A stretch of DNA of 64,000 nt. Origin: Syntrophales bacterium (GTDB lineage Bacteria > Desulfobacterota > Syntrophia > Syntrophales > UBA2210). Location: the NCBI GenBank assembly GCA_963662405.2, contig CAXXKT010000001.1:1888001-1952000 (forward strand), in the 5' to 3' direction. A model generated the notes under the pieces. It did not search any database. It worked only from the letters and a program-made list of their open reading frames with translations, and had not been told where the DNA came from. Below are positions 1-64,000 of the stretch, piece by piece. The first letter of the stretch is position 1. Each line of letters begins with the position of its first letter. The translations under genes and the position numbers were made by a program.

Positions 1-461
1 ACACTGTATACCTTGTTCGTATTGGATTATGCCTTCGCCGGTACCAATAGTGCTTGAAGGTGTTGGTCCGGCCGGGGGCAGTTCCTGTCGATACCACGCA
101 TGACATGCGCCAGATAGGTCGTCGGTTTCCTCGTACACCCTGTTGCGCTTTTCATCTGACGGGCTTGGGCAGAACGGCTCTTCTCTGACTTGCCCTCGGC
201 TTCGATTGCCGAGTGTGGTTCTGACGCGGGGGAATGCTCCTTATCTGTGGCAGCTGTTGCCAACCATTTCCGAGGACGATCGAAGAGCCGGGTGTTGGTG
301 GAAAAACGAATATTCTTCTCCTGCACTGTGGTATCAGCATTGGCCCGCTTGAGTGGGGGACTTCTTGATTGCCGTGAGCTTCAAGCCCGCTTCCATGGGT
401 TAATAATGACAGGGTAATAAATCTTTCGTCAGGGACGGCCATTATAGGAAAAGACGAACAT

Positions 462-499
462 AAAAAAAGGTGGCTGATTCCTTGAGACCTTCAGCCACC
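462..499 (-). terminator. Rho-independent terminator
   Basis: Minus strand GGTGGCTGA...TCAGCCACC stem followed by 7 T. Confidence 0.75.
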
Positions 500-559
500 C
501 GATATATAAACAGAGAGAACACTCAAAAGACACTCTCCGATTTATGTCTCCATCCCACA

Positions 560-694
560 ATGGGGGGGGTCGGTGAGCGGAAAGGAGGGAACGTAAAACC
601 GCCCACCGACATATAAAGCCTTTATAACAACCCCCTCTTCTATGGGGGGGGGGCCGGTGAGCGGAAAGGAGGGAACATAAAACCACTCACCGGC
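560..694 (-). repeat. Two ~50-bp hairpin repeats (560-610, 642-694) with UUCCCUCCUUU loops; candidate sRNA
   Basis: Near-identical copies; 12-bp stems with a compensatory change and G-U pairs that only work on the minus strand. Confidence 0.7.
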
Positions 695-702
695 TAAAAA
701 AC

Positions 703-906
703 TCAATCCTCCGAAAGATCCGAAAGGAAGAAATCCTCACTCAAAACGGCATTCTTTGATCTCTTTCCCTGAAGATCCACGAAATGATTCGAAACCGAAC
801 CACCATCGCGCCGGACTGTACCACAATCTCTATGGGGTTTGAGAGCATCTGTACCTTTCTCTCCAGAGCCCCTCTCCAAAACCTTTTTCTTTGTCGTATC
901 TTTCAT
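703..906 (-). CDS. Hypothetical 67-aa ORF downstream of sigma54 promoter
   Basis: ORF track; position just after promoter; no recognisable motif. Confidence 0.3.
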   Translation of the reverse strand: MKDTTKKKVLERGSGEKGTDALKPHRDCGTVRRDGGSVSNHFVDLQGKRSKNAVLSEDFFLSDLSED

Positions 907-959
907 CGAGACTCTCGCTCTTGATCCAAGGCCGTTTAAAGAACTCAGTTTGTCTGTTA

Positions 960-975
960 TGCAACAACGGTGCCA
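960..975 (-). promoter_or_regulatory. Sigma54 (-24/-12) promoter
   Basis: Minus strand TGGCAC-CGTTG-TTGCA matches the TGGCAC-N5-TTGC consensus; next to a sigma54 activator gene. Confidence 0.8.
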
Positions 976-1238
976 AAACTAATCTGAGTGAGAAAAAGAC
1001 CCTGAAGCAGAAATGTATTGATAAATCGAATGGTTAGAAAGTAGGCCTCAATGGGAAGGGTGTCGCAAAGATGAAAAAATGGGGAGTATTCATGACAACC
1101 TGAGGAGATGATGTTGATAACCCGTGCTCGTCCCGCACGTTAATGGTCCAACAGGGGGGATGATACCCCTAAAAACAGGGTATGTGTGCGATCTGAGAAC
1201 TATAAGTTCGAAGACCGCACTTTTTGGGGCGGTGTGAC

Positions 1239-3338
1239 CTATGAGGCATCAGTTTCCAATTTTTTGAGTTCACGTATAAGTGTGTACCGTGAAATGCTGA
1301 GTTGTCTGGCAGCTGCGGCCTTGTTGCCGCGGTTGACCTCGAGAGCTCTCCGGAGGATTTCACCTTTAATTTTGTTCGTCAATTCATCGACTGAACGCCG
1401 GTAGTCTGAGGGATAGGGGATACCGAGGACGGATAGCTCGCCGGCATGGATTTCCAATGAATGGGGCTCTGCCGCCTTGATCTCCGCCGGGATATTATCA
1501 GAGGTAATTAAATTGCTGACACTTTGGAGGATCATGATACGCTCAATGATGTTTTTCAGCTCCCTTACATTACCCGGCCAATGATAGCTTTTCAGGAGCT
1601 TTTCCGCATCGGCGGTAAAGCCCTTTACGCTCTTGTTCAATTTTGTGTTGAACTCCTCGATATAGTGATAGGCCAGAGGCATGATGTCTTCGATTCTTTC
1701 CCGGAGAGGCGGTATCACGATAGGGACAACACTAATCCGGTAGAACAGATCTTCTCGGAAGGTCCCCTCGCTCGCCATCTGGCTTAAATCCCTGTTAGTG
1801 GAGAATATAAACCTGACGTCAATGGGAATATTGTCTACGCCACCAAGCCGTCGGATGTGATTTTCTTCGAGCATTCTGAGAAACTTTGCTTGAATCGAGG
1901 GGTTCATTTCGCCGATTTCGTCCAGGAGGAACGTTCCTCCGCTTGCGTGCTCGACGAGCCCAATTTTCCTTTTCCTCGCATCGGTGAAAGCCCCGGCCTC
2001 ATAACCGAAGAGCTCACTTTCGAGCAGTGTCCCCGGTATGGCAGCGCAATTTACCTCCACAAAGGGTTTTGATTTTCTGGTGCTCTGTCGGTGAACAGCG
2101 CGTGCTATCAGTTCCTTTCCCGTTCCGCTTTCCCCCTGTACGAGTACACTGGTATCGTGCCGGGCGACATCCTTTATCATATGAAATATATCCAGCATCT
2201 TACTGGAATTACCTATAATATTATGAAAGCCCAAGAGTTTATTTTCTCTTTCTTTGAGCATCTCGACTTCCGTCTTGAGTGACTTGGCCTCACGGGAGAG
2301 TTGAGAACGCAAGATGGCGTTGTCATATGAAATAGCGGCGTTGATGATAAGGATGTCCAGGAGACTTTTCTGATCACTTGAATAGTCCCCTTGTCGCTTG
2401 CCCAGATACAGTATCCCTTTGAATTTATCTTTGATTCTCAAGGGTATGGCTATCTCAGATGGATGGCCGTCAAAGATGGGGGTGGCCCCCGACCCTTGAG
2501 GAGACAGTTGCGTGATAAGGATGTCCTCATCGAGTGCCTTCTGGATGATGCTGCGTTGTATCTTTGGATAGTATATATTGTCCTGATCCGAAAAGACCTG
2601 CTGTCCATCGCTGATTAGAAAGCTTCTCTTTTCGATGTCAAGGAAGTAGAGAAGCGCCTTCTCCGCCTCTCCGATTCTGATCGCGTTGTGTATGACGGTT
2701 TCATGGATTTTGTCCAGGTTGTACGTCGAGTTGACTTGTGACATCGCGTCTTGGAGCATCAGCAGCCTTCTGATCTTTTCTCTGTTGTCATCGAAAAGAC
2801 GGAGGTTGTGTATGACGACACTGATGTGATTCGCGAAGGTCATAAGGGTGCTGATCACTTCCCGTGGAAACGTTGTTTTCCTCTCATACCATACGGCGAT
2901 AATGCCTATCACGTCATCCTGTATCTTGAGGGGACCGCAGAATGCCGAGTATAAACCGGTCTCCCCGCCGTAGAGGCTGGTGAGTTTACGATCCGTGGGA
3001 GTGATCATGGGATCCGTCTCGGAATCTTCGAGGACGATATAATTGCCGGTCCTCGCGACCTTTGTCACGAGACAATCGTGCCGCTCGAGGTTCAGCTTGC
3101 GCGCAAAGGCCCGTTTTGCCTCCTCAGGGCTGTAATTCTTGACAACTTTGGTAACCAGATTCTTCTTTTGCTCGTCGAGGAGACAGATGACCCCCCGGTG
3201 AAACCCCATGGTGTCCACCGCTTCATCCAGGATCCTCTGGAGGGTGTCCTCAAAACTGAAGGGGGTCGTGATCAAGGCGCTCATGCGATAGAAGCACCCC
3301 AAGATCCGTTCTGTTGAGTAGAAGAAGTCAGGACTCAT
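1239..3338 (-). CDS. Sigma54-dependent enhancer-binding protein (2 GAF-like + AAA+ + Fis HTH)
   Basis: GESGTGKE Walker A, ELFGYEAGAFTDA, LLDEIGEM, WPGNVREL, C-terminal AARQL HTH. Confidence 0.95.
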   Translation of the reverse strand: MSPDFFYSTERILGCFYRMSALITTPFSFEDTLQRILDEAVDTMGFHRGVICLLDEQKKNLVTKVVKNYSPEEAKRAFARKLNLERHDCLVTKVARTGNYIVLEDSETDPMITPTDRKLTSLYGGETGLYSAFCGPLKIQDDVIGIIAVWYERKTTFPREVISTLMTFANHISVVIHNLRLFDDNREKIRRLLMLQDAMSQVNSTYNLDKIHETVIHNAIRIGEAEKALLYFLDIEKRSFLISDGQQVFSDQDNIYYPKIQRSIIQKALDEDILITQLSPQGSGATPIFDGHPSEIAIPLRIKDKFKGILYLGKRQGDYSSDQKSLLDILIINAAISYDNAILRSQLSREAKSLKTEVEMLKERENKLLGFHNIIGNSSKMLDIFHMIKDVARHDTSVLVQGESGTGKELIARAVHRQSTRKSKPFVEVNCAAIPGTLLESELFGYEAGAFTDARKRKIGLVEHASGGTFLLDEIGEMNPSIQAKFLRMLEENHIRRLGGVDNIPIDVRFIFSTNRDLSQMASEGTFREDLFYRISVVPIVIPPLRERIEDIMPLAYHYIEEFNTKLNKSVKGFTADAEKLLKSYHWPGNVRELKNIIERIMILQSVSNLITSDNIPAEIKAAEPHSLEIHAGELSVLGIPYPSDYRRSVDELTNKIKGEILRRALEVNRGNKAAAARQLSISRYTLIRELKKLETDAS

Positions 3339-3361
3339 ACGATCTTGCCTCGGGAGAGTTA

Positions 3362-5392
3362 TTATGCCTTGTCGTACTTTAAAAACTGCATGGAAAAGGT
3401 ACCCCTTCCCTGTGTAACCGAGCGTAGGTCGGTTGAATACCCGAACATCCGTTTTAAGGGAACGCGCGCCTTGATCTCACTCACGGGATCTTTGTGGTCG
3501 ATTTGTTCCACTTCGCCATTCCTGGCATTGATGTTGCCGATGACCTCGCCCATGAACTCGCCCGGAGTGATGATATCCACCTCGACGATGGGCTCCAACA
3601 GAGTGGGTTGCGCCCGTGAGCACCCATTTGAAAAGGCTGTTGAGGCTGCTATGCGGTATCCGAGTTCCGTCGATTCCGCGTCTCTGAAAGAGCCGCCGAC
3701 TACTCGAATGACCACATCGACGACCGGATAACCGGCTATCGTCCCGCTGAGGGCCGCGTCACGGATCCCATCTTCAATAACAGCTTGAAATTCAGAAGGA
3801 ATAACATCACTTGTGGTTTCATTTATGACCACCAGACCGCTCCCCCGCTCACCGGGTTCCAGATGCAGGACCACATGGCCGAAATGCTTCTTGTCACCAA
3901 GCTTTCGTTCGAATATTTCCTCGGCCTTTGTCCCTTTTTCAATCGTTTCTCGATAGACAACCTTGGGTTTGCCGATATTGACATTGGTATGGAATTCACG
4001 GATAAGCCGGTCGATGATAATCTCAAGATGGAGCTCCCCCATCCCGGAGATGATCGTTTGAGCGGTCTCGTCATCATATTTAACGGTGAGGGTGGGGTCT
4101 TCGCTCGATAACTTCTCGAGGGCAAAGAGTAACCGCTCCTGATCCGCAGGTGTCTTCGCCTCTATCGCTTGACTGATAACCGGCTCATATGACTCGATCC
4201 GTTCGAGAATAATCGGATGGGATTCGTCGGATATGGTATCTCCCGTGGATGTATCCTTCAGACCGACCACCGCGATGATATCACCGGCCCCGGCCTCCTT
4301 GACGCGTTCCCGTTTATTGGAATGCATCTTCAAAAGTCGGGATACCTTTTCCTTGTGCCCCTTGCTTGCATTGTAGATATCCTCTCCGGCTTTGATTTTC
4401 CCGGAGTATATCCTCATGTAGGTGATCTTTCTTCCTTCTTCCAGCATTACCTTGAACGCCAGGGCCGCGAGCGGTTCCTTGATGCTGCTGCGGCGGGTTT
4501 CAATCTCCTTCGTGACGGGATTGATCCCCTCGACAGGGGGAATGTCTTCAGGGGAAGGAAGAAAATGAATGATGGAATCGAGAACCGGCTGGACCCCCTT
4601 GTTACGCAGGGCCGTACCGCAGAGTACCGGAACCACCTGGAGCGAGAGGGTTGCATTCCTGATTGATTCCAAGGTTTCGTTCTCGGTAATTTCGGTTCCC
4701 TCAAGGTATTTTTCAGCGATGACGTCGTCGATCTCCGCCAGTGTCTCGATCATTTTTTCACGATGTTTTTCGGTTTCGGTAAGCATGTCCGAAGGGATGT
4801 CGAAGGTATCATATGACTGCCCCAGGGTGTCTTCGTCCCAGGTGATCAACCGCTGTCCGATAAGATCGATTACTCCCTGAAAAGTATCGTTTTGTGTATA
4901 CGGTATCTGGATCGGGAGGGGTATTGAGGTGAACCGCTCATTCATCGTTCGCATTGTGCCCCAGTAGTCCGCACCCACTCGATCCATCTTGTTGATGAAT
5001 GCTATCTTGGGGACGTGATACTTGTCGGCTTGGCGCCAGACCGTTTCAGATTGTGGTTCTACCCCTCCGACGGCGCAGAATACGACCAACACCCCGTCCA
5101 AAACCCGGAGGGATCGCTCCACCTCCATCGTAAAATCCACGTGACCGGGGGTGTCGATGATATGTATCTCCTGGCCCTTCCAGAGACAGGTCGTAACCGC
5201 GGAGGTGATGGTGATCCCTCGCTCCTGCTCTTGTGCCATCCAGTCCATGACCGCCTCACCATCATGGACCTCGCCGATCTTATGGGTCCTGCCGGTATAA
5301 TAGAGGATCCTTTCCGTTACAGTAGTTTTCCCCGCATCTATGTGCGCGATGATTCCTATATTTCTTGTTTTTGAAAGTCGTCCGGAGGCCAT
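3362..5392 (-). CDS. fusA: Elongation factor G (stand-alone copy outside the str operon)
   Basis: [43 protein letters not shown]. Confidence 0.95.
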
Positions 5393-5411
5393 GATATTTT
5401 GTTTCGTATCC

Positions 5412-6026
5412 TCATTGGTTTTCTACGATCAGTTCCCTGTTCATCGAAAAGGGCGTGGTCGTGTCAATATGGCCCTTTATCGTTTCCACACCGGTTCCCT
5501 CTATCAGTATCCGCACCCCTTTGATCGATGGCATATTGATGGTAACGGTGTTGGTCAGCGAATAGATGGTCATTATCTCACTGGCACTTCCCCCGGGGTG
5601 AAGATCGATAAGATTCCTCCCGAAATCGATTGTGGCAACACCGTCCTTCACGGAAATACCCCTCAGGGCGGTCTCTTTCGGGAAGGTCTCTACCAGGTCG
5701 GTATGGGGGCCCTCGATCAGTGCCTCAACCAGTTCTTTCACCATGTCGCTTGAGGAATTCCTCCGGGTGACATACCGTTCTTCCGGAATGAGAAAACGCT
5801 CGTTGAGATCGGAGAAATAGAGGCTCATCTTCTCCTTTTCCTCCTTGACCACTGCTCCCCGCGTCCCACCGGCGGGGGGATAGATGTAATCGAACAGCGA
5901 GAGAAAGAAGAAGAGGAGAAATCCTACGCCAACCAGAATGATGAGTGACAGATAGAACGTTCTGGTATTTTTCTTTTTCTGTTTTGCCTTTATCTGTTTG
6001 GATTTTGTTTTTTTCTTGGAGCCCAT
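5412..6026 (-). CDS. GerMN-domain membrane-anchored protein
   Basis: N-terminal [32 protein letters not shown] pattern. Confidence 0.8.
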
Positions 6027-6216
6027 ATCGTATGTATTCCCCCGTTGGAAAGCGCGCCAAATCTAAGGTAAAATGCGCGTCCTGTCAAGATAAGAAAATC
6101 GAAAATCGTGGTTTCCGAAGAGACTGAATAAATTCAAATTATTATAACAACACGGTGGTGACAGCTCACTTGCGGTGACTCATGATCTCTCGCCGGAGCT
6201 TTTCCCCTCAGCGGAG

Positions 6217-7020
6217 CTAGGGATTGAAAGTCTCCAGTTTTTCTCTCGCCTTTGCTCCGAATACCGAATCCGGGCTTGTCTCGATGACGGACTGCAATTC
6301 CCGAATTGCCTTCTCCCGGTTTCCCGCTTCGAGATGGCTCACTCCTAACCAGTAGTGTGATTCAATCATGCCGGGGGCACTATCGACCGCCTTTGTCAGG
6401 AAATGAATGGCCGCATCGATATTATGCCCGGCAAGGTATGCAATCCCCGTGTTTTTCTGGATGAGTGGGCGTATGGGTGTATCGGGCTCTCTGGTCAGCG
6501 CAGCCTCATATTTCGTGAGTGCCGTTTGCCAATCACCTTTCTGATAGTATGCCCATCCGATGTTGTTGAGCGCCACCGCAGGCGTCTCATAGAGCATGTT
6601 TGAGAGTGCTCGGTTAAATGCCTCTATTGCCCTTTCATGCCTGCCCTCTTCCAAGTATATGGTCCCCAGATAATTGTGTGCCTCGGAGTAATCCGACCGG
6701 AGGGACACGGCTGCATGAAACTGTTCTTTTGCCTCTGATTTTAAACCGTTTCCGTAATAGGCGAGACCTGTATAGTACCGTATTTGAGGATCATTTGGGG
6801 AAAAACGTTGTGCCGTAAGGAATTCCCTGAGGGCCGGGGTAAAATGCCCGGACTTCAAATAGGCCGTGCCCATCGTCACGTGAGAGGATGCTCGTTCTCT
6901 GTCTTGACTGCTGGTAGCACAACCGCTAAGGCAAAACAGGGCCATTATGGTTGTTAGAATGGCGAAACGAGCAAGGCCCGTTTTTGCGCCGAGACGGGTG
7001 TCACTCATTATTGCTTGCAT
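6217..7020 (-). CDS. TPR lipoprotein (PilF/PilW/Tgl-like)
   Basis: Lipobox LSGC, multiple TPRs (EAHNYLGTIY, ALNNIGWAY). Confidence 0.75.
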   Translation of the reverse strand: MQAIMSDTRLGAKTGLARFAILTTIMALFCLSGCATSSQDRERASSHVTMGTAYLKSGHFTPALREFLTAQRFSPNDPQIRYYTGLAYYGNGLKSEAKEQFHAAVSLRSDYSEAHNYLGTIYLEEGRHERAIEAFNRALSNMLYETPAVALNNIGWAYYQKGDWQTALTKYEAALTREPDTPIRPLIQKNTGIAYLAGHNIDAAIHFLTKAVDSAPGMIESHYWLGVSHLEAGNREKAIRELQSVIETSPDSVFGAKAREKLETFNP

Positions 7021-7579
7021 TGACCCACCAATCGCCCTTATCTTGAAACCACCACTCGGATGAATCCGTTTCGGTTATCTCCACCGCCAGTTTCTTCGCA
7101 CTGTCCGTGCAGAGCCTCTTGACGGCAAAAGCGATCCATTCTCTGCTGTATTTGTTTCCCAGATCACCGTATTCTTTCAGCTGAAGGATCAGTGCAAGCT
7201 GATCGGCGTCGCGTGCCAGCAATGATTCTTTGGTCTTCTTTTCGTTGAATTCATCAATGGCGTTTCGAATCTCATCTCCGAAAGGAAGGGTTGCGGCAAG
7301 TTCTTCAACCGCTTTCCGTTCGTCAACCGTGACATATTTCTTGTTGACGTAATTCATGTCGCCGGTCCGTGCCTCCGGGAGATCATGCACGAGACACAGC
7401 TTCAAAACCCGCGCTTCGTCCACGCCGGATTCCAGTTTGCACAGGGTATAACCGATAAAGATTGTCCTGAGGATATGTTCCGCCACGGATTCTGATCCGG
7501 AACCCAGGAACTGAAACCCTGACCTTGGTGTCTTTTGAAGCATCCCTGCCTCAAATAAAAAATTTACTATACTTCTCAT
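7001..7579 (-). CDS. HD-domain hydrolase (5'-deoxynucleotidase-like)
   Basis: PRSG, ESVAEH, LVHDLPEARTGD, DADQL. Confidence 0.85.
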   Translation of the reverse strand: MRSIVNFLFEAGMLQKTPRSGFQFLGSGSESVAEHILRTIFIGYTLCKLESGVDEARVLKLCLVHDLPEARTGDMNYVNKKYVTVDERKAVEELAATLPFGDEIRNAIDEFNEKKTKESLLARDADQLALILQLKEYGDLGNKYSREWIAFAVKRLCTDSAKKLAVEITETDSSEWWFQDKGDWWVNASNNE

Positions 7580-7580
7580 C

Positions 7581-7787
7581 TCAGCTCTTTTTCAGTATCT
7601 TGATCCGGTTTTCCATCATTTCATTGATCTTTTTTATTTCCACCTGAAGAGAGGCAATGCCATCGGGCTTCATCGACGCCACCCTCATGAGCCGTTCATG
7701 CCAGTACTGAACAACCGAAATCTCATGCTCTTTCAGCTTTTTCTCAACTTTTTCCTGAAAGTTTCTCAGAAATTCATGATCGGACAT
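7581..7787 (-). CDS. Small hypothetical protein
   Basis: G-rich RBS before ATG at 7787; abuts the HD gene. Confidence 0.6.
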   Translation of the reverse strand: MSDHEFLRNFQEKVEKKLKEHEISVVQYWHERLMRVASMKPDGIASLQVEIKKINEMMENRIKILKKS

Positions 7788-7957
7788 GTTCCCCCCTCTT
7801 TTCCCAAAATGTACGAATACAAAACTTACTGACCATATATCATTTAAGTTTGAGTTGCAACAGGCGCGCGCTCTCATTTTTGGACGGGCTCGGGTGAATG
7901 CCGCAGGATTTCACGGTTTGACTTTTAGTCGGCATATGTATATAGAAACAAACTTGT

Positions 7958-9616
7958 TTGAGGAGGGCTTTTGTGAACAGACCGGGTCTGTCAATCTATC
8001 TTCTAGCCGCCATGCTGTTTCTTGCCTTGGTCGATCCATCGGGTGTCTTTTCCAGTGAAGATACGGCATATATCGTGTTTGAGAGGGCAGGCGTTTCCAA
8101 GGATCTCGCCGATCCGTATATCATCAAGAAAAACGAACACCTTTTCGGGATCATCAGGAACCGGTATGCCGTTTCAGAAACCGATATTCACCGAATCTTG
8201 CAGCTCATCAGAAAGTTGAACCCTGAGCTGAAAGATATCAATGTTATTCACCCGGGACAGAAGATCCTTCTCCCCCGGAAGAGGTCTGCGGAGATCTCCC
8301 CCGCTCCTCAACACCCATTGACTGCCGAGAATTCGGAAAAGAGGGACAAGACGACCCTTTTCAAATATGTGGTGAAGAGCGGCGACAGCATCTCGGAGAT
8401 TATTCATGGGTTCGGCAATTCATATGGTGATATCTATAGGATATTGAAACTGGTTCAGCGCCTTAATCCAAAAGTTAAAAATTTTAACGCGATATACCCG
8501 GGGCAAACCTTGCGGTTTCCCTCTGAAGTTTTTAAGAAATCGACACTTTCCTCCGAAGATCGGGATATTTCTCTCCCTGAACATAAGCTGGTGCCGGTGA
8601 TCGGTCATATCGTGGGAAGAATGCGGGATAACATCATAACGGAAGGGAAATACTGTATTCCGATTCCTCCTTCCGGCGAGGTAACGATTAACTGCTCAAA
8701 GGTTCCCGTTATAGAGACCCGTGGCGGCAATACGATTCTTCTCGATCTTTTCGACCGGATACCCGCAGATCTGAAAAACATAATAGAAACGACGTGGCAT
8801 ACCTACCGTGTTGTTGATGGGGGGGAGAGGAAATCCATATCCTCCATTCTCCAAAGGGTGCTGAAAGCTGCCAGCGTATATAGTCTTGAACAGGTCAATC
8901 GCCAGACAAAGATCGGCGATACGCCGGAAATCGGGGTGTTGACGGACTGGATTGTTTCAAGGAAACCCCAATCGGGTGAATCGAGCAGATACGCATTGAA
9001 TTTTTTGAGAAAAAGGTCCGATCTACTCCCCCTTCCCGTGAAGGATTATGCGCGGAGAAGCGGACTCGATATCATTGAAATTATGGATGGCTTCGGGATC
9101 GCCGGTGATGCGACGGTACATCAATCATTGCCCCCTCAGGCCATTGATTCCGACAGCGATCTCGTATGCGTTGCTTCTCTCCTGAAAATACTCGGTTATG
9201 CTCCGGTAGAAGAGGTCGAGATTGCGCTCCTGAACGGAGATGGTCTTTCTCTGTCTCTGAAGGCGGAGTTGCTGGTGAATAATGGGGGCATGCGTGTTAT
9301 CGTAACGGCGCAAGAAATTGCTGAGCAGGTCATACGTCTCCTGCGGGACAGGGGGGACAAGGTCGTCATTGTATCTGACGACAAAAGACGGGCAGAGATC
9401 ATAGCGGATATGGTACGCGCCCTGGATATCCCCTTTTCGCGTGAAGATTTCAGGTTTTCACTTTCACAAGATACCGAGAAGCGAAGGGGCTACATATCTC
9501 TTCCCGCCCTGCGAATCGAGGGGGACAGGACCCTGCATCTGGTCGAATACGATGTTGATAGTGGAATCCAAGCGCTTCTCCGTAAGGAGTGGAAAGTAGA
9601 ATTGGTACGGTATTGA
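7958..9616 (+). CDS. LysM-domain exported protein
   Basis: Signal-like N-terminus; two LysM-like repeats (LNPELKDINVIHPGQKI; YVVKSGDS...LNPKVKNFNAIYPGQ). Confidence 0.8.
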   Translation: MRRAFVNRPGLSIYLLAAMLFLALVDPSGVFSSEDTAYIVFERAGVSKDLADPYIIKKNEHLFGIIRNRYAVSETDIHRILQLIRKLNPELKDINVIHPGQKILLPRKRSAEISPAPQHPLTAENSEKRDKTTLFKYVVKSGDSISEIIHGFGNSYGDIYRILKLVQRLNPKVKNFNAIYPGQTLRFPSEVFKKSTLSSEDRDISLPEHKLVPVIGHIVGRMRDNIITEGKYCIPIPPSGEVTINCSKVPVIETRGGNTILLDLFDRIPADLKNIIETTWHTYRVVDGGERKSISSILQRVLKAASVYSLEQVNRQTKIGDTPEIGVLTDWIVSRKPQSGESSRYALNFLRKRSDLLPLPVKDYARRSGLDIIEIMDGFGIAGDATVHQSLPPQAIDSDSDLVCVASLLKILGYAPVEEVEIALLNGDGLSLSLKAELLVNNGGMRVIVTAQEIAEQVIRLLRDRGDKVVIVSDDKRRAEIIADMVRALDIPFSREDFRFSLSQDTEKRRGYISLPALRIEGDRTLHLVEYDVDSGIQALLRKEWKVELVRY

Positions 9617-10596
9617 AGGTAAAGGGAATTGCTTTAATGTCCGGTGGCCTTGACAGCATTCTTGCCGTTAAGGTCATGCAGGAACAGGGAATAGAGGTTG
9701 AGGGCGTTGCCTTTGAGACGCCTTTTTTTAGTGCCGACAGGGCTGTGGAGGCTTCCCGCGCGATAGACCTTCCGTTGACCGTTGTGAATATCACGGAAGA
9801 GCATCTCGTTATGCTCAGGGCGCCGCGGTACGGGTATGGCAAAAATATGAACCCCTGTATCGATTGCCATATCCTGATGCTTAAGAAAGCCGGGGAGATC
9901 ATGGAGTCCCGGGGGGATGATTGTATCCTGACGGGGGAAGTGCTGGGGCAGCGTCCCATGTCCCAGGGGAAACAATCGCTCCATGTCGTAGCGAAACGAT
10001 CGGGGTACCAGCCATATATTATCAGGCCGCTGAGCGCCCTGCTCCTGCCGGCGACCGTGCCGGAGACGGAAGGAAAGGTCGATCGGACCCGCTTACTGGA
10101 TATCCAGGGGAGGGGGAGAAAGCGCCAGATAGAGTTGGCCGAGAGGTATCGCATCACCGGGTATGCCACACCCGCTGGGGGGTGTCTCCTGACCGATGCG
10201 GGGTTTTCAAAGAGATTGAGAGACCTCTTCGAGCATGATACGGATGTAGAGATCAGGGATTTAGAACTCCTCAAGGTGGGGAGACACCTTCGATTGAATA
10301 ATACGACAAAGATAATCGTGGGGCGAAAACAAGGCGAGAATGCGATTATCAGCCATCTATCCGGTGACCATGATATCGTGATCAAAATGAAAGATCTTCC
10401 CGGCCCGACGGTCTTGGTACCGTACGGTTGCGATGATCAGGAGCTGCGCCGTGCCGCCTCGATTTGTGCCCTTTACGGCCGATTCCGAGGCGATAAAGAG
10501 GCCGTTGTGACGTGGCGGACGGGGGAAGGAGGGCCATTGAGATATGTTGAGGTTGCGCCCGCTGAAGACCAAGAGGTACGAAAACTGATAATCTAA
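9589..10596 (+). CDS. PP-loop tRNA thiolation-type protein (ThiI/MnmA-like)
   Basis: SGGLDS PP-loop, NPCIDC, TGEVLGQRPMSQ, PAGGCLLTD. Confidence 0.8.
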   Translation: MESRIGTVLKVKGIALMSGGLDSILAVKVMQEQGIEVEGVAFETPFFSADRAVEASRAIDLPLTVVNITEEHLVMLRAPRYGYGKNMNPCIDCHILMLKKAGEIMESRGDDCILTGEVLGQRPMSQGKQSLHVVAKRSGYQPYIIRPLSALLLPATVPETEGKVDRTRLLDIQGRGRKRQIELAERYRITGYATPAGGCLLTDAGFSKRLRDLFEHDTDVEIRDLELLKVGRHLRLNNTTKIIVGRKQGENAIISHLSGDHDIVIKMKDLPGPTVLVPYGCDDQELRRAASICALYGRFRGDKEAVVTWRTGEGGPLRYVEVAPAEDQEVRKLII

Positions 10597-10779
10597 GAAA
10601 GCAAATGGATCCGCGATGGGAGCACGACTCTTCGTCACGATCGAAAGGGGCCTGTCGAAGAGTCGGTATCGCAGATGTGTCTCATTTGATAACTGTTAAA
10701 AATATATGGAAAACTGGTAGAACAAGGTGTAGTTATCTCGGTAAGGGAATAACGTTTCTACACAATCGTGGAGGGTTTG

Positions 10780-12066
10780 ATGAAAATATTGTTCAATCAA
10801 GAGAGACGTATATCACTATTGATGTCTCTGATTTGTATCCTGCTCATCGCATTGATGGGGTCCGGCGCTGCAGGTGCGGCTGATAGTAAAACGTATGAGA
10901 ACTTGAAGTTGTTTAATGAAGTCCTCAATATGGTTGAGAAGAACTATGTTGAAGATGTCGATCCACAGGTGGTCATTCATGGTGCCATCAACGGGATGAT
11001 GAAAGCTCTGGATCCTCACAGTGTTTTTATGACGGCCGAGCAGTACAGTGACCTGCAGGCGGATACCAAAGGGACGTTCAGTGGACTGGGTATCGTCATA
11101 ACCATGCAGGATGATATCCTCACCGTGGTTGCTCCGATTGAGGATAAACCGGCTTTTATCGCCGGTGTGAAGGCGGGAGACAGGATCGTCAAGATAGATG
11201 CTGAATCGACGAAGGGCTTTACCATTATGGATGCGGTCCATAAGCTCAGGGGAGAAAAGGGAACGAAAGTGACCATAACCGTAACCCGTGAGGACGAAGT
11301 CAATCCGATCATCTTCAATATTGTAAGAGATCTGATAGAAATTAAGAGTGTCAAGCATACCACGTATGGTGATATTGGATATATCAGGGTGTCGAGTTTT
11401 CAAGAAACAACCACCGATGAGTTGGGTGCTGCGCTCAATGAGATATCCACGGGGAATCCCCCTCTCAAAGGTATTGTTCTGGATTTACGGAACAATCCCG
11501 GAGGGCTTTTGTCGCAATCGATAACCGTATCGGATGCGTTCCTCAAATCGGGGGTGATCGTATCTTCCAAGGGAAGAACAACGAAAGAAAAGGTGGCGGA
11601 GGCCAGAGATGACGGCAACGAACCGGTCTGCCCCCTCGTTGTTTTGATCAACGGCGGAACCGCCAGCGCGGCTGAGATCGTATCAGGAGCTCTTCACGAT
11701 AATAAACGGGCGATTCTCCTCGGTACTCAGACGTTCGGGAAGGGATCAGTACAGACCATTGTTCCCCTGAAGGATGGTTCGGCCCTCAAGCTGACGATCG
11801 CAAAATACTATACACCGGACGGTGAATCGATCCAAGCTAAAGGTATTATGCCTGATATTGTGGTTCAATATGTATCACCTGTTGCCGAAGATGAGAACAA
11901 ACCCAAACAAATCAGAGAAAAAGATCTGGAAGGACATATAGAGGGGGAGGAAGAGAAAGGACCGGACGAAAAGGCCAAAAAACAAATGGTGGATCTAAAA
12001 AAAGACAACCAGCTCAAAAGTGCGATTGATCTGTTAAAAAGCTGGTATGTCTTTAAAGAGATGTAG
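10780..12066 (+). CDS. ctpA: Carboxyl-terminal processing protease (S41, PDZ)
   Basis: LDPHS, GLGI, LDLRNNPGG, TASAAEI, TFGKGSVQ. Confidence 0.93.
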   Translation: MKILFNQERRISLLMSLICILLIALMGSGAAGAADSKTYENLKLFNEVLNMVEKNYVEDVDPQVVIHGAINGMMKALDPHSVFMTAEQYSDLQADTKGTFSGLGIVITMQDDILTVVAPIEDKPAFIAGVKAGDRIVKIDAESTKGFTIMDAVHKLRGEKGTKVTITVTREDEVNPIIFNIVRDLIEIKSVKHTTYGDIGYIRVSSFQETTTDELGAALNEISTGNPPLKGIVLDLRNNPGGLLSQSITVSDAFLKSGVIVSSKGRTTKEKVAEARDDGNEPVCPLVVLINGGTASAAEIVSGALHDNKRAILLGTQTFGKGSVQTIVPLKDGSALKLTIAKYYTPDGESIQAKGIMPDIVVQYVSPVAEDENKPKQIREKDLEGHIEGEEEKGPDEKAKKQMVDLKKDNQLKSAIDLLKSWYVFKEM

Positions 12067-12090
12067 CCTGTTGAACTGTTCGGTGCTCAG

Positions 12091-13023
12091 ATGCGTGATT
12101 TGCGGGATTTGTATAGTACCCGAGTGAAGGAGACGGTTTCAAAAATAGCGGGTTCGGCTTGTTCAAGGAAAACGTATGTCACCGTCTGGATCTGTGCTAT
12201 CGCCTTGGTCGGAGTTCTGATCGCGGTTGGATATATGGCGTGTCATTGGGGAACGGAAGATAGCGATGAAAAGGAATCGGTTCTGGAAGAAAGGGGGAAA
12301 ATCCCCGGAAACTATCAAAGAGGAAGTCTGAAAGAGGAGGTAAGCTCTCGGACAGGGGAGGGCAACCGGGTCGCCTTTGTTATTGACGATATGGGGTATG
12401 ATATATCGGTTGTCCATAAACTCCTCGCGTTGGGTATCCCCGTGACGATCTCTATACTCCCTCACCTCCCGTATTCAGAAGCAATCGCCCGGGAGGCATA
12501 CAGGGCCGGAAGGGAGGTAATGCTCCATCTTCCGATGGAGCCCCATGGTTACCCGGAAAAAAAGCCGGGGAGCGGAAACCTGCGGTTGGCGATGCAGGGT
12601 GAGGAATTACGGGCCCAACTGGAAAACAATATACGGAGTGTTCCTCATATATCGGGGGTCAATAATCATATGGGGTCGCGTTTCATGGAAGACGCGGAAA
12701 AGGTAGGGATAGTACTCCGGGAGCTTAAAAGGAGGAGGCTTTTTTTCCTCGACAGTCTCACAACACAAGATTCGAAGGGATTGATGGTGGCGAAGAGGAT
12801 TGGCCTGCCGCATGTCGGAAGAGACATATTTCTTGATAATGAGGGTAATTTTGAAGACTCGTTGAACATTCTGCACCATATTATCGAACGAAGAAACCAA
12901 TGGAAGACGATGGTCATTATCGGGCATCCTTATGACAGCACCGTCCGGGCAATCGGCGAGTCGATGGCCGCTTTCAGACGCAGTGATATCCGCATTGTAC
13001 CGTTGTCCGAGCTAATCAACTGA
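12091..13023 (+). CDS. Divergent polysaccharide deacetylase (YibQ-like)
   Basis: VIDDMG, MLHLPMEP, GVNNHMGS, RDIFLD, IGHP. Confidence 0.9.
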   Translation: MRDLRDLYSTRVKETVSKIAGSACSRKTYVTVWICAIALVGVLIAVGYMACHWGTEDSDEKESVLEERGKIPGNYQRGSLKEEVSSRTGEGNRVAFVIDDMGYDISVVHKLLALGIPVTISILPHLPYSEAIAREAYRAGREVMLHLPMEPHGYPEKKPGSGNLRLAMQGEELRAQLENNIRSVPHISGVNNHMGSRFMEDAEKVGIVLRELKRRRLFFLDSLTTQDSKGLMVAKRIGLPHVGRDIFLDNEGNFEDSLNILHHIIERRNQWKTMVIIGHPYDSTVRAIGESMAAFRRSDIRIVPLSELIN

Positions 13024-13183
13024 AAGGACAACAGCAGGATTGTTCCCAACGCCCTTTCGGATCGGGGCGCGGGTGGTTTTAGCGGAATATGAATCACTTC
13101 GGTATATACGCAGAGAGCGTGTGAGGAAAAAGAGGACCTGATCTGTGTGGCCGTATACGAGGCAGGGCACGAAAGGCATTTGC

Positions 13184-14884
13184 ATGGCGAAAAACATACA
13201 TATATCGGTGACGCTGTCCCTTCTCGTTTGCTTCGTAGCGTGTGTATCGGCGGTACCCGGCGAGGATCCCATGATGGTAAGCGGTTCATCATCCGAGGGA
13301 TATTATCACTACTCCCGAGGTGTGCTGTTCATGGCTGACGGTGAGATGGACAAGGCTATTGAGGCGTATGAGCGTGCCCTGGGATTTGATCCTGAATCGT
13401 CCTACCTTATGACTGAACTGGCCGAACTCCATATAAAAAGAGAGGAGATCGACCGGGCAGTTTCACTTTTGGAACAAGCGGTTGCTCTTTCTCCTGAACA
13501 GGTTGACCCCCATATCCTGCTTGGCAGTCTGTACAGCAATGTGAAAAGATACGAAGATGCGGTCCGGGAATATGAAACGGTAGTCGGCATCGACCCCGGG
13601 AGACGAGAGGCCTACCTCTTTCTCAACCTTCTCTACCGCGAGAAGCGGGAATACGAAAAAGCCGTGAGCATCTTGGATGATCTCCTGGTCATTGATCCAT
13701 CAAATCTGATGGGCGGTTATTACCTCGCCAAGACGTATGCCGTGATGGAGCAGTATGACAAGTGCGAACTGTGGCTTCGAAAGACTTTGGATATCAAGCC
13801 GAGTTTCAGGCCTGCGCTGGTTGATCTGGGGATGTTGTACCGGTCGCAGGCCCACAGTGAGAAGGCGGTAGCGATATATGAGGATTTTCTTCGAACCAAT
13901 CCAGCCGATGTCCAGGTCCGATTTGAGTTAGCAAATACCCTCATGAAATCGAAGATATACGATGCTGCTTCCCAAGAGTTCGAAACCATATTGCGCTGGG
14001 AAAGCTCGCTGACAGAGGCGAGATTTTCGCTGGGACTGGCCTATTTCCTCGGTGGTGAGAAATTAGATGAAGCCATTGCGGCATTTCTTGAGGTCCTTCA
14101 GGCGGAACCGGATAATGACAAGGCAATATACTTTCTCGCATCTGCGTACGAAAAAAAAGGACAGTTTGCGGATGCGTTCAAAGAGCTCGAATCGATATCT
14201 GAAGGGTCGGGCCTCTATGTGGCGTCCCGTGTCAAAATGGGTTTTATCCTGCAGACTGACGGCCGGATTCAAGAGGCGATCGCACTGATCGGGAAAGAGA
14301 TCAAAAAAACGGACACAGACCCCGAGTTCTACCGATTTCTGGCTGCTTTGTACGAAGAGGAGGAGATGTTTGAAGATGCGGAGCATATTTTAACGGAGGG
14401 GCTGGTCTTTTCCCCGAAGAACGTGGATTTTTACTACCGACTGGGTGTCGTATATGGGAAGCAAAACAAGCATGAACAGAGTATCGCGGCCATGGAAGCG
14501 CTGCTCGAGATTGACCCGGATAATGCGGATGCGCTCAATTACATCGGATATAGTTATGCGGAGAGAGGCGTGAAGCTTGATGAGGCTGAATCTCTCATAA
14601 GGAAGGCCCTCCTCCTGAAGCCGAATAACGGTTATATTATGGACAGTCTCGGGTGGGTTTTCTTTCAGCAGAACAGGTTGAAAGAGGCGATCGACTATTT
14701 GAAAAAGGCTGTGAAGCTTCTCCCTCAAGATCCAACCATTGCCGGTCATCTCGGCGATGCCTACAAAAAGACCGGTCAGGTCGAAGAAGCGTTGGATGTG
14801 TATAAAGAAGCGCTGCATCGTAACCCAGGAAACAGTGATCTCAAGGAAAAGATTCGGCGGGGTATTGAGACATCCGGTGAGTAA
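13184..14884 (+). CDS. TPR repeat (lipo)protein
   Basis: Hydrophobic leader with Cys; many TPRs; ALNYIGYSYA, DSLGWV, HLGDAY. Confidence 0.85.
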   Translation: MAKNIHISVTLSLLVCFVACVSAVPGEDPMMVSGSSSEGYYHYSRGVLFMADGEMDKAIEAYERALGFDPESSYLMTELAELHIKREEIDRAVSLLEQAVALSPEQVDPHILLGSLYSNVKRYEDAVREYETVVGIDPGRREAYLFLNLLYREKREYEKAVSILDDLLVIDPSNLMGGYYLAKTYAVMEQYDKCELWLRKTLDIKPSFRPALVDLGMLYRSQAHSEKAVAIYEDFLRTNPADVQVRFELANTLMKSKIYDAASQEFETILRWESSLTEARFSLGLAYFLGGEKLDEAIAAFLEVLQAEPDNDKAIYFLASAYEKKGQFADAFKELESISEGSGLYVASRVKMGFILQTDGRIQEAIALIGKEIKKTDTDPEFYRFLAALYEEEEMFEDAEHILTEGLVFSPKNVDFYYRLGVVYGKQNKHEQSIAAMEALLEIDPDNADALNYIGYSYAERGVKLDEAESLIRKALLLKPNNGYIMDSLGWVFFQQNRLKEAIDYLKKAVKLLPQDPTIAGHLGDAYKKTGQVEEALDVYKEALHRNPGNSDLKEKIRRGIETSGE

Positions 14885-15671
14885 ACATACTAGTATCGTA
14901 ACGTGTTTTCTTCTGGTCTGGATCCTTTCGGGGTGTGGTGCCGGGAAGGGCAGAGAGACGGTCTCACTGCTTCCACTACCGATATCTGGGCAGGATGTGG
15001 TCATGAAGCTCGCCGCCATGCGGGACAGTGTTGGTATGATACGGGCCACGGCCCGTATCACTGTTACCGCTCCCGGTATGACATACTCGCGGAAAATGGC
15101 GCTTTTGCTCCAGATGCCATCCAACCTTCGTCTCGAGGCGATCCCGATTTTCGGGCCGGTTGACTTTTTCCTTTCCGCTAACGAACAATCGCTCAAGATG
15201 TTTTTCCCCGGCCAAGGGGAATTTTATGTAGGCGCACCGACGCCCGAAAACTTCTCGTTGTTTTTTAAGGTATCTATTCCCCCTTCCGATGTGGTTCCTC
15301 TTTTTATAGGAGTTCCGCCGGAGGTGATAGGAGGACAGCATTCGGGACACGGGGAAGGAAGTGTTTACCGTATCGATAGTAAATATGCGAATAAGAAGAG
15401 GTCTCTGTGGATAGATCGTGAAAATCAGACCGTGATGAAGTTGGAAGAGAAGAAGGATGATAGGATTCTGTGGAGGGTGCTATTCATGGATTACACCGTT
15501 GTGGGAAAGGTATCTCTTCCGAATCTGATCCAGATTGAAGGAGAAGAACCAGAGAGAGTGGAAATCGAAATTCAATATTTGCAGAGGGATATGATACCGT
15601 CGACGAGTGACACGGCACCGTTCAATCTTCCGATTCCCCCCGGCATCATACCGACACCGTTGGAGCACTAA
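14877..15671 (+). CDS. LolB-like/DUF4292-type outer-membrane lipoprotein
   Basis: GTG start overlapping the TPR stop; lipobox LSGC; beta-rich; typical position after this TPR gene. Confidence 0.55.
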   Translation: MSKHTSIVTCFLLVWILSGCGAGKGRETVSLLPLPISGQDVVMKLAAMRDSVGMIRATARITVTAPGMTYSRKMALLLQMPSNLRLEAIPIFGPVDFFLSANEQSLKMFFPGQGEFYVGAPTPENFSLFFKVSIPPSDVVPLFIGVPPEVIGGQHSGHGEGSVYRIDSKYANKKRSLWIDRENQTVMKLEEKKDDRILWRVLFMDYTVVGKVSLPNLIQIEGEEPERVEIEIQYLQRDMIPSTSDTAPFNLPIPPGIIPTPLEH

Positions 15672-15745
15672 TTCGGGCATCCGAATCTTTTCAGAAGATG
15701 TGGATCAGCGGAATATTTATTCCACCGATCCACCGTGATACAATT

Positions 15746-16573
15746 CTACTTGAGACCGATCAGCCTTTTCCTGGCTATGCCTGCGGGTGTCGTGTTGGGA
15801 TAATCTTTAATAACCCCCTGGAGCAACAACTTGGCGCTGGAGGTATCCCCCAGTTTCAGGAAGGAAAGAGCCTGTTTCAGCAGTGCATTGGGAACCTTGT
15901 TTCCTTTTGGATAGTTTTGGATCACCGCTTCATATTCTATGATTGCCTCTTCGTATTTTCCCTGAAAATAGTTGCATTCTCCAATCCAAAACTGGGCATT
16001 ATCGGAATATTCTGAATTGGGAAAGGCCTTCAGAAAAGCCCGAAACTTATCCCTTGCGGCGCCGTATTGCCCATCTTTAAACATGCCGTAGGCACTGGCA
16101 TATGCCTCTTCTTTGCTTGCGGACTCACCTTTTTCGGGTGAGCCCACCTGTTCCTTGTGAGACTCTCCACCTTCGGCAGATTCCTTCACCCCCAGAGAGT
16201 TCTCAAGATACGCCAACCGATCGGATAGATCACTCAGCGTGCTTGATACATCATTCAAACTGCTGGATAGATCTCTCAGCCTGATCTGCGGTTCCTGTTC
16301 CTTTGATTCAAGGACGGACACCTTGACCTCCAGCTGTTCCGTGGTGCCTCGCAGTTTCTGCAGGTTGTCCCTTAAATCGACCAGATCGGCACCGACATCC
16401 GCTTGAATCTTCCCACCGACGCGTATCGATTCGCTGTTTTCTTCGATGCGTTGCTCAAGGGACGATACCTTTGACCCGAGATTCACCTCAAACCGCTGAA
16501 GCTCTTCCTTCGTCACGCCGCACCCCATACAGGTAAATGCGACGAGCGAGAAAAGAACCGCAAAATATTTCAA
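15746..16573 (-). CDS. cpoB: Tol-pal system protein CpoB/YbgF
   Basis: Lipobox, coiled coil, NAQFWIGE, YPKGNKVPNALLK; directly after pal. Confidence 0.9.
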   Translation of the reverse strand: MKYFAVLFSLVAFTCMGCGVTKEELQRFEVNLGSKVSSLEQRIEENSESIRVGGKIQADVGADLVDLRDNLQKLRGTTEQLEVKVSVLESKEQEPQIRLRDLSSSLNDVSSTLSDLSDRLAYLENSLGVKESAEGGESHKEQVGSPEKGESASKEEAYASAYGMFKDGQYGAARDKFRAFLKAFPNSEYSDNAQFWIGECNYFQGKYEEAIIEYEAVIQNYPKGNKVPNALLKQALSFLKLGDTSSAKLLLQGVIKDYPNTTPAGIARKRLIGLK

Positions 16574-16594
16574 GAGAAAAACTCCATGCCGTTA

Positions 16595-17200
16595 TTATTT
16601 CTGAGGCGTTGGGACGAAGTGATCTCTCCTGTTTTTCGTCCATGCCCCTTCGTTGTTCGCGGGGTCCAGCGGTCGTTCCTCACCATAACTGATGGTCGTG
16701 ATTCTCTCCTCGGCAATGCCCAAGCTGGTGAGGTACGCCTTCGCAGCCCCGGCGCGCCTCTCCCCCAAGGCCAAGTTATATTCGCTGGTGCCCCTGTTGT
16801 CGCAATGGCCTTCGATGGTTACCACCCAACCATCTTGATTTAACAGCCAATCTGCCATTTCTCTCAAGGTATCCCTGGCACCGGAATCGAGGTCATAGCG
16901 GTCAAATGCAAAGTGGATATCTTTACAGACTGCGGTGGCTTCGGCCATCAGCTTTTCCTGGGCTGCTTTTTTAGCCGCGGCAGCCTTCCTCATGGCGACG
17001 AATTCGGCCTTTGACTTGGCTGTCTCCTCTGCCAGGATGTCATTCATCGTGGCACCGCTTTTGATACCGGTTGCCGCACTCTTGGCCGTGGCCGACTCAG
17101 TCTTGACTGCCTGGTCCGTTGTTGTACACCCTGCGATGAAAAGCAATGAAAGTACGCACACGAACACCAGCCATCCACTAACAGACAAACTATTCCTCAT
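16595..17200 (-). CDS. pal: Peptidoglycan-associated lipoprotein
   Basis: IHFAFDRY, IEGHCDNRGTSEYNLALGERRA, SYGEERP, NRR. Confidence 0.95.
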   Translation of the reverse strand: MRNSLSVSGWLVFVCVLSLLFIAGCTTTDQAVKTESATAKSAATGIKSGATMNDILAEETAKSKAEFVAMRKAAAAKKAAQEKLMAEATAVCKDIHFAFDRYDLDSGARDTLREMADWLLNQDGWVVTIEGHCDNRGTSEYNLALGERRAGAAKAYLTSLGIAEERITTISYGEERPLDPANNEGAWTKNRRDHFVPTPQK

Positions 17201-17212
17201 TTGATCACTCCT

Positions 17213-17593
17213 TTACTTAGTGGCTTTCGCCTTTGCTGCTTTCTCCGCGGCTGCCTTTTTGGCGGCGGCAGCCTTCTGCATGGCGGCAAATTCGGCCTTC
17301 GACTTGGCGGTCTCCTCTGCCAGAATGTCGTCCATTGATGCACTCCCTGCGATCTTTGGCTCTTCCGCCTTCTCCTTCGCCGCTTTTGCTTCTGCTGCCT
17401 TTTTGGCGGCGGCAGCCTTCTGCATAGCCGCGAATTCAGCCTTGGACTTGGCGGTTTCCTCTGCGAGGATGTCATTCATCGACGCACTTCCCGCGATTTT
17501 ACCTTGTTTGCTTGCACATCCCGTTGTGAAGAAAATTAATGAAAGACAACAGACAAACACCAGAAAAACGACAATACTCGAATGCTTTTCCAT
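17213..17593 (-). CDS. Ala/Lys-rich lipoprotein with two copies of a repeat shared with Pal N-terminus
   Basis: GGAGGAGG RBS, lipobox TTGC, 2x MxDILAEETAKSKAEFAAMQKAAAAKKAA. Confidence 0.75.
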   Translation of the reverse strand: MEKHSSIVVFLVFVCCLSLIFFTTGCASKQGKIAGSASMNDILAEETAKSKAEFAAMQKAAAAKKAAEAKAAKEKAEEPKIAGSASMDDILAEETAKSKAEFAAMQKAAAAKKAAAEKAAKAKATK

Positions 17594-17748
17594 AGTTCCT
17601 CCTCCAAAAAGTTTAGTGTCTATCCGCTCAGGAACTCTTGGCTGTGGGCGTGTAAACACCCGGACATCGAGAATTCACCCCCCAAGAGTATCCCTGATGA
17701 ATACCATCAACCAATGCATACTCCTTAAAACACAAAACAGTTGTAAAT

Positions 17749-19092
17749 TCAATATAAATTTAAATGACCCGACCACGAGGGACTCTTGCATGCGCTCATG
17801 CCGGGTATGCAGGGTAATACTCTCAAATTTAGACCGTTAGCGTTTATCAGACACACCCGTTCTCCCCCGTTTTTCATCGAAGAGAAGGCTAGATATCGTC
17901 CATCTGGTGACCAGGAAGGTGATTCACCCCCCCCCGCCTCAAAGGTCAGTTGTATGAGATCTGTTCCGTCTTCTCCAATGGAAAATATCTGAAAATGACC
18001 GTTTGTCGATCCTGCGTACGCTATTCTGGTGCCATCAGGCGACCAGCAGGGGGACGAGTTATATGATCCATGAAAGGTTACCCTCCGTACCGCGCCGCCC
18101 TCGGTGTTCATAACGAATATCTGAGGGGAGCCGGAGCGGTTCGAGACAAAGGCAATCTTCTTTCCGTCGGTCGACCATGTTGGAGACACATCTATGGCGC
18201 GATCACGTGTGAGGCGTTGTAGCCTCCCGCTTTCGAGATGTTTTATATAGATATCTTCATTCCCGTCTTTACTGAGTGAAAGAAGGATTTTTGTGCCGTC
18301 TTGGGACCAGGATGCAGGGAGATTCAGCCCCCTGAAGGAAGAAATCTTTTGTATCTTTCCGCCCATGATATCTTTGATATAGCAGTCGGGATTTTGGTTT
18401 TTGTATGAAGTAAAGGCGATCCTTGACCCGTCCGGCGACCACCGCGGGCAGAGGGTGAGTGAGTGATAGTACGTCACTCTATCAGGGGAGGAACCGTCAA
18501 AGTTGATCGTATATATCTCCGAATTATGACCTTTTTTTCCGACGAAGGCTATTTTCGTATCAAAGACACCTCGCTTTCCGGTTAGCGCGAGGAGGATCTC
18601 GTCTGCAAACTTAAGGATCATGACCTCTTTTTCTTCCGGTTTTCCCCAGTATTTCTTCCCGGTAATGAATCTCCCCTCGATGGTATCAAACAGGCGAAGT
18701 TCCACGGCCAGAATCCCGTTATCGAAACTGATCCCCCCCTTTACCAGGAAATCAGAGCCGATACTCGACCAACTGGAAAAATCTATCTCTCCGATGGTTA
18801 TGCCGGCACGGTTCTGATCTTCGAGGAAGGCGTCTCGATTGATTATCCTGAAAAAACCGGTGATCTCAAGCTTGCGGGAGAGTTGATCCGCAAGCCATGA
18901 GGACAGATTCCCCGGCGGCTCGGTGGATCCCAGGTTTTTAAACTCCGGTATTGCCAGTGGGAATTGCTGAAATGTTGGGGAATTAATATCTATATACACC
19001 TTGCCGTAGGCCGCTGGATTACACCAGATCATTCCCAAGAAGATAAAAAGAAAACTTACTATCGTACGCATCATCTCTCCTGCAAAATTCAC
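17749..19092 (-). CDS. tolB: TolB beta-propeller protein
   Basis: Repeated PxWSPDG motifs; tol-pal context; start may be ATG at 19074. Confidence 0.93.
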   Translation of the reverse strand: MNFAGEMMRTIVSFLFIFLGMIWCNPAAYGKVYIDINSPTFQQFPLAIPEFKNLGSTEPPGNLSSWLADQLSRKLEITGFFRIINRDAFLEDQNRAGITIGEIDFSSWSSIGSDFLVKGGISFDNGILAVELRLFDTIEGRFITGKKYWGKPEEKEVMILKFADEILLALTGKRGVFDTKIAFVGKKGHNSEIYTINFDGSSPDRVTYYHSLTLCPRWSPDGSRIAFTSYKNQNPDCYIKDIMGGKIQKISSFRGLNLPASWSQDGTKILLSLSKDGNEDIYIKHLESGRLQRLTRDRAIDVSPTWSTDGKKIAFVSNRSGSPQIFVMNTEGGAVRRVTFHGSYNSSPCWSPDGTRIAYAGSTNGHFQIFSIGEDGTDLIQLTFEAGGGESPSWSPDGRYLAFSSMKNGGERVCLINANGLNLRVLPCIPGMSACKSPSWSGHLNLY

Positions 19093-19331
19093 CTGAATCG
19101 GCCAAGGTCCGATATCCCGCGCGTGTCGTCACCCCGTTCGCTATCCGGGGATAAAGAAGAACATGCAGAATCGCACCTGGCAGAGAAAAATAACTTGTTC
19201 CCACTCCGTCTTGCGGGTGTGACACTGTCTGGAACAATGCCCCGCGTGTCTTTCTCCCACGTACAATATCAGAACAGCGGCACGACGAAACGTCTGTGAG
19301 TGGGACCAGCGCTATTCGATTTTTGTTATTC

Positions 19332-20102
19332 CTAAAACTCTGATGAGCGAAACCGTATCCCCAGATCTATATATTTTTTGTTCAACCATTCAGGAAAAGG
19401 GGGAAATTTTCCCACTTTCTTGATCGCCTTCAGAGCGGATTCATCAAAATATCTGTTCCCGGATCGTCGTTCAAAGCTCAGATGTTCGACCGTTCCGTCT
19501 TGCAGGATTGTGGCCTCTATGATCGTCTCAAGGATAGTATTATTCAAGATGCCTTCGGGCAGGGCCCATTGCTCCTTTATCGCGGACCAGACAACCGAAT
19601 AATAGACCTTCATTTGCAGATTCAGCTCCGGGTGATCGGCGGATGTGACCGGCTGGGGATCCTTTGCGGTGGCGGCACCGGAACCCGAGGCAGGAGGAAC
19701 AATCGGTTCTGTGACGGGAGTGGCGGCAACCTTTTTCTTGATGCTCTCTATCGCTGCGCCGACGGCCGCGGTCTCTTTTCTCAGGGGTTGTGACTTTCTG
19801 ACGGGGATGTGCAGATCTGTGCCGACCTCTTTTTTCATAACCATTGAATCGCGCTTGCGTTGCATACCGACCACTTCCCTTGAGATCTCTTTCGAGGATC
19901 TTACCTCGACGGAACGCGAGGGAAGGCTCACCAGATCCACCGTATAGGTCGGACCGAAGGTCCACCGAGGCTCCGGGAGAGACGGGGAAAAGAATATGAT
20001 CGAAAGGATGAGGGCATGAAGAAGAAACGACAACACGACCATGTTGTGAAGGCCAACACCATCTTCATGGTTTTTCTCCAGCGTCTCCGCTAAAAAAGTC
20101 AT
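19332..20102 (-). CDS. tolA: TolA/TonB-like energy transducer
   Basis: N-terminal TM with SFLLH; C-terminal RSGNRYFDESALKAI...PPFP. Confidence 0.8.
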   Translation of the reverse strand: MTFLAETLEKNHEDGVGLHNMVVLSFLLHALILSIIFFSPSLPEPRWTFGPTYTVDLVSLPSRSVEVRSSKEISREVVGMQRKRDSMVMKKEVGTDLHIPVRKSQPLRKETAAVGAAIESIKKKVAATPVTEPIVPPASGSGAATAKDPQPVTSADHPELNLQMKVYYSVVWSAIKEQWALPEGILNNTILETIIEATILQDGTVEHLSFERRSGNRYFDESALKAIKKVGKFPPFPEWLNKKYIDLGIRFRSSEF

Positions 20103-20104
20103 GC

Positions 20105-20524
20105 CTATTCCTTCGGAGATTCTGTAATCATCCCCAGTTTATCTACACCGGCCTTGCGAACCTCCGACATGACGCGAACCACGAATCCGTACGGGATTTT
20201 CTTATCGGCACGCATATATATCTCTCTGTCGATTCGCGACGCGAAGATCCCTTCCAGCTTGGTCTTCAGATCCGCCATAGACGTGCGGTATTTGTTGATG
20301 AAGATCTCTTCCTGGCTGTTAATCGTCAGTATGAGCTTTTCCTCACCCACATCCACCGCTTTGGCTTTGACGCGGGGGAGATTGACATCGATACCCATCT
20401 GCAACAAAGGAGCGGTAACCATAAAGACTATCAGGAGGACCAGTATCACGTCGACAAGGGGCGTAACGTTGATGTCCGATATGGGCCGTGTTGTGGCGTT
20501 TCTTCGATTCCGTGAATATCTCAT
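20105..20524 (-). CDS. tolR: TolR
   Basis: INVTPLVDVILVLLIVFMVTAP, RADKKIPYG. Confidence 0.93.
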   Translation of the reverse strand: MRYSRNRRNATTRPISDINVTPLVDVILVLLIVFMVTAPLLQMGIDVNLPRVKAKAVDVGEEKLILTINSQEEIFINKYRTSMADLKTKLEGIFASRIDREIYMRADKKIPYGFVVRVMSEVRKAGVDKLGMITESPKE

Positions 20525-21372
20525 CTGCGGATACTTTTTGTGTAATATCTCTCTACGATGTTGAGAAATTCGGAAGAAAAACTATCTGACTCCACCGTCA
20601 TAATACGTATCTTGTTGGTGAAATAGTTATAAAAAATAACGGCAGGTATCGCAGCTGCAAGCCCTGCGGCTGTGGCGATTAACGCCTCCGATATCCCCGG
20701 GGCGACGACCGCCAGTGTAGCAGAGCCCTTGACCCCGATTCCTTTGAAAGCATTCATAATGCCCCACACAGTCCCGAATAGACCGATGAAGGGGCATGCA
20801 CTTCCCGTCGTCGCAAGGAACCCCAATGAGCTTTCCAACTTTGTCGTCTCTGCATCGCATGCCCTGTTCAGCGCCCGTTCGATGTTGTCCAGGCCTTTCA
20901 TCTCGAGTGACCACGAGGATTCAGGGTCCGCGTCCGGAACGGTCTCCTTCTTGATCCCGACGATCTTGACGAGTTCCGTATAGCCTGCCCTGAAAACCGC
21001 CGCGATCTGAGAATATTTAAATTTTTTCGATTCGGGGAAAACATCGGACAACTTGTTGATTTTCATATATCGATCAAGAAACATTTCATTTTGTTTTTTG
21101 GACCTTTTAATCAGCCGGTACTTGGTTAGGATGATAGCCCACGAAACAACGGAAAAAAAGAGGAGCAACGAGAGCACAAATTGAACCATTAAACCTGAGT
21201 CCAGAATCATCTCGAGGACGTTCCCATGGAAGTGTCTTCCAATATCTGCTGATGTTACTGCCAAGGCTTCATTCACGTGTATCTTCTCCTGGATATGATG
21301 CATTTTTCTGGAGAATCCGATGTCCAGGCTCTCCACCAACTGATGTAGGGGACTTTTGTAGTTGAAATTCAA
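20521..21372 (-). CDS. tolQ: TolQ (true start probably downstream of ORF start)
   Basis: FLATTGSACPFIGLFGTVWGIM, APGISEALIATAAGL. Confidence 0.93.
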   Translation of the reverse strand: MNFNYKSPLHQLVESLDIGFSRKMHHIQEKIHVNEALAVTSADIGRHFHGNVLEMILDSGLMVQFVLSLLLFFSVVSWAIILTKYRLIKRSKKQNEMFLDRYMKINKLSDVFPESKKFKYSQIAAVFRAGYTELVKIVGIKKETVPDADPESSWSLEMKGLDNIERALNRACDAETTKLESSLGFLATTGSACPFIGLFGTVWGIMNAFKGIGVKGSATLAVVAPGISEALIATAAGLAAAIPAVIFYNYFTNKIRIMTVESDSFSSEFLNIVERYYTKSIRR

Positions 21373-21505
21373 CCTATTGTCAATACATCTTTTTTAACCG
21401 TCACATGGCGACGGTTTTCCCCGAATATGATAGAAATGCGAGTGTCTTATCCTCGGTTTTTATTGTGTACCCCGGTGAAAAACAGATCTATTGTGACGAT
21501 CACGT

Positions 21506-23797
21506 ATGACCTTTGTCAAACGATTCTTTTTGATCTTCCGAAAAAGAGGCTTCTATGGTAGGAGATACATCCGTTGCCTTTGCATGCCGATAATTCTACC
21601 GGGGGAGTGTCTCTTGAAAACAAGGTGGATACTGTTTTTTATCTCGCTATCTTTGTTTCTGCATGGCGGTGTTTCCTTTGCCTCTGTCCCGGATAGACCC
21701 AACCGGGTGGATATCGAGGCGGAGCGTCTGTTGTATGACAGCAATGCTCAAACATACCAGGCGAGCGGCAACGTCGTCATTTCCTTCAAAGGCGGGTTTC
21801 TCAAAGCCGATCGGGTGAAATGGGACCGGCTCAACGATGAAGCAACCGCCGAAGGGCATGTACTCATTAAAAGCGGAGAGGATCTTCTTGAAGGGGAGAA
21901 GGCTCGATTCCATATCGGAAGTGAAACGGGGAGTATTTCGAAGGGGCGGATTTTTTTGGACAGGAATCATCTCTACCTGAAAGGAGATACCATAGAGAAA
22001 AGGGGAGAAGCGACCTATTTTCTGAAGGGAGGAGAGGCAACGACCTGTGACGGTGAGAATCCCGACTGGAAACTCACCGGAGAAGAGGTGGCGGTTACCC
22101 TTGACGGCTATGGGACCCTTAAGCAGGGGACATTCCAGGTCAAAGGCTTCCCCGTGCTCTATCTGCCCTACCTGCTATTCCCCGCCAAGACGACCCGACA
22201 GACGGGGCTGCTTTTCCCCCAGATTTCCTATTCGGAACAAAAACTGGGATGGGACATCGGGATCCCCTTTTACTGGGCTATCTCGGAAAACGCCGATGCG
22301 ACCTTTTACCAACGCTACATGGACAAACGGGGATTCCAGGAGGGGGTCGAGTTTCGCTACCTCATTGGTGAAAATACGCACGGCACCCTGTATGGTGATT
22401 ATCTCAATGACACGATGGAGGTGTCCGAGGCCGAAGGTGATCCCCTCCTACGCAGAAACTGGGAAGATAACAACAAGCGGTGGTCTTATTATCTGGATCA
22501 CGAGACGACATTCAGCCCCGGGTTTTACCTGAAGACCGATATCAGGCGGGTGTCGGACCGGTGGTACTTCAGGGATTTCGATTCGTACAACTATTATATG
22601 GCGCATTACAGCGGGAATGACACCCGCCCCTTCAGCGGGGTCTCATTCGATGCCGATAAGTCCCTGACGTCTCTGACCTCGTCAGCACGCCTCGTCAAAG
22701 AGTGGGACCTGTTTAACGCGAGCGCCCTTGTGGAATATACGGATAATTTCCGGAGCTACTCCAATGATGAAACGCTCCAGAAGTATCCGGAGATCACCTT
22801 TACCGGACTCAGGCAGCCCCTCTTCAAATCCCCCTTCGATTTTGAATTGACGTCATCATATGGTCATTATTACCGAACCACGGGATACCGGGGGGACGTG
22901 CTCGACATCTATCCAATTTTTTCGTGGCCGCTGAATTTTTCCGACTGCCTTGAATTGACTCCATCGTTGGGGGTGCGGCAAACGACCTGGGATAGTTCGA
23001 ATACCGATCCCACGACAGGAAGCAAAGACAAAGACGGCAGCCGCGGACTGTATACCGTGGGAGCGACCCTTTCCACCGAGGCATATCGGATATTTGATGT
23101 GGGGGGGGAGGTTGTGGAGAAGATACAGCACGGTATCAGACCGGAGATTGAGTATTCCTACATCCCATATGTTTATCAGGATGACAGACCGGACTTCCTC
23201 GACGAGGTGGCGGAGGCGAACCGGGTGACCTACTCGATTATCAACACGCTGATCGCCCGGCTGAAGAATGAAGAGGGTGGCGTTTTCTACCGGGAATTTT
23301 TTCTGCTGAAGGTAAGCCAGGATTATGACATCAAGGAGGCACGAAGAGATGTCGTCAGATCCTCTGAGCCCCGGAGACCGTTCGGCAGCATCAACTCCGA
23401 ATTGACATTTACCCCTTTCCGCTATCTCTCGCTTGATGCCGATGCACGGTTCAACGTCAATGGAGGCGAATGGGAACAGATCAATTCCACGGTGTATGTT
23501 AGTAACCCGCGCGGTGATTCGATGACCGCCGAGTATCGCTATACGCAGGATTCCGTGGAGGAGATCAACCTCTCTCTCCGGGCGAAGGCGACGGAGGTCT
23601 TGGATCTTAGATACGTCTTGAGAAAAAACAAGCTCGACGATAAAACCCTTGAAACGACCTATGCGATGGATTATCATCGACAATGCTGGAGCGTGGAGGT
23701 AAGCTATACTGATTCCCCCGATGACCGAAGTGTGATGCTGGTCTTTTACCTCTACGGCCTCGGGAAGGTGGGCAGAGTTTCGGGTGAGATGCCTTGA
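21506..23797 (+). CDS. lptD: LPS-assembly protein LptD (start likely TTG ~21615)
   Basis: OstA-like N-domain, TTCDGENPDW, PFYWAI, C-terminal barrel QCWSV. Confidence 0.88.
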   Translation: MTFVKRFFLIFRKRGFYGRRYIRCLCMPIILPGECLLKTRWILFFISLSLFLHGGVSFASVPDRPNRVDIEAERLLYDSNAQTYQASGNVVISFKGGFLKADRVKWDRLNDEATAEGHVLIKSGEDLLEGEKARFHIGSETGSISKGRIFLDRNHLYLKGDTIEKRGEATYFLKGGEATTCDGENPDWKLTGEEVAVTLDGYGTLKQGTFQVKGFPVLYLPYLLFPAKTTRQTGLLFPQISYSEQKLGWDIGIPFYWAISENADATFYQRYMDKRGFQEGVEFRYLIGENTHGTLYGDYLNDTMEVSEAEGDPLLRRNWEDNNKRWSYYLDHETTFSPGFYLKTDIRRVSDRWYFRDFDSYNYYMAHYSGNDTRPFSGVSFDADKSLTSLTSSARLVKEWDLFNASALVEYTDNFRSYSNDETLQKYPEITFTGLRQPLFKSPFDFELTSSYGHYYRTTGYRGDVLDIYPIFSWPLNFSDCLELTPSLGVRQTTWDSSNTDPTTGSKDKDGSRGLYTVGATLSTEAYRIFDVGGEVVEKIQHGIRPEIEYSYIPYVYQDDRPDFLDEVAEANRVTYSIINTLIARLKNEEGGVFYREFFLLKVSQDYDIKEARRDVVRSSEPRRPFGSINSELTFTPFRYLSLDADARFNVNGGEWEQINSTVYVSNPRGDSMTAEYRYTQDSVEEINLSLRAKATEVLDLRYVLRKNKLDDKTLETTYAMDYHRQCWSVEVSYTDSPDDRSVMLVFYLYGLGKVGRVSGEMP

Positions 23798-23828
23798 TGA
23801 ATGCCGGGAAACTTTTTTTGATTTTTCC

Positions 23829-23857
23829 TTGACAAATCTTTCGGAATTACATATTCT
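23829..23857 (+). promoter_or_regulatory. Sigma70 promoter of rplM-rpsI
   Basis: TTGACA-17 bp-TATTCT. Confidence 0.7.
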
Positions 23858-23893
23858 CGCGCTCTTTGAGTTTCTGAATACAGGTGGTTGTTT

Positions 23894-24322
23894 ATGAAGA
23901 CATATAGTGCCAAGAAGGAAGATGTCGCGAGGGGGTGGTATCTGGTCGACGCGGACGGTAAGGTGTTAGGACGGCTCGCCGTTGAGATCGCGCGGCGTCT
24001 CAGAGGAAAGCACAAACCCGTTTATACACCCCATGTAGATACGGGGGATTTCATCGTTGTGGTCAATGCGGAGAAAATTTCCCTGACGGGCAAGAAACTG
24101 ACCGATAAGGTTTACCACCATCATACCGGTTATCCCGGCGGATTAAAGTCGGCGACAGCAGCTAAGGTGCTGGCAGAAAAGCCGGAGGAGCTGCTCCGCA
24201 CCGCCGTCAAGGGGATGCTTCCCAAAAACAGTCTAGGGAGACAGATGCTGAAAAAACTGAAGATATACAAGGGTGACAAGCACCCGCATAAGGCCCAGAT
24301 GGCCAGTATACCGGAAGTGTAG
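23894..24322 (+). CDS. rplM: 50S ribosomal protein L13
   Basis: [33 protein letters not shown]. Confidence 0.98.
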
Positions 24323-24339
24323 GCGAGGAGAGGGACAAT

Positions 24340-24732
24340 ATGTCAGTGAAGAATTATTATGCGACGGGGAAGAGAAAGACATCCATTGCGCGGGTGTGGC
24401 TGAAAGAGGGAAGTGGTGTGTTTGTCGTCAACAAGAGAAGCTTTGACGAGTATTTCCCCCTTGATATACTAAAGAGAATGATCACGCAGCCTCTCGACCT
24501 GACCGATAAGAAAGATAAGTTTGACCTCTACATTAACGTGCGTGGAGGAGGAATCGCCGGTCAGGCCGGTGCCATCAGGCACGGAATATCCAAGGCCCTT
24601 GTGGGGTATGATGAGGAGCTGAAAGCCGTCCTGAGAAAGGCCGGGTTCCTGACGAGAGATGCCCGGGTGAAAGAGCGTAAGAAATACGGTCAGCCCGGTG
24701 CCCGGAAGAGATTCCAGTATTCTAAGAGATAA
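24340..24732 (+). CDS. rpsI: 30S ribosomal protein S9
   Basis: [28 protein letters not shown]...[10 protein letters not shown]. Confidence 0.98.
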
Positions 24733-24748
24733 AAGCAGCAAGACACGG

Positions 24749-24774
24749 AGGGGGCCGATGCGGCCCCCTTTTTT
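24749..24774 (+). terminator. Rho-independent terminator after rpsI
   Basis: GGGGGCCG-ATG-CGGCCCCC followed by a T run. Confidence 0.8.
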
Positions 24775-24790
24775 ATTGGGAGGCGGAATT

Positions 24791-25828
24791 ATGGTGAAGG
24801 TTGGGATCTATGGGGGGAGCGGTTACACCGGCCAGGAGCTTCTCCGGCTCTTGATCGGTCATCCCGACGCGGATATTGTCGCTATCACATCGAGAAAATT
24901 CAAAGGTATTCCGGTTTCAGAAGTCTACCCGGCATTTGCCGGGATGACGGACCTGCGCTTCATGGATTCGTCCCCCGATCAGCTCGGCTCCTCCTGTGAC
25001 GTGGTTTTCCTGGCGCTTCCGCATGGGAAGGCAATGGCGGTGGCTCCCACCTTTGTCCGGGCGGGGATGAAGGTGATTGATCTCAGCGCCGATTTCCGTC
25101 TGAAAGATCGTTCGGTATACGAAACATGGTACGGAAAACACACCGCCTCGGACCTGCTGGGAGGGGCCGTTTACGGTCTCCCCGAACTGTACCGGGATGG
25201 AGTCAAGGGTGCAACCCTTGTCGCCAACCCCGGCTGCTATCCCACCAGCATTATCTTGGGGATTGCCCCCCTGCTGAAGAGGGGGTGCATCGATCCCGCA
25301 ACGGTCATCGCCGATTCGAAGTCGGGCGTGAGCGGTGCCGGACGTGAGTTACAGCTCGGCTCACTCTTCTGTGAGGTGAATGAGGGTTTTAAGGCGTACA
25401 AGGTCGGGTCGCATCGCCACACCCCGGAGATAGAGCAGGAGTTGTCTCTGCTTGCGAACCGGGACTTGACGGTTTCCTTTACCCCTCACCTGCTGCCCGT
25501 TACCCGGGGGATACTGAGCACGATCTATGCGACCCTTAGCGCGCAAGTGTCCGTGGACGAAATCCTTGAGTTCTACCAAACATTCTATGCGGGTGAGCGG
25601 TTTGTGCGGATATGCCCGGCGGGGACCCTCCCGAATACCTCCTCGGTCAGAGGTTCCAACTTCTGCGATATCGGGTGCGTTGTCGACGGGCGTACCGGGC
25701 GCGTGATCATCGCATCGGCCATCGATAACCTCGTTAAGGGGGCATCGGGACAGGCCATCCAGAACATGAATATTATGTGCGGCCTTTCGGAAGGTGCCGG
25801 TCTGGAACAGATAACCGTATTTCCCTGA
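24791..25828 (+). CDS. argC: N-acetyl-gamma-glutamyl-phosphate reductase
   Basis: [41 protein letters not shown]. Confidence 0.97.
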
Positions 25829-25896
25829 GAGGGAACAGCTGCGATTGAGGCGGGATGTCCGTAGGAGAGCGCCTCGATGATGAGGACACGGTAGTT

Positions 25897-27378
25897 ATGA
25901 GCTTGAAACTGTACAATACCCTGAAAAAGAAGAGAGAAGAATTCGTCCCTCTTGAGGAAGGGAAGGTGGGGATCTACGTTTGTGGCATTACCGCGTATGA
26001 TGTATGTCATATCGGTCACGCCCGATCGGCGGTGGTCTTCGATGTTATCTACCGGTACCTGAAATACAAGGGTTACGATGTTACCTACATCAAGAACTTC
26101 ACGGACGTCGACGATAAGATTATCGGAAAGGCAATCGCGGAAGGAACCGATATAGCCACGATATCGGAACGGTATATCAAAGAGCACAACGAGGATATGG
26201 ATCGTCTCGGAGTGGCCCGACCGACGGTGACCCCCAGGGCAACCGAAAACATCAAGGGGATGATCCGACTCATTGATACCCTGATGGAGCGGGGACTGGC
26301 ATACGTTGTCAACGGCGATGTTTACTATTCAGTTGAAAAATTCGCCGGTTACGGTAAACTGTCGGGGCGTGGGCTCGATGACATGATGGCCGGTGCCCGA
26401 ATCGACATCGATGAGAAAAAGAAGAATCCTTACGATTTCGTCCTCTGGAAGGCAAGCAAGGAGGGGGAGCCGTGGTGGAGCAGTCCCTGGGGAAACGGCA
26501 GGCCGGGGTGGCATATCGAGTGCTCCGTCATGAGCCAGCGCTTTCTGGGGGATACTTTCGATATCCACGGCGGGGGGGAGGACCTGATCTTCCCGCATCA
26601 TGAGAACGAGATTGCCCAGTCGGAGGGGGCTACGGGGAAGCCCTTCGCCAACTACTGGATGCACAACGGGTTCATCAAAATCGACAGCGAGAAGATGTCC
26701 AAATCCCTCGGGAACACCTTGACCATCAAACAGACCCTCGTCGCCTATCACCCCGAGGTGGTTCGCTTCTTTATCCTCCAGCGACACTACAAGAGTTACA
26801 TCGATTTCTCCGACGCAGCCATGGCGGAGGCTCGGATGGGTATGGAACGAGTCTACGCGGCATTGAAAGGGATCAAAGATGCCCGCGGCGAGGAGGCTGA
26901 CCTCTCCGATCTCTCCGAGAAGGATCTTGACAAGGAAGATGAAATCGTATTCGAAAAGGTGCGGACACTCCCCGATCGGTTCACCGAGGCAATGGACGAC
27001 GACTTCAATACCCCGATGGCATTGGGATACATATTCGACATCGTCCGTGTCATCAATAGCTATCTTCCCGCGAAGGAGTCACCGTTCACCCGGGGGATGC
27101 TTTTTACCCTCAGCGAGGCGCGGGAGCGAATCAGGGAGGCGGGGAAGGTCTTGGGTCTCTTTTTGGAAGATCCCGATGACTACTTCGCGAAGGATCAGGA
27201 GCGGGAGGTCAGAAAGGCCGGTTTGGACGAGGAAGAAATCGAGCGGTTGATCACCGAGAGGCGGCAAGCTCGTGACGCCAAAGACTGGGGGCGCGCCGAT
27301 GAAATCCGGGATCTCCTGGTCGGTAAGGGGATCATCCTCAAAGACACCCCCACCGCCACCACGTGGAAGATAGGATAG
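25897..27378 (+). CDS. cysS: Cysteinyl-tRNA synthetase
   Basis: YVCG, HIGH, GRPGWHIECS, HGGGEDLIFPHHENE, KMSKS. Confidence 0.98.
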   Translation: MSLKLYNTLKKKREEFVPLEEGKVGIYVCGITAYDVCHIGHARSAVVFDVIYRYLKYKGYDVTYIKNFTDVDDKIIGKAIAEGTDIATISERYIKEHNEDMDRLGVARPTVTPRATENIKGMIRLIDTLMERGLAYVVNGDVYYSVEKFAGYGKLSGRGLDDMMAGARIDIDEKKKNPYDFVLWKASKEGEPWWSSPWGNGRPGWHIECSVMSQRFLGDTFDIHGGGEDLIFPHHENEIAQSEGATGKPFANYWMHNGFIKIDSEKMSKSLGNTLTIKQTLVAYHPEVVRFFILQRHYKSYIDFSDAAMAEARMGMERVYAALKGIKDARGEEADLSDLSEKDLDKEDEIVFEKVRTLPDRFTEAMDDDFNTPMALGYIFDIVRVINSYLPAKESPFTRGMLFTLSEARERIREAGKVLGLFLEDPDDYFAKDQEREVRKAGLDEEEIERLITERRQARDAKDWGRADEIRDLLVGKGIILKDTPTATTWKIG

Positions 27379-27414
27379 ACAGGAAAGAACGGAAAACGGG
27401 GACGGCGGGCGAAG

Positions 27415-27888
27415 CTACTCTATGGCGATGTCCACGACCTCAAATTCTCTGACGCCCCCGGGCGTATTGACCTTGACTTCGTCCCCGAGTTTCTTTCTGA
27501 TGAGGGCTTTCCCGATGGGGCACGTAACCGATATCTGATTTCGGCTCATATCCGATTCGAAGGGGCCGACCAGTTGATACCGGGTTACCTCTCCCGTGTT
27601 GATATCCTCGATGGTAACCGTTGACCCGAAGACGGCCATCTCATTGGTCAGGTTGTTCAATTCGACGATTGTCGACTGCGCCAGGTTATTTTCAATTTCT
27701 TGAATCTTCCCCTGAATAAAGGATTGTTTCTCCTTGGCTGCGGCGTATTCGGCGTTTTCCGAGATGTCACCATGAGCTCTGGCTTCTTCGATATCGCGTA
27801 TGTTTGCAGGGACTTCGGCTCGTTTGAGGTGATCCAACTCTTCCTTCAACCTGTCAAATCCGGCGCGTGTGATGGGAAATTTATTCAT
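27415..27888 (-). CDS. greA: Transcription elongation factor GreA
   Basis: ARAHGDISENAEY, FGSTV, PIGKAL. Confidence 0.95.
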   Translation of the reverse strand: MNKFPITRAGFDRLKEELDHLKRAEVPANIRDIEEARAHGDISENAEYAAAKEKQSFIQGKIQEIENNLAQSTIVELNNLTNEMAVFGSTVTIEDINTGEVTRYQLVGPFESDMSRNQISVTCPIGKALIRKKLGDEVKVNTPGGVREFEVVDIAIE

Positions 27889-28104
27889 GTCTCTCTTTTC
27901 CGGGCTTTCGACCGCCAGGCCCTCTCGTAAAAATAACAATGCACAGAGTCGGCATTGCTCGACCCCATGCATCGCCTATTCCTATATATCATATCTTCGG
28001 CTTTTTCAACTGATAATATGACCCGTGTTCAGCGTTTTTGTCGATTGCTATTTCGGCTTCTCCGTATTACACTTTTGTCTATAAAACTCAGGGTGGTGAG
28101 AGCC

Positions 28105-28842
28105 ATGGGGGAGAACAAGAAGGTTCGGTATCCCATTCCTATCCGCGAGTGGTTGGAAGATGACCGTCCCCGCGAGAAACTGCTCAGGCACGGTGAACAT
28201 ACCCTCAGCAATGCGGAACTCCTCGCTATCCTGATCAGGACCGGAACACCCGGAAAGAGCGCCGTCGATATCGGGCGGGTGCTCCTTTACCGTTTCAAGA
28301 CCCTGCGTGCCATGGCCGGTGCCGATATCTCGGAATTTAAAAAGATTCCGGGTCTCAAAGACGCAAAGATCGCACAGATCAAGGCAGCCGTTGAGTTGGG
28401 TAAACGGATGCTCAGTGAAAAAAAGGAGCCCTCGGCCCCGATCCGACATTCCTCCAACGTGGCCGATCTGCTGATGCCCCTGATGCGGGACCTTTCGAAA
28501 GAACGTTTCATTCTGCTCCTCCTCGACGGGAGGAATGCCGTGACGGACATCATCGATATTGACTACGGAACCGTCGACAGGGCCAATCCGTATATCCGCG
28601 ACATTATCCAGGCGGCTATTCGAAATAACGCGCCGTCGGTCATCGTCGCCCATAACCATCCTTCGGGAGCCACGGCCCCCAGCGAAAACGACAAGGCCTT
28701 CACCCGGAGCCTGATGGTCGCAGCGAAGGCCACGGGGATCAACTTTTTCGACCACATCATCATCGGCAATGACGGCTACTTCAGTTTTGCTGATAAGGGG
28801 TTCATCGGGGAATACGAAACGCGCGCGATCAGAGAACTCTAG
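28105..28842 (+). CDS. radC: RadC/JAB-domain protein
   Basis: DRPREKLL, LSNAELLAIL, AHNHPSG...PSEND, DHIII. Confidence 0.93.
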   Translation: MGENKKVRYPIPIREWLEDDRPREKLLRHGEHTLSNAELLAILIRTGTPGKSAVDIGRVLLYRFKTLRAMAGADISEFKKIPGLKDAKIAQIKAAVELGKRMLSEKKEPSAPIRHSSNVADLLMPLMRDLSKERFILLLLDGRNAVTDIIDIDYGTVDRANPYIRDIIQAAIRNNAPSVIVAHNHPSGATAPSENDKAFTRSLMVAAKATGINFFDHIIIGNDGYFSFADKGFIGEYETRAIREL

Positions 28843-28870
28843 CTCCCCGAAAAGTAACCGGTAATAGTAC

Positions 28871-29020
28871 TTGACAGGATATTGTAGGAAAGGTAGGAGA
28901 GATAGCCTTACGCTACAATATATCAGGACAGGTATATAAAGTCGACTCTAATCAAAAGGAGAGTGATGATCTGAACGTCGAAAGCCCCGTTTCTCACCAT
29001 GAGCGCCGGGGGTTTTTTTT
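28871..29020 (+). promoter_or_regulatory. Promoter + SD/mini-ORF + terminator leader, copy A
   Basis: TTGACA at 28871; AAGGAG-AGTG-ATG ATC TGA; AAGCCCCG...CGGGGGTTTTTTTT hairpin; similar to 50826 and 59454. Confidence 0.55.
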
Positions 29021-29160
29021 GCCTGTGGATCTCTCCGAGAGGGGGGCATGTGTACTCATGAACGTCCGGGCAGCCCGAGCGGTTCATGAGCCGCAACGAT
29101 GGCGAGGTATGGTAACCCCTCTGTATTCTTAAAGAAAGAACAACCCTGCACGAATTTTGA

Positions 29161-30354
29161 GTGTATCGAATTATGACTGCCCTGTCTGATGAATACCGAA
29201 TGGTGTGGTGGCGTGCCGAGTTTGCAAATCGGAACACGGAACTGACCTACCAAAAACACATGCAGGAGATGATCAACCGGCAGCTGCGGGTTGTTCTTCT
29301 CTTCTGGGGAGGGTTCTTGCTTTCGTTTGCCTACCCTGATTATCTGGCGCTAGGCCTGACCCGTTCATTTTACCATCTCCTGGCCTATCGGTTCGTCATC
29401 GCCCTGGCGATTGTGGGTGTAGTATTCACCATCAGACCCGAGACGAACTCCATAACGATCAGCTCTATCGTCACCATCATTGTTATCGTCGGGTTCTCCG
29501 GCTTTATGATGTTCTTCTATTATCGCCCGGATGCTGTCGTCTGGGTCGTCGGCGTCATCATGATCCAGATCATCGGGCTCCTGATGTTTGTCCCCATCAG
29601 GTTCAGCATGGCCTGTGTCGGAGCCCTTTACGCTGTTGTGATCACCATGATAACCCGCTGGATGATGGGGTCGCCGAAAGCCACTCTTATAGGCCTGTTT
29701 TTTCTGCTCATGCTGCCGCTTGTCCTGGGGGCAGCGACGGCAATGCGGTTGAACCTCCTCCAGCGCAGACAATTCGTCCTCTTGCTGCAAGAGGAAAAAG
29801 CCAATCAGGAACTGGAACTGGAGATCGACCGCCGCCACAGGCTGGAACTGCAACTCAGGGAAATGGCTGCCACGGACCCCCTGACCGGGCTTTTCAATCG
29901 CCGCGAGTATGAAATGCTCCTTATACATGAAATCGAACGGGCCAAACGTACAGGGTCTCCCCTATCAGTCGGTATTTTCGACCTCGACTATTTCAAGAAG
30001 GTGAACGACACCTATGGCCACGGTGCGGGTGATGAGGTGTTGCGCCGAACAGCACAGCTGGTACGGGAGAACCTCCGACAGATTGATATCGTGGGCCGTC
30101 TCGGGGGGGAAGAGTTCATCCTGTTATTACCCGAGACCACCTCTGATAAGGCCGCCGTGATCGGTCGCCGGGTCTTGGAGGTACTCGTATCTACTGATAT
30201 GGGTGTCGGCACCGCTATCGTGCGAGTCACCGCCACGATCGGCATCACCCAACTGCTTCCGACTGATCAGGATTTTAACGCCGTGATCCAACGGGCCGAC
30301 GCCGCCATGTATATGGGAAAAGAGGCCGGACGAAACTGCGTTAAAGTAATTTGA
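29161..30354 (+). CDS. Membrane-bound diguanylate cyclase
   Basis: About 6 TM segments; DPLTGLFNRR, RQID I-site, GGEEF. Confidence 0.93.
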   Translation: MYRIMTALSDEYRMVWWRAEFANRNTELTYQKHMQEMINRQLRVVLLFWGGFLLSFAYPDYLALGLTRSFYHLLAYRFVIALAIVGVVFTIRPETNSITISSIVTIIVIVGFSGFMMFFYYRPDAVVWVVGVIMIQIIGLLMFVPIRFSMACVGALYAVVITMITRWMMGSPKATLIGLFFLLMLPLVLGAATAMRLNLLQRRQFVLLLQEEKANQELELEIDRRHRLELQLREMAATDPLTGLFNRREYEMLLIHEIERAKRTGSPLSVGIFDLDYFKKVNDTYGHGAGDEVLRRTAQLVRENLRQIDIVGRLGGEEFILLLPETTSDKAAVIGRRVLEVLVSTDMGVGTAIVRVTATIGITQLLPTDQDFNAVIQRADAAMYMGKEAGRNCVKVI

Positions 30355-30479
30355 CGTAAATCAGCAGTCTCCCCCCCAAATATCCTCTGCATGGTCGTCT
30401 GTATCGGCTATGGGTGGCTGCGGTTATCCCCCCCCCCCCCCGCGGAGAATCTTTGAAACAACCGTCGCTGTTTCGCCTC

Positions 30480-30944
30480 TTACCCATTTCTCAAGAGGGC
30501 CTCCAGGACCGCCGCCGTGACCCGATAAATATGGGGGTCCCTGCTCTCACGGGGACCGGCGACGTTCAGGATCCGTATCTTATCGGCTTCAATCCATTGT
30601 TGTAGGGTATTCGCCGCTTTTACGATCGATAGCCTCTCCATGTCGAGATGGATATAAGGGAGCTCATGCCTCTTGGCATATATCTCCGTCAGTGCCGATC
30701 CTCCATCGAGGGGGCCGTGGGAGATGATCACGGTTCCGTCCGATTCGATCACGTTCTGTTCCGTCCGCGCCGCGTAGTCGGGGGTGGGCATCTCGCCTAC
30801 CCGGTATCTGCCGGGGAGAATCCCGTCTTCGGCCCTCCGTCCTCTGGGTACCCAGCCACCGTGGGGAATGCCGAGCCTGATCGCGACGTCGAGGGCGGCC
30901 CGGTCGGCGCCGGTCTGTCCTCCTGATATGATTGTCTTAATCAT
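30480..30944 (-). CDS. Putative molybdenum-carrier/YpsA-like SLOG protein
   Basis: IISGGQTGADRAALD, RTEQNV, LNVAGPRES. Confidence 0.85.
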   Translation of the reverse strand: MIKTIISGGQTGADRAALDVAIRLGIPHGGWVPRGRRAEDGILPGRYRVGEMPTPDYAARTEQNVIESDGTVIISHGPLDGGSALTEIYAKRHELPYIHLDMERLSIVKAANTLQQWIEADKIRILNVAGPRESRDPHIYRVTAAVLEALLRNG

Positions 30945-31113
30945 CTCATGGACCGTGAATATCTGAGATCCGGAAGACCTTCCCCGTGGCTTACATTGAA
31001 GATGACACAATGCAAAACCATTCCGTGCAGGCAGAAGACCTCCCGGTCCGGAACAGTCGCGTTTCCGATCGAGTCGTTTCCCTCATGAAAGTCACGTGGC
31101 CCTCCAGAGGAAA

Positions 31114-33396
31114 TCACGGCACCTTCCACCCTTTCAGCGCAGCGGCAAAGGGGTTTCCTCCCGATGCCTTCTTCCGCGCGGGCGTGCCGCCGGATTGCTT
31201 CTTACCGGAATGGGCATCGTCGGACCGTCCGCTCCGGGGCTCCATGGGATTGGAACGCATCGAGAGCGAGATGCGGCGGCGTGTGAGATCCACATCGATC
31301 ACCGTGACATGGACCTTCTGATTGACGGTCAGGAAATCGTGAGGGTTGCGGATAAAGCGGTCGGCCAGTTCACTGATATGCACGAGTCCATCCTGGTGGA
31401 CCCCGATGTCGACGAAGGCACCGAAGGCCGTCACGTTTGTCACGACGCCGGGAAGTTTCATTCCTCTCTGCAGGTCTGCGATCTCATTGATCCCGTCGGT
31501 AAATGCGAAGAGTTCGAACTGTTCACGCGGATCGCGCCCCGGCTTGGCGAGTTCGTTCATGATATCCGTGAGGGTCGGGATGCCGATATCGTCGGTAACG
31601 TACCGGTCAAGGACAATCCTGCTCCGCAGGGCTCCATCGGTCATCAGGTCAGAAACGGTGGAGTTTTGATCAACCGCCATTGCCTCAACGATCGGATAGC
31701 TCTCGGGATGGACCGCCGACGCGTCGAGGGGATCCGCCGCGCCGCTGATCCTGAGAAACCCGGCTGCCTGCTCGAAGGTCTTTGCCCCCATCCCGGAGAC
31801 CTTTATCAGTTCCAAGCGCGAGCGGAACGGGCCCTGCGCGTCGCGGTGAGCGATGATATTCCCCGCCAGCCGTTCGGAGAGGCCGGAGACATAGCGCAGG
31901 AGCTGCCTGCTCGCGGTATTGACCTCCACGCCGACCCTGTTCACACAGCTGGTGACGACGTCGTCCAGCGATTTCTTGAGGGCCTTCTGATCGACGTCGT
32001 GCTGATACTGCCCCACGCCGATTGCCTTGGGGTCGATCTTGACCAGTTCGGAGAGCGGGTCCATCAAACGCCTCCCGATCGAAACCGCGCCGCGGACCGT
32101 CAGATCATGATCGGGAAATTCATCGCGTGCCACCGCGGAAGCGGAATAGACCGATGCTCCGCTCTCGCTGACCACGATCACGGGGATCTGACGGCCGAAA
32201 TCGATCCCCCTGCAGAATGCCTCCGCCTCGCGCCCCCCCGTGCCGTTCCCGACGGCGACGGCCTCGATGGCGAATCTCTTTGTAAGCTCTTGGATGGTTT
32301 CAGCCGATTTCTTTACACGGTTATGGGGTTGGAGGGGAAAGATCGTCTCGCTGTGGAGGAGTTTTCCCTGTGGATCCAGGCAGACGATCTTGCACCCGGT
32401 CCGGAGTCCCGGATCAATGGCGAGGACACTCTTTTGACCGAGGGGCGGGGCGAGGAGGAGATTCCGGAGATTTTGTGTGAAGACCTTGATCGCCTCCGCA
32501 TCCGCCCGATTTTTGCTCTCCAGGCGAATTTCCGTCTCCATGGAAGGCCCGAGGAGGCGCCGGTAGCTGTCCCTGACGGCGAGACGGACCTCATCGGCGG
32601 CGGGATTGTCCCTCTTTACAAAATGCTGCTCAAGGACCACCGCGGTCCGCTCCTCGTCGGGAAGGACGCGAAAGGTGAGGACCCCCTCGGCAGTGCCGCG
32701 GCGGATGGCCAGGATGCGGTGCGACGGCGCCGTGGCGACCGGCTCTTCCCACTCGAAGTAATCCTTGTATTTTGACCCCTCTTCTTCTTTTCCCTTGACC
32801 ATCTTCGAACGGATGACGGCCTTTCTGGCGAAGAGTTCCCTGAGAGCGTCGCGGACCTTCGCGTCTTCATTGATCCACTCCGCGATGATGTCGCGGGCAC
32901 CGGCGAGTGCGTCATCCACCGTCTCCACCCCCTTATCGGGATCGAGAAAGGCGATTGCCTCCGTCCGCGGGTCGATGTCTCCCTGATCGAAGATACGCGC
33001 GGCAAGGGACTCGAGACCGCGCTCCTGCGCGATCATTCCCCGGGTGCGGCGTTTTGGCCGGTAGGGGAGATAGAGATCCTCCAACATCGCCAGTGTCGGG
33101 GCGACGAGGACTTTCTCCTTCAGCTCATCGGTCAGTTTCCCGTGGTCTTTCAGGGACGTGAGGATTGCCTCTCTGCGCTTGCTGAGTGCGTTGAGCTGTT
33201 CGAGGCGATCACGGATGGATATGATATCGACTTCATCGAGTCCCCCCGTCGCTTCCTTGCGGTATCGGGCGATAAAGGGGACGGTCGCCCCTTCTTCAAG
33301 AAGGGCCGCGGCCGCCTGTACCTGCCGGTCCGTAAGATTCAGTTCCCGTGTGATCTGAGTGAGATGCGTGTCCGTCATCTGTTGTGCTGTCTCCAT
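31114..33396 (-). CDS. tex: Tex RNA-binding transcriptional accessory protein
   Basis: GATVPFIARYRKE, AIDPGLRTGCK, IGVGQYQHDV, C-terminal S1; ORF-track start is over-extended. Confidence 0.95.
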   Translation of the reverse strand: METAQQMTDTHLTQITRELNLTDRQVQAAAALLEEGATVPFIARYRKEATGGLDEVDIISIRDRLEQLNALSKRREAILTSLKDHGKLTDELKEKVLVAPTLAMLEDLYLPYRPKRRTRGMIAQERGLESLAARIFDQGDIDPRTEAIAFLDPDKGVETVDDALAGARDIIAEWINEDAKVRDALRELFARKAVIRSKMVKGKEEEGSKYKDYFEWEEPVATAPSHRILAIRRGTAEGVLTFRVLPDEERTAVVLEQHFVKRDNPAADEVRLAVRDSYRRLLGPSMETEIRLESKNRADAEAIKVFTQNLRNLLLAPPLGQKSVLAIDPGLRTGCKIVCLDPQGKLLHSETIFPLQPHNRVKKSAETIQELTKRFAIEAVAVGNGTGGREAEAFCRGIDFGRQIPVIVVSESGASVYSASAVARDEFPDHDLTVRGAVSIGRRLMDPLSELVKIDPKAIGVGQYQHDVDQKALKKSLDDVVTSCVNRVGVEVNTASRQLLRYVSGLSERLAGNIIAHRDAQGPFRSRLELIKVSGMGAKTFEQAAGFLRISGAADPLDASAVHPESYPIVEAMAVDQNSTVSDLMTDGALRSRIVLDRYVTDDIGIPTLTDIMNELAKPGRDPREQFELFAFTDGINEIADLQRGMKLPGVVTNVTAFGAFVDIGVHQDGLVHISELADRFIRNPHDFLTVNQKVHVTVIDVDLTRRRISLSMRSNPMEPRSGRSDDAHSGKKQSGGTPARKKASGGNPFAAALKGWKVP

Positions 33397-33443
33397 GTGT
33401 GTTCGATTCCGTATGAGATTGAGTTGCTTCCGGGGCGTTATCC

Positions 33444-34094
33444 TTAGCTGAACGGCATGACATATCGATACATCATCCAGAAATGGGAGAAGGTCCCCAG
33501 CATGACAAAGACGTGGAAGATTTCGTGAAACCCGACGATACGGGGCCAGGGGTCGGGTCGTTTGATCGCGTAAATCACGGCACCTGTCGTATAGAACAGT
33601 CCGCCGATGAGGAGCCAGATCATTCCCCCCAGGTGGAGGGCCTGTATCAGCGGCCAGATGGCCACGATGGCTACCCATCCGGTGGCGATATAGATAAGGG
33701 TGTAGAGCCACCGGGGGGCTTGTGTCCAGAAGGCCGTCATGATGATGCCGCTCGTGGTCAAGCCCCATATAGCTCCGAACAGGCTCCATCCCCAGACGCC
33801 TTTCAAGGGGATCAGACAGACGGGGGTGTACGTGGCGGCAATCAGGACAAAGATCATCATGTGGTCGATCTTTCGCAGACACTGGCTGATCTTTTCCGAG
33901 ACGGGCAGCCAGTGGTAGAGGGTACTTGCCGTATAGAGCAGGATCATTCCCGCCCCGAAAACGGAGAAGGCGACAATATGGACGGGTCTGACGGGGTGCG
34001 TCGAACCCCAGATCAGGAACACCAAGCCGGTCACCGCAAGGACGAGTCCTATAAAATGGGTCAGCCCACTCACGGGATCCTTCAATTTTATCAT
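33444..34094 (-). CDS. Hemolysin III/PAQR membrane protein
   Basis: ASTLYH, KIDHMMIF...TYTP, GFHEIFHVFV. Confidence 0.9.
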   Translation of the reverse strand: MIKLKDPVSGLTHFIGLVLAVTGLVFLIWGSTHPVRPVHIVAFSVFGAGMILLYTASTLYHWLPVSEKISQCLRKIDHMMIFVLIAATYTPVCLIPLKGVWGWSLFGAIWGLTTSGIIMTAFWTQAPRWLYTLIYIATGWVAIVAIWPLIQALHLGGMIWLLIGGLFYTTGAVIYAIKRPDPWPRIVGFHEIFHVFVMLGTFSHFWMMYRYVMPFS

Positions 34095-34590
34095 GGTAGT
34101 ATCCCTTTCATTTGTGTACGGTGGCTGGTGTTGTGCTGCCGTCGCTGGCATACCCCGGCCCGTCGCGGGTTTACCCCCTGTTAAAGCGTAAACCATGGCG
34201 GAAGATAGCACAAAGGAGGCCTTTATTGCTACCATTTCCAACCGATTCTTTATCGACTATATGGCCGAATTCCGCGCCGTCGGCGTGTTTCCGTGTCGAT
34301 GCGCGCAGCGATCACCATCCGGATACGGAAGACTTCGTGATTCTAAAGAATTGCCATTGACCGTCTGACGGTCTTTGACTTTTTGTCAATTTTGAGTATA
34401 ACTTCACGAGAAGAACGGTTCACCTCTTTCTCTATTGGCATTACAAATCGTTTCAATTGCCGATTCGGACAGCGGATTCTTGGGATCGCGCATGGGGAGA
34501 CGGTCGGATTTTCCGGTTTCCCCTATGCGAAGCGATTATGCCTCTATCATCGCATCCGCGGCAGTGGTCGTCGCAGACAAGGAGGAGGGA

Positions 34591-36651
34591 GTGCCCGATA
34601 CCAAGGGAATCACACGCAGGACATTTGTCACCGGTGCTATCGGTTCTCTGGCTGCGCTTCACCTGGGGACAAGACATCTTTTTGCCGCGCAGCCGGAGAA
34701 AGCCGATCTGGTCTTTTATGGTTCCCCGGTCCTGACCGTGGATGGGAAAGACAGTGTCAGGGGGGCCTTTGCCGTAAAGGGGAATCGGATTATGGAGACG
34801 GCAAGGAATTATGCCGGGATCAGACACCGTATCGGCGAAGGAACACGGGTCGTCGAGTATTCGTCGGGAAGTGTTACCCCCGGCATGATCGATGTCCATA
34901 ATCATATCGTAGCGCAGGCCACGACAACGGTCAATTGGATTGACCTCATTCGATGCGCCAGCACCCGGCATGTCAGGGAGACCATCGCGCGATGGATTGC
35001 CGACAACGATTGGCCTCCCGGTCGGTGGGTCCGGGCGGTCGGTTACATGTGGATATGGGACAAGATCGCCATGGCAGCAAAGGAGGGGAACCGGGGGCCA
35101 CCCCTGATGAATAAGTGGGATATCGATGCCGTGGTGACGATTGGCGAAAAGAGGGTGGATCTCAGCCGGTACCCCATCTATATCATTCAGTTGAGTGGTC
35201 ATTATGCGACGCTGAATGGCCTTGCACTGCAGAAAGCCTATATCAGCGATGAATATGGCGCATTTTACAGCGGTCGCTACCGGGAATGCCTGACGGTTTC
35301 CGGGAGGAGCGTTGGGGAGGCGTTTTCACCGCAAGGACACGCCTTCGGATCTTTCTTCAACATGTCGCGGAACCGGGGGAGAACCGAAGTGGACGGTACC
35401 GTTTTTCACCACTACGCCATGGAGGAGTTTCTCACCCGCGCGATCCGTTACGGAGGGTTTCCGAAACTCGACGAACGTGAGATGACGGAGGCGTTGAAGA
35501 TGCGGTCCCGTCAGTTTGTCCGGCAGGGAATCACTTCAATCTATGACAATAACCTTCGTGCGATCAGCCTGCTGCCGGCGGTAAAGGATTTTCCCCGAAA
35601 GAGTGATGTGGAAGAACGTCTCCGCATCAGCCTTTACCCCTATGTGTGTCATGCCACCAAGGGTGCCTTTCCCGCCTTTGACAGCGGCAGGAGGAGAGGA
35701 GTCACCTCACACGCGTCTCTCTTTGACGGTGAGTGGATGCGCCTGATCGGGTATAAGCTGCAGATCGATGCGTCCACCATGACGGGATTGACCTGGGAGC
35801 CCAGCAACAGCATCGGCGATGCGACAAAGGGAAAACTGAACCTGTGGAAATATGACGAGTTCCTTGATGTGGTGCAGGCGCTGGATGATATGAAAGCCCA
35901 GCTATCGATCCATGTCGTAGGGGATAAGGCGCTGGACTGGACCCTCGATGCCTATGAAGCGGCGAAGGTGGGAGGAAAAAACCGCCGCCATCGGGTTGAA
36001 CATGTCCCCTGCGTCCCGGAAATGAGCAGAAACGGTGTGAAGAACAGGACACAGCCTCTGTACGAACGGGCGCGGGATCTCAATATGGTCTTTTGCCCGC
36101 AGCCGGCCTTTATCCTCTATTATGCACACTTTTTCGAGCAGGCCTTCGGATCGGGTGTGGGGAAATTTCGGCAGGAGAAACTCTTTCCGCGCATGGCTCA
36201 TTCAATTCCCTATCGAAGCGCCGTCGAGGCGGGAATCAAAGTCGCCTTAAGCTCAGACAATCCCTGCGTCATCGATACGAGGCCGACGGTTGCGCTGTGG
36301 GAGTCCGTTCACCGCAGAACACGCCGCCTTGCCAAGGAGGGGCAGGTTTTCCTCGAGAGTTTTGTCTATAATCACCAGGAGGCCGACGGCGAAGTCTGTG
36401 ATGAACGGGTCGATTTCCGGCAGGCACTGCGGGGGCATACCATCGACGCTGCCTATGCTGGTTTTGAAGATCACGTAAAAGGATCGATAGAGAAGGGAAA
36501 ACTGGCGGATATCGTCGTCTGGGACAGGGATATCCGCATGATCGGGGACAGAATGCCGATCAATCAGGGCACAGAAGTCGCCCCGGTTCTTGTCATTGTC
36601 GATGGAAAGATCGCCTATCGTGATCCATCAATACGGATCGGAGTTGCCTAG
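34591..36651 (+). CDS. Tat-exported amidohydrolase (amidohydrolase_3/YtcJ-like)
   Basis: GGAGG RBS + GTG; TRRTFV twin-arginine motif; PGMIDVHNH, HVVGD, RVEH, SSD, GSIEKGKLAD. Confidence 0.85.
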   Translation: MPDTKGITRRTFVTGAIGSLAALHLGTRHLFAAQPEKADLVFYGSPVLTVDGKDSVRGAFAVKGNRIMETARNYAGIRHRIGEGTRVVEYSSGSVTPGMIDVHNHIVAQATTTVNWIDLIRCASTRHVRETIARWIADNDWPPGRWVRAVGYMWIWDKIAMAAKEGNRGPPLMNKWDIDAVVTIGEKRVDLSRYPIYIIQLSGHYATLNGLALQKAYISDEYGAFYSGRYRECLTVSGRSVGEAFSPQGHAFGSFFNMSRNRGRTEVDGTVFHHYAMEEFLTRAIRYGGFPKLDEREMTEALKMRSRQFVRQGITSIYDNNLRAISLLPAVKDFPRKSDVEERLRISLYPYVCHATKGAFPAFDSGRRRGVTSHASLFDGEWMRLIGYKLQIDASTMTGLTWEPSNSIGDATKGKLNLWKYDEFLDVVQALDDMKAQLSIHVVGDKALDWTLDAYEAAKVGGKNRRHRVEHVPCVPEMSRNGVKNRTQPLYERARDLNMVFCPQPAFILYYAHFFEQAFGSGVGKFRQEKLFPRMAHSIPYRSAVEAGIKVALSSDNPCVIDTRPTVALWESVHRRTRRLAKEGQVFLESFVYNHQEADGEVCDERVDFRQALRGHTIDAAYAGFEDHVKGSIEKGKLADIVVWDRDIRMIGDRMPINQGTEVAPVLVIVDGKIAYRDPSIRIGVA

Positions 36652-36665
36652 AGGAAAGGAAGATC

Positions 36666-37277
36666 GTGATGAAAAAGGGGATTTTCCGATTGGTTATGTT
36701 TGGTTTCGCACTGGTATTCGTGGTGTTGAATCTGTTGATTACGACGGCGTACGCCCAGGATGCCCGGAAGGGCGGGGCCCTCTTCCTTCGGATCGTACGC
36801 GCATGGGACACAAACGGGGATGGAAGACTGGGGCCTTCGGAATGGGAAGGGAGACGTCCCTTCGGTGAGGTTGATACAAACGGCGATGGTGTTATCACCG
36901 AGGATGATTTTACAGTTACGGAGGCAGATGCTTCACCGGTAAACCGGTTTGAACGACTTGTATCGGCATGGGACAGGGATAAAGACGGGAAAATTTCGCC
37001 TGAGGAGTGGAAAAGTAAGAGAGATTTCAACGGATTCGATAAGGACGAAGACGGATTCATTACGCGGAAAGATTTTTCTCGGGGAGCGGCCGAAGCCGGC
37101 ACGATAAACCCTCAATTACAGCAGGGACATTCCCTGGTTGATGCCCTCGACCTGAACAAGGACGGTCGCATCAGTCGTGCTGAGTGGGACAAGGAAAAGG
37201 GGAACTTTGACGATTTCGATATCAATATCGATGGGTATGTAACAAGGGAAGAATTGAACGAAGAGGATGATCTGTAG
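36666..37277 (+). CDS. Secreted multi-EF-hand protein
   Basis: Signal peptide; six DxDxDG loops (DTNGDG, DRDKDG, DKDEDG, DLNKDG, DINIDG). Confidence 0.85.
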   Translation: MMKKGIFRLVMFGFALVFVVLNLLITTAYAQDARKGGALFLRIVRAWDTNGDGRLGPSEWEGRRPFGEVDTNGDGVITEDDFTVTEADASPVNRFERLVSAWDRDKDGKISPEEWKSKRDFNGFDKDEDGFITRKDFSRGAAEAGTINPQLQQGHSLVDALDLNKDGRISRAEWDKEKGNFDDFDINIDGYVTREELNEEDDL

Positions 37278-37282
37278 ACCAT

Positions 37283-38353
37283 ATGTACACATCATACTAC
37301 GGGTTCAGAGAAAAACCCTTTCAAATAATACATGATCCTTCCCGTTTATTCATGAGTAAGGGTCATGCGGATACGTATGCGCATCTCGAGTATGCCCTGG
37401 TGGCGGATAAGGGCTTTGTCGTCGTTACGGGTGAGCCCGGTTCAGGAAAGACTGCTTTGATCAATTTACTCATCAAAGAACAAGGGACAGCCTTCAAGAT
37501 CGGGGTCTTGAACCCGAATGACTCACATCCGGAACAGCTTATGACGAGTATCTGCCGCATATTCGGGGTGAGTTCAAACAGTCATGATGTCACAGAGGTG
37601 ATACGGGTGTTTCGCGGCCTCTTCGGCGGTTACCGAAAGGCGGGTCAACGGGCGGTTCTCATCGTGGATGAGGCACAGGACCTAACGGACGAAGATCTTG
37701 AGCAGATGCGGATACTTGCAAATCTGGAGACGCATAAGAACTACCTGATTCAGATTATCCTGGTCGGTCGTTCTGGTCTCAAGAAAAAACTTTTCGGAAA
37801 CAAGACAAGAGATTTTATCCAGAGGGCCACGGTCATTTGTCACCTGGCCGGTCTGCAACGAAATGAGGTGGGCTCATATCTCCGTCACCGTCTCCAATAT
37901 GCGGGGGGATCGCACAACCTCGGCCTCTTCGATCAAGAAGCGACAGAATCAATATATGAACATTCTCGAGGAGTCCCAAAGCTTGTCAATATTATCTCCG
38001 ATGCTGCCCTGATCTATGGCTATGCCGATGAACTCAAGACGATTGGGAAGGATGTCGTTGAGGAAGTGGTAAAGGACGCCACTATGGACGACGGCATATA
38101 CCCCCGCCCTCTTTCTGTGACCGGTAAGACAAAGATGGTTGACCGGAGAATGGATAAGGATATCCGGTGGGATATCGAAAAACAGGTGCGTGTCCTCGAA
38201 AACAGAATCCGGCGTATCAATCAGGCCTTACGCAGCCGAAACTCGGCCAGGAGCGATAAAAATGAAGCCGTATCCGAGCTGACATGCATTTTCAAAAAAG
38301 TGGAAAACCAATTAACCTCCCTGCTGGGAGAGATAAAGATCTTTCTTTCGTAG
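37283..38353 (+). CDS. ExeA/GspA-type AAA ATPase
   Basis: YYGFREKPF, GEPGSGKT, LIVDEAQ, SRGVPKLVN. Confidence 0.88.
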   Translation: MYTSYYGFREKPFQIIHDPSRLFMSKGHADTYAHLEYALVADKGFVVVTGEPGSGKTALINLLIKEQGTAFKIGVLNPNDSHPEQLMTSICRIFGVSSNSHDVTEVIRVFRGLFGGYRKAGQRAVLIVDEAQDLTDEDLEQMRILANLETHKNYLIQIILVGRSGLKKKLFGNKTRDFIQRATVICHLAGLQRNEVGSYLRHRLQYAGGSHNLGLFDQEATESIYEHSRGVPKLVNIISDAALIYGYADELKTIGKDVVEEVVKDATMDDGIYPRPLSVTGKTKMVDRRMDKDIRWDIEKQVRVLENRIRRINQALRSRNSARSDKNEAVSELTCIFKKVENQLTSLLGEIKIFLS

Positions 38354-38863
38354 TTGTTCCTCCGTCTTATTCTTTTCTACACCCGCTTTGAAATCGTTTG
38401 TACACTTGGGGATCCGCCTTGAATAGTCCCGAAGGGGTTTGTGTGTGATCTCAGATCACCCACGATTTCAAATCCCCCCATTTTCCCCCATGGCCTATCA
38501 CGGATCGGAAGGAAACGTCTGCGCCCATCCCCCGATTATCGGGCCCTTTTTCGTTCGTTTCTGAACCGGTGTCCCATGGTTTATCGAACGTTCTCCGTAT
38601 CAGGGGCAGCCGTTGTCACGAAGAACGGTTCGGATGCCGGATCGACCCTGACGTGACGGCATGCCCTTAATCCGCCCGCTTGAGGTGAAGACACTTCGCA
38701 GTTTATCGAGCAATGTCTATTTTCAGGTCCTGAGCTGAAACGCATTCACGTTTGTATTGTCCCGTCGGTGACATCTCTTCCGCCATCAGAATGGATATTC
38801 CATGCCCCCTCATTTCTTTTGGCGCATTTCAATCGAGAAAGTAAACTAACATACTGGAAATAC

Positions 38864-38893
38864 TTGTAAATACTACTTTAGTAGTATTTACAA
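38864..38893. promoter_or_regulatory. Perfect 13-bp inverted repeat upstream of PEP-CTERM gene
   Basis: TTGTAAATACTAC-TTTA-GTAGTATTTACAA. Confidence 0.6.
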
Positions 38894-38986
38894 TCGGCTC
38901 TGGTTCTGGGAAAACAGCAGACAAGAAAACAGACAGATAAAGAATCGATAGAGAATTGAAAGTATGGAGAGAGGGGGAATGGGGAA

Positions 38987-39607
38987 ATGAAGAAATTATT
39001 ATTTGTCATTGTATCCGTATCTGTCCTGTTTATGGCGGGGGTTGCCGGCGCCACGCTGTATACTTTCGAACCCACCCCGACTGATATGTATGATTTAGAC
39101 CATTATTACTGGTACACATGGGGTATCGGTCAGGTCATACCGGAGGGGGAAACCATACAGAGCGCAACGCTGTCCTTCAACAATATCAGGAATTACAACT
39201 CCGAACCGAATGATTTGTGGGTCCATCTTCTCGACTCGGTCACGGTCGGCGTTACCCAGGGAGAAGATTCTATCAATCCTGATCAATGGCGGGCGGATCA
39301 CTTCGCCGGCCAGGGGATTCTCCTGTTTGATTGGGAACTTCCCGAGTATCCACAAGATCTCACATATGTATTCAATACATCTCAACTTGCCGCTCTGAAT
39401 AGTTATATTGGGGATGGGAATTTCGGTTTTGGATGTGATCCCGACTGTCACTACTCCAATGACGGTGTCTCACTGACCATCCAGACCTCCGGAGCGCCGG
39501 TTCCTGAGCCGACCACGATGCTGCTCCTCGGATGCGGCCTGACGGGGTTGGGGTTTGTGAGGAAAAGGAAGCAGAACATCTCAAAAGCAACGAGAACGGA
39601 AGGTTGA
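38987..39607 (+). CDS. PEP-CTERM sorting-domain protein
   Basis: Signal peptide; VPEPTTMLLLGCGLTGLGFVRKRK. Confidence 0.92.
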   Translation: MKKLLFVIVSVSVLFMAGVAGATLYTFEPTPTDMYDLDHYYWYTWGIGQVIPEGETIQSATLSFNNIRNYNSEPNDLWVHLLDSVTVGVTQGEDSINPDQWRADHFAGQGILLFDWELPEYPQDLTYVFNTSQLAALNSYIGDGNFGFGCDPDCHYSNDGVSLTIQTSGAPVPEPTTMLLLGCGLTGLGFVRKRKQNISKATRTEG

Positions 39608-39866
39608 ACCCACCGCTCACACCTCGAAACGCTCTGTGAGGTATCGAAGGATATGCCCGGGAACTCGTTTCAGGGTTGTGCTCGAGGGTCGGCCGCCAGT
39701 GAGAAGAGAGTCCATTCAACACAGCGATAAAAAGAAGGATTGATCAAAAGGCCCCGGAGGGGCAAGATCATGTTGCTTCCGAGGCTCTTGCCGGGGGTGG
39801 TTACCGGTAGGCGACCACCCCAAATCCTACCGTTGCTTCCAAATCTCTCGACGGCCGGTTTTACTC

Positions 39867-40232
39867 TTAAATTCCCTTTGCCTGTTTCTTTTCCTTCTTT
39901 TTCTCGAGTTTCTTCTCGAGCTTTTGCTGGCGTTTACTCACCTCGGCAGGTTCCTCATCACCCTTCGCCTTCTTGGTTTTTTCCTCTTTGGGAATGGCCA
40001 TCTTCTCGGTCTTGAGTTTTGCTTTTTCCTCTATTCTTCGTTGTTTTTCATCAATAACGGTGAGCCTGGCCCCGATCTCTCGTATCTTGGCACGTATCTT
40101 TTTGACGGAAGCGTCCTTTGCTATTGTTCCCTTATCAAGACCACGTTCTTTGAGAACCTCCAACCTGCTACTCAACACACCGTCCCAGTAAGACTTTTGG
40201 GTATCCCGTGCGATTTTATCCTTTGAAGCCAT
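39867..40232 (-). CDS. Lys/Glu-rich hypothetical protein
   Basis: GGAGG RBS, coiled-coil composition. Confidence 0.7.
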   Translation of the reverse strand: MASKDKIARDTQKSYWDGVLSSRLEVLKERGLDKGTIAKDASVKKIRAKIREIGARLTVIDEKQRRIEEKAKLKTEKMAIPKEEKTKKAKGDEEPAEVSKRQQKLEKKLEKKKEKKQAKGI

Positions 40233-40466
40233 ATAATTCCTCCCGGTTTTTATTTCTTGCTTGTTGTATCGGCAAACATCGCGCTAAGCTGCCACAAGTG
40301 ACCGGTCAAAGTCAACAGAAGAAAACGGATGATGCGATATCACGGTGAATATTTTTCGGTATGCACTCATATCCATCGTGATTATTACGGGATCAACAGG
40401 ACCGTTTCCGTTTGCAGGGCATGTTCCTTTTCGTTACAATCTTCACTGTTGGATTGCATCCCGGAG

Positions 40467-40646
40467 ATGAGAGTTATGATCAATTGTCAGCAGTGCGAAC
40501 ACTATTACATCACCTGGGACAAGTATTTCCCTCACGGGTGCAGGGCCCTGTGTTTTAAGTCGGCCCAAGTTCCTTCCATTACTGTGTTGGCCAGCTCCAA
40601 CCAGGAGTGCACATTTTACAAAAAGAAAATCCCGAAAAGAAAATAA
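40467..40646 (+). CDS. Small Cys-rich protein
   Basis: CQQCEHYYITWD...PHGC...FKS...C pattern. Confidence 0.65.
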   Translation: MRVMINCQQCEHYYITWDKYFPHGCRALCFKSAQVPSITVLASSNQECTFYKKKIPKRK

Positions 40647-40703
40647 CTTGAATCATGGCGCCTGATCGGTGTTTGTTGATTGCTCTGGCTATGCCGTCAT
40701 GCA

Positions 40704-42014
40704 TTATCCATGAACCGCTTGCAGATTATATGAATGTTGACGAGGGGTCCGTTTGTGAGCCCGGGGAGAAAAGGACCGTTTGTTGCCGTTGCGCGGTTTC
40801 ATGCTCCTTCCGCGTCGATTTTGGCCGGGAGAAGCGGGGGGGTTGTCCGCCGGCGGGGCAATCGTTAATCCTTCGACGCTCTGATATGTCACCCGGACCC
40901 CCAGGGTCCTTTTGAGTGACTGCACCAAGTCGATGTCCTGACCGGTCACGAAGGTAAAGGCTTCGCCGGCTCTGGAGGCGCGACCCGTCCGACCGATACG
41001 ATGAGTATAGGCATCTTCCGTTGCCGGCATATCGTAATTAATGACGTGTGAGATGCGCGTCACATCGATACCGCGGGCGGCGATATCGGTGGCGACCATG
41101 ATCTCATAGCGGCCGTCCCTGAAACCGTCGAGGGCCTTCCGGCGCTTTTGCTGAGTCAGGTTTCCATGGAGGGAAATAACACTATACCCTGATTTATCCA
41201 GCTGTCCCGCAACGCTTTTTGCCCTTGATTTTGTCCGCGTAAAAACCAGGACGGATTCCCGGTTCGTGTGATCGAGAAGATCTTTAAGCAGTGCCGTCTT
41301 GGTGTCCATCTGCACCGGATAGAATCGATGCGAAACGGTTTCGACGGGTGCCGTGCGGCCGATTTGAATCTGTACCGGATCCTGGAGGAGATCATTGGCG
41401 AGGCTCTGTACGTCCGCCGGCATGGTAGCGGAAAACAAAAGCGTCTGGCGCTTTTTCGGAAGGCGCTTCACGATTTTTCTGATATCCGGCAGAAACCCCA
41501 TGTCGAACATGTGATCCGCCTCATCCAGGACCAGGACCTCAATGCGAGACAGATCGATCGTGCCTCGATTGACATGGTCCAGGAGCCGGCCGGGACATGC
41601 GGAGATGATATCCACATGGTCGTTCAGTTTCTTGATCTGTGCACTGATGCTTACTCCGCCGTAGATGGATGCGCTGCGCAGTTGCGTCTTGCGGCCCAGC
41701 TGCCCGATGACTTCATGGGTCTGCTCGCTGAGCTCCCGCGTCGGAGCGATAATCAGTGCACGGACGCAGTCGCGCGGCTTTTGCATGAGTCGCTGCAGAA
41801 TCGGCAGAACAAAGGCTGCGGTTTTCCCGGTACCGGTCTGGGCAAGGCCCATGACATCGCGGCCTTCCATGACAGGCGGGATTGCTTTGAGTTGAATGGG
41901 TGTCGGCGTCGTGTAACCCAGGGATTGTATGCCAGCATGTATCTTCGGGTGTAACGGGAACTTCTCAAAACTCATTTTTTCTTTTTCCTTCTTCTCGGTA
42001 TGTATTAGTGACAT
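40704..42014 (-). CDS. DEAD-box RNA helicase (RhlE-like)
   Basis: PTPIQ, AQTGTGKT, PTREL, DEAD, SAT, HRIGRTGR. Confidence 0.95.
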   Translation of the reverse strand: MSLIHTEKKEKEKMSFEKFPLHPKIHAGIQSLGYTTPTPIQLKAIPPVMEGRDVMGLAQTGTGKTAAFVLPILQRLMQKPRDCVRALIIAPTRELSEQTHEVIGQLGRKTQLRSASIYGGVSISAQIKKLNDHVDIISACPGRLLDHVNRGTIDLSRIEVLVLDEADHMFDMGFLPDIRKIVKRLPKKRQTLLFSATMPADVQSLANDLLQDPVQIQIGRTAPVETVSHRFYPVQMDTKTALLKDLLDHTNRESVLVFTRTKSRAKSVAGQLDKSGYSVISLHGNLTQQKRRKALDGFRDGRYEIMVATDIAARGIDVTRISHVINYDMPATEDAYTHRIGRTGRASRAGEAFTFVTGQDIDLVQSLKRTLGVRVTYQSVEGLTIAPPADNPPASPGQNRRGRSMKPRNGNKRSFSPRAHKRTPRQHSYNLQAVHG

Positions 42015-42375
42015 ATGAATCCCTCTCTAATCGTCGCGGCTGCTTGCGATGTGTACTTCACACCCCCGTGCCGGACCGCAAAGATCAGTCACAGGCACGT
42101 GCCCAAGCTGGATTCTGGTACGATGAGCTGGATTTTCCTGCCGAAGTTTCTCAAGAGAGAAGAAAGATGGGAAGGCAAATAACTATCGTGATCACCACGC
42201 GTCTTTTACAGACATATTCTTGAAATAGCAAGCACTATCTTTGCGCGGCAAAAGAGACATGGTTTCGCATATCATTTTTCTTACTGTCGTGTTCAATAAA
42301 AAAGAAACCGTTTTCCGCAGGAAGTAAGACTTGTACGATAGATATCCGTCCTCAAAAGCGCCGGGCTCTTTTTTG

Positions 42376-43830
42376 TTACTGCTTTGGAGGAGAGACTGGG
42401 ATTGGCTCTACCTCGATGGTTACCTCCACCGGGGGGCTCTTCCCGTCGGCAAAACGGGCCTCCGGAGGGATGACCAGTTGCGGGGTGACCTGTGTCGTTT
42501 CGGTAATCCCCGGGAGGTTGATCGGTTCGGTTGTTACCTTGATCCGTTTCATGTCTTTCTTGAGGGCCTTGAGCTGAACCGAGGGTGGTGAGGCGGTGAC
42601 ACTCCCGAGTTTAAGGCCATTCGGTAGGGCGCCGGAGAGGCTCACCTTGACAGGTACTTTAAAAGTGATGAGCATATGCGCCGTGAATTTGATCTTGTTC
42701 GGGTTGATAGCAACGACGGTGACGTTTGACGGATGCTGGAGATTTGTGGTACCGATCGGTAACTCCTGCCGTCCCTCTTTGATTCCGGTCATATCAAGAG
42801 TGACGTTCAAGGACTCTTTGTTTAAGAGGCTGAATGCCTGTTTCGAGCCCATGAGGGTAACCGTTGTCTCTTTCGGACTCTCCTCTTCGATGATCCAGTC
42901 GGGTGGAAGATTCCGATACACAATGGGCCTGACGAAATCGCGCCTGATACTCTCGGTCTGGTGCCCGAATGCGAGCCACAAGCCACAGGCAAGGAGTATG
43001 GCAATGATCTTCTCCCCCCAGTTTTCACTCAGCCAACGGAACCCCGCGTTTTTCTCAGGGGCCGTCTCCCGATATAATTGTTCGAGGATAGCGAGCAGAT
43101 CTCCCGGGTGGTGGAGCCTCACCAGGTTCCCCTCACGCGCTATGGAGACGGTTCCCCGCTCTTCCGATACGACTATACAGAAGGCATCGCACCGTTCCGA
43201 AAGACCCAGCGCCGCCGTATGACGAAGACCCAGATTGGCTATTTTACCGGGGTTGACCGAGAGGGGGAGATGGCAGCCGAACCGGGTAATGTGTCCATTT
43301 TCGATAACGACTGCGCCGTCGTGTCCGATCGAATGGGGATCAAAGATACTCTCCAGGATCGCCTCACTCAGGTTCCCATCGAGATCGAAGCCCCCCTTGA
43401 GATGGCGATCCAGGAAATCGTCCCCTTTGAGGACGATTAGTGCCCCACGGCGGTTCTGGGCGATCCGGGTGATGGCACGATTAATGACCTCCGCGTCTTG
43501 AAGCGGTGATGTGTCGAGAGAGCCTTTCCTGGTGAATCGCCAGGTGGCCAGACGCTCAAAGAATCTGCGGATATCTTCCTGGAAGATGATAATCAGGGCG
43601 ATGGCCAGGATGGCAAAGAAGCCCTGGAGGGCGTATTCCGTGATATACAGATGAAAGATCCGGGCAATGGCGTATATCAACGCGAGGATGAAGATGCCGA
43701 TCAGGACAAAACGTGATGCCGTCTTCTTGAACCACATCAAGGTAATGTATGAAAATATGGCGATAATGACGATATCGAGAAGATCGGGAATTCGTATCGT
43801 GTGTGCCAGTTGGATGAAATATTGTTCCAT
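42376..43830 (-). CDS. Diadenylate cyclase (CdaA/DisA_N) fused to YbbR-like domains
   Basis: 3 N-terminal TMs, FQEDIRR, HDGA, GLRHTAALGLSE, VVSEERG; further TM and beta-rich C-terminal repeats. Confidence 0.88.
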   Translation of the reverse strand: MEQYFIQLAHTIRIPDLLDIVIIAIFSYITLMWFKKTASRFVLIGIFILALIYAIARIFHLYITEYALQGFFAILAIALIIIFQEDIRRFFERLATWRFTRKGSLDTSPLQDAEVINRAITRIAQNRRGALIVLKGDDFLDRHLKGGFDLDGNLSEAILESIFDPHSIGHDGAVVIENGHITRFGCHLPLSVNPGKIANLGLRHTAALGLSERCDAFCIVVSEERGTVSIAREGNLVRLHHPGDLLAILEQLYRETAPEKNAGFRWLSENWGEKIIAILLACGLWLAFGHQTESIRRDFVRPIVYRNLPPDWIIEEESPKETTVTLMGSKQAFSLLNKESLNVTLDMTGIKEGRQELPIGTTNLQHPSNVTVVAINPNKIKFTAHMLITFKVPVKVSLSGALPNGLKLGSVTASPPSVQLKALKKDMKRIKVTTEPINLPGITETTQVTPQLVIPPEARFADGKSPPVEVTIEVEPIPVSPPKQ

Positions 43831-44086
43831 GGTTCCCGTTCGTTTGGCGTTTTACGCGGAAAACATCCCTCCGATGACCGATGACATCGAATTCCGGAAA
43901 ACTCGTTTATTATAGATAAGTGTAATACAATACGTTGATATTTGGCAATATCTTTCTTTTATGTCCCTTGAATTTGATGCCGGTATCGTGCTAGTAATGA
44001 TTTTGAATGCGGGTTTTGCCGCTCCGATGGCCCGCCCGGTTCTATCCCGTGCTTTATGCCGATGCTCGCGAGAAGGATAGATACAT

Positions 44087-45139
44087 ATGATGGATTCTCA
44101 AGGACATACCCCGGATGACCCCGCAAAGGCGATGCTTTCCGTAGTCGGAAAGAAAAGGGCAATTTTGATCATGTGTCATAACAACCCCGACCCCGACACG
44201 ATCGCGTCGGCAGCTGCGCTGAAATATATCTTTGCCCAAAGCCTCCATCGCAAGGCGGTTATCGGGTATGAGGGGACTATCGGTCGGGCTGAAAACCGTC
44301 AGCTCGTCCGACGCCTGAAGATTGAGATGATACGAACAACTGATCTGAATTTCAGTGATTTCTCAGTTATTGCCCTTGTCGACAGCCAGCCGCATACCGG
44401 GAACAATGCCATTCCTCAAAAGATCTTTCCCCATATCGTTGTTGATCATCACCCTATGAGGAAAGACACCGCGCGGTGTGCCTTTTATGATATTCGACCC
44501 GATTACGGCAGCTCATCAACAATCCTGACGGAATACCTCCGTGAACTTAACCTGAAAATCGATCGCAAACTTGCCACCGCGCTCTACTACGGGTTGAAGA
44601 CCGATACGAACGGTCTCAGTCGTTCATTCACGAAGCCTGATCTGGACGCCTTCAACTATCTCTTTCCCCGGATCGCGCCGCGAACACTGGCGGGGATCGA
44701 GAATCCGAGCGTGCCGAAATCGTATTACCTGAAATTTGCCGATGCGATTGCCCGGTCGGTCCAGTACGGAGATGTTATGATTTCCCAGATGGGCGCCTTG
44801 ACCAACCCCGATGTGACCGCCGAGATGGCCGATTTTCTCCTGCGGATGGAGAACATCCGGTGGACCCTCTGTATGGGGGAATACAAAGATTTGCTGCTGT
44901 TTTCCGTTCGGACATCACGTCGGGGGATGATGGCGGGGAGGATAGCGATCCGGATTGTTAAAAATCTGGGCACCGGCGGAGGACACGAAAAGGCAGCCGG
45001 CGGAAAAATCGGTCTTGACGGTCTGAAGCAGGAAGAGCGAGCGCAGGTCGCCCAGAGGGTTACCGATCGGTTCCTCAAGCTCCTCGGTGCCCAGGACCGG
45101 GAAGGGAAACCCCTTACAGCTTTGGCCCACGCGGATTAA
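44087..45139 (+). CDS. DHH/DHHA1 phosphoesterase
   Basis: HNNPDPD, LVD, VDHH, KTDT, GGGHEKAAGG. Confidence 0.92.
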   Translation: MMDSQGHTPDDPAKAMLSVVGKKRAILIMCHNNPDPDTIASAAALKYIFAQSLHRKAVIGYEGTIGRAENRQLVRRLKIEMIRTTDLNFSDFSVIALVDSQPHTGNNAIPQKIFPHIVVDHHPMRKDTARCAFYDIRPDYGSSSTILTEYLRELNLKIDRKLATALYYGLKTDTNGLSRSFTKPDLDAFNYLFPRIAPRTLAGIENPSVPKSYYLKFADAIARSVQYGDVMISQMGALTNPDVTAEMADFLLRMENIRWTLCMGEYKDLLLFSVRTSRRGMMAGRIAIRIVKNLGTGGGHEKAAGGKIGLDGLKQEERAQVAQRVTDRFLKLLGAQDREGKPLTALAHAD

Positions 45140-45203
45140 CACGATAAGAAATCACTTTTTACCATCGAGGATCATCCTGTCAGATCGTAGCGAGGATTAC
45201 CAT

Positions 45204-45605
45204 ATGAACATCCAGGAACATATCAATTCGTCACGGCGGAGCGGGGCGATCGATTTCGTCATTGAAGAGAGAGATGAAGAATGCGTTGTCAGCAGCATGC
45301 CGGTCACGGAAGGGGTGCGTAATCCGTTCGGGACGGTGCAGGCGGGTGCCCTGATTTGGCTGGCGGACGTGACGGCATCGATCCTTGCAATAGGGGCGCA
45401 CAAAATCGGTCCTTCCGGGGAGGGTTTCCCCCTCGCGATCAATCTGCATACGACGCTGCTTGATAATCAGCGAGATGGGACCGTTCGCGCAGAGGCGCGA
45501 TTCGTCCGAAAGGGAGAGCGAATCATCGTGATACGGACCTGCCTTACCAGTGACAGGGGGGAGCTGCTGGCTGAGGTAAACTCTACACACATTCGTGCCG
45601 TATAA
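45204..45605 (+). CDS. PaaI-family hotdog thioesterase
   Basis: NPFGTVQAGALIWLAD. Confidence 0.85.
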   Translation: MNIQEHINSSRRSGAIDFVIEERDEECVVSSMPVTEGVRNPFGTVQAGALIWLADVTASILAIGAHKIGPSGEGFPLAINLHTTLLDNQRDGTVRAEARFVRKGERIIVIRTCLTSDRGELLAEVNSTHIRAV

Positions 45606-45647
45606 CGTGGCATGGGACAGATAATCGATAATTGAGAAAGGAAATGG

Positions 45648-46436
45648 ATGATGCATGATTCGAAGGGCGTTGCCGTTCTGACGGGATCGTCACGGGGCGT
45701 CGGGGCCGCGACGGCCCAACTGCTCGCACGGCAGGGCTACAACATTGTTGTCAACTATTCGAAGAGCGAAGGAGAGGCAAGAGAGATCGCGACGGCCTGC
45801 GAGGCCCTCGGCGCCGAGACACTTTTGTGCCAAGCCGATGTCGCCAATGATCAAGACTGTCGCAGAATGGCGACGGAGACAATGGAGCGGTGGGGGCGTA
45901 TCGACGCCCTGGTAAACAACGCGGGTGCGACCAAGTTCTGCGCCCACGAAGATCTCGAAGGGCTCAGCAAGGATGATTTCCTCCATATATACGGAATCAA
46001 CGTGGTGGGGCCCTACCAGATGATCAGGGCCGTGGCTCCCCATATGAAAGGTATCGGAAGCGGCGCGATTGTCAATGTGGCCTCCATCGCCGGGGTGACC
46101 GGGGTCGGGAGTTCCGTTGCCTATGCCGCCTCGAAGGGTGCCCTGATCACGATGACGCTTTCGCTGGCCCGTGTCCTCGGTCCCGAGATTCGTATCAACG
46201 CTGTCTGTCCCGGATTAATTCAGGGGGATTGGCTGCGGCAGGGGATGGGCTCCGAAAGGTATGAAGCTTCCGTACGGTATTGGGAAAAGAAAGCGCCTCT
46301 CCGGATGACGGCTACGCCGGAGACCGTGGCGGAGACGATCGTCTACTTTATCGTCGGTGCCCCTCTGGTGACCGGTGAAACCCTGATCCTCGACGGCGGC
46401 GGACACCTGGCGATGACACCGATGAGCCGACGGTAG
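45648..46436 (+). CDS. Short-chain dehydrogenase/reductase
   Basis: TGSSRGVG, VNNAG, YAASK. Confidence 0.93.
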   Translation: MMHDSKGVAVLTGSSRGVGAATAQLLARQGYNIVVNYSKSEGEAREIATACEALGAETLLCQADVANDQDCRRMATETMERWGRIDALVNNAGATKFCAHEDLEGLSKDDFLHIYGINVVGPYQMIRAVAPHMKGIGSGAIVNVASIAGVTGVGSSVAYAASKGALITMTLSLARVLGPEIRINAVCPGLIQGDWLRQGMGSERYEASVRYWEKKAPLRMTATPETVAETIVYFIVGAPLVTGETLILDGGGHLAMTPMSRR

Positions 46437-46459
46437 AGGAACAATACCCGGCGAATGGT

Positions 46460-46759
46460 ATGGCACGGTGGCATGTCTATATGATCAGGTGCGGGCAGGG
46501 GACTCTCTACACGGGAATCACCACCGATGTGGCACGACGTTTTGCCGAGCATCAGTCGTCGGGACCCCGAGCCGCACGGTATCTGAAGGGGAGAGGGCCG
46601 CTCCGGACCGTTTTCTCTGTCGATGTCGTCGACCGTGCGGCCGCGCAGAGGCTGGAGCGCAGAATCAAAGGGCTGACAAAGGCGAAAAAGGAACTCTTGG
46701 TCCGGCATCCCGAATCCTTGCGCGAGATCGTCGATACCGCTCCGACACGAGAGACTTGA
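46460..46759 (+). CDS. GIY-YIG nuclease family (YhbQ-like)
   Basis: VYMIRC, LYTGITTDVARRFAEH. Confidence 0.9.
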   Translation: MARWHVYMIRCGQGTLYTGITTDVARRFAEHQSSGPRAARYLKGRGPLRTVFSVDVVDRAAAQRLERRIKGLTKAKKELLVRHPESLREIVDTAPTRET

Positions 46760-46872
46760 ATGACCCTCTGAAGTCATATTGAGCAAAGGGGTACATCTTC
46801 TCGGGCCCTATGAAAGATGAGATGATCATGTGCTGCCGATGCACCTCGAGAGGGCGGAAATCAAACCGGATC

Positions 46873-47550
46873 TCAAGGCCTCTCTTGATTTTTCGCTGGT
46901 CCGTTTCCTTTTGCCGGGAACACCCGGTCAAAATCGCGAAGCATCCGACCGGTCAATCTATCCCTGACCGATTGAGGGTTGTGGGTGATATCCAGGATAA
47001 TCTCCTCCATGTTCTCCAAGGTGCTGCCGATGCGATTATCGATGCGGCGAGCAAGAATACCCGAAAAGAGTGCCATGACGAACCGGGAAATGCCGTTGTC
47101 TCCTCGCATGAAGAGTTCCACGACCCCCGTGATTCCTTTGCTGCCTGCTTCATACGCGAAGATGACCACACCGCTTGCGGTGAAAAACGAAGGGATCGCC
47201 CAGTGGTTGAAACTCCCTGTTGCACAGAAGGTCCGTGAACGATCGGACCGATCAATCTGCCGGACATCGCCGATAATCCCCTGTGGATCGGAGACGTGGA
47301 TGCCGGCGTTTGTCCTGGTCACGCGGTAGGGAGGCCGGAACCCGTATATGACCCAGAGTTGCCCCATAAGGGAAGGATTATCCATGGCCTTTTCCCATAT
47401 CGGAAGCGTGGTATCAATAGAAAATGTCTTTTGATAAGTCGTTGTCGGGGTTTCAATGATTTCTCCAACAGGGAGCTCGAGCGCCTGGACCGGAGACACC
47501 GCGGGGAAAAGCAAACAGATGATCATAATCAGCAGAGATCTTTTCAACAT
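46873..47550 (-). CDS. Exported hypothetical protein
   Basis: GGAG RBS, signal peptide ending VQA. Confidence 0.6.
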   Translation of the reverse strand: MLKRSLLIMIICLLFPAVSPVQALELPVGEIIETPTTTYQKTFSIDTTLPIWEKAMDNPSLMGQLWVIYGFRPPYRVTRTNAGIHVSDPQGIIGDVRQIDRSDRSRTFCATGSFNHWAIPSFFTASGVVIFAYEAGSKGITGVVELFMRGDNGISRFVMALFSGILARRIDNRIGSTLENMEEIILDITHNPQSVRDRLTGRMLRDFDRVFPAKGNGPAKNQERP

Positions 47551-47736
47551 CAAGGCTCCTCGAGGGATTGGTGCCGGCAGTATAGATGGATTGTCCGTAT
47601 GGATCAATCTCAAACTCGCGAGGTATGCTGACGCATTTCTGCTTGAATCGGGGAGATGGGGCAATGGGCAGCAAGCAGCCGCTGCGCATGTTACCGTATG
47701 CCCGGGAGTGAGCGGGCAATCGCAGCCAATGTCGAT

Positions 47737-47766
47737 AAAAAAGGGGTCACGACATCTCGTAACCCC
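47737..47766 (-). terminator. Terminator downstream of tRNA 3' fragment
   Basis: GGGGTTACGA...TCGTGACCCC followed by T6 on the minus strand. Confidence 0.7.
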
Positions 47767-47774
47767 TTGGAATC

Positions 47775-47819
47775 TGGAGCCGATGAGCGGATTTGAACCG
47801 CTGACCTGCTGATTACGAA
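47775..47819 (-). tRNA. 3' half of tRNA-Thr(CGT); island att site, no adjacent 5' half
   Basis: Minus strand TTCGTAA-TCAGC-AGGTC-AGCGG-TTCAAAT-CCGCT-CATCGGC-T-CCA: anticodon loop, T-arm, acceptor, CCA. Confidence 0.88.
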
Positions 47820-47876
47820 GTATTTGCTCCAGTTATATCTCATTAAAACAACTGATAAATGTGGAGAATCAATTGA

Positions 47877-48416
47877 CTACGTAGGCGTACAGACTTCGAC
47901 AATGGTCATCACAGCCCACCAGTTGATCACGTTTCCCAGTTCGGCGTGGGCGTGGGTGTGGTGGCCATAGATCTCTTTGTCGCCGGCATCGGTGATAACC
48001 GGCTCCTCGCCGCCAAGCATTTGACGAAATGCGTTCTGGATACCGGCGTTGCCTAGGTTGTTGATCGGATCGCCGAGGCCGAAACGCTCCCAGGTGAGCT
48101 GACAGCAGGGGCGGACGATCATCCAGTCGTATTTGTACATCTGATCCTGCAGCTCGCTGCCGGCATAGATCACATACGCATTGCTGACTGAGATGTCCGT
48201 CAGTGACCCGCGGGCTGTCTCGATCGAGACCGGGGAGGTGAAGTCCGAGATGTATGTCTGGGGATCCTCGTACCGCTGCTGCCACATCTCCCGGATTTCG
48301 GGGATGGCGGCGGCAATATCATGAGTATCGGTGTATTGATCAAACAGATACTCCTCGGACCGAGGAGTAATAATCCGTATGTCGTACGTTCGAAATCCAG
48401 CCCGTAACGGGATCAA
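47877..48416 (-). pseudogene. Probable fragment of a larger unknown gene
   Basis: GC-rich coding-like frame without a good start, at the island edge. Confidence 0.35.
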
Positions 48417-48585
48417 GGCATCGACGTGACAGACTGATAATCACGACGTATTGAATAGGTGAAAGCCTTGGGTGGAGCCTCTTGCTGTGGGCAATTGGCG
48501 CCCACTTGTCATGCTCCTCTCATGGCTTTTTCTTTGTGATCATCTATGCGTGTACTGACATTTCAACGATTCATCTTTCTCCCGT

Positions 48586-49129
48586 GTGTGGATTATCGGA
48601 TTGAGAAATCGAGAGACATCTTGTATAGAGATGGCCATAAAGGTCACCGCCATATACCAACCGGACCAGTCGACAAAATGCAAACGTCCCCTCTCTCTCG
48701 CCATCGAGAGGAACCTCGACCTGAGCCAGTATCTCATCAAGCACCCCGCCGCGACCTTTTTCGTGAAGGTGACGGGGAACTCCATGATCGACGCGGGGAT
48801 CCATGACGGGGACATCCTGATCGTCGACCGTTCCCTCAAGCCCGTCGATAAGAAGGTTGTCATAGCCGTCGTGAACGGCGAGCTGACCGTGAGGAGAATC
48901 AGAGTCACCAGAGGAAAGGGGGTCCCCCTTGACGCTTTTTGCTGAAAATCGAGAGAAACACTCCGACAAGATCATGCAGGTCCTCGACAGCATCAACCGC
49001 CGGTTCGGGGCCAACACGGTCCGCTGCGCCGCCACGAACTCCACTACAAACCAAAAATGGCAAACGGTGGCCGAGTGGCGTTCTCCTTCCTATACCACCA
49101 ACGGGGACCAGCTACCCCGCGTGTCGTAA
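48586..49129 (+). pseudogene. umuD: Deleted umuDC remnant (UmuD N-part joined to UmuC C-terminal tail)
   Basis: LIKHPAATFFVKVTGNSMIDAGIHDGDILIVDRS, then in another frame MQVLDSINRRFG...WRSPSYTT. Confidence 0.85.
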
Positions 49130-49160
49130 CAACATTACCATAAAAGGAGGTATCTTTCCC

Positions 49161-49508
49161 ATGGCCCTGAAAAAAGAAGGTCTAGTCAAATTAATCGAAG
49201 AGGAACTTGGCTTTCCCAAGAACAGATCGAAAGAGCTGGTAGAATCCGTCTTGGAGATCATGAAGCAATCACTGGAGGAGGGTGAAGAAGTGAAGATCAA
49301 TGGCTTCGGGAAGTTCTTCCTCATCGATAAGAAAGCCAGGAACGGGAGGAACCCACAAACGGGAGAGGATGTAATCATTGAACCCCGGAGGGTTGTTTCT
49401 TTCAAATTCTCCCCACAGGCGCGGGCCAAGCTCAACAGCGAATTGACATCACGCACCACTCAGAGCGGATCTGGCGCCTTCATGAAGCGAGCAACGAGAA
49501 GTCTTTAA
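49161..49508 (+). CDS. IHF-alpha/HU-like DNA-binding protein
   Basis: AGGAGG RBS; VKINGFGKF, RNGRNPQTGE. Confidence 0.92.
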   Translation: MALKKEGLVKLIEEELGFPKNRSKELVESVLEIMKQSLEEGEEVKINGFGKFFLIDKKARNGRNPQTGEDVIIEPRRVVSFKFSPQARAKLNSELTSRTTQSGSGAFMKRATRSL

Positions 49509-49521
49509 AGGAGGGATTACA

Positions 49522-50358
49522 ATGAGTGCTCGGAAACCACTTTTTAGCATCTTTACGTGTCTCTTTATTGTTGCTCTCATATTGGTTTCCCCACCTGGCG
49601 TTCAAGCTGTCGACTATTCGGAGATTCATTGCAAGCATTTCATCCACGGCTACCCAGCCGGCGTCCCACTGAGCAATGACCTCATTATTCGTGATATTTA
49701 CGCACTGTCGTCAAATGATGCGACCAAACTAGCGGATTGGGTCTGCTATCGCCTCGATAAAGAGACCGTCACCGGAGACGTGGAAACCTCAAGGAAATGG
49801 CAGGCTGATCCGTGGCTGGACGAGATCGAAACATTGGAGCCTTCTGATTATGCGGGCGCACATGCTGCCCTGCATGTAGACCGGGGGCATCAGGCTCCTT
49901 TGGGAAGCTTCAAGGGGACAAAGCAATGGGCTGATACGAACATGCTTTCAAATATAACCCCTCAAAAGGCAAACCTCAACCAGGGGCCCTGGAAGAAGCT
50001 TGAAGAAAAAGTGCGTGACCTTGCGAGGGCCGGTGATGTCGTTTATGTGATGACGGGGCCGCTATATGAGCGAGATATGCCAAAGCTGCCCGGGGCAGAT
50101 GAACCTCATTTGATTCCGTCAGGGTATTGGAAGATCATCGTCATACAACCAGACAAGGACATCAATTCCATCCGGACGGCAAGCTTCATCTTTGACCAAG
50201 AGACACCAAGAAATGATGCAGTAATCGATCATCTTTGCGCGATCAATGATATTGAGACAAAAACAGGGCTTGATTTTCTAAGAACCCTTCCCGACGAGAA
50301 GGAAGAAGAGATTGAAGGGGCAATGAATAACAGGTGGGTTGAAGCACAGTTTCAATGA
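49522..50358 (+). CDS. Secreted DNA/RNA non-specific endonuclease
   Basis: Signal peptide; DRGHQAP, SNITPQ...LNQGPW...LE. Confidence 0.92.
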   Translation: MSARKPLFSIFTCLFIVALILVSPPGVQAVDYSEIHCKHFIHGYPAGVPLSNDLIIRDIYALSSNDATKLADWVCYRLDKETVTGDVETSRKWQADPWLDEIETLEPSDYAGAHAALHVDRGHQAPLGSFKGTKQWADTNMLSNITPQKANLNQGPWKKLEEKVRDLARAGDVVYVMTGPLYERDMPKLPGADEPHLIPSGYWKIIVIQPDKDINSIRTASFIFDQETPRNDAVIDHLCAINDIETKTGLDFLRTLPDEKEEEIEGAMNNRWVEAQFQ

Positions 50359-50502
50359 TCTTTTCACGCTCAGCCGGACAAACAGAAGCCCCGGATGAGA
50401 GAGGTTTTTTCACCCGGGGCTTCCGCAGCAAAAGTATCGCCAATCCCTGCAGTGTTTGTGGTTAAATTGTACCACCCTACCGTCATAAATCAAGGATTTT
50501 TT

Positions 50503-50739
50503 ATGCCCGATAAAACAGCCCATATGCTTCAGAAAACCTTGGGGATCCTGAGCAAGCTCCAAAGCTATAGAGGTGAAGACTTTACAACGGGAATGCAAGA
50601 GTACCTCCAACTTGTGGACCAGTTCTACCGGGAGAACGAACATCTTGTGGCTCGCCAGCAATATGAAGTTGCACAGACAGATCCCGAGTACTTTTTGCGG
50701 CTCCTGGTTCTAGCCGAAGAGATCCACAAGGAGGAGTGA
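50503..50739 (+). CDS. Small hypothetical protein
   Basis: AAGGA RBS, helical composition. Confidence 0.5.
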   Translation: MPDKTAHMLQKTLGILSKLQSYRGEDFTTGMQEYLQLVDQFYRENEHLVARQQYEVAQTDPEYFLRLLVLAEEIHKEE

Positions 50740-50778
50740 TAGGATCAACCTTATCATCTACAATTGATCAGTAAGTTA

Positions 50779-50966
50779 AGGAGAATTTCGATGATTGTCT
50801 TTTGAAAGTCTCTCGGTAAAATTTCTTGACAATACATCATCGTAGAGTTACCTAAATAGCTGTTTTGATTTTGACGTTTTTTCTGCTTGCGAACGTCTGT
50901 AAGCAAGGAGGGATTATGGCCTGATCATCGAAGCCCTGTTTCTGAAAAAGAGAGGTGGGGCTTTTT
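50779..50966 (+). promoter_or_regulatory. Promoter + SD/mini-ORF + terminator leader, copy B
   Basis: TTGACA at 50826; AAGGAGGGATT-ATG GCC TGA; AAGCCC...GGGCTTTTT; upstream similar to 54042 and 59407. Confidence 0.6.
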
Positions 50967-51149
50967 GCTCCTTTCTAGCCACTCAACAACCATCAGGATA
51001 AGCTTTTTGAGGAAATATGGAGATGAAGCATCGCATAGCACGCCTACTGTGTTCATTGATTCTGTCCAATATCTCCCTAAATGTTTATGCAAGTGAACAA
51101 GGCAATCGAGTAACAAAAACTTTCTGGTCGATATGAAATAGGGATCAAG

Positions 51150-53747
51150 GTGTCGGTTATGAAGAAATGTGGCCCTCCTATCGTACGACTTCTCTGTTTC
51201 AGTTTTGCGATTTTTCTGCTCTTCCTAACAGCTTTCATTCTTCAGTCCGTGATTGCCCTCCGGGCTGAAGCCTCCCCAAACGCAAGTAAACCTCCCATCC
51301 TCTCCGCCTCTGAGCTTGATTACCCTCCCTTCTGCATCGTTGACGCTGAAGGCGAGCCAGACGGCTTTTCGGTGGAACTGCTGCGTGCAGCCCTGAAGGC
51401 CATGGGACGCGAGGTCACGTTCCGTACCGGGTCCCATGCCAAGGTGAGGGGCTGGCTGGAGGAAGGCAATGTTCGGGTTCTCCCCTTGGTGGCTCACACG
51501 CCGGAGCGTGAACACCTCTTTGACTTTACCTTCCCCTACATGTCTCTCCACGGCGCCATCGTGGTCAGGAAAGATGAAGAAACGATCCGAAATCTGGAGG
51601 ATCTGAGAGGGCGGCGAGTGGCCGTCATGAAAGGACATAGTGCCGAGGAGTTCCTGTGCCGTGGAGACCGGGGGATCGAGATTCTTACGGCTAACACTTT
51701 CCAAGATGCCCTCCATATCCTAACCGAAGGGCGCTGTGACGCCATCGTCATGCAGCGGCTTGTAGCGCTCCGTCTCATCCAGGAACACAGTTTAACAAAC
51801 CTCCGTGTTATCGAAAAACCCATCGAAAAATTCCGGCAGGATTTCTGCTTCGTCGTCAAGGATGGTGATCATGACGCACTGGCTCTCCTGAATGAAGGAC
51901 TCGCACTCGTCATGGCGGACGGAACTTACCGCCACCTGCATGCCAAGTGGTTCGCTGACCTCCAGCTTCCGTCCGACCGGTCCATTATTATCGGCGGAGA
52001 CTACAATTACCCTCCCTTTGAATACTTGGATGACAAAGGCCGCCCAAGGGGATTCACCGTCGAACTGACACGTGCCATCGCCCGCGCAATGGATATGGAT
52101 ATCCGGATTCACCTTGGCCCCTGGTCGGATATCGTCAGGAGCTTGGAGCAAGGCGATATTGACGTCATTCAAGGTATGTTCTACTCCCCGGATCGCGATC
52201 TTAAATTCGATTTCACCCAATCCTACTTAGCAAATCAGTACGTTGGCATTGTGCGCAAGGGCGAAGGTGATCCCCCTAACGGGACTGCTGACCTAATCGG
52301 TAAGCGCATCGTGGTGGAACGTAGTGACGTCATATACAACTTCCTGCTCGAACAAGGCTTGTCAAATCAGGTTACACTGGTTGAGACGCAGGAAGATGTT
52401 CTACGGGAACTGGCGGAGGGAAAACATGACTGCGCACTTGCCGTCAGGATCAGCTCCTTGTACCTGATTAAGAAGCACGGTTGGACTAACCTAGTTCTAG
52501 GTCGAAGTCCATTTGTTACGATGGAATACTGCTATGCTGTGCCGAACAATCGAAAGGCACTCCTGGCCCAGTTCAGCGAGGGGTTGAAGACTGTTGAACA
52601 AAGCGGTGAATACCACAGAATCCATGAAAAATGGATGGGGATTTACACGGAAAGACCGATAATCGAATTTCTGCGTTATACTGCAATGGTGGCCATTCCC
52701 CTCCTTCTCATTCTCTTGGCGATTTTTCTGTGGTCGTGGTCTCTGCGTAGAAAAGTGAGAATGAGAACAAAAGAACTGAGGGAGAGCGAGGAACGGTACC
52801 GTGCGTTTTTCGAAAACAGTATGGATGCCATTATGCTGACTGCACCTGATGGAAGAATCCTCGCCGCGAATCCGTCCGCCTGCGAGATGTTTGGCCGTAC
52901 TGAAGATGAAATCCTCGAACTGGGGAGGAAAGGGATAGTTGCTGCAACCGACCCGCAACTTACCACATTCTTGGCCCAGCGAAAAGCACAGGGGCGGGCG
53001 AGGGGAGAATTGACGCTGGTTCGAAAGGGTGGCTCACATTTTCCCGCCGAAGTAACCTCTGCCTTCTTCCGGGACAGCTCTGGAGCGACAAAGACCAGCA
53101 TGATTGTCCGAGACATGACCGACCGCAAAAAAGCAGAAGATGACCTTTTGAAAACTCTCGAACGACTCAGAAAGGCATTTGCCGCCACCATTCAGGTCCT
53201 GGTCTCAGCAGTTGAGATCAGAGATCCTTACACCGCCGGTCACCAGGTGCGGGTGGCACACCTTGCCCGTGCCATCGCCGAGGAGATGGGATTTGACGAG
53301 GAACGAATGGAAAACATACGCGTTGCCGGTCTCATTCATGACATTGGGAAGCTGTCAATCCCGGCGGAGATCCTTTCCAAGCCGACACAATTAACGCCAA
53401 TCGAATTCAGTCTTGTCAAAGAACATCCACGGAGCGGCTACGAGATACTGAAGAGCGTTGAGACCGAATGGCCACTGGCTGAAATCGTCTGCCAGCACCA
53501 TGAGCGGATGGATGGTTCAGGCTATCCACGACACCTGAAGGGAGATGAAATCCTCCTCGAGGCTCGAATCCTTGCTGTTGCCGATGTAGTCGAGGCCATG
53601 GTCTCCCATCGCCCCTGGCGCCCGGCCTTGGATATTGCGACTGCTTTGAATGACATAGAAAATAACAAGGGGATCCTTTACGATAATACCATTGTCGATA
53701 CCTGCTTGCGCTTGTTCCGGGAGAAAGGATACAAGTTACCGGAGTAA
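51150..53747 (+). CDS. HD-GYP phosphodiesterase with two periplasmic SBP-3 domains, TM and PAS
   Basis: DYPPF and NYPPFEY SBP motifs; RDPYTAGHQ, HDIGK, HHERMDGSGYP. Confidence 0.92.
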   Translation: MSVMKKCGPPIVRLLCFSFAIFLLFLTAFILQSVIALRAEASPNASKPPILSASELDYPPFCIVDAEGEPDGFSVELLRAALKAMGREVTFRTGSHAKVRGWLEEGNVRVLPLVAHTPEREHLFDFTFPYMSLHGAIVVRKDEETIRNLEDLRGRRVAVMKGHSAEEFLCRGDRGIEILTANTFQDALHILTEGRCDAIVMQRLVALRLIQEHSLTNLRVIEKPIEKFRQDFCFVVKDGDHDALALLNEGLALVMADGTYRHLHAKWFADLQLPSDRSIIIGGDYNYPPFEYLDDKGRPRGFTVELTRAIARAMDMDIRIHLGPWSDIVRSLEQGDIDVIQGMFYSPDRDLKFDFTQSYLANQYVGIVRKGEGDPPNGTADLIGKRIVVERSDVIYNFLLEQGLSNQVTLVETQEDVLRELAEGKHDCALAVRISSLYLIKKHGWTNLVLGRSPFVTMEYCYAVPNNRKALLAQFSEGLKTVEQSGEYHRIHEKWMGIYTERPIIEFLRYTAMVAIPLLLILLAIFLWSWSLRRKVRMRTKELRESEERYRAFFENSMDAIMLTAPDGRILAANPSACEMFGRTEDEILELGRKGIVAATDPQLTTFLAQRKAQGRARGELTLVRKGGSHFPAEVTSAFFRDSSGATKTSMIVRDMTDRKKAEDDLLKTLERLRKAFAATIQVLVSAVEIRDPYTAGHQVRVAHLARAIAEEMGFDEERMENIRVAGLIHDIGKLSIPAEILSKPTQLTPIEFSLVKEHPRSGYEILKSVETEWPLAEIVCQHHERMDGSGYPRHLKGDEILLEARILAVADVVEAMVSHRPWRPALDIATALNDIENNKGILYDNTIVDTCLRLFREKGYKLPE

Positions 53748-53807
53748 AAACCCAGCCAAGGTCCACAGCAGACATCCGATATAAGATTATTATATTTTAT
53801 TTGTAGG

Positions 53808-54094
53808 AGGAAGAATCGCGCAGCGAAAAGTATTTCTCGGATACTCCTGCTGCGATCCTCCCACTGTTCACTTATCCTCACAATCGAGTGCGCCGAGAGA
53901 TTACCGATTATTTATTGAAGTCGACATTCTGGGGGAAAGTCTCTGTGTAGCAGATTTCTTTCGGTAATGCGCAGGAATGATCAAAGAAAAAAGGAAACGT
54001 GCTGTTTATTGGTGTCACCTACAACTCCTCAAAATCTTTTCAGGAGAAAATCGATGATTACCGTTTGAAAGTCTCCCCTAATATCTCTTGACAA
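53808..54094 (+). repeat. ~290-bp non-coding direct repeat, copy 1
   Basis: Aligns with 59170-59460; 53901-54022 identical to 59266-59387; ends at TTGACA. Confidence 0.92.
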
Positions 54095-54167
54095 GGTGCC
54101 ATAATGGGGTTACTAGTCAAGCCATTCTATTGATTAGCTTTTTGTTAAGAATCACACAGGTACTCTT

Positions 54168-55115
54168 TTGTTACCGTTGGTGAGTATAGTGAAAAAAACG
54201 GTCATTCTTTTCGGTGCTGGTGCAAGTTACGGTGCAGGAGACATTCTTCCAGAGAAACCACCCCTAGGGTCGGATTTGTTCGATCGGCTGACAGCCTGTG
54301 CACCAAGAACTTGGGGTGCCCTACCATCTCCTTACCGTGATGAGTTCGTCACGAAAGGGTTTGAAGAAGGAATGGAACTTGTCTATGAGCAGCTATCGCA
54401 TCTGATTGCGCCACTGATGAGGGATATGGCTGTATATCTAATACAATACCGTCCTTTTTCATTTGAGTCAGCTTACGACCACCTACTCGAGCAATTATCG
54501 TCTCTTAGTCTTATTAACTCGGTTCTGTTCTCCACTCTCAACTACGATTGCATTCTGGAGTTTTGCCTTATTCATCGTGGTCATAAACCGTCCTATTGGG
54601 ATGAGGGTACAAACCATAACACGATTCCAGTATGGAAACTGCACGGATCGTCAAATTGGTTCACTTCTTCTGTGAAGGCGGGGTCGGGAGTATCATTTGG
54701 CAGAGGGGTTACATTTTCTGGCGGACTAGAGGCCTTCTTGGATATCGGAACAGTTGTTGAACACTGTTTGGTCAATCAAGGATTATATCCTGCAATGAGT
54801 CTTTATATGAAAGACAAACCTGTGCAGATTGCTCCCGAGCAAATCTTGCGCCTTCAATCAATGTGGAAAGACGCGGTTCTGAACGCACAGAACGTCATAT
54901 GTATCGGCGTAAACCCATTACCGGCGGACAGACATATATGGGAACCAATATCTGAAACCGATGCTCGTTTGTTTTTTGTTGGCGACAAGAACGCTTACGA
55001 CAAATGGATATCTAAGTATCGGTCAAAACCATCCATATATATTGATTGTTTTTTCGATTCAAGTGTCAAAAAACTGGTGAAGGGAGTGGCAGATGAACTT
55101 AACGGAAGCGGATAA
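54168..55115 (+). CDS. SIR2-like domain protein (start possibly GTG 54189)
   Basis: VILFGAGAS, STLNYD, KLHGS. Confidence 0.8.
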   Translation: MLPLVSIVKKTVILFGAGASYGAGDILPEKPPLGSDLFDRLTACAPRTWGALPSPYRDEFVTKGFEEGMELVYEQLSHLIAPLMRDMAVYLIQYRPFSFESAYDHLLEQLSSLSLINSVLFSTLNYDCILEFCLIHRGHKPSYWDEGTNHNTIPVWKLHGSSNWFTSSVKAGSGVSFGRGVTFSGGLEAFLDIGTVVEHCLVNQGLYPAMSLYMKDKPVQIAPEQILRLQSMWKDAVLNAQNVICIGVNPLPADRHIWEPISETDARLFFVGDKNAYDKWISKYRSKPSIYIDCFFDSSVKKLVKGVADELNGSG

Positions 55116-55386
55116 AAAGAAGATCCTAGAATGGCTCGAAGATAAATGCGGGGCCATGAGGTGTCTAGCCTGCGGGCAGAATCAGTGGGAGTTGTTACCT
55201 TTCTCAACTTTGCAGATTGGCTTTGACCTCCACACGACACGTTTTCACTATCACAACGGCATACCATTCATAGGTATCACATGTGTTCATTGCGGTTATG
55301 TAATGCAATTCAGTTCTGGGGTTATTGGCTTTAAGCCTGAACCACCCCAAAAACCAGAGATAAAAGAATCTGAAAAGGGTTCGTAA
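55093..55386 (+). CDS. Small Zn-ribbon protein
   Basis: CLAC...CVHCG; overlaps SIR2 stop; GGAG RBS. Confidence 0.7.
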   Translation: MNLTEADKKKILEWLEDKCGAMRCLACGQNQWELLPFSTLQIGFDLHTTRFHYHNGIPFIGITCVHCGYVMQFSSGVIGFKPEPPQKPEIKESEKGS

Positions 55387-55485
55387 ATCATTAACACTTA
55401 AAGCATTTTTTCGGGGTCTTGTATTGCAATTTTGCAGAGTTTCTTTTTTATAAAAAAAGTACGTATACATTAGTTACGGGGCAAT

Positions 55486-56367
55486 ATGGAAATACCAATA
55501 TTATTACAATTAATCTTTGCTGCTTTGTTAGGAACAGCGGGGTCTGTGATAGCTCAAAAATATATTGAAACCCATGCACCCCTAATAATTACTTTATGTA
55601 TAATTGGGATGGTTATCATAGGGGGTCATGGTATTTATCGTATTTACTCGAAAGATATTTTTAAAGTAACTTCCATTATCCAAGTGAGGCTCAAATGGCC
55701 TGGGCCTTTGGTGTTCTGTTACCCATCTGCATCAGGGAAGAATCTTTCTCCCATTAGCGTAGCCCTCTTCGTAGAAGTAGTTAATAACAAGGATGTTATC
55801 TCACGTATCTCCAGCTATGAGTGTAGAGCGTTGTTGGAATATGACGAAGGGGGAAATACTGTTGTTAACCATGCACCAAATGGAGGGATAAAACTTGAAT
55901 ACAAACCGGCAGGGAAAACTGTGACGAAGTGGAGGAATTTATATGGTATGGGATTTGTGGACAACCAAGTATATTATATAACTGATCATGACTGGAGAAA
56001 ATGCAAGCGCGTTGATTTTAGAAACAATGGTTTTGATAGGCTAGCCAAGGACACTCAATTAAATCCCGGCGAATCTTTAAAAGGGTGGATGTTTTTTGAA
56101 TTGGAACATGATTTAAGGGGTCAATTGCCTGAAATTAAAAAAGTGGAATTGACATTTACTAATTCAGTCGGAGAGTCACAGTCATTGAAAATTAAAATCA
56201 AACAAAACGTAAAGGATGACAACGACATGGTTAATTATATAAGTTCAGGTGAATGGATTCTTCTTGAAGGGTACCATGACCTTACAAAAGAAAAATATAC
56301 AATGACACCGATGGTTGACTTGCGTAGAATTTTAAAAACAGGAAAATCTATAATCGTAAACCCTTGA
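55486..56367 (+). CDS. AT-rich hypothetical protein with two N-terminal TM segments
   Basis: 293-aa ORF, hydrophobic N-terminus, beta-rich remainder. Confidence 0.7.
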   Translation: MEIPILLQLIFAALLGTAGSVIAQKYIETHAPLIITLCIIGMVIIGGHGIYRIYSKDIFKVTSIIQVRLKWPGPLVFCYPSASGKNLSPISVALFVEVVNNKDVISRISSYECRALLEYDEGGNTVVNHAPNGGIKLEYKPAGKTVTKWRNLYGMGFVDNQVYYITDHDWRKCKRVDFRNNGFDRLAKDTQLNPGESLKGWMFFELEHDLRGQLPEIKKVELTFTNSVGESQSLKIKIKQNVKDDNDMVNYISSGEWILLEGYHDLTKEKYTMTPMVDLRRILKTGKSIIVNP

Positions 56368-56440
56368 GCAGACATTAAAGCGGGATGTATAACAAATTCC
56401 CCTTACTATGGCATCAATCCGATAGGGGGGTACTGAATAT

Positions 56441-56505
56441 TGCTGATTACGAAATGAAATATACAACAACTCGATGCCGATTGGTTCCCTTGCTTTCAGG
56501 AAGGA
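56441..56505 (+). repeat. tRNA anticodon core copy + conserved arm
   Basis: TGCTGATTACGAA identical to 47807-47819; following ~50 bp similar to 63950-64000 (GAAAT...CTCGAT...ATTG...CTTTCAGGAAGGA). Confidence 0.8.
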
Positions 56506-56755
56506 GCAGATAATCTACATGAACCTAGAATGTGCAGCCCGAGTTGTGCATCTTTCAACCCGCATTCGATAAGGTTGGCTGACGAATTGTGGTGCTGACT
56601 TGTATTTGTAGTCAATAAATGTGGGAAATGGATTCGCGGCTTGGCTTTCAATCCGTACTGTTCAGGCAGGATAAAGGAAAATGCCAGAGTGTCGGTTATT
56701 GACGCCACCTACAAGTCCATACCTTTCGCTTTGGAATTGAAGTGAGAATTACCAC

Positions 56756-59056
56756 TTATAATCCAGTCTTTTCGAATGTAAACCCTTTTTCCCTGAACAG
56801 TTTTATGCAGGCATCCACCACATCTGCATCGTAAAGAATCCCCCGGTTGTCCTCGATCTCTTTCAGGCCCGCGTCGATACCCAGGGCGGCACGATAGGGA
56901 CGGTGGGAGGCCATGGCTTCGACTACGTCACAAACGGCCAGAATCCGGGCTTCCATGAGAATCTCATCACCTTTGAGATTTCTTGGATAGCCCGAGCCGT
57001 CCATCCGCTCATGGTGCTGGTAGACAATCTCCGCCAGCGGCCATGAGGATTCCACACCCTTCAGGATGTCGTAGCCTTTCTGGGCATGTTCCTTGATCAG
57101 GGAAAACTCGGTCTCCGTCAGCTTTCCTGGTTTGGACAATATCTCTGCGGGAACGGATAGTTTTCCGAGATCATGAATGGAACCGACTATATAGATACCT
57201 TCAATCATGTTTTGGGGAAGCTTCATCTCTGTGGCGATAGCACGGGCAAGGATCGCAACGCGGAGCTGGTGATTGGCAGTATAGGGGTCTCTGGCTTCAA
57301 CCGTGGATACTACGACCTGAATAGTAGCGTTGACGGCATGCCTGAGAAGCTCGAGGGTATTGACGAGGTCCTTCTCCGCCTGTTTGCGAACAGAGATGTC
57401 AAAAATGATGGAATGAAGGAGATCCTTGTTATTGACTTTGATTTTGCTGCTGAACACACCCACATCTCGAACTGAGCCGTCGGCCCGCCTGTGGCGAAAC
57501 TCGAAATGCACTTGTTTATTGCTTCTGGCCTCCTCCATCTCCTTTTTGATCTCTTCAGGCGAAAGGGTGTTGATCTCTTGAATCTTCATCTGCGTGAGTT
57601 GTGCACGCGACCATCCATAAAATTTCACCGCTGCCCTGTTGACATCAAGGATATCCCCAGTATCCGGATCTAAGATCATCTTAACTGCTGCATGGTCTTC
57701 AAATACTTTTCTGAAAAGCAATTCGCTTTCCCTTAAAGCCTCCTCCGCCCGCTTGCGCTCGGTGATATCCACGATACTGGTAATGAGGTAAAGGGGGATT
57801 CCTTGCGCATTACGCTGTAGCGTGGCGCTGACATCTGCCCAGACGGTATCGCCGTTTTTGTGGAGGTATCGCTTTTCAAATCGACAATCGGTCTGCTCAC
57901 CGGCTACGAGGGAACGGATATATTCCTGGCTTTCCGCTACGTCGTCCGGATGGGTGATGTGCTCGAAATTGAATTGTTGGAGTTTCTCGATACTATAACC
58001 CAGCATGTCGGCAAAGGCCCTGTTCACCTGCAGGAGACTTCCATCCGGCTTCGTCAGAGACTTGCCGATAGTGGTGCGTTCGAAAATGACACGAAACCGT
58101 TCTTCGCTTTCCTGAAATTCAATCTCTGCCTGCTTGCGGTCGGTAATATCGCGAAAAATACCCAGGAGAAAATCTTTATCGGATAATCGGACTTTTGCCG
58201 CCCGGATTTCAACCGGAACCACTGTGCCTCTTTTCGAAAGGAGTTGCTCTTCTAGCGTAATACCGGGATCTCCCTCCATGTGTTGTTTAAAGGTTCGAGA
58301 AATTTTTCCAATGATTGTTTCGGGAGGATGGAGAATTGCCTGATCCTTTCCGATAAGTTCTTGCTTGGTCCGCTCTACCATTCGGCATAAGCTCTGGTTG
58401 CAGTCTACCAGTCTGCAGGTTTCAATGTCAGCCAACGCCATACCGTCTTGAGCGTTATCAAACAGGGTTCGGTAACGCATTTCGGACTCATGCAGTACAT
58501 CCTCCTCATGTTTCCGTTCGGTAATATCACGAAGATTCATTACGAACCCTGCCACTAGCGGATCATCCAAAAGATTACTGCCGACACCTTCCAGGATGCG
58601 CACGGTGCCGTTTTGGTGCTTCACATGGAAACTGTTAGGGATGAGGTTCTCTTTGACGAACAATGCCCTGCCGAAATCCGTAACGGCCCTTGGCTTATCG
58701 TCAGGCACAATCAGATCTAAAACCCGCGTTCCGATCAACTCGCCCGGCTCATAGCCGAGAAAATGCTCAACGGAGGGGCTCACATATGAGATGAATCCCC
58801 GCTTATCCAAGACAACGATGATACCGGATGAGTTCCGGATGATCGCCTGGTAATACTCCGCATTTTCCCGTACCGTTGTTGAGACCTTCTTGCGTTCTGG
58901 CTTAGATTGCTTCGGTTTCTTGATTTTCCGTTTCGAGGCGGATATTTTTTTGATCGGTTCTTGATTTATTCTGGTTGAATTTCGCACATTACCCCTCGCG
59001 TTGTAGCAAAAGGGATGATCCGAAAACAAAAATAGGCAAGCTGATATGAAAAACAT
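56756..59056 (-). CDS. Multi-PAS HD-GYP phosphodiesterase (start uncertain)
   Basis: Four PAS/PAC repeats ending DITxRK-like; RDPYTANHQ, HDLGK, HHERMDGSGYP. Confidence 0.9.
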   Translation of the reverse strand: MFFISACLFLFSDHPFCYNARGNVRNSTRINQEPIKKISASKRKIKKPKQSKPERKKVSTTVRENAEYYQAIIRNSSGIIVVLDKRGFISYVSPSVEHFLGYEPGELIGTRVLDLIVPDDKPRAVTDFGRALFVKENLIPNSFHVKHQNGTVRILEGVGSNLLDDPLVAGFVMNLRDITERKHEEDVLHESEMRYRTLFDNAQDGMALADIETCRLVDCNQSLCRMVERTKQELIGKDQAILHPPETIIGKISRTFKQHMEGDPGITLEEQLLSKRGTVVPVEIRAAKVRLSDKDFLLGIFRDITDRKQAEIEFQESEERFRVIFERTTIGKSLTKPDGSLLQVNRAFADMLGYSIEKLQQFNFEHITHPDDVAESQEYIRSLVAGEQTDCRFEKRYLHKNGDTVWADVSATLQRNAQGIPLYLITSIVDITERKRAEEALRESELLFRKVFEDHAAVKMILDPDTGDILDVNRAAVKFYGWSRAQLTQMKIQEINTLSPEEIKKEMEEARSNKQVHFEFRHRRADGSVRDVGVFSSKIKVNNKDLLHSIIFDISVRKQAEKDLVNTLELLRHAVNATIQVVVSTVEARDPYTANHQLRVAILARAIATEMKLPQNMIEGIYIVGSIHDLGKLSVPAEILSKPGKLTETEFSLIKEHAQKGYDILKGVESSWPLAEIVYQHHERMDGSGYPRNLKGDEILMEARILAVCDVVEAMASHRPYRAALGIDAGLKEIEDNRGILYDADVVDACIKLFREKGFTFEKTGL

Positions 59057-59169
59057 TTGTGAAATCTACATGATAACTGTTGAAATGTCAACATGGGATA
59101 TCGTCCATCAAACGCTGCTTACCGTTTAAAAGAATGTATTTTCATCAACGCTGACGTCTTACTGATTGC

Positions 59170-59460
59170 AGGAAGAATCGCGCAGCAAAAGTACTTCTCG
59201 AACACTCCTACGGCGATTCTCCCACTCTTCACCTACTTATCCTCACCATCGAGTGCGCCGAGAGGTTACCGATTATTTATTGAAGTCGACATTCTGGGGG
59301 AAAGTCTCTGTGTAGCAGATTTCTTTCGGTAATGCGCAGGAATGATCAAAGAAAAAAGGAAACGTGCTGTTTATTGGTGTCACCTACTACTGCTCAGAAT
59401 AATTTCAGGAGAAAATCGAGCATTATCATTTGAAAGTCTTAACACAAAATTCCTTGACAA
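59170..59460 (+). repeat. ~290-bp non-coding direct repeat, copy 2
   Basis: Aligns with 53808-54094. Confidence 0.92.
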
Positions 59461-59603
59461 TACATTGTCTTAGAGTTAACCAAGTTAGCAGATTTGATCT
59501 TTATGTTTTTATCTGCTTGTGAACGCTTGTACCCAAGAGGGGGGATTATGGTTCGGACATCAAAGCTCTGTTTCTCAAAATGAGGAATAGGGCTTTTCTT
59601 TTT
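59454..59603 (+). promoter_or_regulatory. Promoter + SD/ATG + terminator leader, copy C
   Basis: TTGACA at 59454; GAGGGGGGATT-ATG; 16-bp stem AAAGCTCTGTTTCTCA/TGAGGAATAGGGCTTT then T-rich. Confidence 0.6.
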
Positions 59604-59669
59604 GTGAACTGTACGATCCAATTGGGGGTACTATACTGCATAATCTTAGATGTTTACGATATGATACGA

Positions 59670-59692
59670 GATACATATAAATATTGTTAGCG
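59670..59692 (+). other. attI-like first recombination site of cassette array
   Basis: GTTAGCG core complementary to CGCTAAC at 61449; no attC hairpin upstream. Confidence 0.55.
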
Positions 59693-59732
59693 AGTTGTCG
59701 TGTCAGAGCAAACCGCATTGAGGTCTTAAAAA

Positions 59733-61409
59733 ATGGTGACAAGCCCGGAACCGGGAGGGGAAAAAACACGTCTCAGGATTGATCAAGCCAATGTGTTTTA
59801 TAACTACGCGATAGGATTCGAAGCTAATTCTGTTGACCTCGTTGGAACGGCAAGAAAGCTCCTGAAAAAAGGGATTGCGAAAGCTGTATTTTTCTCTGAC
59901 CGCAAAGTCCTATACACCGACGCGGACGGGAAAGTACAGATAGAGTTGATACAACCACAAGGTCGGCAATGGGACCACCGCTGGAAGGTCGAATTTGACT
60001 CAAAAATCCCCGCCGATGTCGATGCCGAACTTATCCTTGCATTCGAAGTGTCATTTGTTGAACACCGTATGGATGGCCCTAACGCTGGAAATATTCCGCC
60101 CTATCTCAGGGCCAGCCTTCCGCCGATTGTGTTGGAATCGGATGAGTTGCAGTTGCCTATTTTCGCGTCAATCAAACTGTTCGCTGACGGAATCGCCATC
60201 TTGAGTTTTCAGCTTGATGCTACTTGGGATGGTGTTGACGAGGAATACTTTGTATCGAACATTGTAAATATTTATCAGTGCTACTTCAACTCCATATGGG
60301 TCGATTCTCAAATTCAACGGCTTGATGCAGAAACGATACTGCCGGTAGCGTTCCAAGACGAGATATCCCTCGCTGGAAATCCGATTGGGGGCCGCAAAGT
60401 AAATAAATTATTGCGGAAGATGCGAATGGAAAGCCAAGCCTTAATAAACAAAGACCTCGGCGAGCAAGGGCGGCAGTTTGAAGTTGGCAATGAGCAATGG
60501 GTTCTACACCCGATTATTGGGACCAAGAACCAAGACTCGTGGGAATCAACACTAGATTTATGTCGACTTGAGTATTCTAATGCTTTGAGTGCGCTACTCG
60601 TGCATGGTCGAAAACAGCGGAAGATCCAGGCACAGTCCGCGTACTCGTGGCAAGGTCGACCTTCTGTTGCTCTTATGCGTTTCCGCAGGCAACCCACGAC
60701 TAAGGATGATCTCCTAAGCGGTTTCGCACCCTCATTGTCACGAATACTCATGCGGTCAGCAACCTTGGAAACGCCGCCAGATCTTCCTCCAGATCTACGA
60801 CTTTTTGGAGATTACTGCTTCCATGGAAATCGTTCTTTGCTCCTCTGGACATGGCTGCTTCCGCATGGGGCGCTAGTCAACGCTTGGGAGGAGTCGGAAT
60901 CGCGTTCCGCTCTTATGGAACACCAAGCGCGTTCCGAGCACATTGAATACCACAACATGCGGATCGTCCGCGCATGCGAAATGGCCCAATCTCCACTATC
61001 TGATAACCACCTGAGAGAAGCCTATGAAACCCTAGCCTCGCTCCACGATGTGATTCACCATAGCAGCCAGGCGGGGGAGATTACAAATGCGCTGACGTAT
61101 CTCTTAGAAGAGAGCGGTACGACGAAGCTGGTGGCTCCTGCGAAGGAAGCAGCACGCTGGCACCTTGACGAGTTGCGATACAGGTCTGATAAACGCCGAA
61201 CCCGCGTGGATTATTGGCTCTCCTTCGTTTTTGGGCTAGTCGGAACCACAGGGTTGGCAGATTTTGCCATTCGGCCCTTTCTGGTCAACGCTTGGCCTGG
61301 TCTCAGTCGTGAAGCGACCCCGCTTGTCGCGTTAGGAATCGCTGGCTTAATCGTCTCTTTGATAGCTCTCTCCATATGGTTCCTTAACAGGGGAGAATCG
61401 GACGACTAG
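59733..61409 (+). CDS. Cassette protein with two C-terminal TM helices (CorA-like topology)
   Basis: 558-aa ORF; large soluble region, helical stretch, then 2 hydrophobic segments. Confidence 0.75.
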   Translation: MVTSPEPGGEKTRLRIDQANVFYNYAIGFEANSVDLVGTARKLLKKGIAKAVFFSDRKVLYTDADGKVQIELIQPQGRQWDHRWKVEFDSKIPADVDAELILAFEVSFVEHRMDGPNAGNIPPYLRASLPPIVLESDELQLPIFASIKLFADGIAILSFQLDATWDGVDEEYFVSNIVNIYQCYFNSIWVDSQIQRLDAETILPVAFQDEISLAGNPIGGRKVNKLLRKMRMESQALINKDLGEQGRQFEVGNEQWVLHPIIGTKNQDSWESTLDLCRLEYSNALSALLVHGRKQRKIQAQSAYSWQGRPSVALMRFRRQPTTKDDLLSGFAPSLSRILMRSATLETPPDLPPDLRLFGDYCFHGNRSLLLWTWLLPHGALVNAWEESESRSALMEHQARSEHIEYHNMRIVRACEMAQSPLSDNHLREAYETLASLHDVIHHSSQAGEITNALTYLLEESGTTKLVAPAKEAARWHLDELRYRSDKRRTRVDYWLSFVFGLVGTTGLADFAIRPFLVNAWPGLSREATPLVALGIAGLIVSLIALSIWFLNRGESDD

Positions 61410-61448
61410 CCTGTGGCTGATCAGGAGCTCTGATTAAAGGCTACGATT

Positions 61449-61519
61449 CGCTAACATGTCACTTGAGGGGGATGTGAAAAACGCTGGCGCCTTTCCCCGG
61501 CCTCAGTTCATCGTTACCG
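61449..61519 (+). other. Integron attC site
   Basis: CGCTAAC-5nt-ACT(T)GAG...CTCAGT-5nt-GTTACCG. Confidence 0.85.
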
Positions 61520-61533
61520 CCGTTGAGTCACAC

Positions 61534-62463
61534 ATGAACATCGATTTGATTGAAAATTATTTTCTACAGAAATACCCTGGCGATGGCCGACGTAAGGCGA
61601 TACGTGAAGAGCTTACAATTTGTTGCATTGATTTTGTAAAGTCTGGATTGGCTGATTCGAATTTCATCAATGAACTGTGTTCCGGTTCGGAAAACAAATT
61701 TTGGTCCCGTCTGTCGGAGGCATTATTATCAGCACGCCTAAAAAACGTAGGACTAATTCCCGAACCATCGCAAGGTGGTGGCCCTGATTTTTATGTAATT
61801 GATAATGGTCTAAAGGTCTGGATCGAAGTTATTTGTCCTGAACCAACAGGTTTACCAACCGAATGGACAGAACCAGAAACGGGTAAAGCGATAAGCTTTC
61901 CGTATGAGCAAATTCTTCTGCGTTAGACAAGCGCCATAAAGGAGAAGGCAGAAAAGTTACTTGGTAGCATGGATGGAGAAGGTAGAGGCTATATTGAAAA
62001 AGGAATTGTCTCTATTGACGACGCATATGTAATCGCTGTTAATGGCCGCAAGCTTCGTAGTGGCAATCCTTTCCCTGAACTTTATGGTATAAGCCAGTTT
62101 CCCTTTGCAGTTGAAGCGGTTTTTGCTGTCGGCCCATATCAGATAAAAATAGATCGCGATACGCTTAAACAAACAGGTGATGGACATCAGCACAGACCGT
62201 TAATAGCAAAACCTAAAGGAATGCCTGTCCCTGCTTACACTTTTCTTGATGAGAGATTTCAGCCAATCAGTGCCATTTGGGCTGTGGATATAGATGGCAC
62301 GTCTGCGATTGGAAACTCAGAGCCAATGGTTGTGGTTCATAATCCAAATGCAGTTAATTCAATATCAACTGGCTTTTTGCCGGCCCATGATGAGTATGTG
62401 GCTACTCCTATCAAAACGGATGAATATGAACTGAAAAGACTTGATGGTAACTTACTTGACTGA
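61534..62463 (+). pseudogene. Cassette gene with PD-(D/E)xK-like motif, interrupted by in-frame TAG at 61924
   Basis: ORFs 61456-61926 and 61969-62463 are in the same frame; GPDF...WIEV motif. Confidence 0.75.
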
Positions 62464-62504
62464 CGCACAAAAAGCGTGCGCGCCCCACAGCAGAAACGTT
62501 AAGA
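62445..62504 (+). other. Degenerate attC site
   Basis: TGGTAAC (6/7 complement of GTTACCG at 61513), CGCAC/GTGCG hairpin, GTTAAGA. Confidence 0.6.
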
Positions 62505-62583
62505 TGCTTGTCTGTTCGGCTGCAGCGGACACATCGCTTGAGCCATCGGGCAGCCTGAGACGGTGTGCTAAAGGAATAAAGGC

Positions 62584-63786
62584 ATGAAAAAATATCACGT
62601 CGCATTGTCGTTCGCTGGTGAAGATCGCAATTATGTTGATAACGTCGCAAGAAGATTGCAGGACTGCGGTGTCAAGGTCTTTTATGACAAGTTCGAGGAA
62701 ACCAATTTGTGGGGGAAGGACCTCTACACATACCTGTCAGATGTGTATCAGAATCAGGCGTTTTTCACGGTCATGTTTATCTCTGAGGACTACAAACGGA
62801 AGTTGTGGACAAATCACGAGCGGACAAATGCCCAGGCCCGAGCCTTCTCAGAGAACCGCGAGTACATCCTGCCGGCATTCTTCGATACGAGCGTTGAAGT
62901 TCCGGGAGTACTGAAAACGACTGGATACGTGGACCTCTCAACGCTACCCCCTGAGGAATTCGCAGACAAGATTATCGACAAACTTGAGAAATCAAACGTC
63001 CTACTACTCACGGAGGTGCATTACTCATATTCCGATGTCGCTCGTGCAGACGTAGATTTTCCGATCCGGGACGGAGACGAAGTCTCAGAGATTATCACTG
63101 CCCTTCGATCAAATAACTGGTACACACAGAACCCAGCGATAGAGAAAATCTTCAAGCTTGATTGGAAGAAGCGGACCTCGGATGAGGCATTTGTCCTTGG
63201 ACGGAATATCTATCAATGCGCGGACGGAGGCGAGCGCCGGGCCGAGGCAATCATGAATGACCTACGGCGCGAGTTTGCGAAGTTCCCTGACGAATGGGCC
63301 ACACATATCCTGAATGGCATGTTCTACGAGGCATACTTCAACCACGAGGGGAATTTCAGGGGATCGAAGCTAAAAAGCAAGTTTCTCTCGCACTTATTCG
63401 CTATCGAGACTGTGGCAAAATTCGAAAAGACCATCACGTACATCCAGTACGTGCTCGATCCGTACCGAGGCAGCCTTGGCGTCCTACCGAATAAGTCTCC
63501 CGAGGTGCTGCGGATTAGAGTCAAAATCGAGGAAAAGGACCCACCGGTGGTCACGAGCATAAAGGCTCAAGGGAAGGAGCAACTGGTAACCAGCTCTGAA
63601 GATTTAGACGATCCCGGCTGGCGGTTCTCCTACCGTGGATTTACGTTGGATGGATTCCCCGAGCAGCTCATGAAGTTTTGGAATATCCCAGAGGACCACT
63701 TTGAGATTGATTACGACAAGGATCTTCCAGGCATAACCAAAGTCCACTTGCCCAAGGGGACGACGTTGGGACAACTGAAAGTGTGA
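62584..63786 (+). CDS. TIR-domain protein with C-terminal domain of unknown function
   Basis: YHVALSFAGEDR, VFYD, WGKDL, FISEDY, WTNHER. Confidence 0.9.
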   Translation: MKKYHVALSFAGEDRNYVDNVARRLQDCGVKVFYDKFEETNLWGKDLYTYLSDVYQNQAFFTVMFISEDYKRKLWTNHERTNAQARAFSENREYILPAFFDTSVEVPGVLKTTGYVDLSTLPPEEFADKIIDKLEKSNVLLLTEVHYSYSDVARADVDFPIRDGDEVSEIITALRSNNWYTQNPAIEKIFKLDWKKRTSDEAFVLGRNIYQCADGGERRAEAIMNDLRREFAKFPDEWATHILNGMFYEAYFNHEGNFRGSKLKSKFLSHLFAIETVAKFEKTITYIQYVLDPYRGSLGVLPNKSPEVLRIRVKIEEKDPPVVTSIKAQGKEQLVTSSEDLDDPGWRFSYRGFTLDGFPEQLMKFWNIPEDHFEIDYDKDLPGITKVHLPKGTTLGQLKV

Positions 63787-63815
63787 AGCGCTTTTCGGGA
63801 TTATCAGGGGGTGCG

Positions 63816-63941
63816 GCCGAACCTGTAGCTGCAGCAGACAGCCAGGGCCGTGGCATTTCAGACAATACGGAGTAGCTTGAAATTAAACGCATTATCCAAG
63901 TTCAGTGGAGGCCCTGGCTGCTGCTGAGCATGGCGTTACTG
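63816..63941 (+). other. Integron attC site
   Basis: GCCGAAC-5nt-GCT(G)CAGCAG(A)CAGCCAGGGCC...GGCCCTGGCTGCTGCTGAGC-5nt-GTTACTG. Confidence 0.9.
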
Positions 63942-64000
63942 ATTACGAAAAGAAATGAGATTATCTCGATCCCAATTGATTCTAACACTTTCAGGAAGGA
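63939..64000 (+). repeat. tRNA anticodon core copy + conserved arm (runs off window)
   Basis: CTGATTACGAA plus arm similar to 56454-56505. Confidence 0.8.

Follow-up and report, generated by a model that had tools for sequence, protein, structure and literature searches.

The right-hand end of the window (the whole stretch of 64,000 nt analysed here) is the cargo half of a single virus-derived island inserted in tRNA-Thr(CGT); it is not built from small elements that each target a tRNA. The overall account given here, including the proposals on cassettes, packaging and leader, has a probability of roughly 0.6. This island, termed B, measures 38,843 bp and carries its own integrase, a repressor, a primase and intact TerS and TerL; head and tail genes are absent. 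It shows the features of a tRNA-integrated island, namely an intact tRNA at one end, a duplication of the tRNA 3' part at the other end and an integrase beside the att site (Table 1). The right arm of B consists of the early and packaging genes of a temperate, lambda-like phage, and its left 21 kb is cargo, standing in place of the head and tail genes of a complete sister prophage. In a comparison with relatives for an empty site, six tRNA-Thr(CGT) loci of the same genus, with flanks of about 1.5 kb, lacked the host genes on the left of B, and no close relative of the Thr integrase was retrieved with this query in 37 genomes of the family (E 1e-60). A first-pass annotation had described integrase-less elements, which is contradicted by the integrase found beyond the window edge. 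The rightward extension that it proposed did reveal the intact tRNA-Thr(CGT) and this integrase, but the integron integrase IntI was found elsewhere in the genome.

Table 1. Features of the island; coordinates above 64,000 continue the window numbering.
Position	Strand	Feature	Remark
47737..47819	-	attR: 45-bp 3' half of tRNA-Thr(CGT) and terminator	83-bp duplication of the far island end
47737..64000	.	Left (cargo) part of the island	Island runs on past the window edge
48586..49129	+	umuD-like and umuC C-terminal (DUF4113) remnants	
49161..50358	+	IHF/HU-like gene and non-specific endonuclease	Block also at C1:300104-301535 (89%)
50801..50966	+	Complete leader	TTGACA, SD, ATG-GCC-TGA, intrinsic terminator
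51150..53747	+	SBP-SBP-PAS-HD-GYP gene	SBP_bac_3 x2, PAS, HD_5
53808..54127	+	Platform repeat (R2), then promoter-only truncated leader	
54168..56367	+	SIR2-like, 97-aa and 293-aa membrane-protein genes	
56441..56718	+	Repeat head (has CTGATTACGAA) and R3 arm	Not a tRNA att junction
56756..59056	-	PAS x4 HD-GYP gene	PAS x4, HD_5
59163..59601	+	Platform repeat (R2) and leader	Reads ATG-GTT-CGG
59625..59690	+	Solo attI	Homologous to attI beside the genome's intI, 3/21 mismatches at crossover end
59733..61520	+	Cassette 1	558-aa protein, family unknown, C-terminal membrane segments; attC 61447-61520
61534..62500	+	Cassette 2	Single gene with in-frame TAG; attC truncated
62584..63941	+	Cassette 3	TIR-domain gene, attC 63816-63941
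63934..64000, arm to ~64237	+	Repeat head (second "core" of the first-pass annotation) and R3 arm	Directly after attC GTT
64267-68624		HD-GYP remnant, GGDEF-EAL gene, RelE-type pair	
69940-72734	-	TerL and TerS	
73060-84491		Methylases, primase, CII-like and CI genes	
84644-85663	+	Island integrase	
86504-86617	-	attL with intact tRNA-Thr(CGT)	

The cargo of the island hangs on a dispersed non-coding platform composed of a repeat head, R2 and R3 repeats, a leader and, in places, a solo attI. The repeat claimed previously was confirmed at 53808-54074 and 59170-59439 (271 nt, 91.5% identical), and TTGACA follows each of the two copies. Downstream of the second copy, the platform opens into a cassette array. 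The expected attC sites were recovered with unequal quality: 63816-63941 was called by the scanner and has a bottom-strand fold z of -2.8, 61447-61520 is weaker (-1.7) and the site near 62446-62500 is truncated (-0.2). In addition, a 97% identical copy of the TIR cassette, from a contig of another study, ends at the attC crossover. Since the cassettes lie between attI and the next repeat head, the second presumed tRNA core corresponds to the right flank of the site at which cassettes insert. Seven attI-like sites were detected in the genome, compared with 0-1 for shuffled references, and four of them have a leader 50-67 nt upstream. No intI adjoins the array; TIGR02249 scored above its cut-off only at C1:2211990 and in a split copy at C1:30608-31553. 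The attI of the window is homologous to that of the genome's IntI, and the chromosomal IntI probably acts on it in trans. The idea of an integron-type platform served in trans is thereby upheld, as is that of two nested levels of site-specific recombination, a solo attI being located inside an integrated island. The outer level, on the other hand, consists not of small integrase-less units but of a single 38.8-kb island that encodes an integrase and is bounded by a complete attL/attR pair.

Both HD-GYP genes noticed previously were confirmed, on opposite strands, and 1450 nt of the second is 95.7% identical to a copy on C2. HD-GYP genes within 500 nt of the platform amount to 8 of 24, versus 74 of 2012 long ORFs in a control list that includes shadow frames; this is an enrichment beside the platform only, and a role as a fixed unit part was ruled out. 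The cargo at 54168..56367 contains no attI and no convincing attC, and its interpretation as cassettes was discarded, as the two candidate attC fold no better than shuffles (z about 0). Its SIR2 gene retains a SIR2_2 match, albeit a weak one below the cut-off (E 8e-4), while the proposed Zn-ribbon has no match in Pfam, PHROG, PADLOC or NCBIfam. The 558-aa and 293-aa cargo proteins matched no named family.

B is one of several related elements of the genome. A (39,976 bp), B and C (41,732 bp) are headless islands, whereas D (42,940 bp) is a complete sister prophage, and E (31,915 bp) has lost TerL and is broken. A TerL search matches four elements, and the packaging arm is 92-95% identical at the DNA level among the headless islands and D. 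The structural proteins of D (portal, protease-capsid, decoration, neck, tube-like and tape measure) match only D, so that portal, capsid and tail genes are found in D alone. The headless islands share a common junction after TerL and occupy three tRNA genes with different integrases and repressors. Both B and D have S24-type repressors. In a genome of the same family, a 42%-identical TerL is likewise followed by the same repeat head within about 380 bp. Since the headless islands and D share their packaging arm and measure 38.8-42.9 kb, packaging by a helper is suggested. The headless islands would excise and replicate by themselves, and their own terminase would package them into heads made by D; if so, this would explain why they stay phage-sized. 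Judged from sequence comparison, this scenario has about an even chance of being correct. The agreement in size rests on three islands, which speaks against helper packaging. In the openly accessible part of the literature, no description of phage-length head-less sisters was found.

The leader occurs in about 50 copies in this genome, in the order TTGACA, SD-AUG-codon-stop and terminator, and in 34 of 61 genomes of the class; it also precedes both intI genes. It has the promoter, SD, uORF and intrinsic terminator of a leader-peptide attenuator, and a downstream gene on the same strand (43 of 52 copies). The terminator stem covaries in relatives at 11 of 12 pairs, and the stop interchanges among TGA, TAA and TAG. 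An SD-ATG-codon-stop arrangement 8-10 nt before the stem was found in 28 of 226 terminators, and none was found with zero or two middle codons; since the leader copies are homologous, these 28 are not independent events. We consider it an evenly balanced possibility that the leader acts as an attenuator coupled to the ribosome. A ribosome initiating at the SD-AUG, which lies 17-25 nt ahead of the terminator stem, would linger at the third-codon stop; it would then hinder the stem, letting RNA polymerase enter the acquired genes, whereas without such a ribosome an RNA of about 110 nt would be released. The leader ahead of the attI of the window has lost the stop of its mini-ORF, because it reads CGG at this position, and counts against the attenuator reading. 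Consensus folds contain the terminator alone and no antiterminator. An RNA thermometer or anti-SD hairpin was rejected: single copies fold in this way, but SD pairing is 0.55 vs 0.47 and 0.55 vs 0.61 for shuffles. A generic promoter and terminator scan gave chance-level counts, with the leader promoters not among its calls, and Rfam 15 yielded only three chance hits over 47000-64000 (E 1 or higher). The leader is apparently undescribed; no description was found in the openly accessible literature, although motif lists in supplements could hold such a leader.

The arrangement proposed at first, in which an integrase supplied in trans inserted small integrase-less units as a tandem series, each unit ending in a tRNA-Thr core, has some observations on its side. 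The 11-mer CTGATTACGAA is indeed present at 47809, 56443 and 63939, so that 16 kb hold three copies in register, and it occurs eight times in the genome compared with a mean of 1.2 for shuffled 11-mers. The repeat head and its arm are present twice, the arm after 56443 recurring after 63939 over 637 nt (83.7%), including a 3' piece of HD-GYP. Moreover, platform modules cluster near tRNA genes, tRNA-Thr(CGT) included in two relatives. However, matches to the tRNA on the left of the internal 11-mers reach only 11/34 and 9/34, compared with 34/34 at 47809, whereas the ten perfect att duplications of the genome span 45-51 bp each. Tandem att cores were therefore ruled out: the sole true tandem, at tRNA-Arg(TCT), carries the entire 48-bp 3' half at each of its two junctions, and the internal junctions lack any such half. 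The internal matches to CTGATTACGAA are sequence variants of the dispersed repeat head, which contains the 11-mer in 3 of 22 copies here and 2 of 8 in relatives and occurs at many non-Thr loci of this genome and its relatives; no tRNA-Thr was found within the 18 relative loci. The two units are not homologous either, their common sequence being limited to the repeat, 218 nt of leader and the HD-GYP domain (opposite strands, 68%), and the supposed third unit at the edge has no closing 11-mer but an HD-GYP remnant and a GGDEF-EAL gene, leading into the toxin-antitoxin pair and the phage arm. Contigs of run X1, which may be the source sample, span both internal 11-mers with zero differences, and the 56443-63939 joint is absent among the 15 listed of 86 joints in contigs, which drop rare forms; runs X4 and X5 contributed small shares only to this search. 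Given also the island's own integrase, the small-unit model is very improbable and already largely refuted, and a new family of such elements finds no support. With the single island retained, it is possible, though we lean the other way, that the headless elements are immobile domesticated prophage remnants whose sizes match by chance. One head/tail deletion would have been copied by recombination among resident prophages, with cargo piled at insertion hot-spots. Consistent with this, A-E form a mosaic of 92-99% identical blocks, the cargo holds decayed genes, E is broken, and outside relatives of TerL are mainly complete phages (of 12 loci with at least 3 kb downstream, some of them duplicates, 9 have a portal gene next). 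Domestication fits less well with the open integrase, primase, TerS and TerL frames kept in three islands at three tRNA genes, and with island lengths of 90-97% of that of the complete sister despite mostly unrelated cargo. It also fits less well with the pairwise dN/dS of 0.09-0.27 for primase, TerS and TerL, although these low values could predate the deletion or stem from recombination with D, the islands being clearly mosaic.

A comparable choice concerns the leader, which might not be read by ribosomes and could instead be a free-standing small RNA gene or the site of a protein antiterminator, either Nus factors acting on a boxA-like motif or the second NusG paralog of the genome. Of 63 copies in relatives, 35 have TGA and 3 have TAA as third codon, but 17 have AGA, CGA or GGA, indicating that conservation is stronger for the GA at +8/+9 than for the stop. 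This pattern, the NusG paralog at C1:1449233 and the resemblance by eye of the leader motif to a candidate boxA of the host rRNA leader are all in favour of such a role. The boxA match is nevertheless barely higher than that of shuffles (7.3 vs 6.2-6.6 of 12), the spacing of SD and start codon to the stem is constant in all families in which they are conserved, and the excess of same-strand genes, 43 to 6, is compatible with a cis element. A leader independent of ribosomes thus seems rather unlikely.

Taken together, the headless islands could be phage-length natural replacement vectors that selection maintains in a form which a resident sister phage can package, with an attI payload bay and a new class of two-codon ribosome-sensing attenuator commanding a regulon of about 50 members, but this combined picture is speculative and, as a whole, unlikely. 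The regulon would cover acquired defence and c-di-GMP genes plus the integron integrase. With the leader over both the cassettes and the integron integrase, cassette shuffling and expression would share one translation-linked switch. If the packaging proposal is true, the loss of virion genes need not lead to decay: such a prophage can turn into a full-length carrier of cargo, and defence and signalling genes amounting to about 20 kb would be moved on the particles of a sister. If the attenuator proposal is true, one portable switch would control intI, the solo attI arrays and dozens of acquired genes that are unrelated to each other.

In lambda defective transducing phages and replacement vectors, virion genes are swapped for foreign DNA of similar length and a helper is needed. 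The islands resemble them in this replacement, but are natural, multi-copy and associated with different tRNA genes, integrases and repressors. In E. coli O157 Sakai, defective prophages (Sp4, Sp7 and Sp13) are complemented by co-resident ones, and elements without head genes can be excised and packaged with proteins of other prophages, according to the accessible text of PMC2669165. Several related prophages per genome are common to both cases, whereas here a single clean loss of the entire head-tail block is common to three sisters, which retain both terminase subunits and have been refilled with cargo to near phage length. In the accessible part of the SatelliteFinder paper (PMC10085698), the median size of PICIs is 9.5 kb, and the components listed for cf-PICIs include TerL alongside capsid genes. 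The island is PICI-like in its integrase, regulator, primase and TerS, and in a helper dependence that we infer; however, at 39 kb with an intact TerL it departs from the PICI criteria of small size and no TerL, as far as these are stated there. Unlike a cf-PICI, it has no capsid, portal or head-tail proteins of its own, and unlike either type its packaging arm is 92-95% identical to that of the presumed helper.

Leader-peptide attenuators such as trpL and the vmlR and whiB7 uORFs place a uORF beside an intrinsic terminator, as does the leader described here. Mobile attenuators, one terminator family upstream of unrelated genes, are described in the accessible text of PMC2965389, and the terminator family of the leader likewise stands ahead of unrelated genes. 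The leader differs from these attenuators in its own promoter, its two-codon uORF without an amino-acid-specific run and its roughly 50 copies per genome. Finally, CALIN and SALIN arrays, and a CALIN with its own attI in the Shewanella prophage M16-3, appear in the accessible parts of PMC9892861 and bioRxiv 10.1101/2022.09.11.507474. The present array shares with them attC cassettes without an adjacent intI and, with M16-3, an attI-led array in a cryptic prophage, whereas here the attI exists in seven copies, four directly behind the same promoter-terminator leader, and a conserved repeat closes the arrays.

The window, C1:1888001-1952000, carries the left cargo part of a single 38,843-bp element (hereafter island B), bounded by a partial duplication of tRNA-Thr(CGT). 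No tRNA gene was found by ARAGORN within the 64-kb window, but extension of the sequence to the right revealed both the intact tRNA-Thr(CGT) and an adjoining tyrosine integrase. Since the island has its own integrase beside the tRNA, it is not integrase-less, as was initially proposed in the first-pass annotation, and at the outer recombination level a phage integrase of the usual tRNA-targeting kind acts on this single large island. The tRNA side also codes for a CI repressor with an S24 peptidase, a CII-like protein, a D5-type primase, two methylases, TerS and a GpA-type TerL. The GC content of the cargo part is 47.9%, compared with 53.5-56.3% in the flanks. Two copies of the integrase 3' end bracket an HTH gene beside attL and are possibly the scar of an earlier insertion; two repeats upstream of terS are a candidate packaging or late-promoter region.

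Features of island B, its sister elements and related loci (window numbering, continued past 64000; C1, contig of the same genome G000; L, individual extracted loci)
Feature	Coordinates	Strand	Length	Remarks
Duplicate of tRNA-Thr(CGT) 3' half + terminator	47737-47819		83 bp	95%
Intact tRNA-Thr(CGT)	86542-86617	-		ARAGORN; right of window edge
Tyrosine integrase	84644-85663			adjoins tRNA-Thr(CGT)
Integrase 3'-end copies	L002:3542-3713, L002:4349-4530		182 bp	92%
Repeats upstream of terS	L001:10721-11074		155 bp each	73%
Solo attI	59625-59690			homologous to attI ahead of cassette array of C1:2211990 integron
Cassette protein	59733-61409		558 aa	
Leader outside island	28856-29020			full copy, ahead of 397-aa gene
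Unbroken IntI	C1:2211990			above TIGR02249 cut-off
Split IntI	C1:30608-31553			
Leaders of the intI genes	C1:2211685-2211835, C1:31700-31860			L010, L017
Two-recombinase elements	C1:131360-133331, C1:159876-161859			L105
Terminator with SD-ATG-codon-TGA	C1:1674283			L106
Second NusG paralog	C1:1449233-1449736			
Element A			39,976 bp	in tRNA-Arg(CCT)
Element C			41,732 bp	in tRNA-Arg(TCT)
Element D	C1:2335572-2378511		42,940 bp	in tRNA-Met; L013, L014, L101; arm runs on into portal, protease-capsid, decoration, neck and tape-measure genes
Element E			31,915 bp	in tRNA-Lys; TerL lost, primase broken
tRNA-Cys element	C1:2438121-2447742		9.6 kb	L107

Two internal 11-mer sites, at 56443 and 63939, had been taken for tRNA att cores. 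Ten perfect att duplications in the genome, including both junctions of a true tRNA-Arg(TCT) tandem, extend over 45-51 bp, whereas the internal sites match over 13 and 11 bases, respectively, which argues against such an assignment. In the 34 bases to their left, 11 (56443) and 9 (63939) positions match. A profile of the 11-mer and its arm gave 22 matches genome-wide, with free variation across the 11-mer positions; the exact 11-mer is present in only three of these 22 repeat heads, the third copy being inside the Arg(TCT) tandem. Three heads sit directly 3' of attC sites detected with the attC scanner and, by eye, about six more lie behind attC-like hairpins. Among 18 loci fetched from relatives, eight heads were found, two with the 11-mer and several immediately after an attC, and no tRNA-Thr was present within the fetched flanks. 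The excess of the 11-mer in the genome (8 copies versus a mean of 1.2 for shuffles) is explained by its presence at two att sites and in three homologous heads. Misassembly at these internal repeats is argued against by contigs of a sequencing run, possibly the source sample, that span both sites without differences.

The two consecutive units, thought to share one order, have only three features in common: a 271-nt repeat (91.5%), a 218-nt leader (75%) and an HD-GYP domain on opposite strands (68%). The genome contains about 20 copies, whole or partial, of the R2 and R3 repeats of the dispersed noncoding platform; their second halves are homologous and, by eye, they appear as diverged copies of a ~150-nt unit. 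The supposed pairing of HD-GYP genes with the platform holds as an enrichment within 500 nt of its modules (8/24 versus 74/2012 long ORFs) but not inside islands A or C, where none of the 24 is located. The platform is also an insertion hot-spot common to two-recombinase elements, inserted at its CAGGAAG and CACCT motifs, and IS, one of which lies near a third motif (L105).

The first-pass observation was thus confirmed in part. As for its interpretation, two nested site-specific levels, a tRNA-level integrase and an attI/attC integron level, are retained, whereas the outer tandem of integrase-less units is replaced by one large island. The inner level would consist of IntI acting in trans on solo attI sites. 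An intact and a split IntI were found in the genome, neither beside the window array. Seven attI-like sites (at most 4/21 mismatches) were counted, versus 0-1 in 15 shuffled references, and four of the seven have a leader 50-67 nt upstream. The window array comprises three cassettes, the last with a strong attC (z -2.8), the first with a weak one and the middle with a truncated one. On a contig from another study, the TIR cassette is 97% identical; the match ends at 63938, the attC crossover, and the 269 further letters do not fit the window. PMC9892861 and bioRxiv 10.1101/2022.09.11.507474 describe arrays that lack a neighbouring intI, among them one that has its own attI and lies in a cryptic prophage. 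The intact intI is directed towards its own array, with an IS3-like element between intI and attI. The 558-aa cassette protein belongs to unnamed ESM Atlas clusters (score 0.98), has a weak CorA-like neighbour and is possibly a membrane-acting defence protein.

The TTGACA reported ahead of the cargo opens a 170-nt element, the leader, with 65 profile matches in the genome, 53 of them at half length or more. Its order is TTGAC, 86-108 nt, ATG (47/53), one codon, TGA (40/53) and a hairpin ending in a U-tract. When terminators were searched without a model, 28 of 226 had SD-ATG-codon-stop located 8-10 nt ahead of them; none had zero or two middle codons, and one had three. In 43 of 52 copies, the leader and the next long gene share a strand, in six they are on opposite strands and in three no such gene is present; 16 of 52 leaders are in att-bounded islands, which make up 7% of the genome. 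The genes downstream are varied accessory genes, and both intI genes are preceded by a diverged leader, which has TAA in one case and TGA in the other. With a covariance model, the leader was detected in 34/61 genomes of the class and 8/101 of the phylum, own genome counted. Among 70 copies fetched from relatives (the top matches of each genome and additional copies from several, rather than every match), 63 have the start codon, with TGA (35), TAA (3) or AGA/CGA/GGA (17) as the third codon. Covariation concerns 11 of 12 stem pairs, above all 500 shuffles, in an alignment fitted to the model. Since the AUG lies 17-25 nt before the stem, approximately one ribosome footprint, we favour, from sequence, a putative ribosome-coupled attenuator. 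Tests for an anti-SD hairpin and for a boxA signal gave no support to either. The leader has no match in Rfam, and no description was found in the literature searched, the closest concept being that of 'mobile attenuators' as presented in PMC2965389; this multi-copy two-codon leader, with its proposed mechanism, appears to be newly seen here. Another terminator with SD-ATG-codon-TGA (L106) is apparently unrelated in sequence to the leader family. The second NusG paralog is located downstream of a ribD-like gene (labelled by eye), outside any obvious polysaccharide cluster.

The primase-to-terminase arm of the island is common to five elements, A-E. D is an apparently complete prophage with a fused protease-capsid gene, and its structural proteins have no match elsewhere in the genome. 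A, B and C diverge from D about 270 nt past the TerL stop and have the following segment in common. Their cargo is mostly unrelated, except for 4.3 kb common to A and C. Defence matches are abundant in the cargo: A carries a type II restriction-modification pair and a ThsB-like TIR, C carries GajB and PDC-M45, and D has PD-Lambda-5 between its integrase and the tRNA-Met 11 kb away. A-D all retain open TerL, TerS and primase frames, whose pairwise dN/dS is 0.09-0.27. Once observed IS copies are subtracted, A, B and C measure ~38.7, ~38.8 and ~39.2 kb, respectively, versus 41.7 kb for D. Since lambda-type packaging tolerates only a window of DNA lengths, these near-phage lengths suggest selection for packaging in the heads of D. 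Against such selection, the islands number only three, mosaic recombination could account for both the identity and the dN/dS of the sister elements, and most outside relatives are normal phages, with a portal after TerL in 9/12 loci having at least 3 kb downstream (one short spurious match left out, some loci being duplicates). In one same-family genome, a TerL 42% identical is followed ~380 bp downstream by a platform head in the same orientation, at the contig end; in another such genome, no portal match was found in the 6 kb after TerL. A permuted prophage layout can mimic a head-less element: in related phages (L123, L124, L115), either no further gene separates TerL from the att site or the tape-measure gene is found upstream of terS.

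Complementation of defective prophages is known from E. coli O157, as reported in PMC2669165. The tRNA-Cys element, which holds the sole HK97-type capsid match of the genome, is possibly a cf-PICI. Island B itself, compared with PICIs and cf-PICIs as delineated in PMC10085698, fits neither class; what seems to be newly seen here is a set of phage-length head-less sisters, possibly packaged by a helper, beside a complete helper candidate.

Follow-up and report, generated by a model that had tools for sequence, protein, structure and literature searches.

Does the last attC site of a cassette array lying inside a tRNA island abut the att core of that island, or is the sequence that it abuts of another kind? 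The question is raised near the right-hand end of the window (the whole stretch of 64,000 nucleotides analysed, C1:1888001-1952000 of a Syntrophales bacterium), where the R′ box GTTACTG (63935-63941) overlaps the 11-mer CTGATTACGAA (63939-63949). This overlap, the second internal copy of CTGATTACGAA at 56443 and the position of TTACTGATT at 59159, all reported in the initial annotation, were borne out when the letters were rechecked. The label of a tRNA-derived att core, given there to the internal copies (56443 and 63939), is an interpretation and was not confirmed. The 11-mer has exactly three exact occurrences in the window (47809, 56443 and 63939), and with up to one mismatch four matches were found against 1.32 expected, a number reached in 5 of 100 shuffles.

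The junction lies in a module (59381-63998) that is composed of a left end (LE), a leader, the left half of an attI site, three cassettes and a right end (RE), as follows.

59381-59439, + strand: LE, left end of the module, with CACCTAC and a TGATTAC-type motif about 35 bp inside.
59454-59600, + strand: leader repeat, with a sigma70-like promoter, about 105 nt and a terminator-like hairpin, read by eye from the alignment.
59651-59688, + strand: left half of an orphan attI site, crossover G59686/T59687.
59687-61513, + strand: cassette 1, with a 558-aa ORF, attC at 61449-61519 and 7/7 end complementarity.
61514-62498, + strand: cassette 2, whose ORF is interrupted by an in-frame stop (61456-61926 and 61969-62463).
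62499-62514, + strand: 16-bp piece from the attC2 crossover to cassette 3, delimited from the sequence.
62515-63935, + strand: cassette 3, with a TIR-domain ORF of 400 aa (62584-63786).
63816-63941, + strand: attC of cassette 3, 126 bp, crossover G63935/T63936, assigned from geometry, fold, complementarity and an independent contig.
63936-63998, + strand: RE, right end of the module, 63 bp, opening at the integron crossover and ending in CAGGAAG (63992-63998).

The attC of cassette 3 is genuine and its junction with the downstream DNA is real. Its R″-L″-L′-R′ geometry is canonical with a bottom-strand hairpin (-24.5 kcal/mol, z -2.89), and R″ (63816-63822) is the exact complement (7/7) of the 7-mer at 62514, at the start of cassette 3. 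A contig from another study (run X5; a single contig, depth 2.4) matched the TIR cassette over 62514-63938 with 39 differences and carried different DNA on both sides; because the homology stops there, the crossover was placed at G63935/T63936 and the downstream DNA was assigned to the target half outside the cassette. At C1:2679997, inside a tRNA-His island, another attC is followed by the identical 21 letters. The junction is probably a normal integron crossover, for which the opening bases of the repeated RE, and not a tRNA att core, served as right-hand partner.

The ORF of cassette 1 had no match in Pfam or PADLOC. Cassette 2 carries a degenerate attC (about 62445-62504) with a weak fold (z -0.02), and its R″, read by eye, is complementary to the cassette start at 6 of 7 positions. 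The 16-bp piece that follows is either native DNA preceding RE, as after a secondary-site insertion, or what is left of a deleted cassette; it fits insertion of cassette 3 directly at RE and not at attI, though it may be a deletion remnant. The ORF of cassette 3 matched Pfam TIR_2 (E 6e-18) and had weak PADLOC matches, the strongest being PDC-S66 (E 1e-13, about 100 aa aligned). This ORF and a SIR2-like one at 54168-55115 are candidate anti-phage genes. Copies of the leader lie at 59454-59600 and 50820-50975, with many further ones in this genome, and combine a strong sigma70-like promoter, a terminator-like hairpin and a Shine-Dalgarno-like word whose frame is mostly two codons long. Rfam gave no match for the leader, nor anywhere in 44000-64000, and the leader is possibly an undescribed small RNA or attenuator. 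Its reading as a type I toxin peptide gene was dropped, the frame stopping at codon 3 in most aligned copies. The module layout recurs across this genome and, with different cassettes, in other genomes: locus L022 of another genome of the same genus holds a complete one-cassette module (end complementarity by eye), and related RE/attI/cassette layouts were found in loci L037, L059, L063, L101 and L144. No intI match was obtained in any external locus with such layouts, these loci being 1-6 kb long.

Copies of RE, which runs over 63 bp from TT via the TGATTAC-type motif to CAGGAAG, were collected with a profile built from 11 seeds, which gave 25 matches in this genome; 21 were kept, namely those with E no higher than 2e-3 and one that an insertion element interrupts, whereas four weak ones were dropped. 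These 21 copies sit in islands at tRNA-Arg, -Thr, -Met, -His and -Lys, and a sequence model search found RE in 13/101 genomes of the order, this genome included. attC sites were called by two geometric tests, after covariance alignments had misregistered without consensus pairs; the tests are too noisy for genome-wide use (395 matches) and miss attC-like ends visible by eye. An attC stands directly before 10/21 copies in this genome (two of the ten at near-identical loci), before 8/33 distinct copies collected by scanning metagenomes and family genomes with a pattern, and before 2/18 profile-selected copies from relatives, the last figure not demonstrably above a null of 7% (42 of 600 random GTT sites, a match in either of two strict tests being counted). 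The check proposed at the outset, how often an attC R′ abuts the core in homologous arms, was therefore answered by recurrence in the pattern set as well as in this genome, but not demonstrably in the profile-selected relatives. When the attC 3′ end was scored by position weights, 8/21, 10/34 and 3/19 were positive at a 5% threshold. Several RE flanks in relatives resemble decayed or truncated attC ends by eye. The base preceding the TT of RE is G in 14/21 copies in this genome, 23/33 in the pattern set and 9/19 in relatives. The TGATTAC-type motif recurs in register at the end of RE itself (18/10000 permutations) and in LE, which accounts for the word at 59159: described at first as a degenerate core, it is rather the CAGGAAG-type right end of the neighbouring module 56706-59175. 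The other internal copy of the 11-mer belongs to the following feature.

56440-56503, + strand: second RE copy, closing module 54016-56503, with a 13-nt tRNA match and no intact attC before it.

This copy had been considered as a collapsed empty attI, which was dropped; the preceding hairpin resembles a decayed attC and fails both attC tests.

The integron integrase of the genome lies elsewhere. Only one intI is intact (C1:2211990-2212934; 471 bits, cut-off 265) and lies about 260 kb from the array, a second one (C1:30608-31553) is broken, and none was found adjacent to module 59381-63998. With two attC sites or more and no intI nearby, the array falls within the definition of a CALIN. The orphan attI (59651-59688) differs little from the site that adjoins the intact intI (C1:2214391), and it is predicted to recombine with attC under the cognate IntI. 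Ten such orphan attI sites, not beside intI, were recognised with a profile that had been built from copies it then found; RE follows within 9 kb on the same strand in 8/10 (one RE being degenerate and one truncated and added by hand), and LE with the leader precedes 6/10. No RE match was obtained beside the two intI-linked arrays. At both intI genes attI and the array lie downstream of the 3′ end of the gene (C1:30430-30600 and 2212937-2214391), and about 170 bp of the 3′ flank of the broken intI are copied into an island module at C1:2673400-2673571.

Integron recombination always leaves the last attC next to the original target's right half, which here is RE. The distant intact IntI may work in trans on the orphan arrays and would have recombined repeatedly at the G/TT that opens RE, whether by cassette insertion there, by trimming of the array back to it or by filling of an empty attI/RE site; each of these routes would leave the last attC flush with RE. 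Repeated recombination by IntI at RE, by insertion or trimming as at GWT secondary sites (bioRxiv 10.1101/2022.09.11.507474), is the simplest view, since several attI variants end at one and the same RE base and no empty attI/RE site was found: a scan of genome contigs gave three matches in unrelated taxa and a scan of 37 related genomes with two mismatches allowed gave six, none with the RE body. No joint left by excision of a cassette or module was seen in the contigs of the sequencing runs, in which rare forms are dropped.

The module ends themselves may serve a second enzyme. Only one module, the neighbour of the array, was found at two places between differing flanks and with exactly the same ends.

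56706-59175, + strand: neighbour module, carrying a PAS/HD-GYP gene and, within its right end, the word at 59159.

Its second copy, on contig C2, is similar from CACCTAC to CAGGAAG, with ends matching at 96% and 90% and with different flanks. Beside the C2 copy lies a gene for a tyrosine recombinase of Xer size (C2:404727-405668; L124:8727-9665), an open frame of 313 codons (about 280 aa from the first Met) in which the catalytic R, HxxR, H and Y are present. It falls below all NCBIfam cut-offs, those of XerC/XerD included (70-72 bits against 330-335). Homologs, which occur across the class, were found in 51/339 genomes, and the flanks were compared at 30 loci (L191-L220), the best 30 of 67 matches. 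Before the recombinase start CACCTAC occurs at 16/30 loci, in 15 of these 101-127 bp away (chance 0.4%); after the stop a CAGGAAG-type word occurs at 17/30, in 16 of these 113-119 bp away (chance 4.6%). Such 7-mers at fixed distances suggest att-like ends. Kinship of the recombinase flanks with RE and LE rests on the 7-mers, their spacing and a motif read by eye, because the RE and LE profiles of this genome score few of these ends. LE and RE may be arms of an att-like site for this recombinase family, with crossover at the CA-containing 7-mers and the TGATTAC-type motif as a repeated protein-binding motif of which the tRNA-like 11-mer would be one sequence variant; recombination between LE and RE would then move whole modules. 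It may thus be the recombinase that moves LE-RE modules. Its gene sits between RE and LE, that is between modules, other elements occupy the same 7-mers, and neither a circle nor an empty site was seen, so that either side may be the one that moves.

Taken together, the explanation that we favour with some confidence combines an integron crossover at RE, IntI acting in trans, and LE and RE as arms for the Xer-sized recombinase. A bolder form of it is put forward tentatively and would need some luck to be right: a mobile system of two tiers, present in this bacterial class, in which an undescribed Xer-sized tyrosine recombinase excises small LE-RE cargo modules and integrates them in chains inside genomic islands, one subfamily of modules being integrase-free mini-integrons with a right end that is a preferred target of IntI, so that one chromosomal IntI stocks about ten portable arrays.

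The alternative that survives best, while being distinctly less probable, is that LE and RE are halves of a hot spot into which other elements insert and not mobile ends, the arrays being static CALINs. The integron part would be unchanged, the arrays would have spread by island duplication and homologous recombination, and the inserts would be the segment with the Xer-sized recombinase, spacers of 55-210 bp, two-recombinase transposons and IS110-like elements. The position of the recombinase gene between RE and LE, outside the supposed modules, agrees with it, as do the spacers, whose identity reaches 95-99% across many differently flanked loci. The two-recombinase transposons, which have short terminal inverted repeats (C1:131300-133420 and 159790-161950), speak in the same direction, being inserted between repeated CAGGAAG or CACCTAC 7-mers. 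One insertion-element end, presumably of an IS110-like element, repeatedly interrupts the CACCTAC of LE (C1:158552, 306351 and 1415784; C2:343280; L201 and L206). The modules of the window are moreover part of a tandem duplication, which also suits a hot spot; its copies (53808-59175 and from 59166 onward) share a skeleton of spacers and module ends and hold different cargo, a SIR2-like gene set in one and the cassette array in the other, together with two different HD-GYP-related cargos. An uninterrupted RE/LE site, however, should be common if it were a chromosomal target, and the joined site was found in 0/45 genomes, in no viral contig and in no local locus apart from one spurious match. 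The occurrence of module 56706-59175 twice, with different flanks at both ends, argues against a hot spot as well.

Rather improbable is that RE descends from, or still acts as, the att site of the tRNA-Thr island, by which the arrays would be hooked to island recombination. The island itself is of a recognisable kind: the tRNA-Thr(CGT) gene lies beyond the window (window-equivalent 86542-86617) with the island integrase beside it (window-equivalent 84572-85663), and a repeat of an 83-bp block that takes in the tRNA 3′ half occupies 47737-47819 and stops at the anticodon loop.

47770-47819, + strand: true attR of the tRNA-Thr(CGT) island, where the displaced 3′ half of the tRNA stops at the anticodon loop.

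The ends of the island are 47819 and 86586, and the cassette/RE junction is internal, 16 kb and 22.6 kb from them. A tRNA origin would explain the agreement in register over 11-13 nt in three RE copies, which ends at the crossover of the island, and the 11-mer in both RE copies of this tRNA-Thr island against 1/19 elsewhere in the genome, these two copies belonging to one tandem duplication. The 13-nt match at 56440 reached p ~0.02 against all tRNAs (45/2000) and falls on the real crossover of the island, so that an old relationship between RE and the tRNA keeps a slight probability. A match of at least 11 nt to some tRNA, taken family-wide, is common by chance (794/2000 permutations).

Against such an origin, 15 genuine tRNA-Thr attR sites (14 besides that of this island) were found in 13/339 genomes, and all retain the tRNA 3′ half; the RE body lies beyond 0/15 of them, the RE profile matching essentially the shared word only. 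A displaced tRNA half of about 50 nt, as in the true attR and at the 14 control sites, is absent beside the crossover at 63939 (11 nt) and 56443 (13 nt). Neither tRNA-then-RE junctions in viral contigs nor RE-then-tRNA junctions in 30 genomes were detected, and no tRNA-Thr was found near RE-bearing loci, bar one non-homologous pattern match. The 7-bp overlap is not invariant at 63939 and 56443: over 32 RE copies the tRNA base was present in 12% and 41% at positions 3 and 4 and, for the two bases before the end of the overlap (positions 12 and 13), in 41% and 62%. Positions 15-21 of RE are conserved and unlike the tRNA, and the best-conserved columns fall outside the tRNA match. Homology at RE breaks 7 nt upstream, at G/TT, and about 50 nt downstream, not at the overlap. 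The 11-mer itself was found in 3/21 copies of this genome, in 1/18 from relatives and in 18/33 of the pattern set, the last because the search pattern itself favoured it, and 8/10 of the attC-fused copies in this genome do without it. Neither 63939 nor 56443 is an island end with an integrase of its own, and RE copies also occur in islands at other tRNAs. The tRNA-like word at the junction is most likely a look-alike, a minority variant of the motif repeated at both module ends. Of the proposed link between integron and tRNA-island recombination, the use of an element end as crossover target stands; the identification of that end with a tRNA-Thr att core does not, the true att sites looking different and no tRNA/RE recombinant having been found in either direction.

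Within the same island, the 13-kb backbone (window-equivalent 69612-82495) shares 92-95% identity with segments at C1:2651682, 251032 and 2359896, and the islands sharing it are one family at several tRNAs. In locus L002 two copies of the tRNA-Thr island integrase's 3′ end (2542-2713 and 3349-3530) enclose a two-gene insert that, by eye, reads like a toxin-antitoxin pair.

That the overlap is a one-off accident of this locus, a view favoured by the weak attC enrichment in profile-selected relatives (2/18), is hardly credible beside the identical junction with a different attC at C1:2679997 and the 10/21 copies in this genome.

Cross-talk between integron and tRNA island as first claimed is therefore probably not real, and the interest of the locus lies elsewhere. 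The origin of CALINs with no intI remnant nearby is put as an open question in the relevant passages of PMC4889954. The arrays described here have precise repeated ends, an attI matching that of a distant intI and a candidate mobilising enzyme, which makes the origin and spread of integrase-less arrays directly testable. One such array carries a TIR gene, possibly for defence.

The pdif modules of Acinetobacter plasmids are chains of cargo modules separated by Xer-type recombination sites. The chains described here resemble them in being cargo modules separated by recombination sites, and differ in that the sites appear not to resemble the dif consensus and the candidate enzyme lies below the XerC/XerD cut-offs. 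A literature search, in a collection without most subscription papers, found nothing on the LE/RE module system, and a search for orphan or solitary attI sites gave irrelevant word matches only. The Islander passages (PMC4383910) cover tRNA-targeted genomic islands, including those with the anticodon-centred site A, and the host island fits this type with its tRNA-Thr, displaced 3′ fragment and integrase; the RE junction, unlike the islands of these passages, is internal, has at most 11 nt of tRNA and no integrase of its own. According to the part of bioRxiv 10.1101/2022.09.11.507474 on attG sites, IntI recombines attC with genomic GWT sites (attG), and excision via nearby sites deletes DNA. 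RE is like these sites in opening with G/TT in 14/21 copies; it is unlike them, as there described, in being one repeated sequence that is reused, and it is without the CRGM motif of the IntI1 hotspots, a motif that is that of IntI1 and may not apply to the present IntI. CALINs are attC clusters that have no integron integrase (Cury et al. 2016, PMC4889954), one origin given in its CALIN passages being secondary-site insertion by a distant integron. The present arrays share with them at least two attC sites, no intI nearby and an intI elsewhere on the replicon, but in contrast to what those passages describe they keep the attI left half and constant repeated flanks. With the class 1 integrons flanked by MITEs or IMUs, as presented in the portion of PMC3575428 concerned, they share non-autonomous flanks and an enzyme acting, here by proposal, in trans. 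The MITE or IMU flanks of that source are the same element present twice, and a transposase moves them, whereas LE and RE are dissimilar, share a direct-repeat motif and are linked to a tyrosine recombinase. On this analysis the array, which lacks the displaced tRNA half, the invariant overlap and the island-end position of a tRNA-island att site, is of the CALIN type and would work like an integron flanked by MITEs or IMUs.
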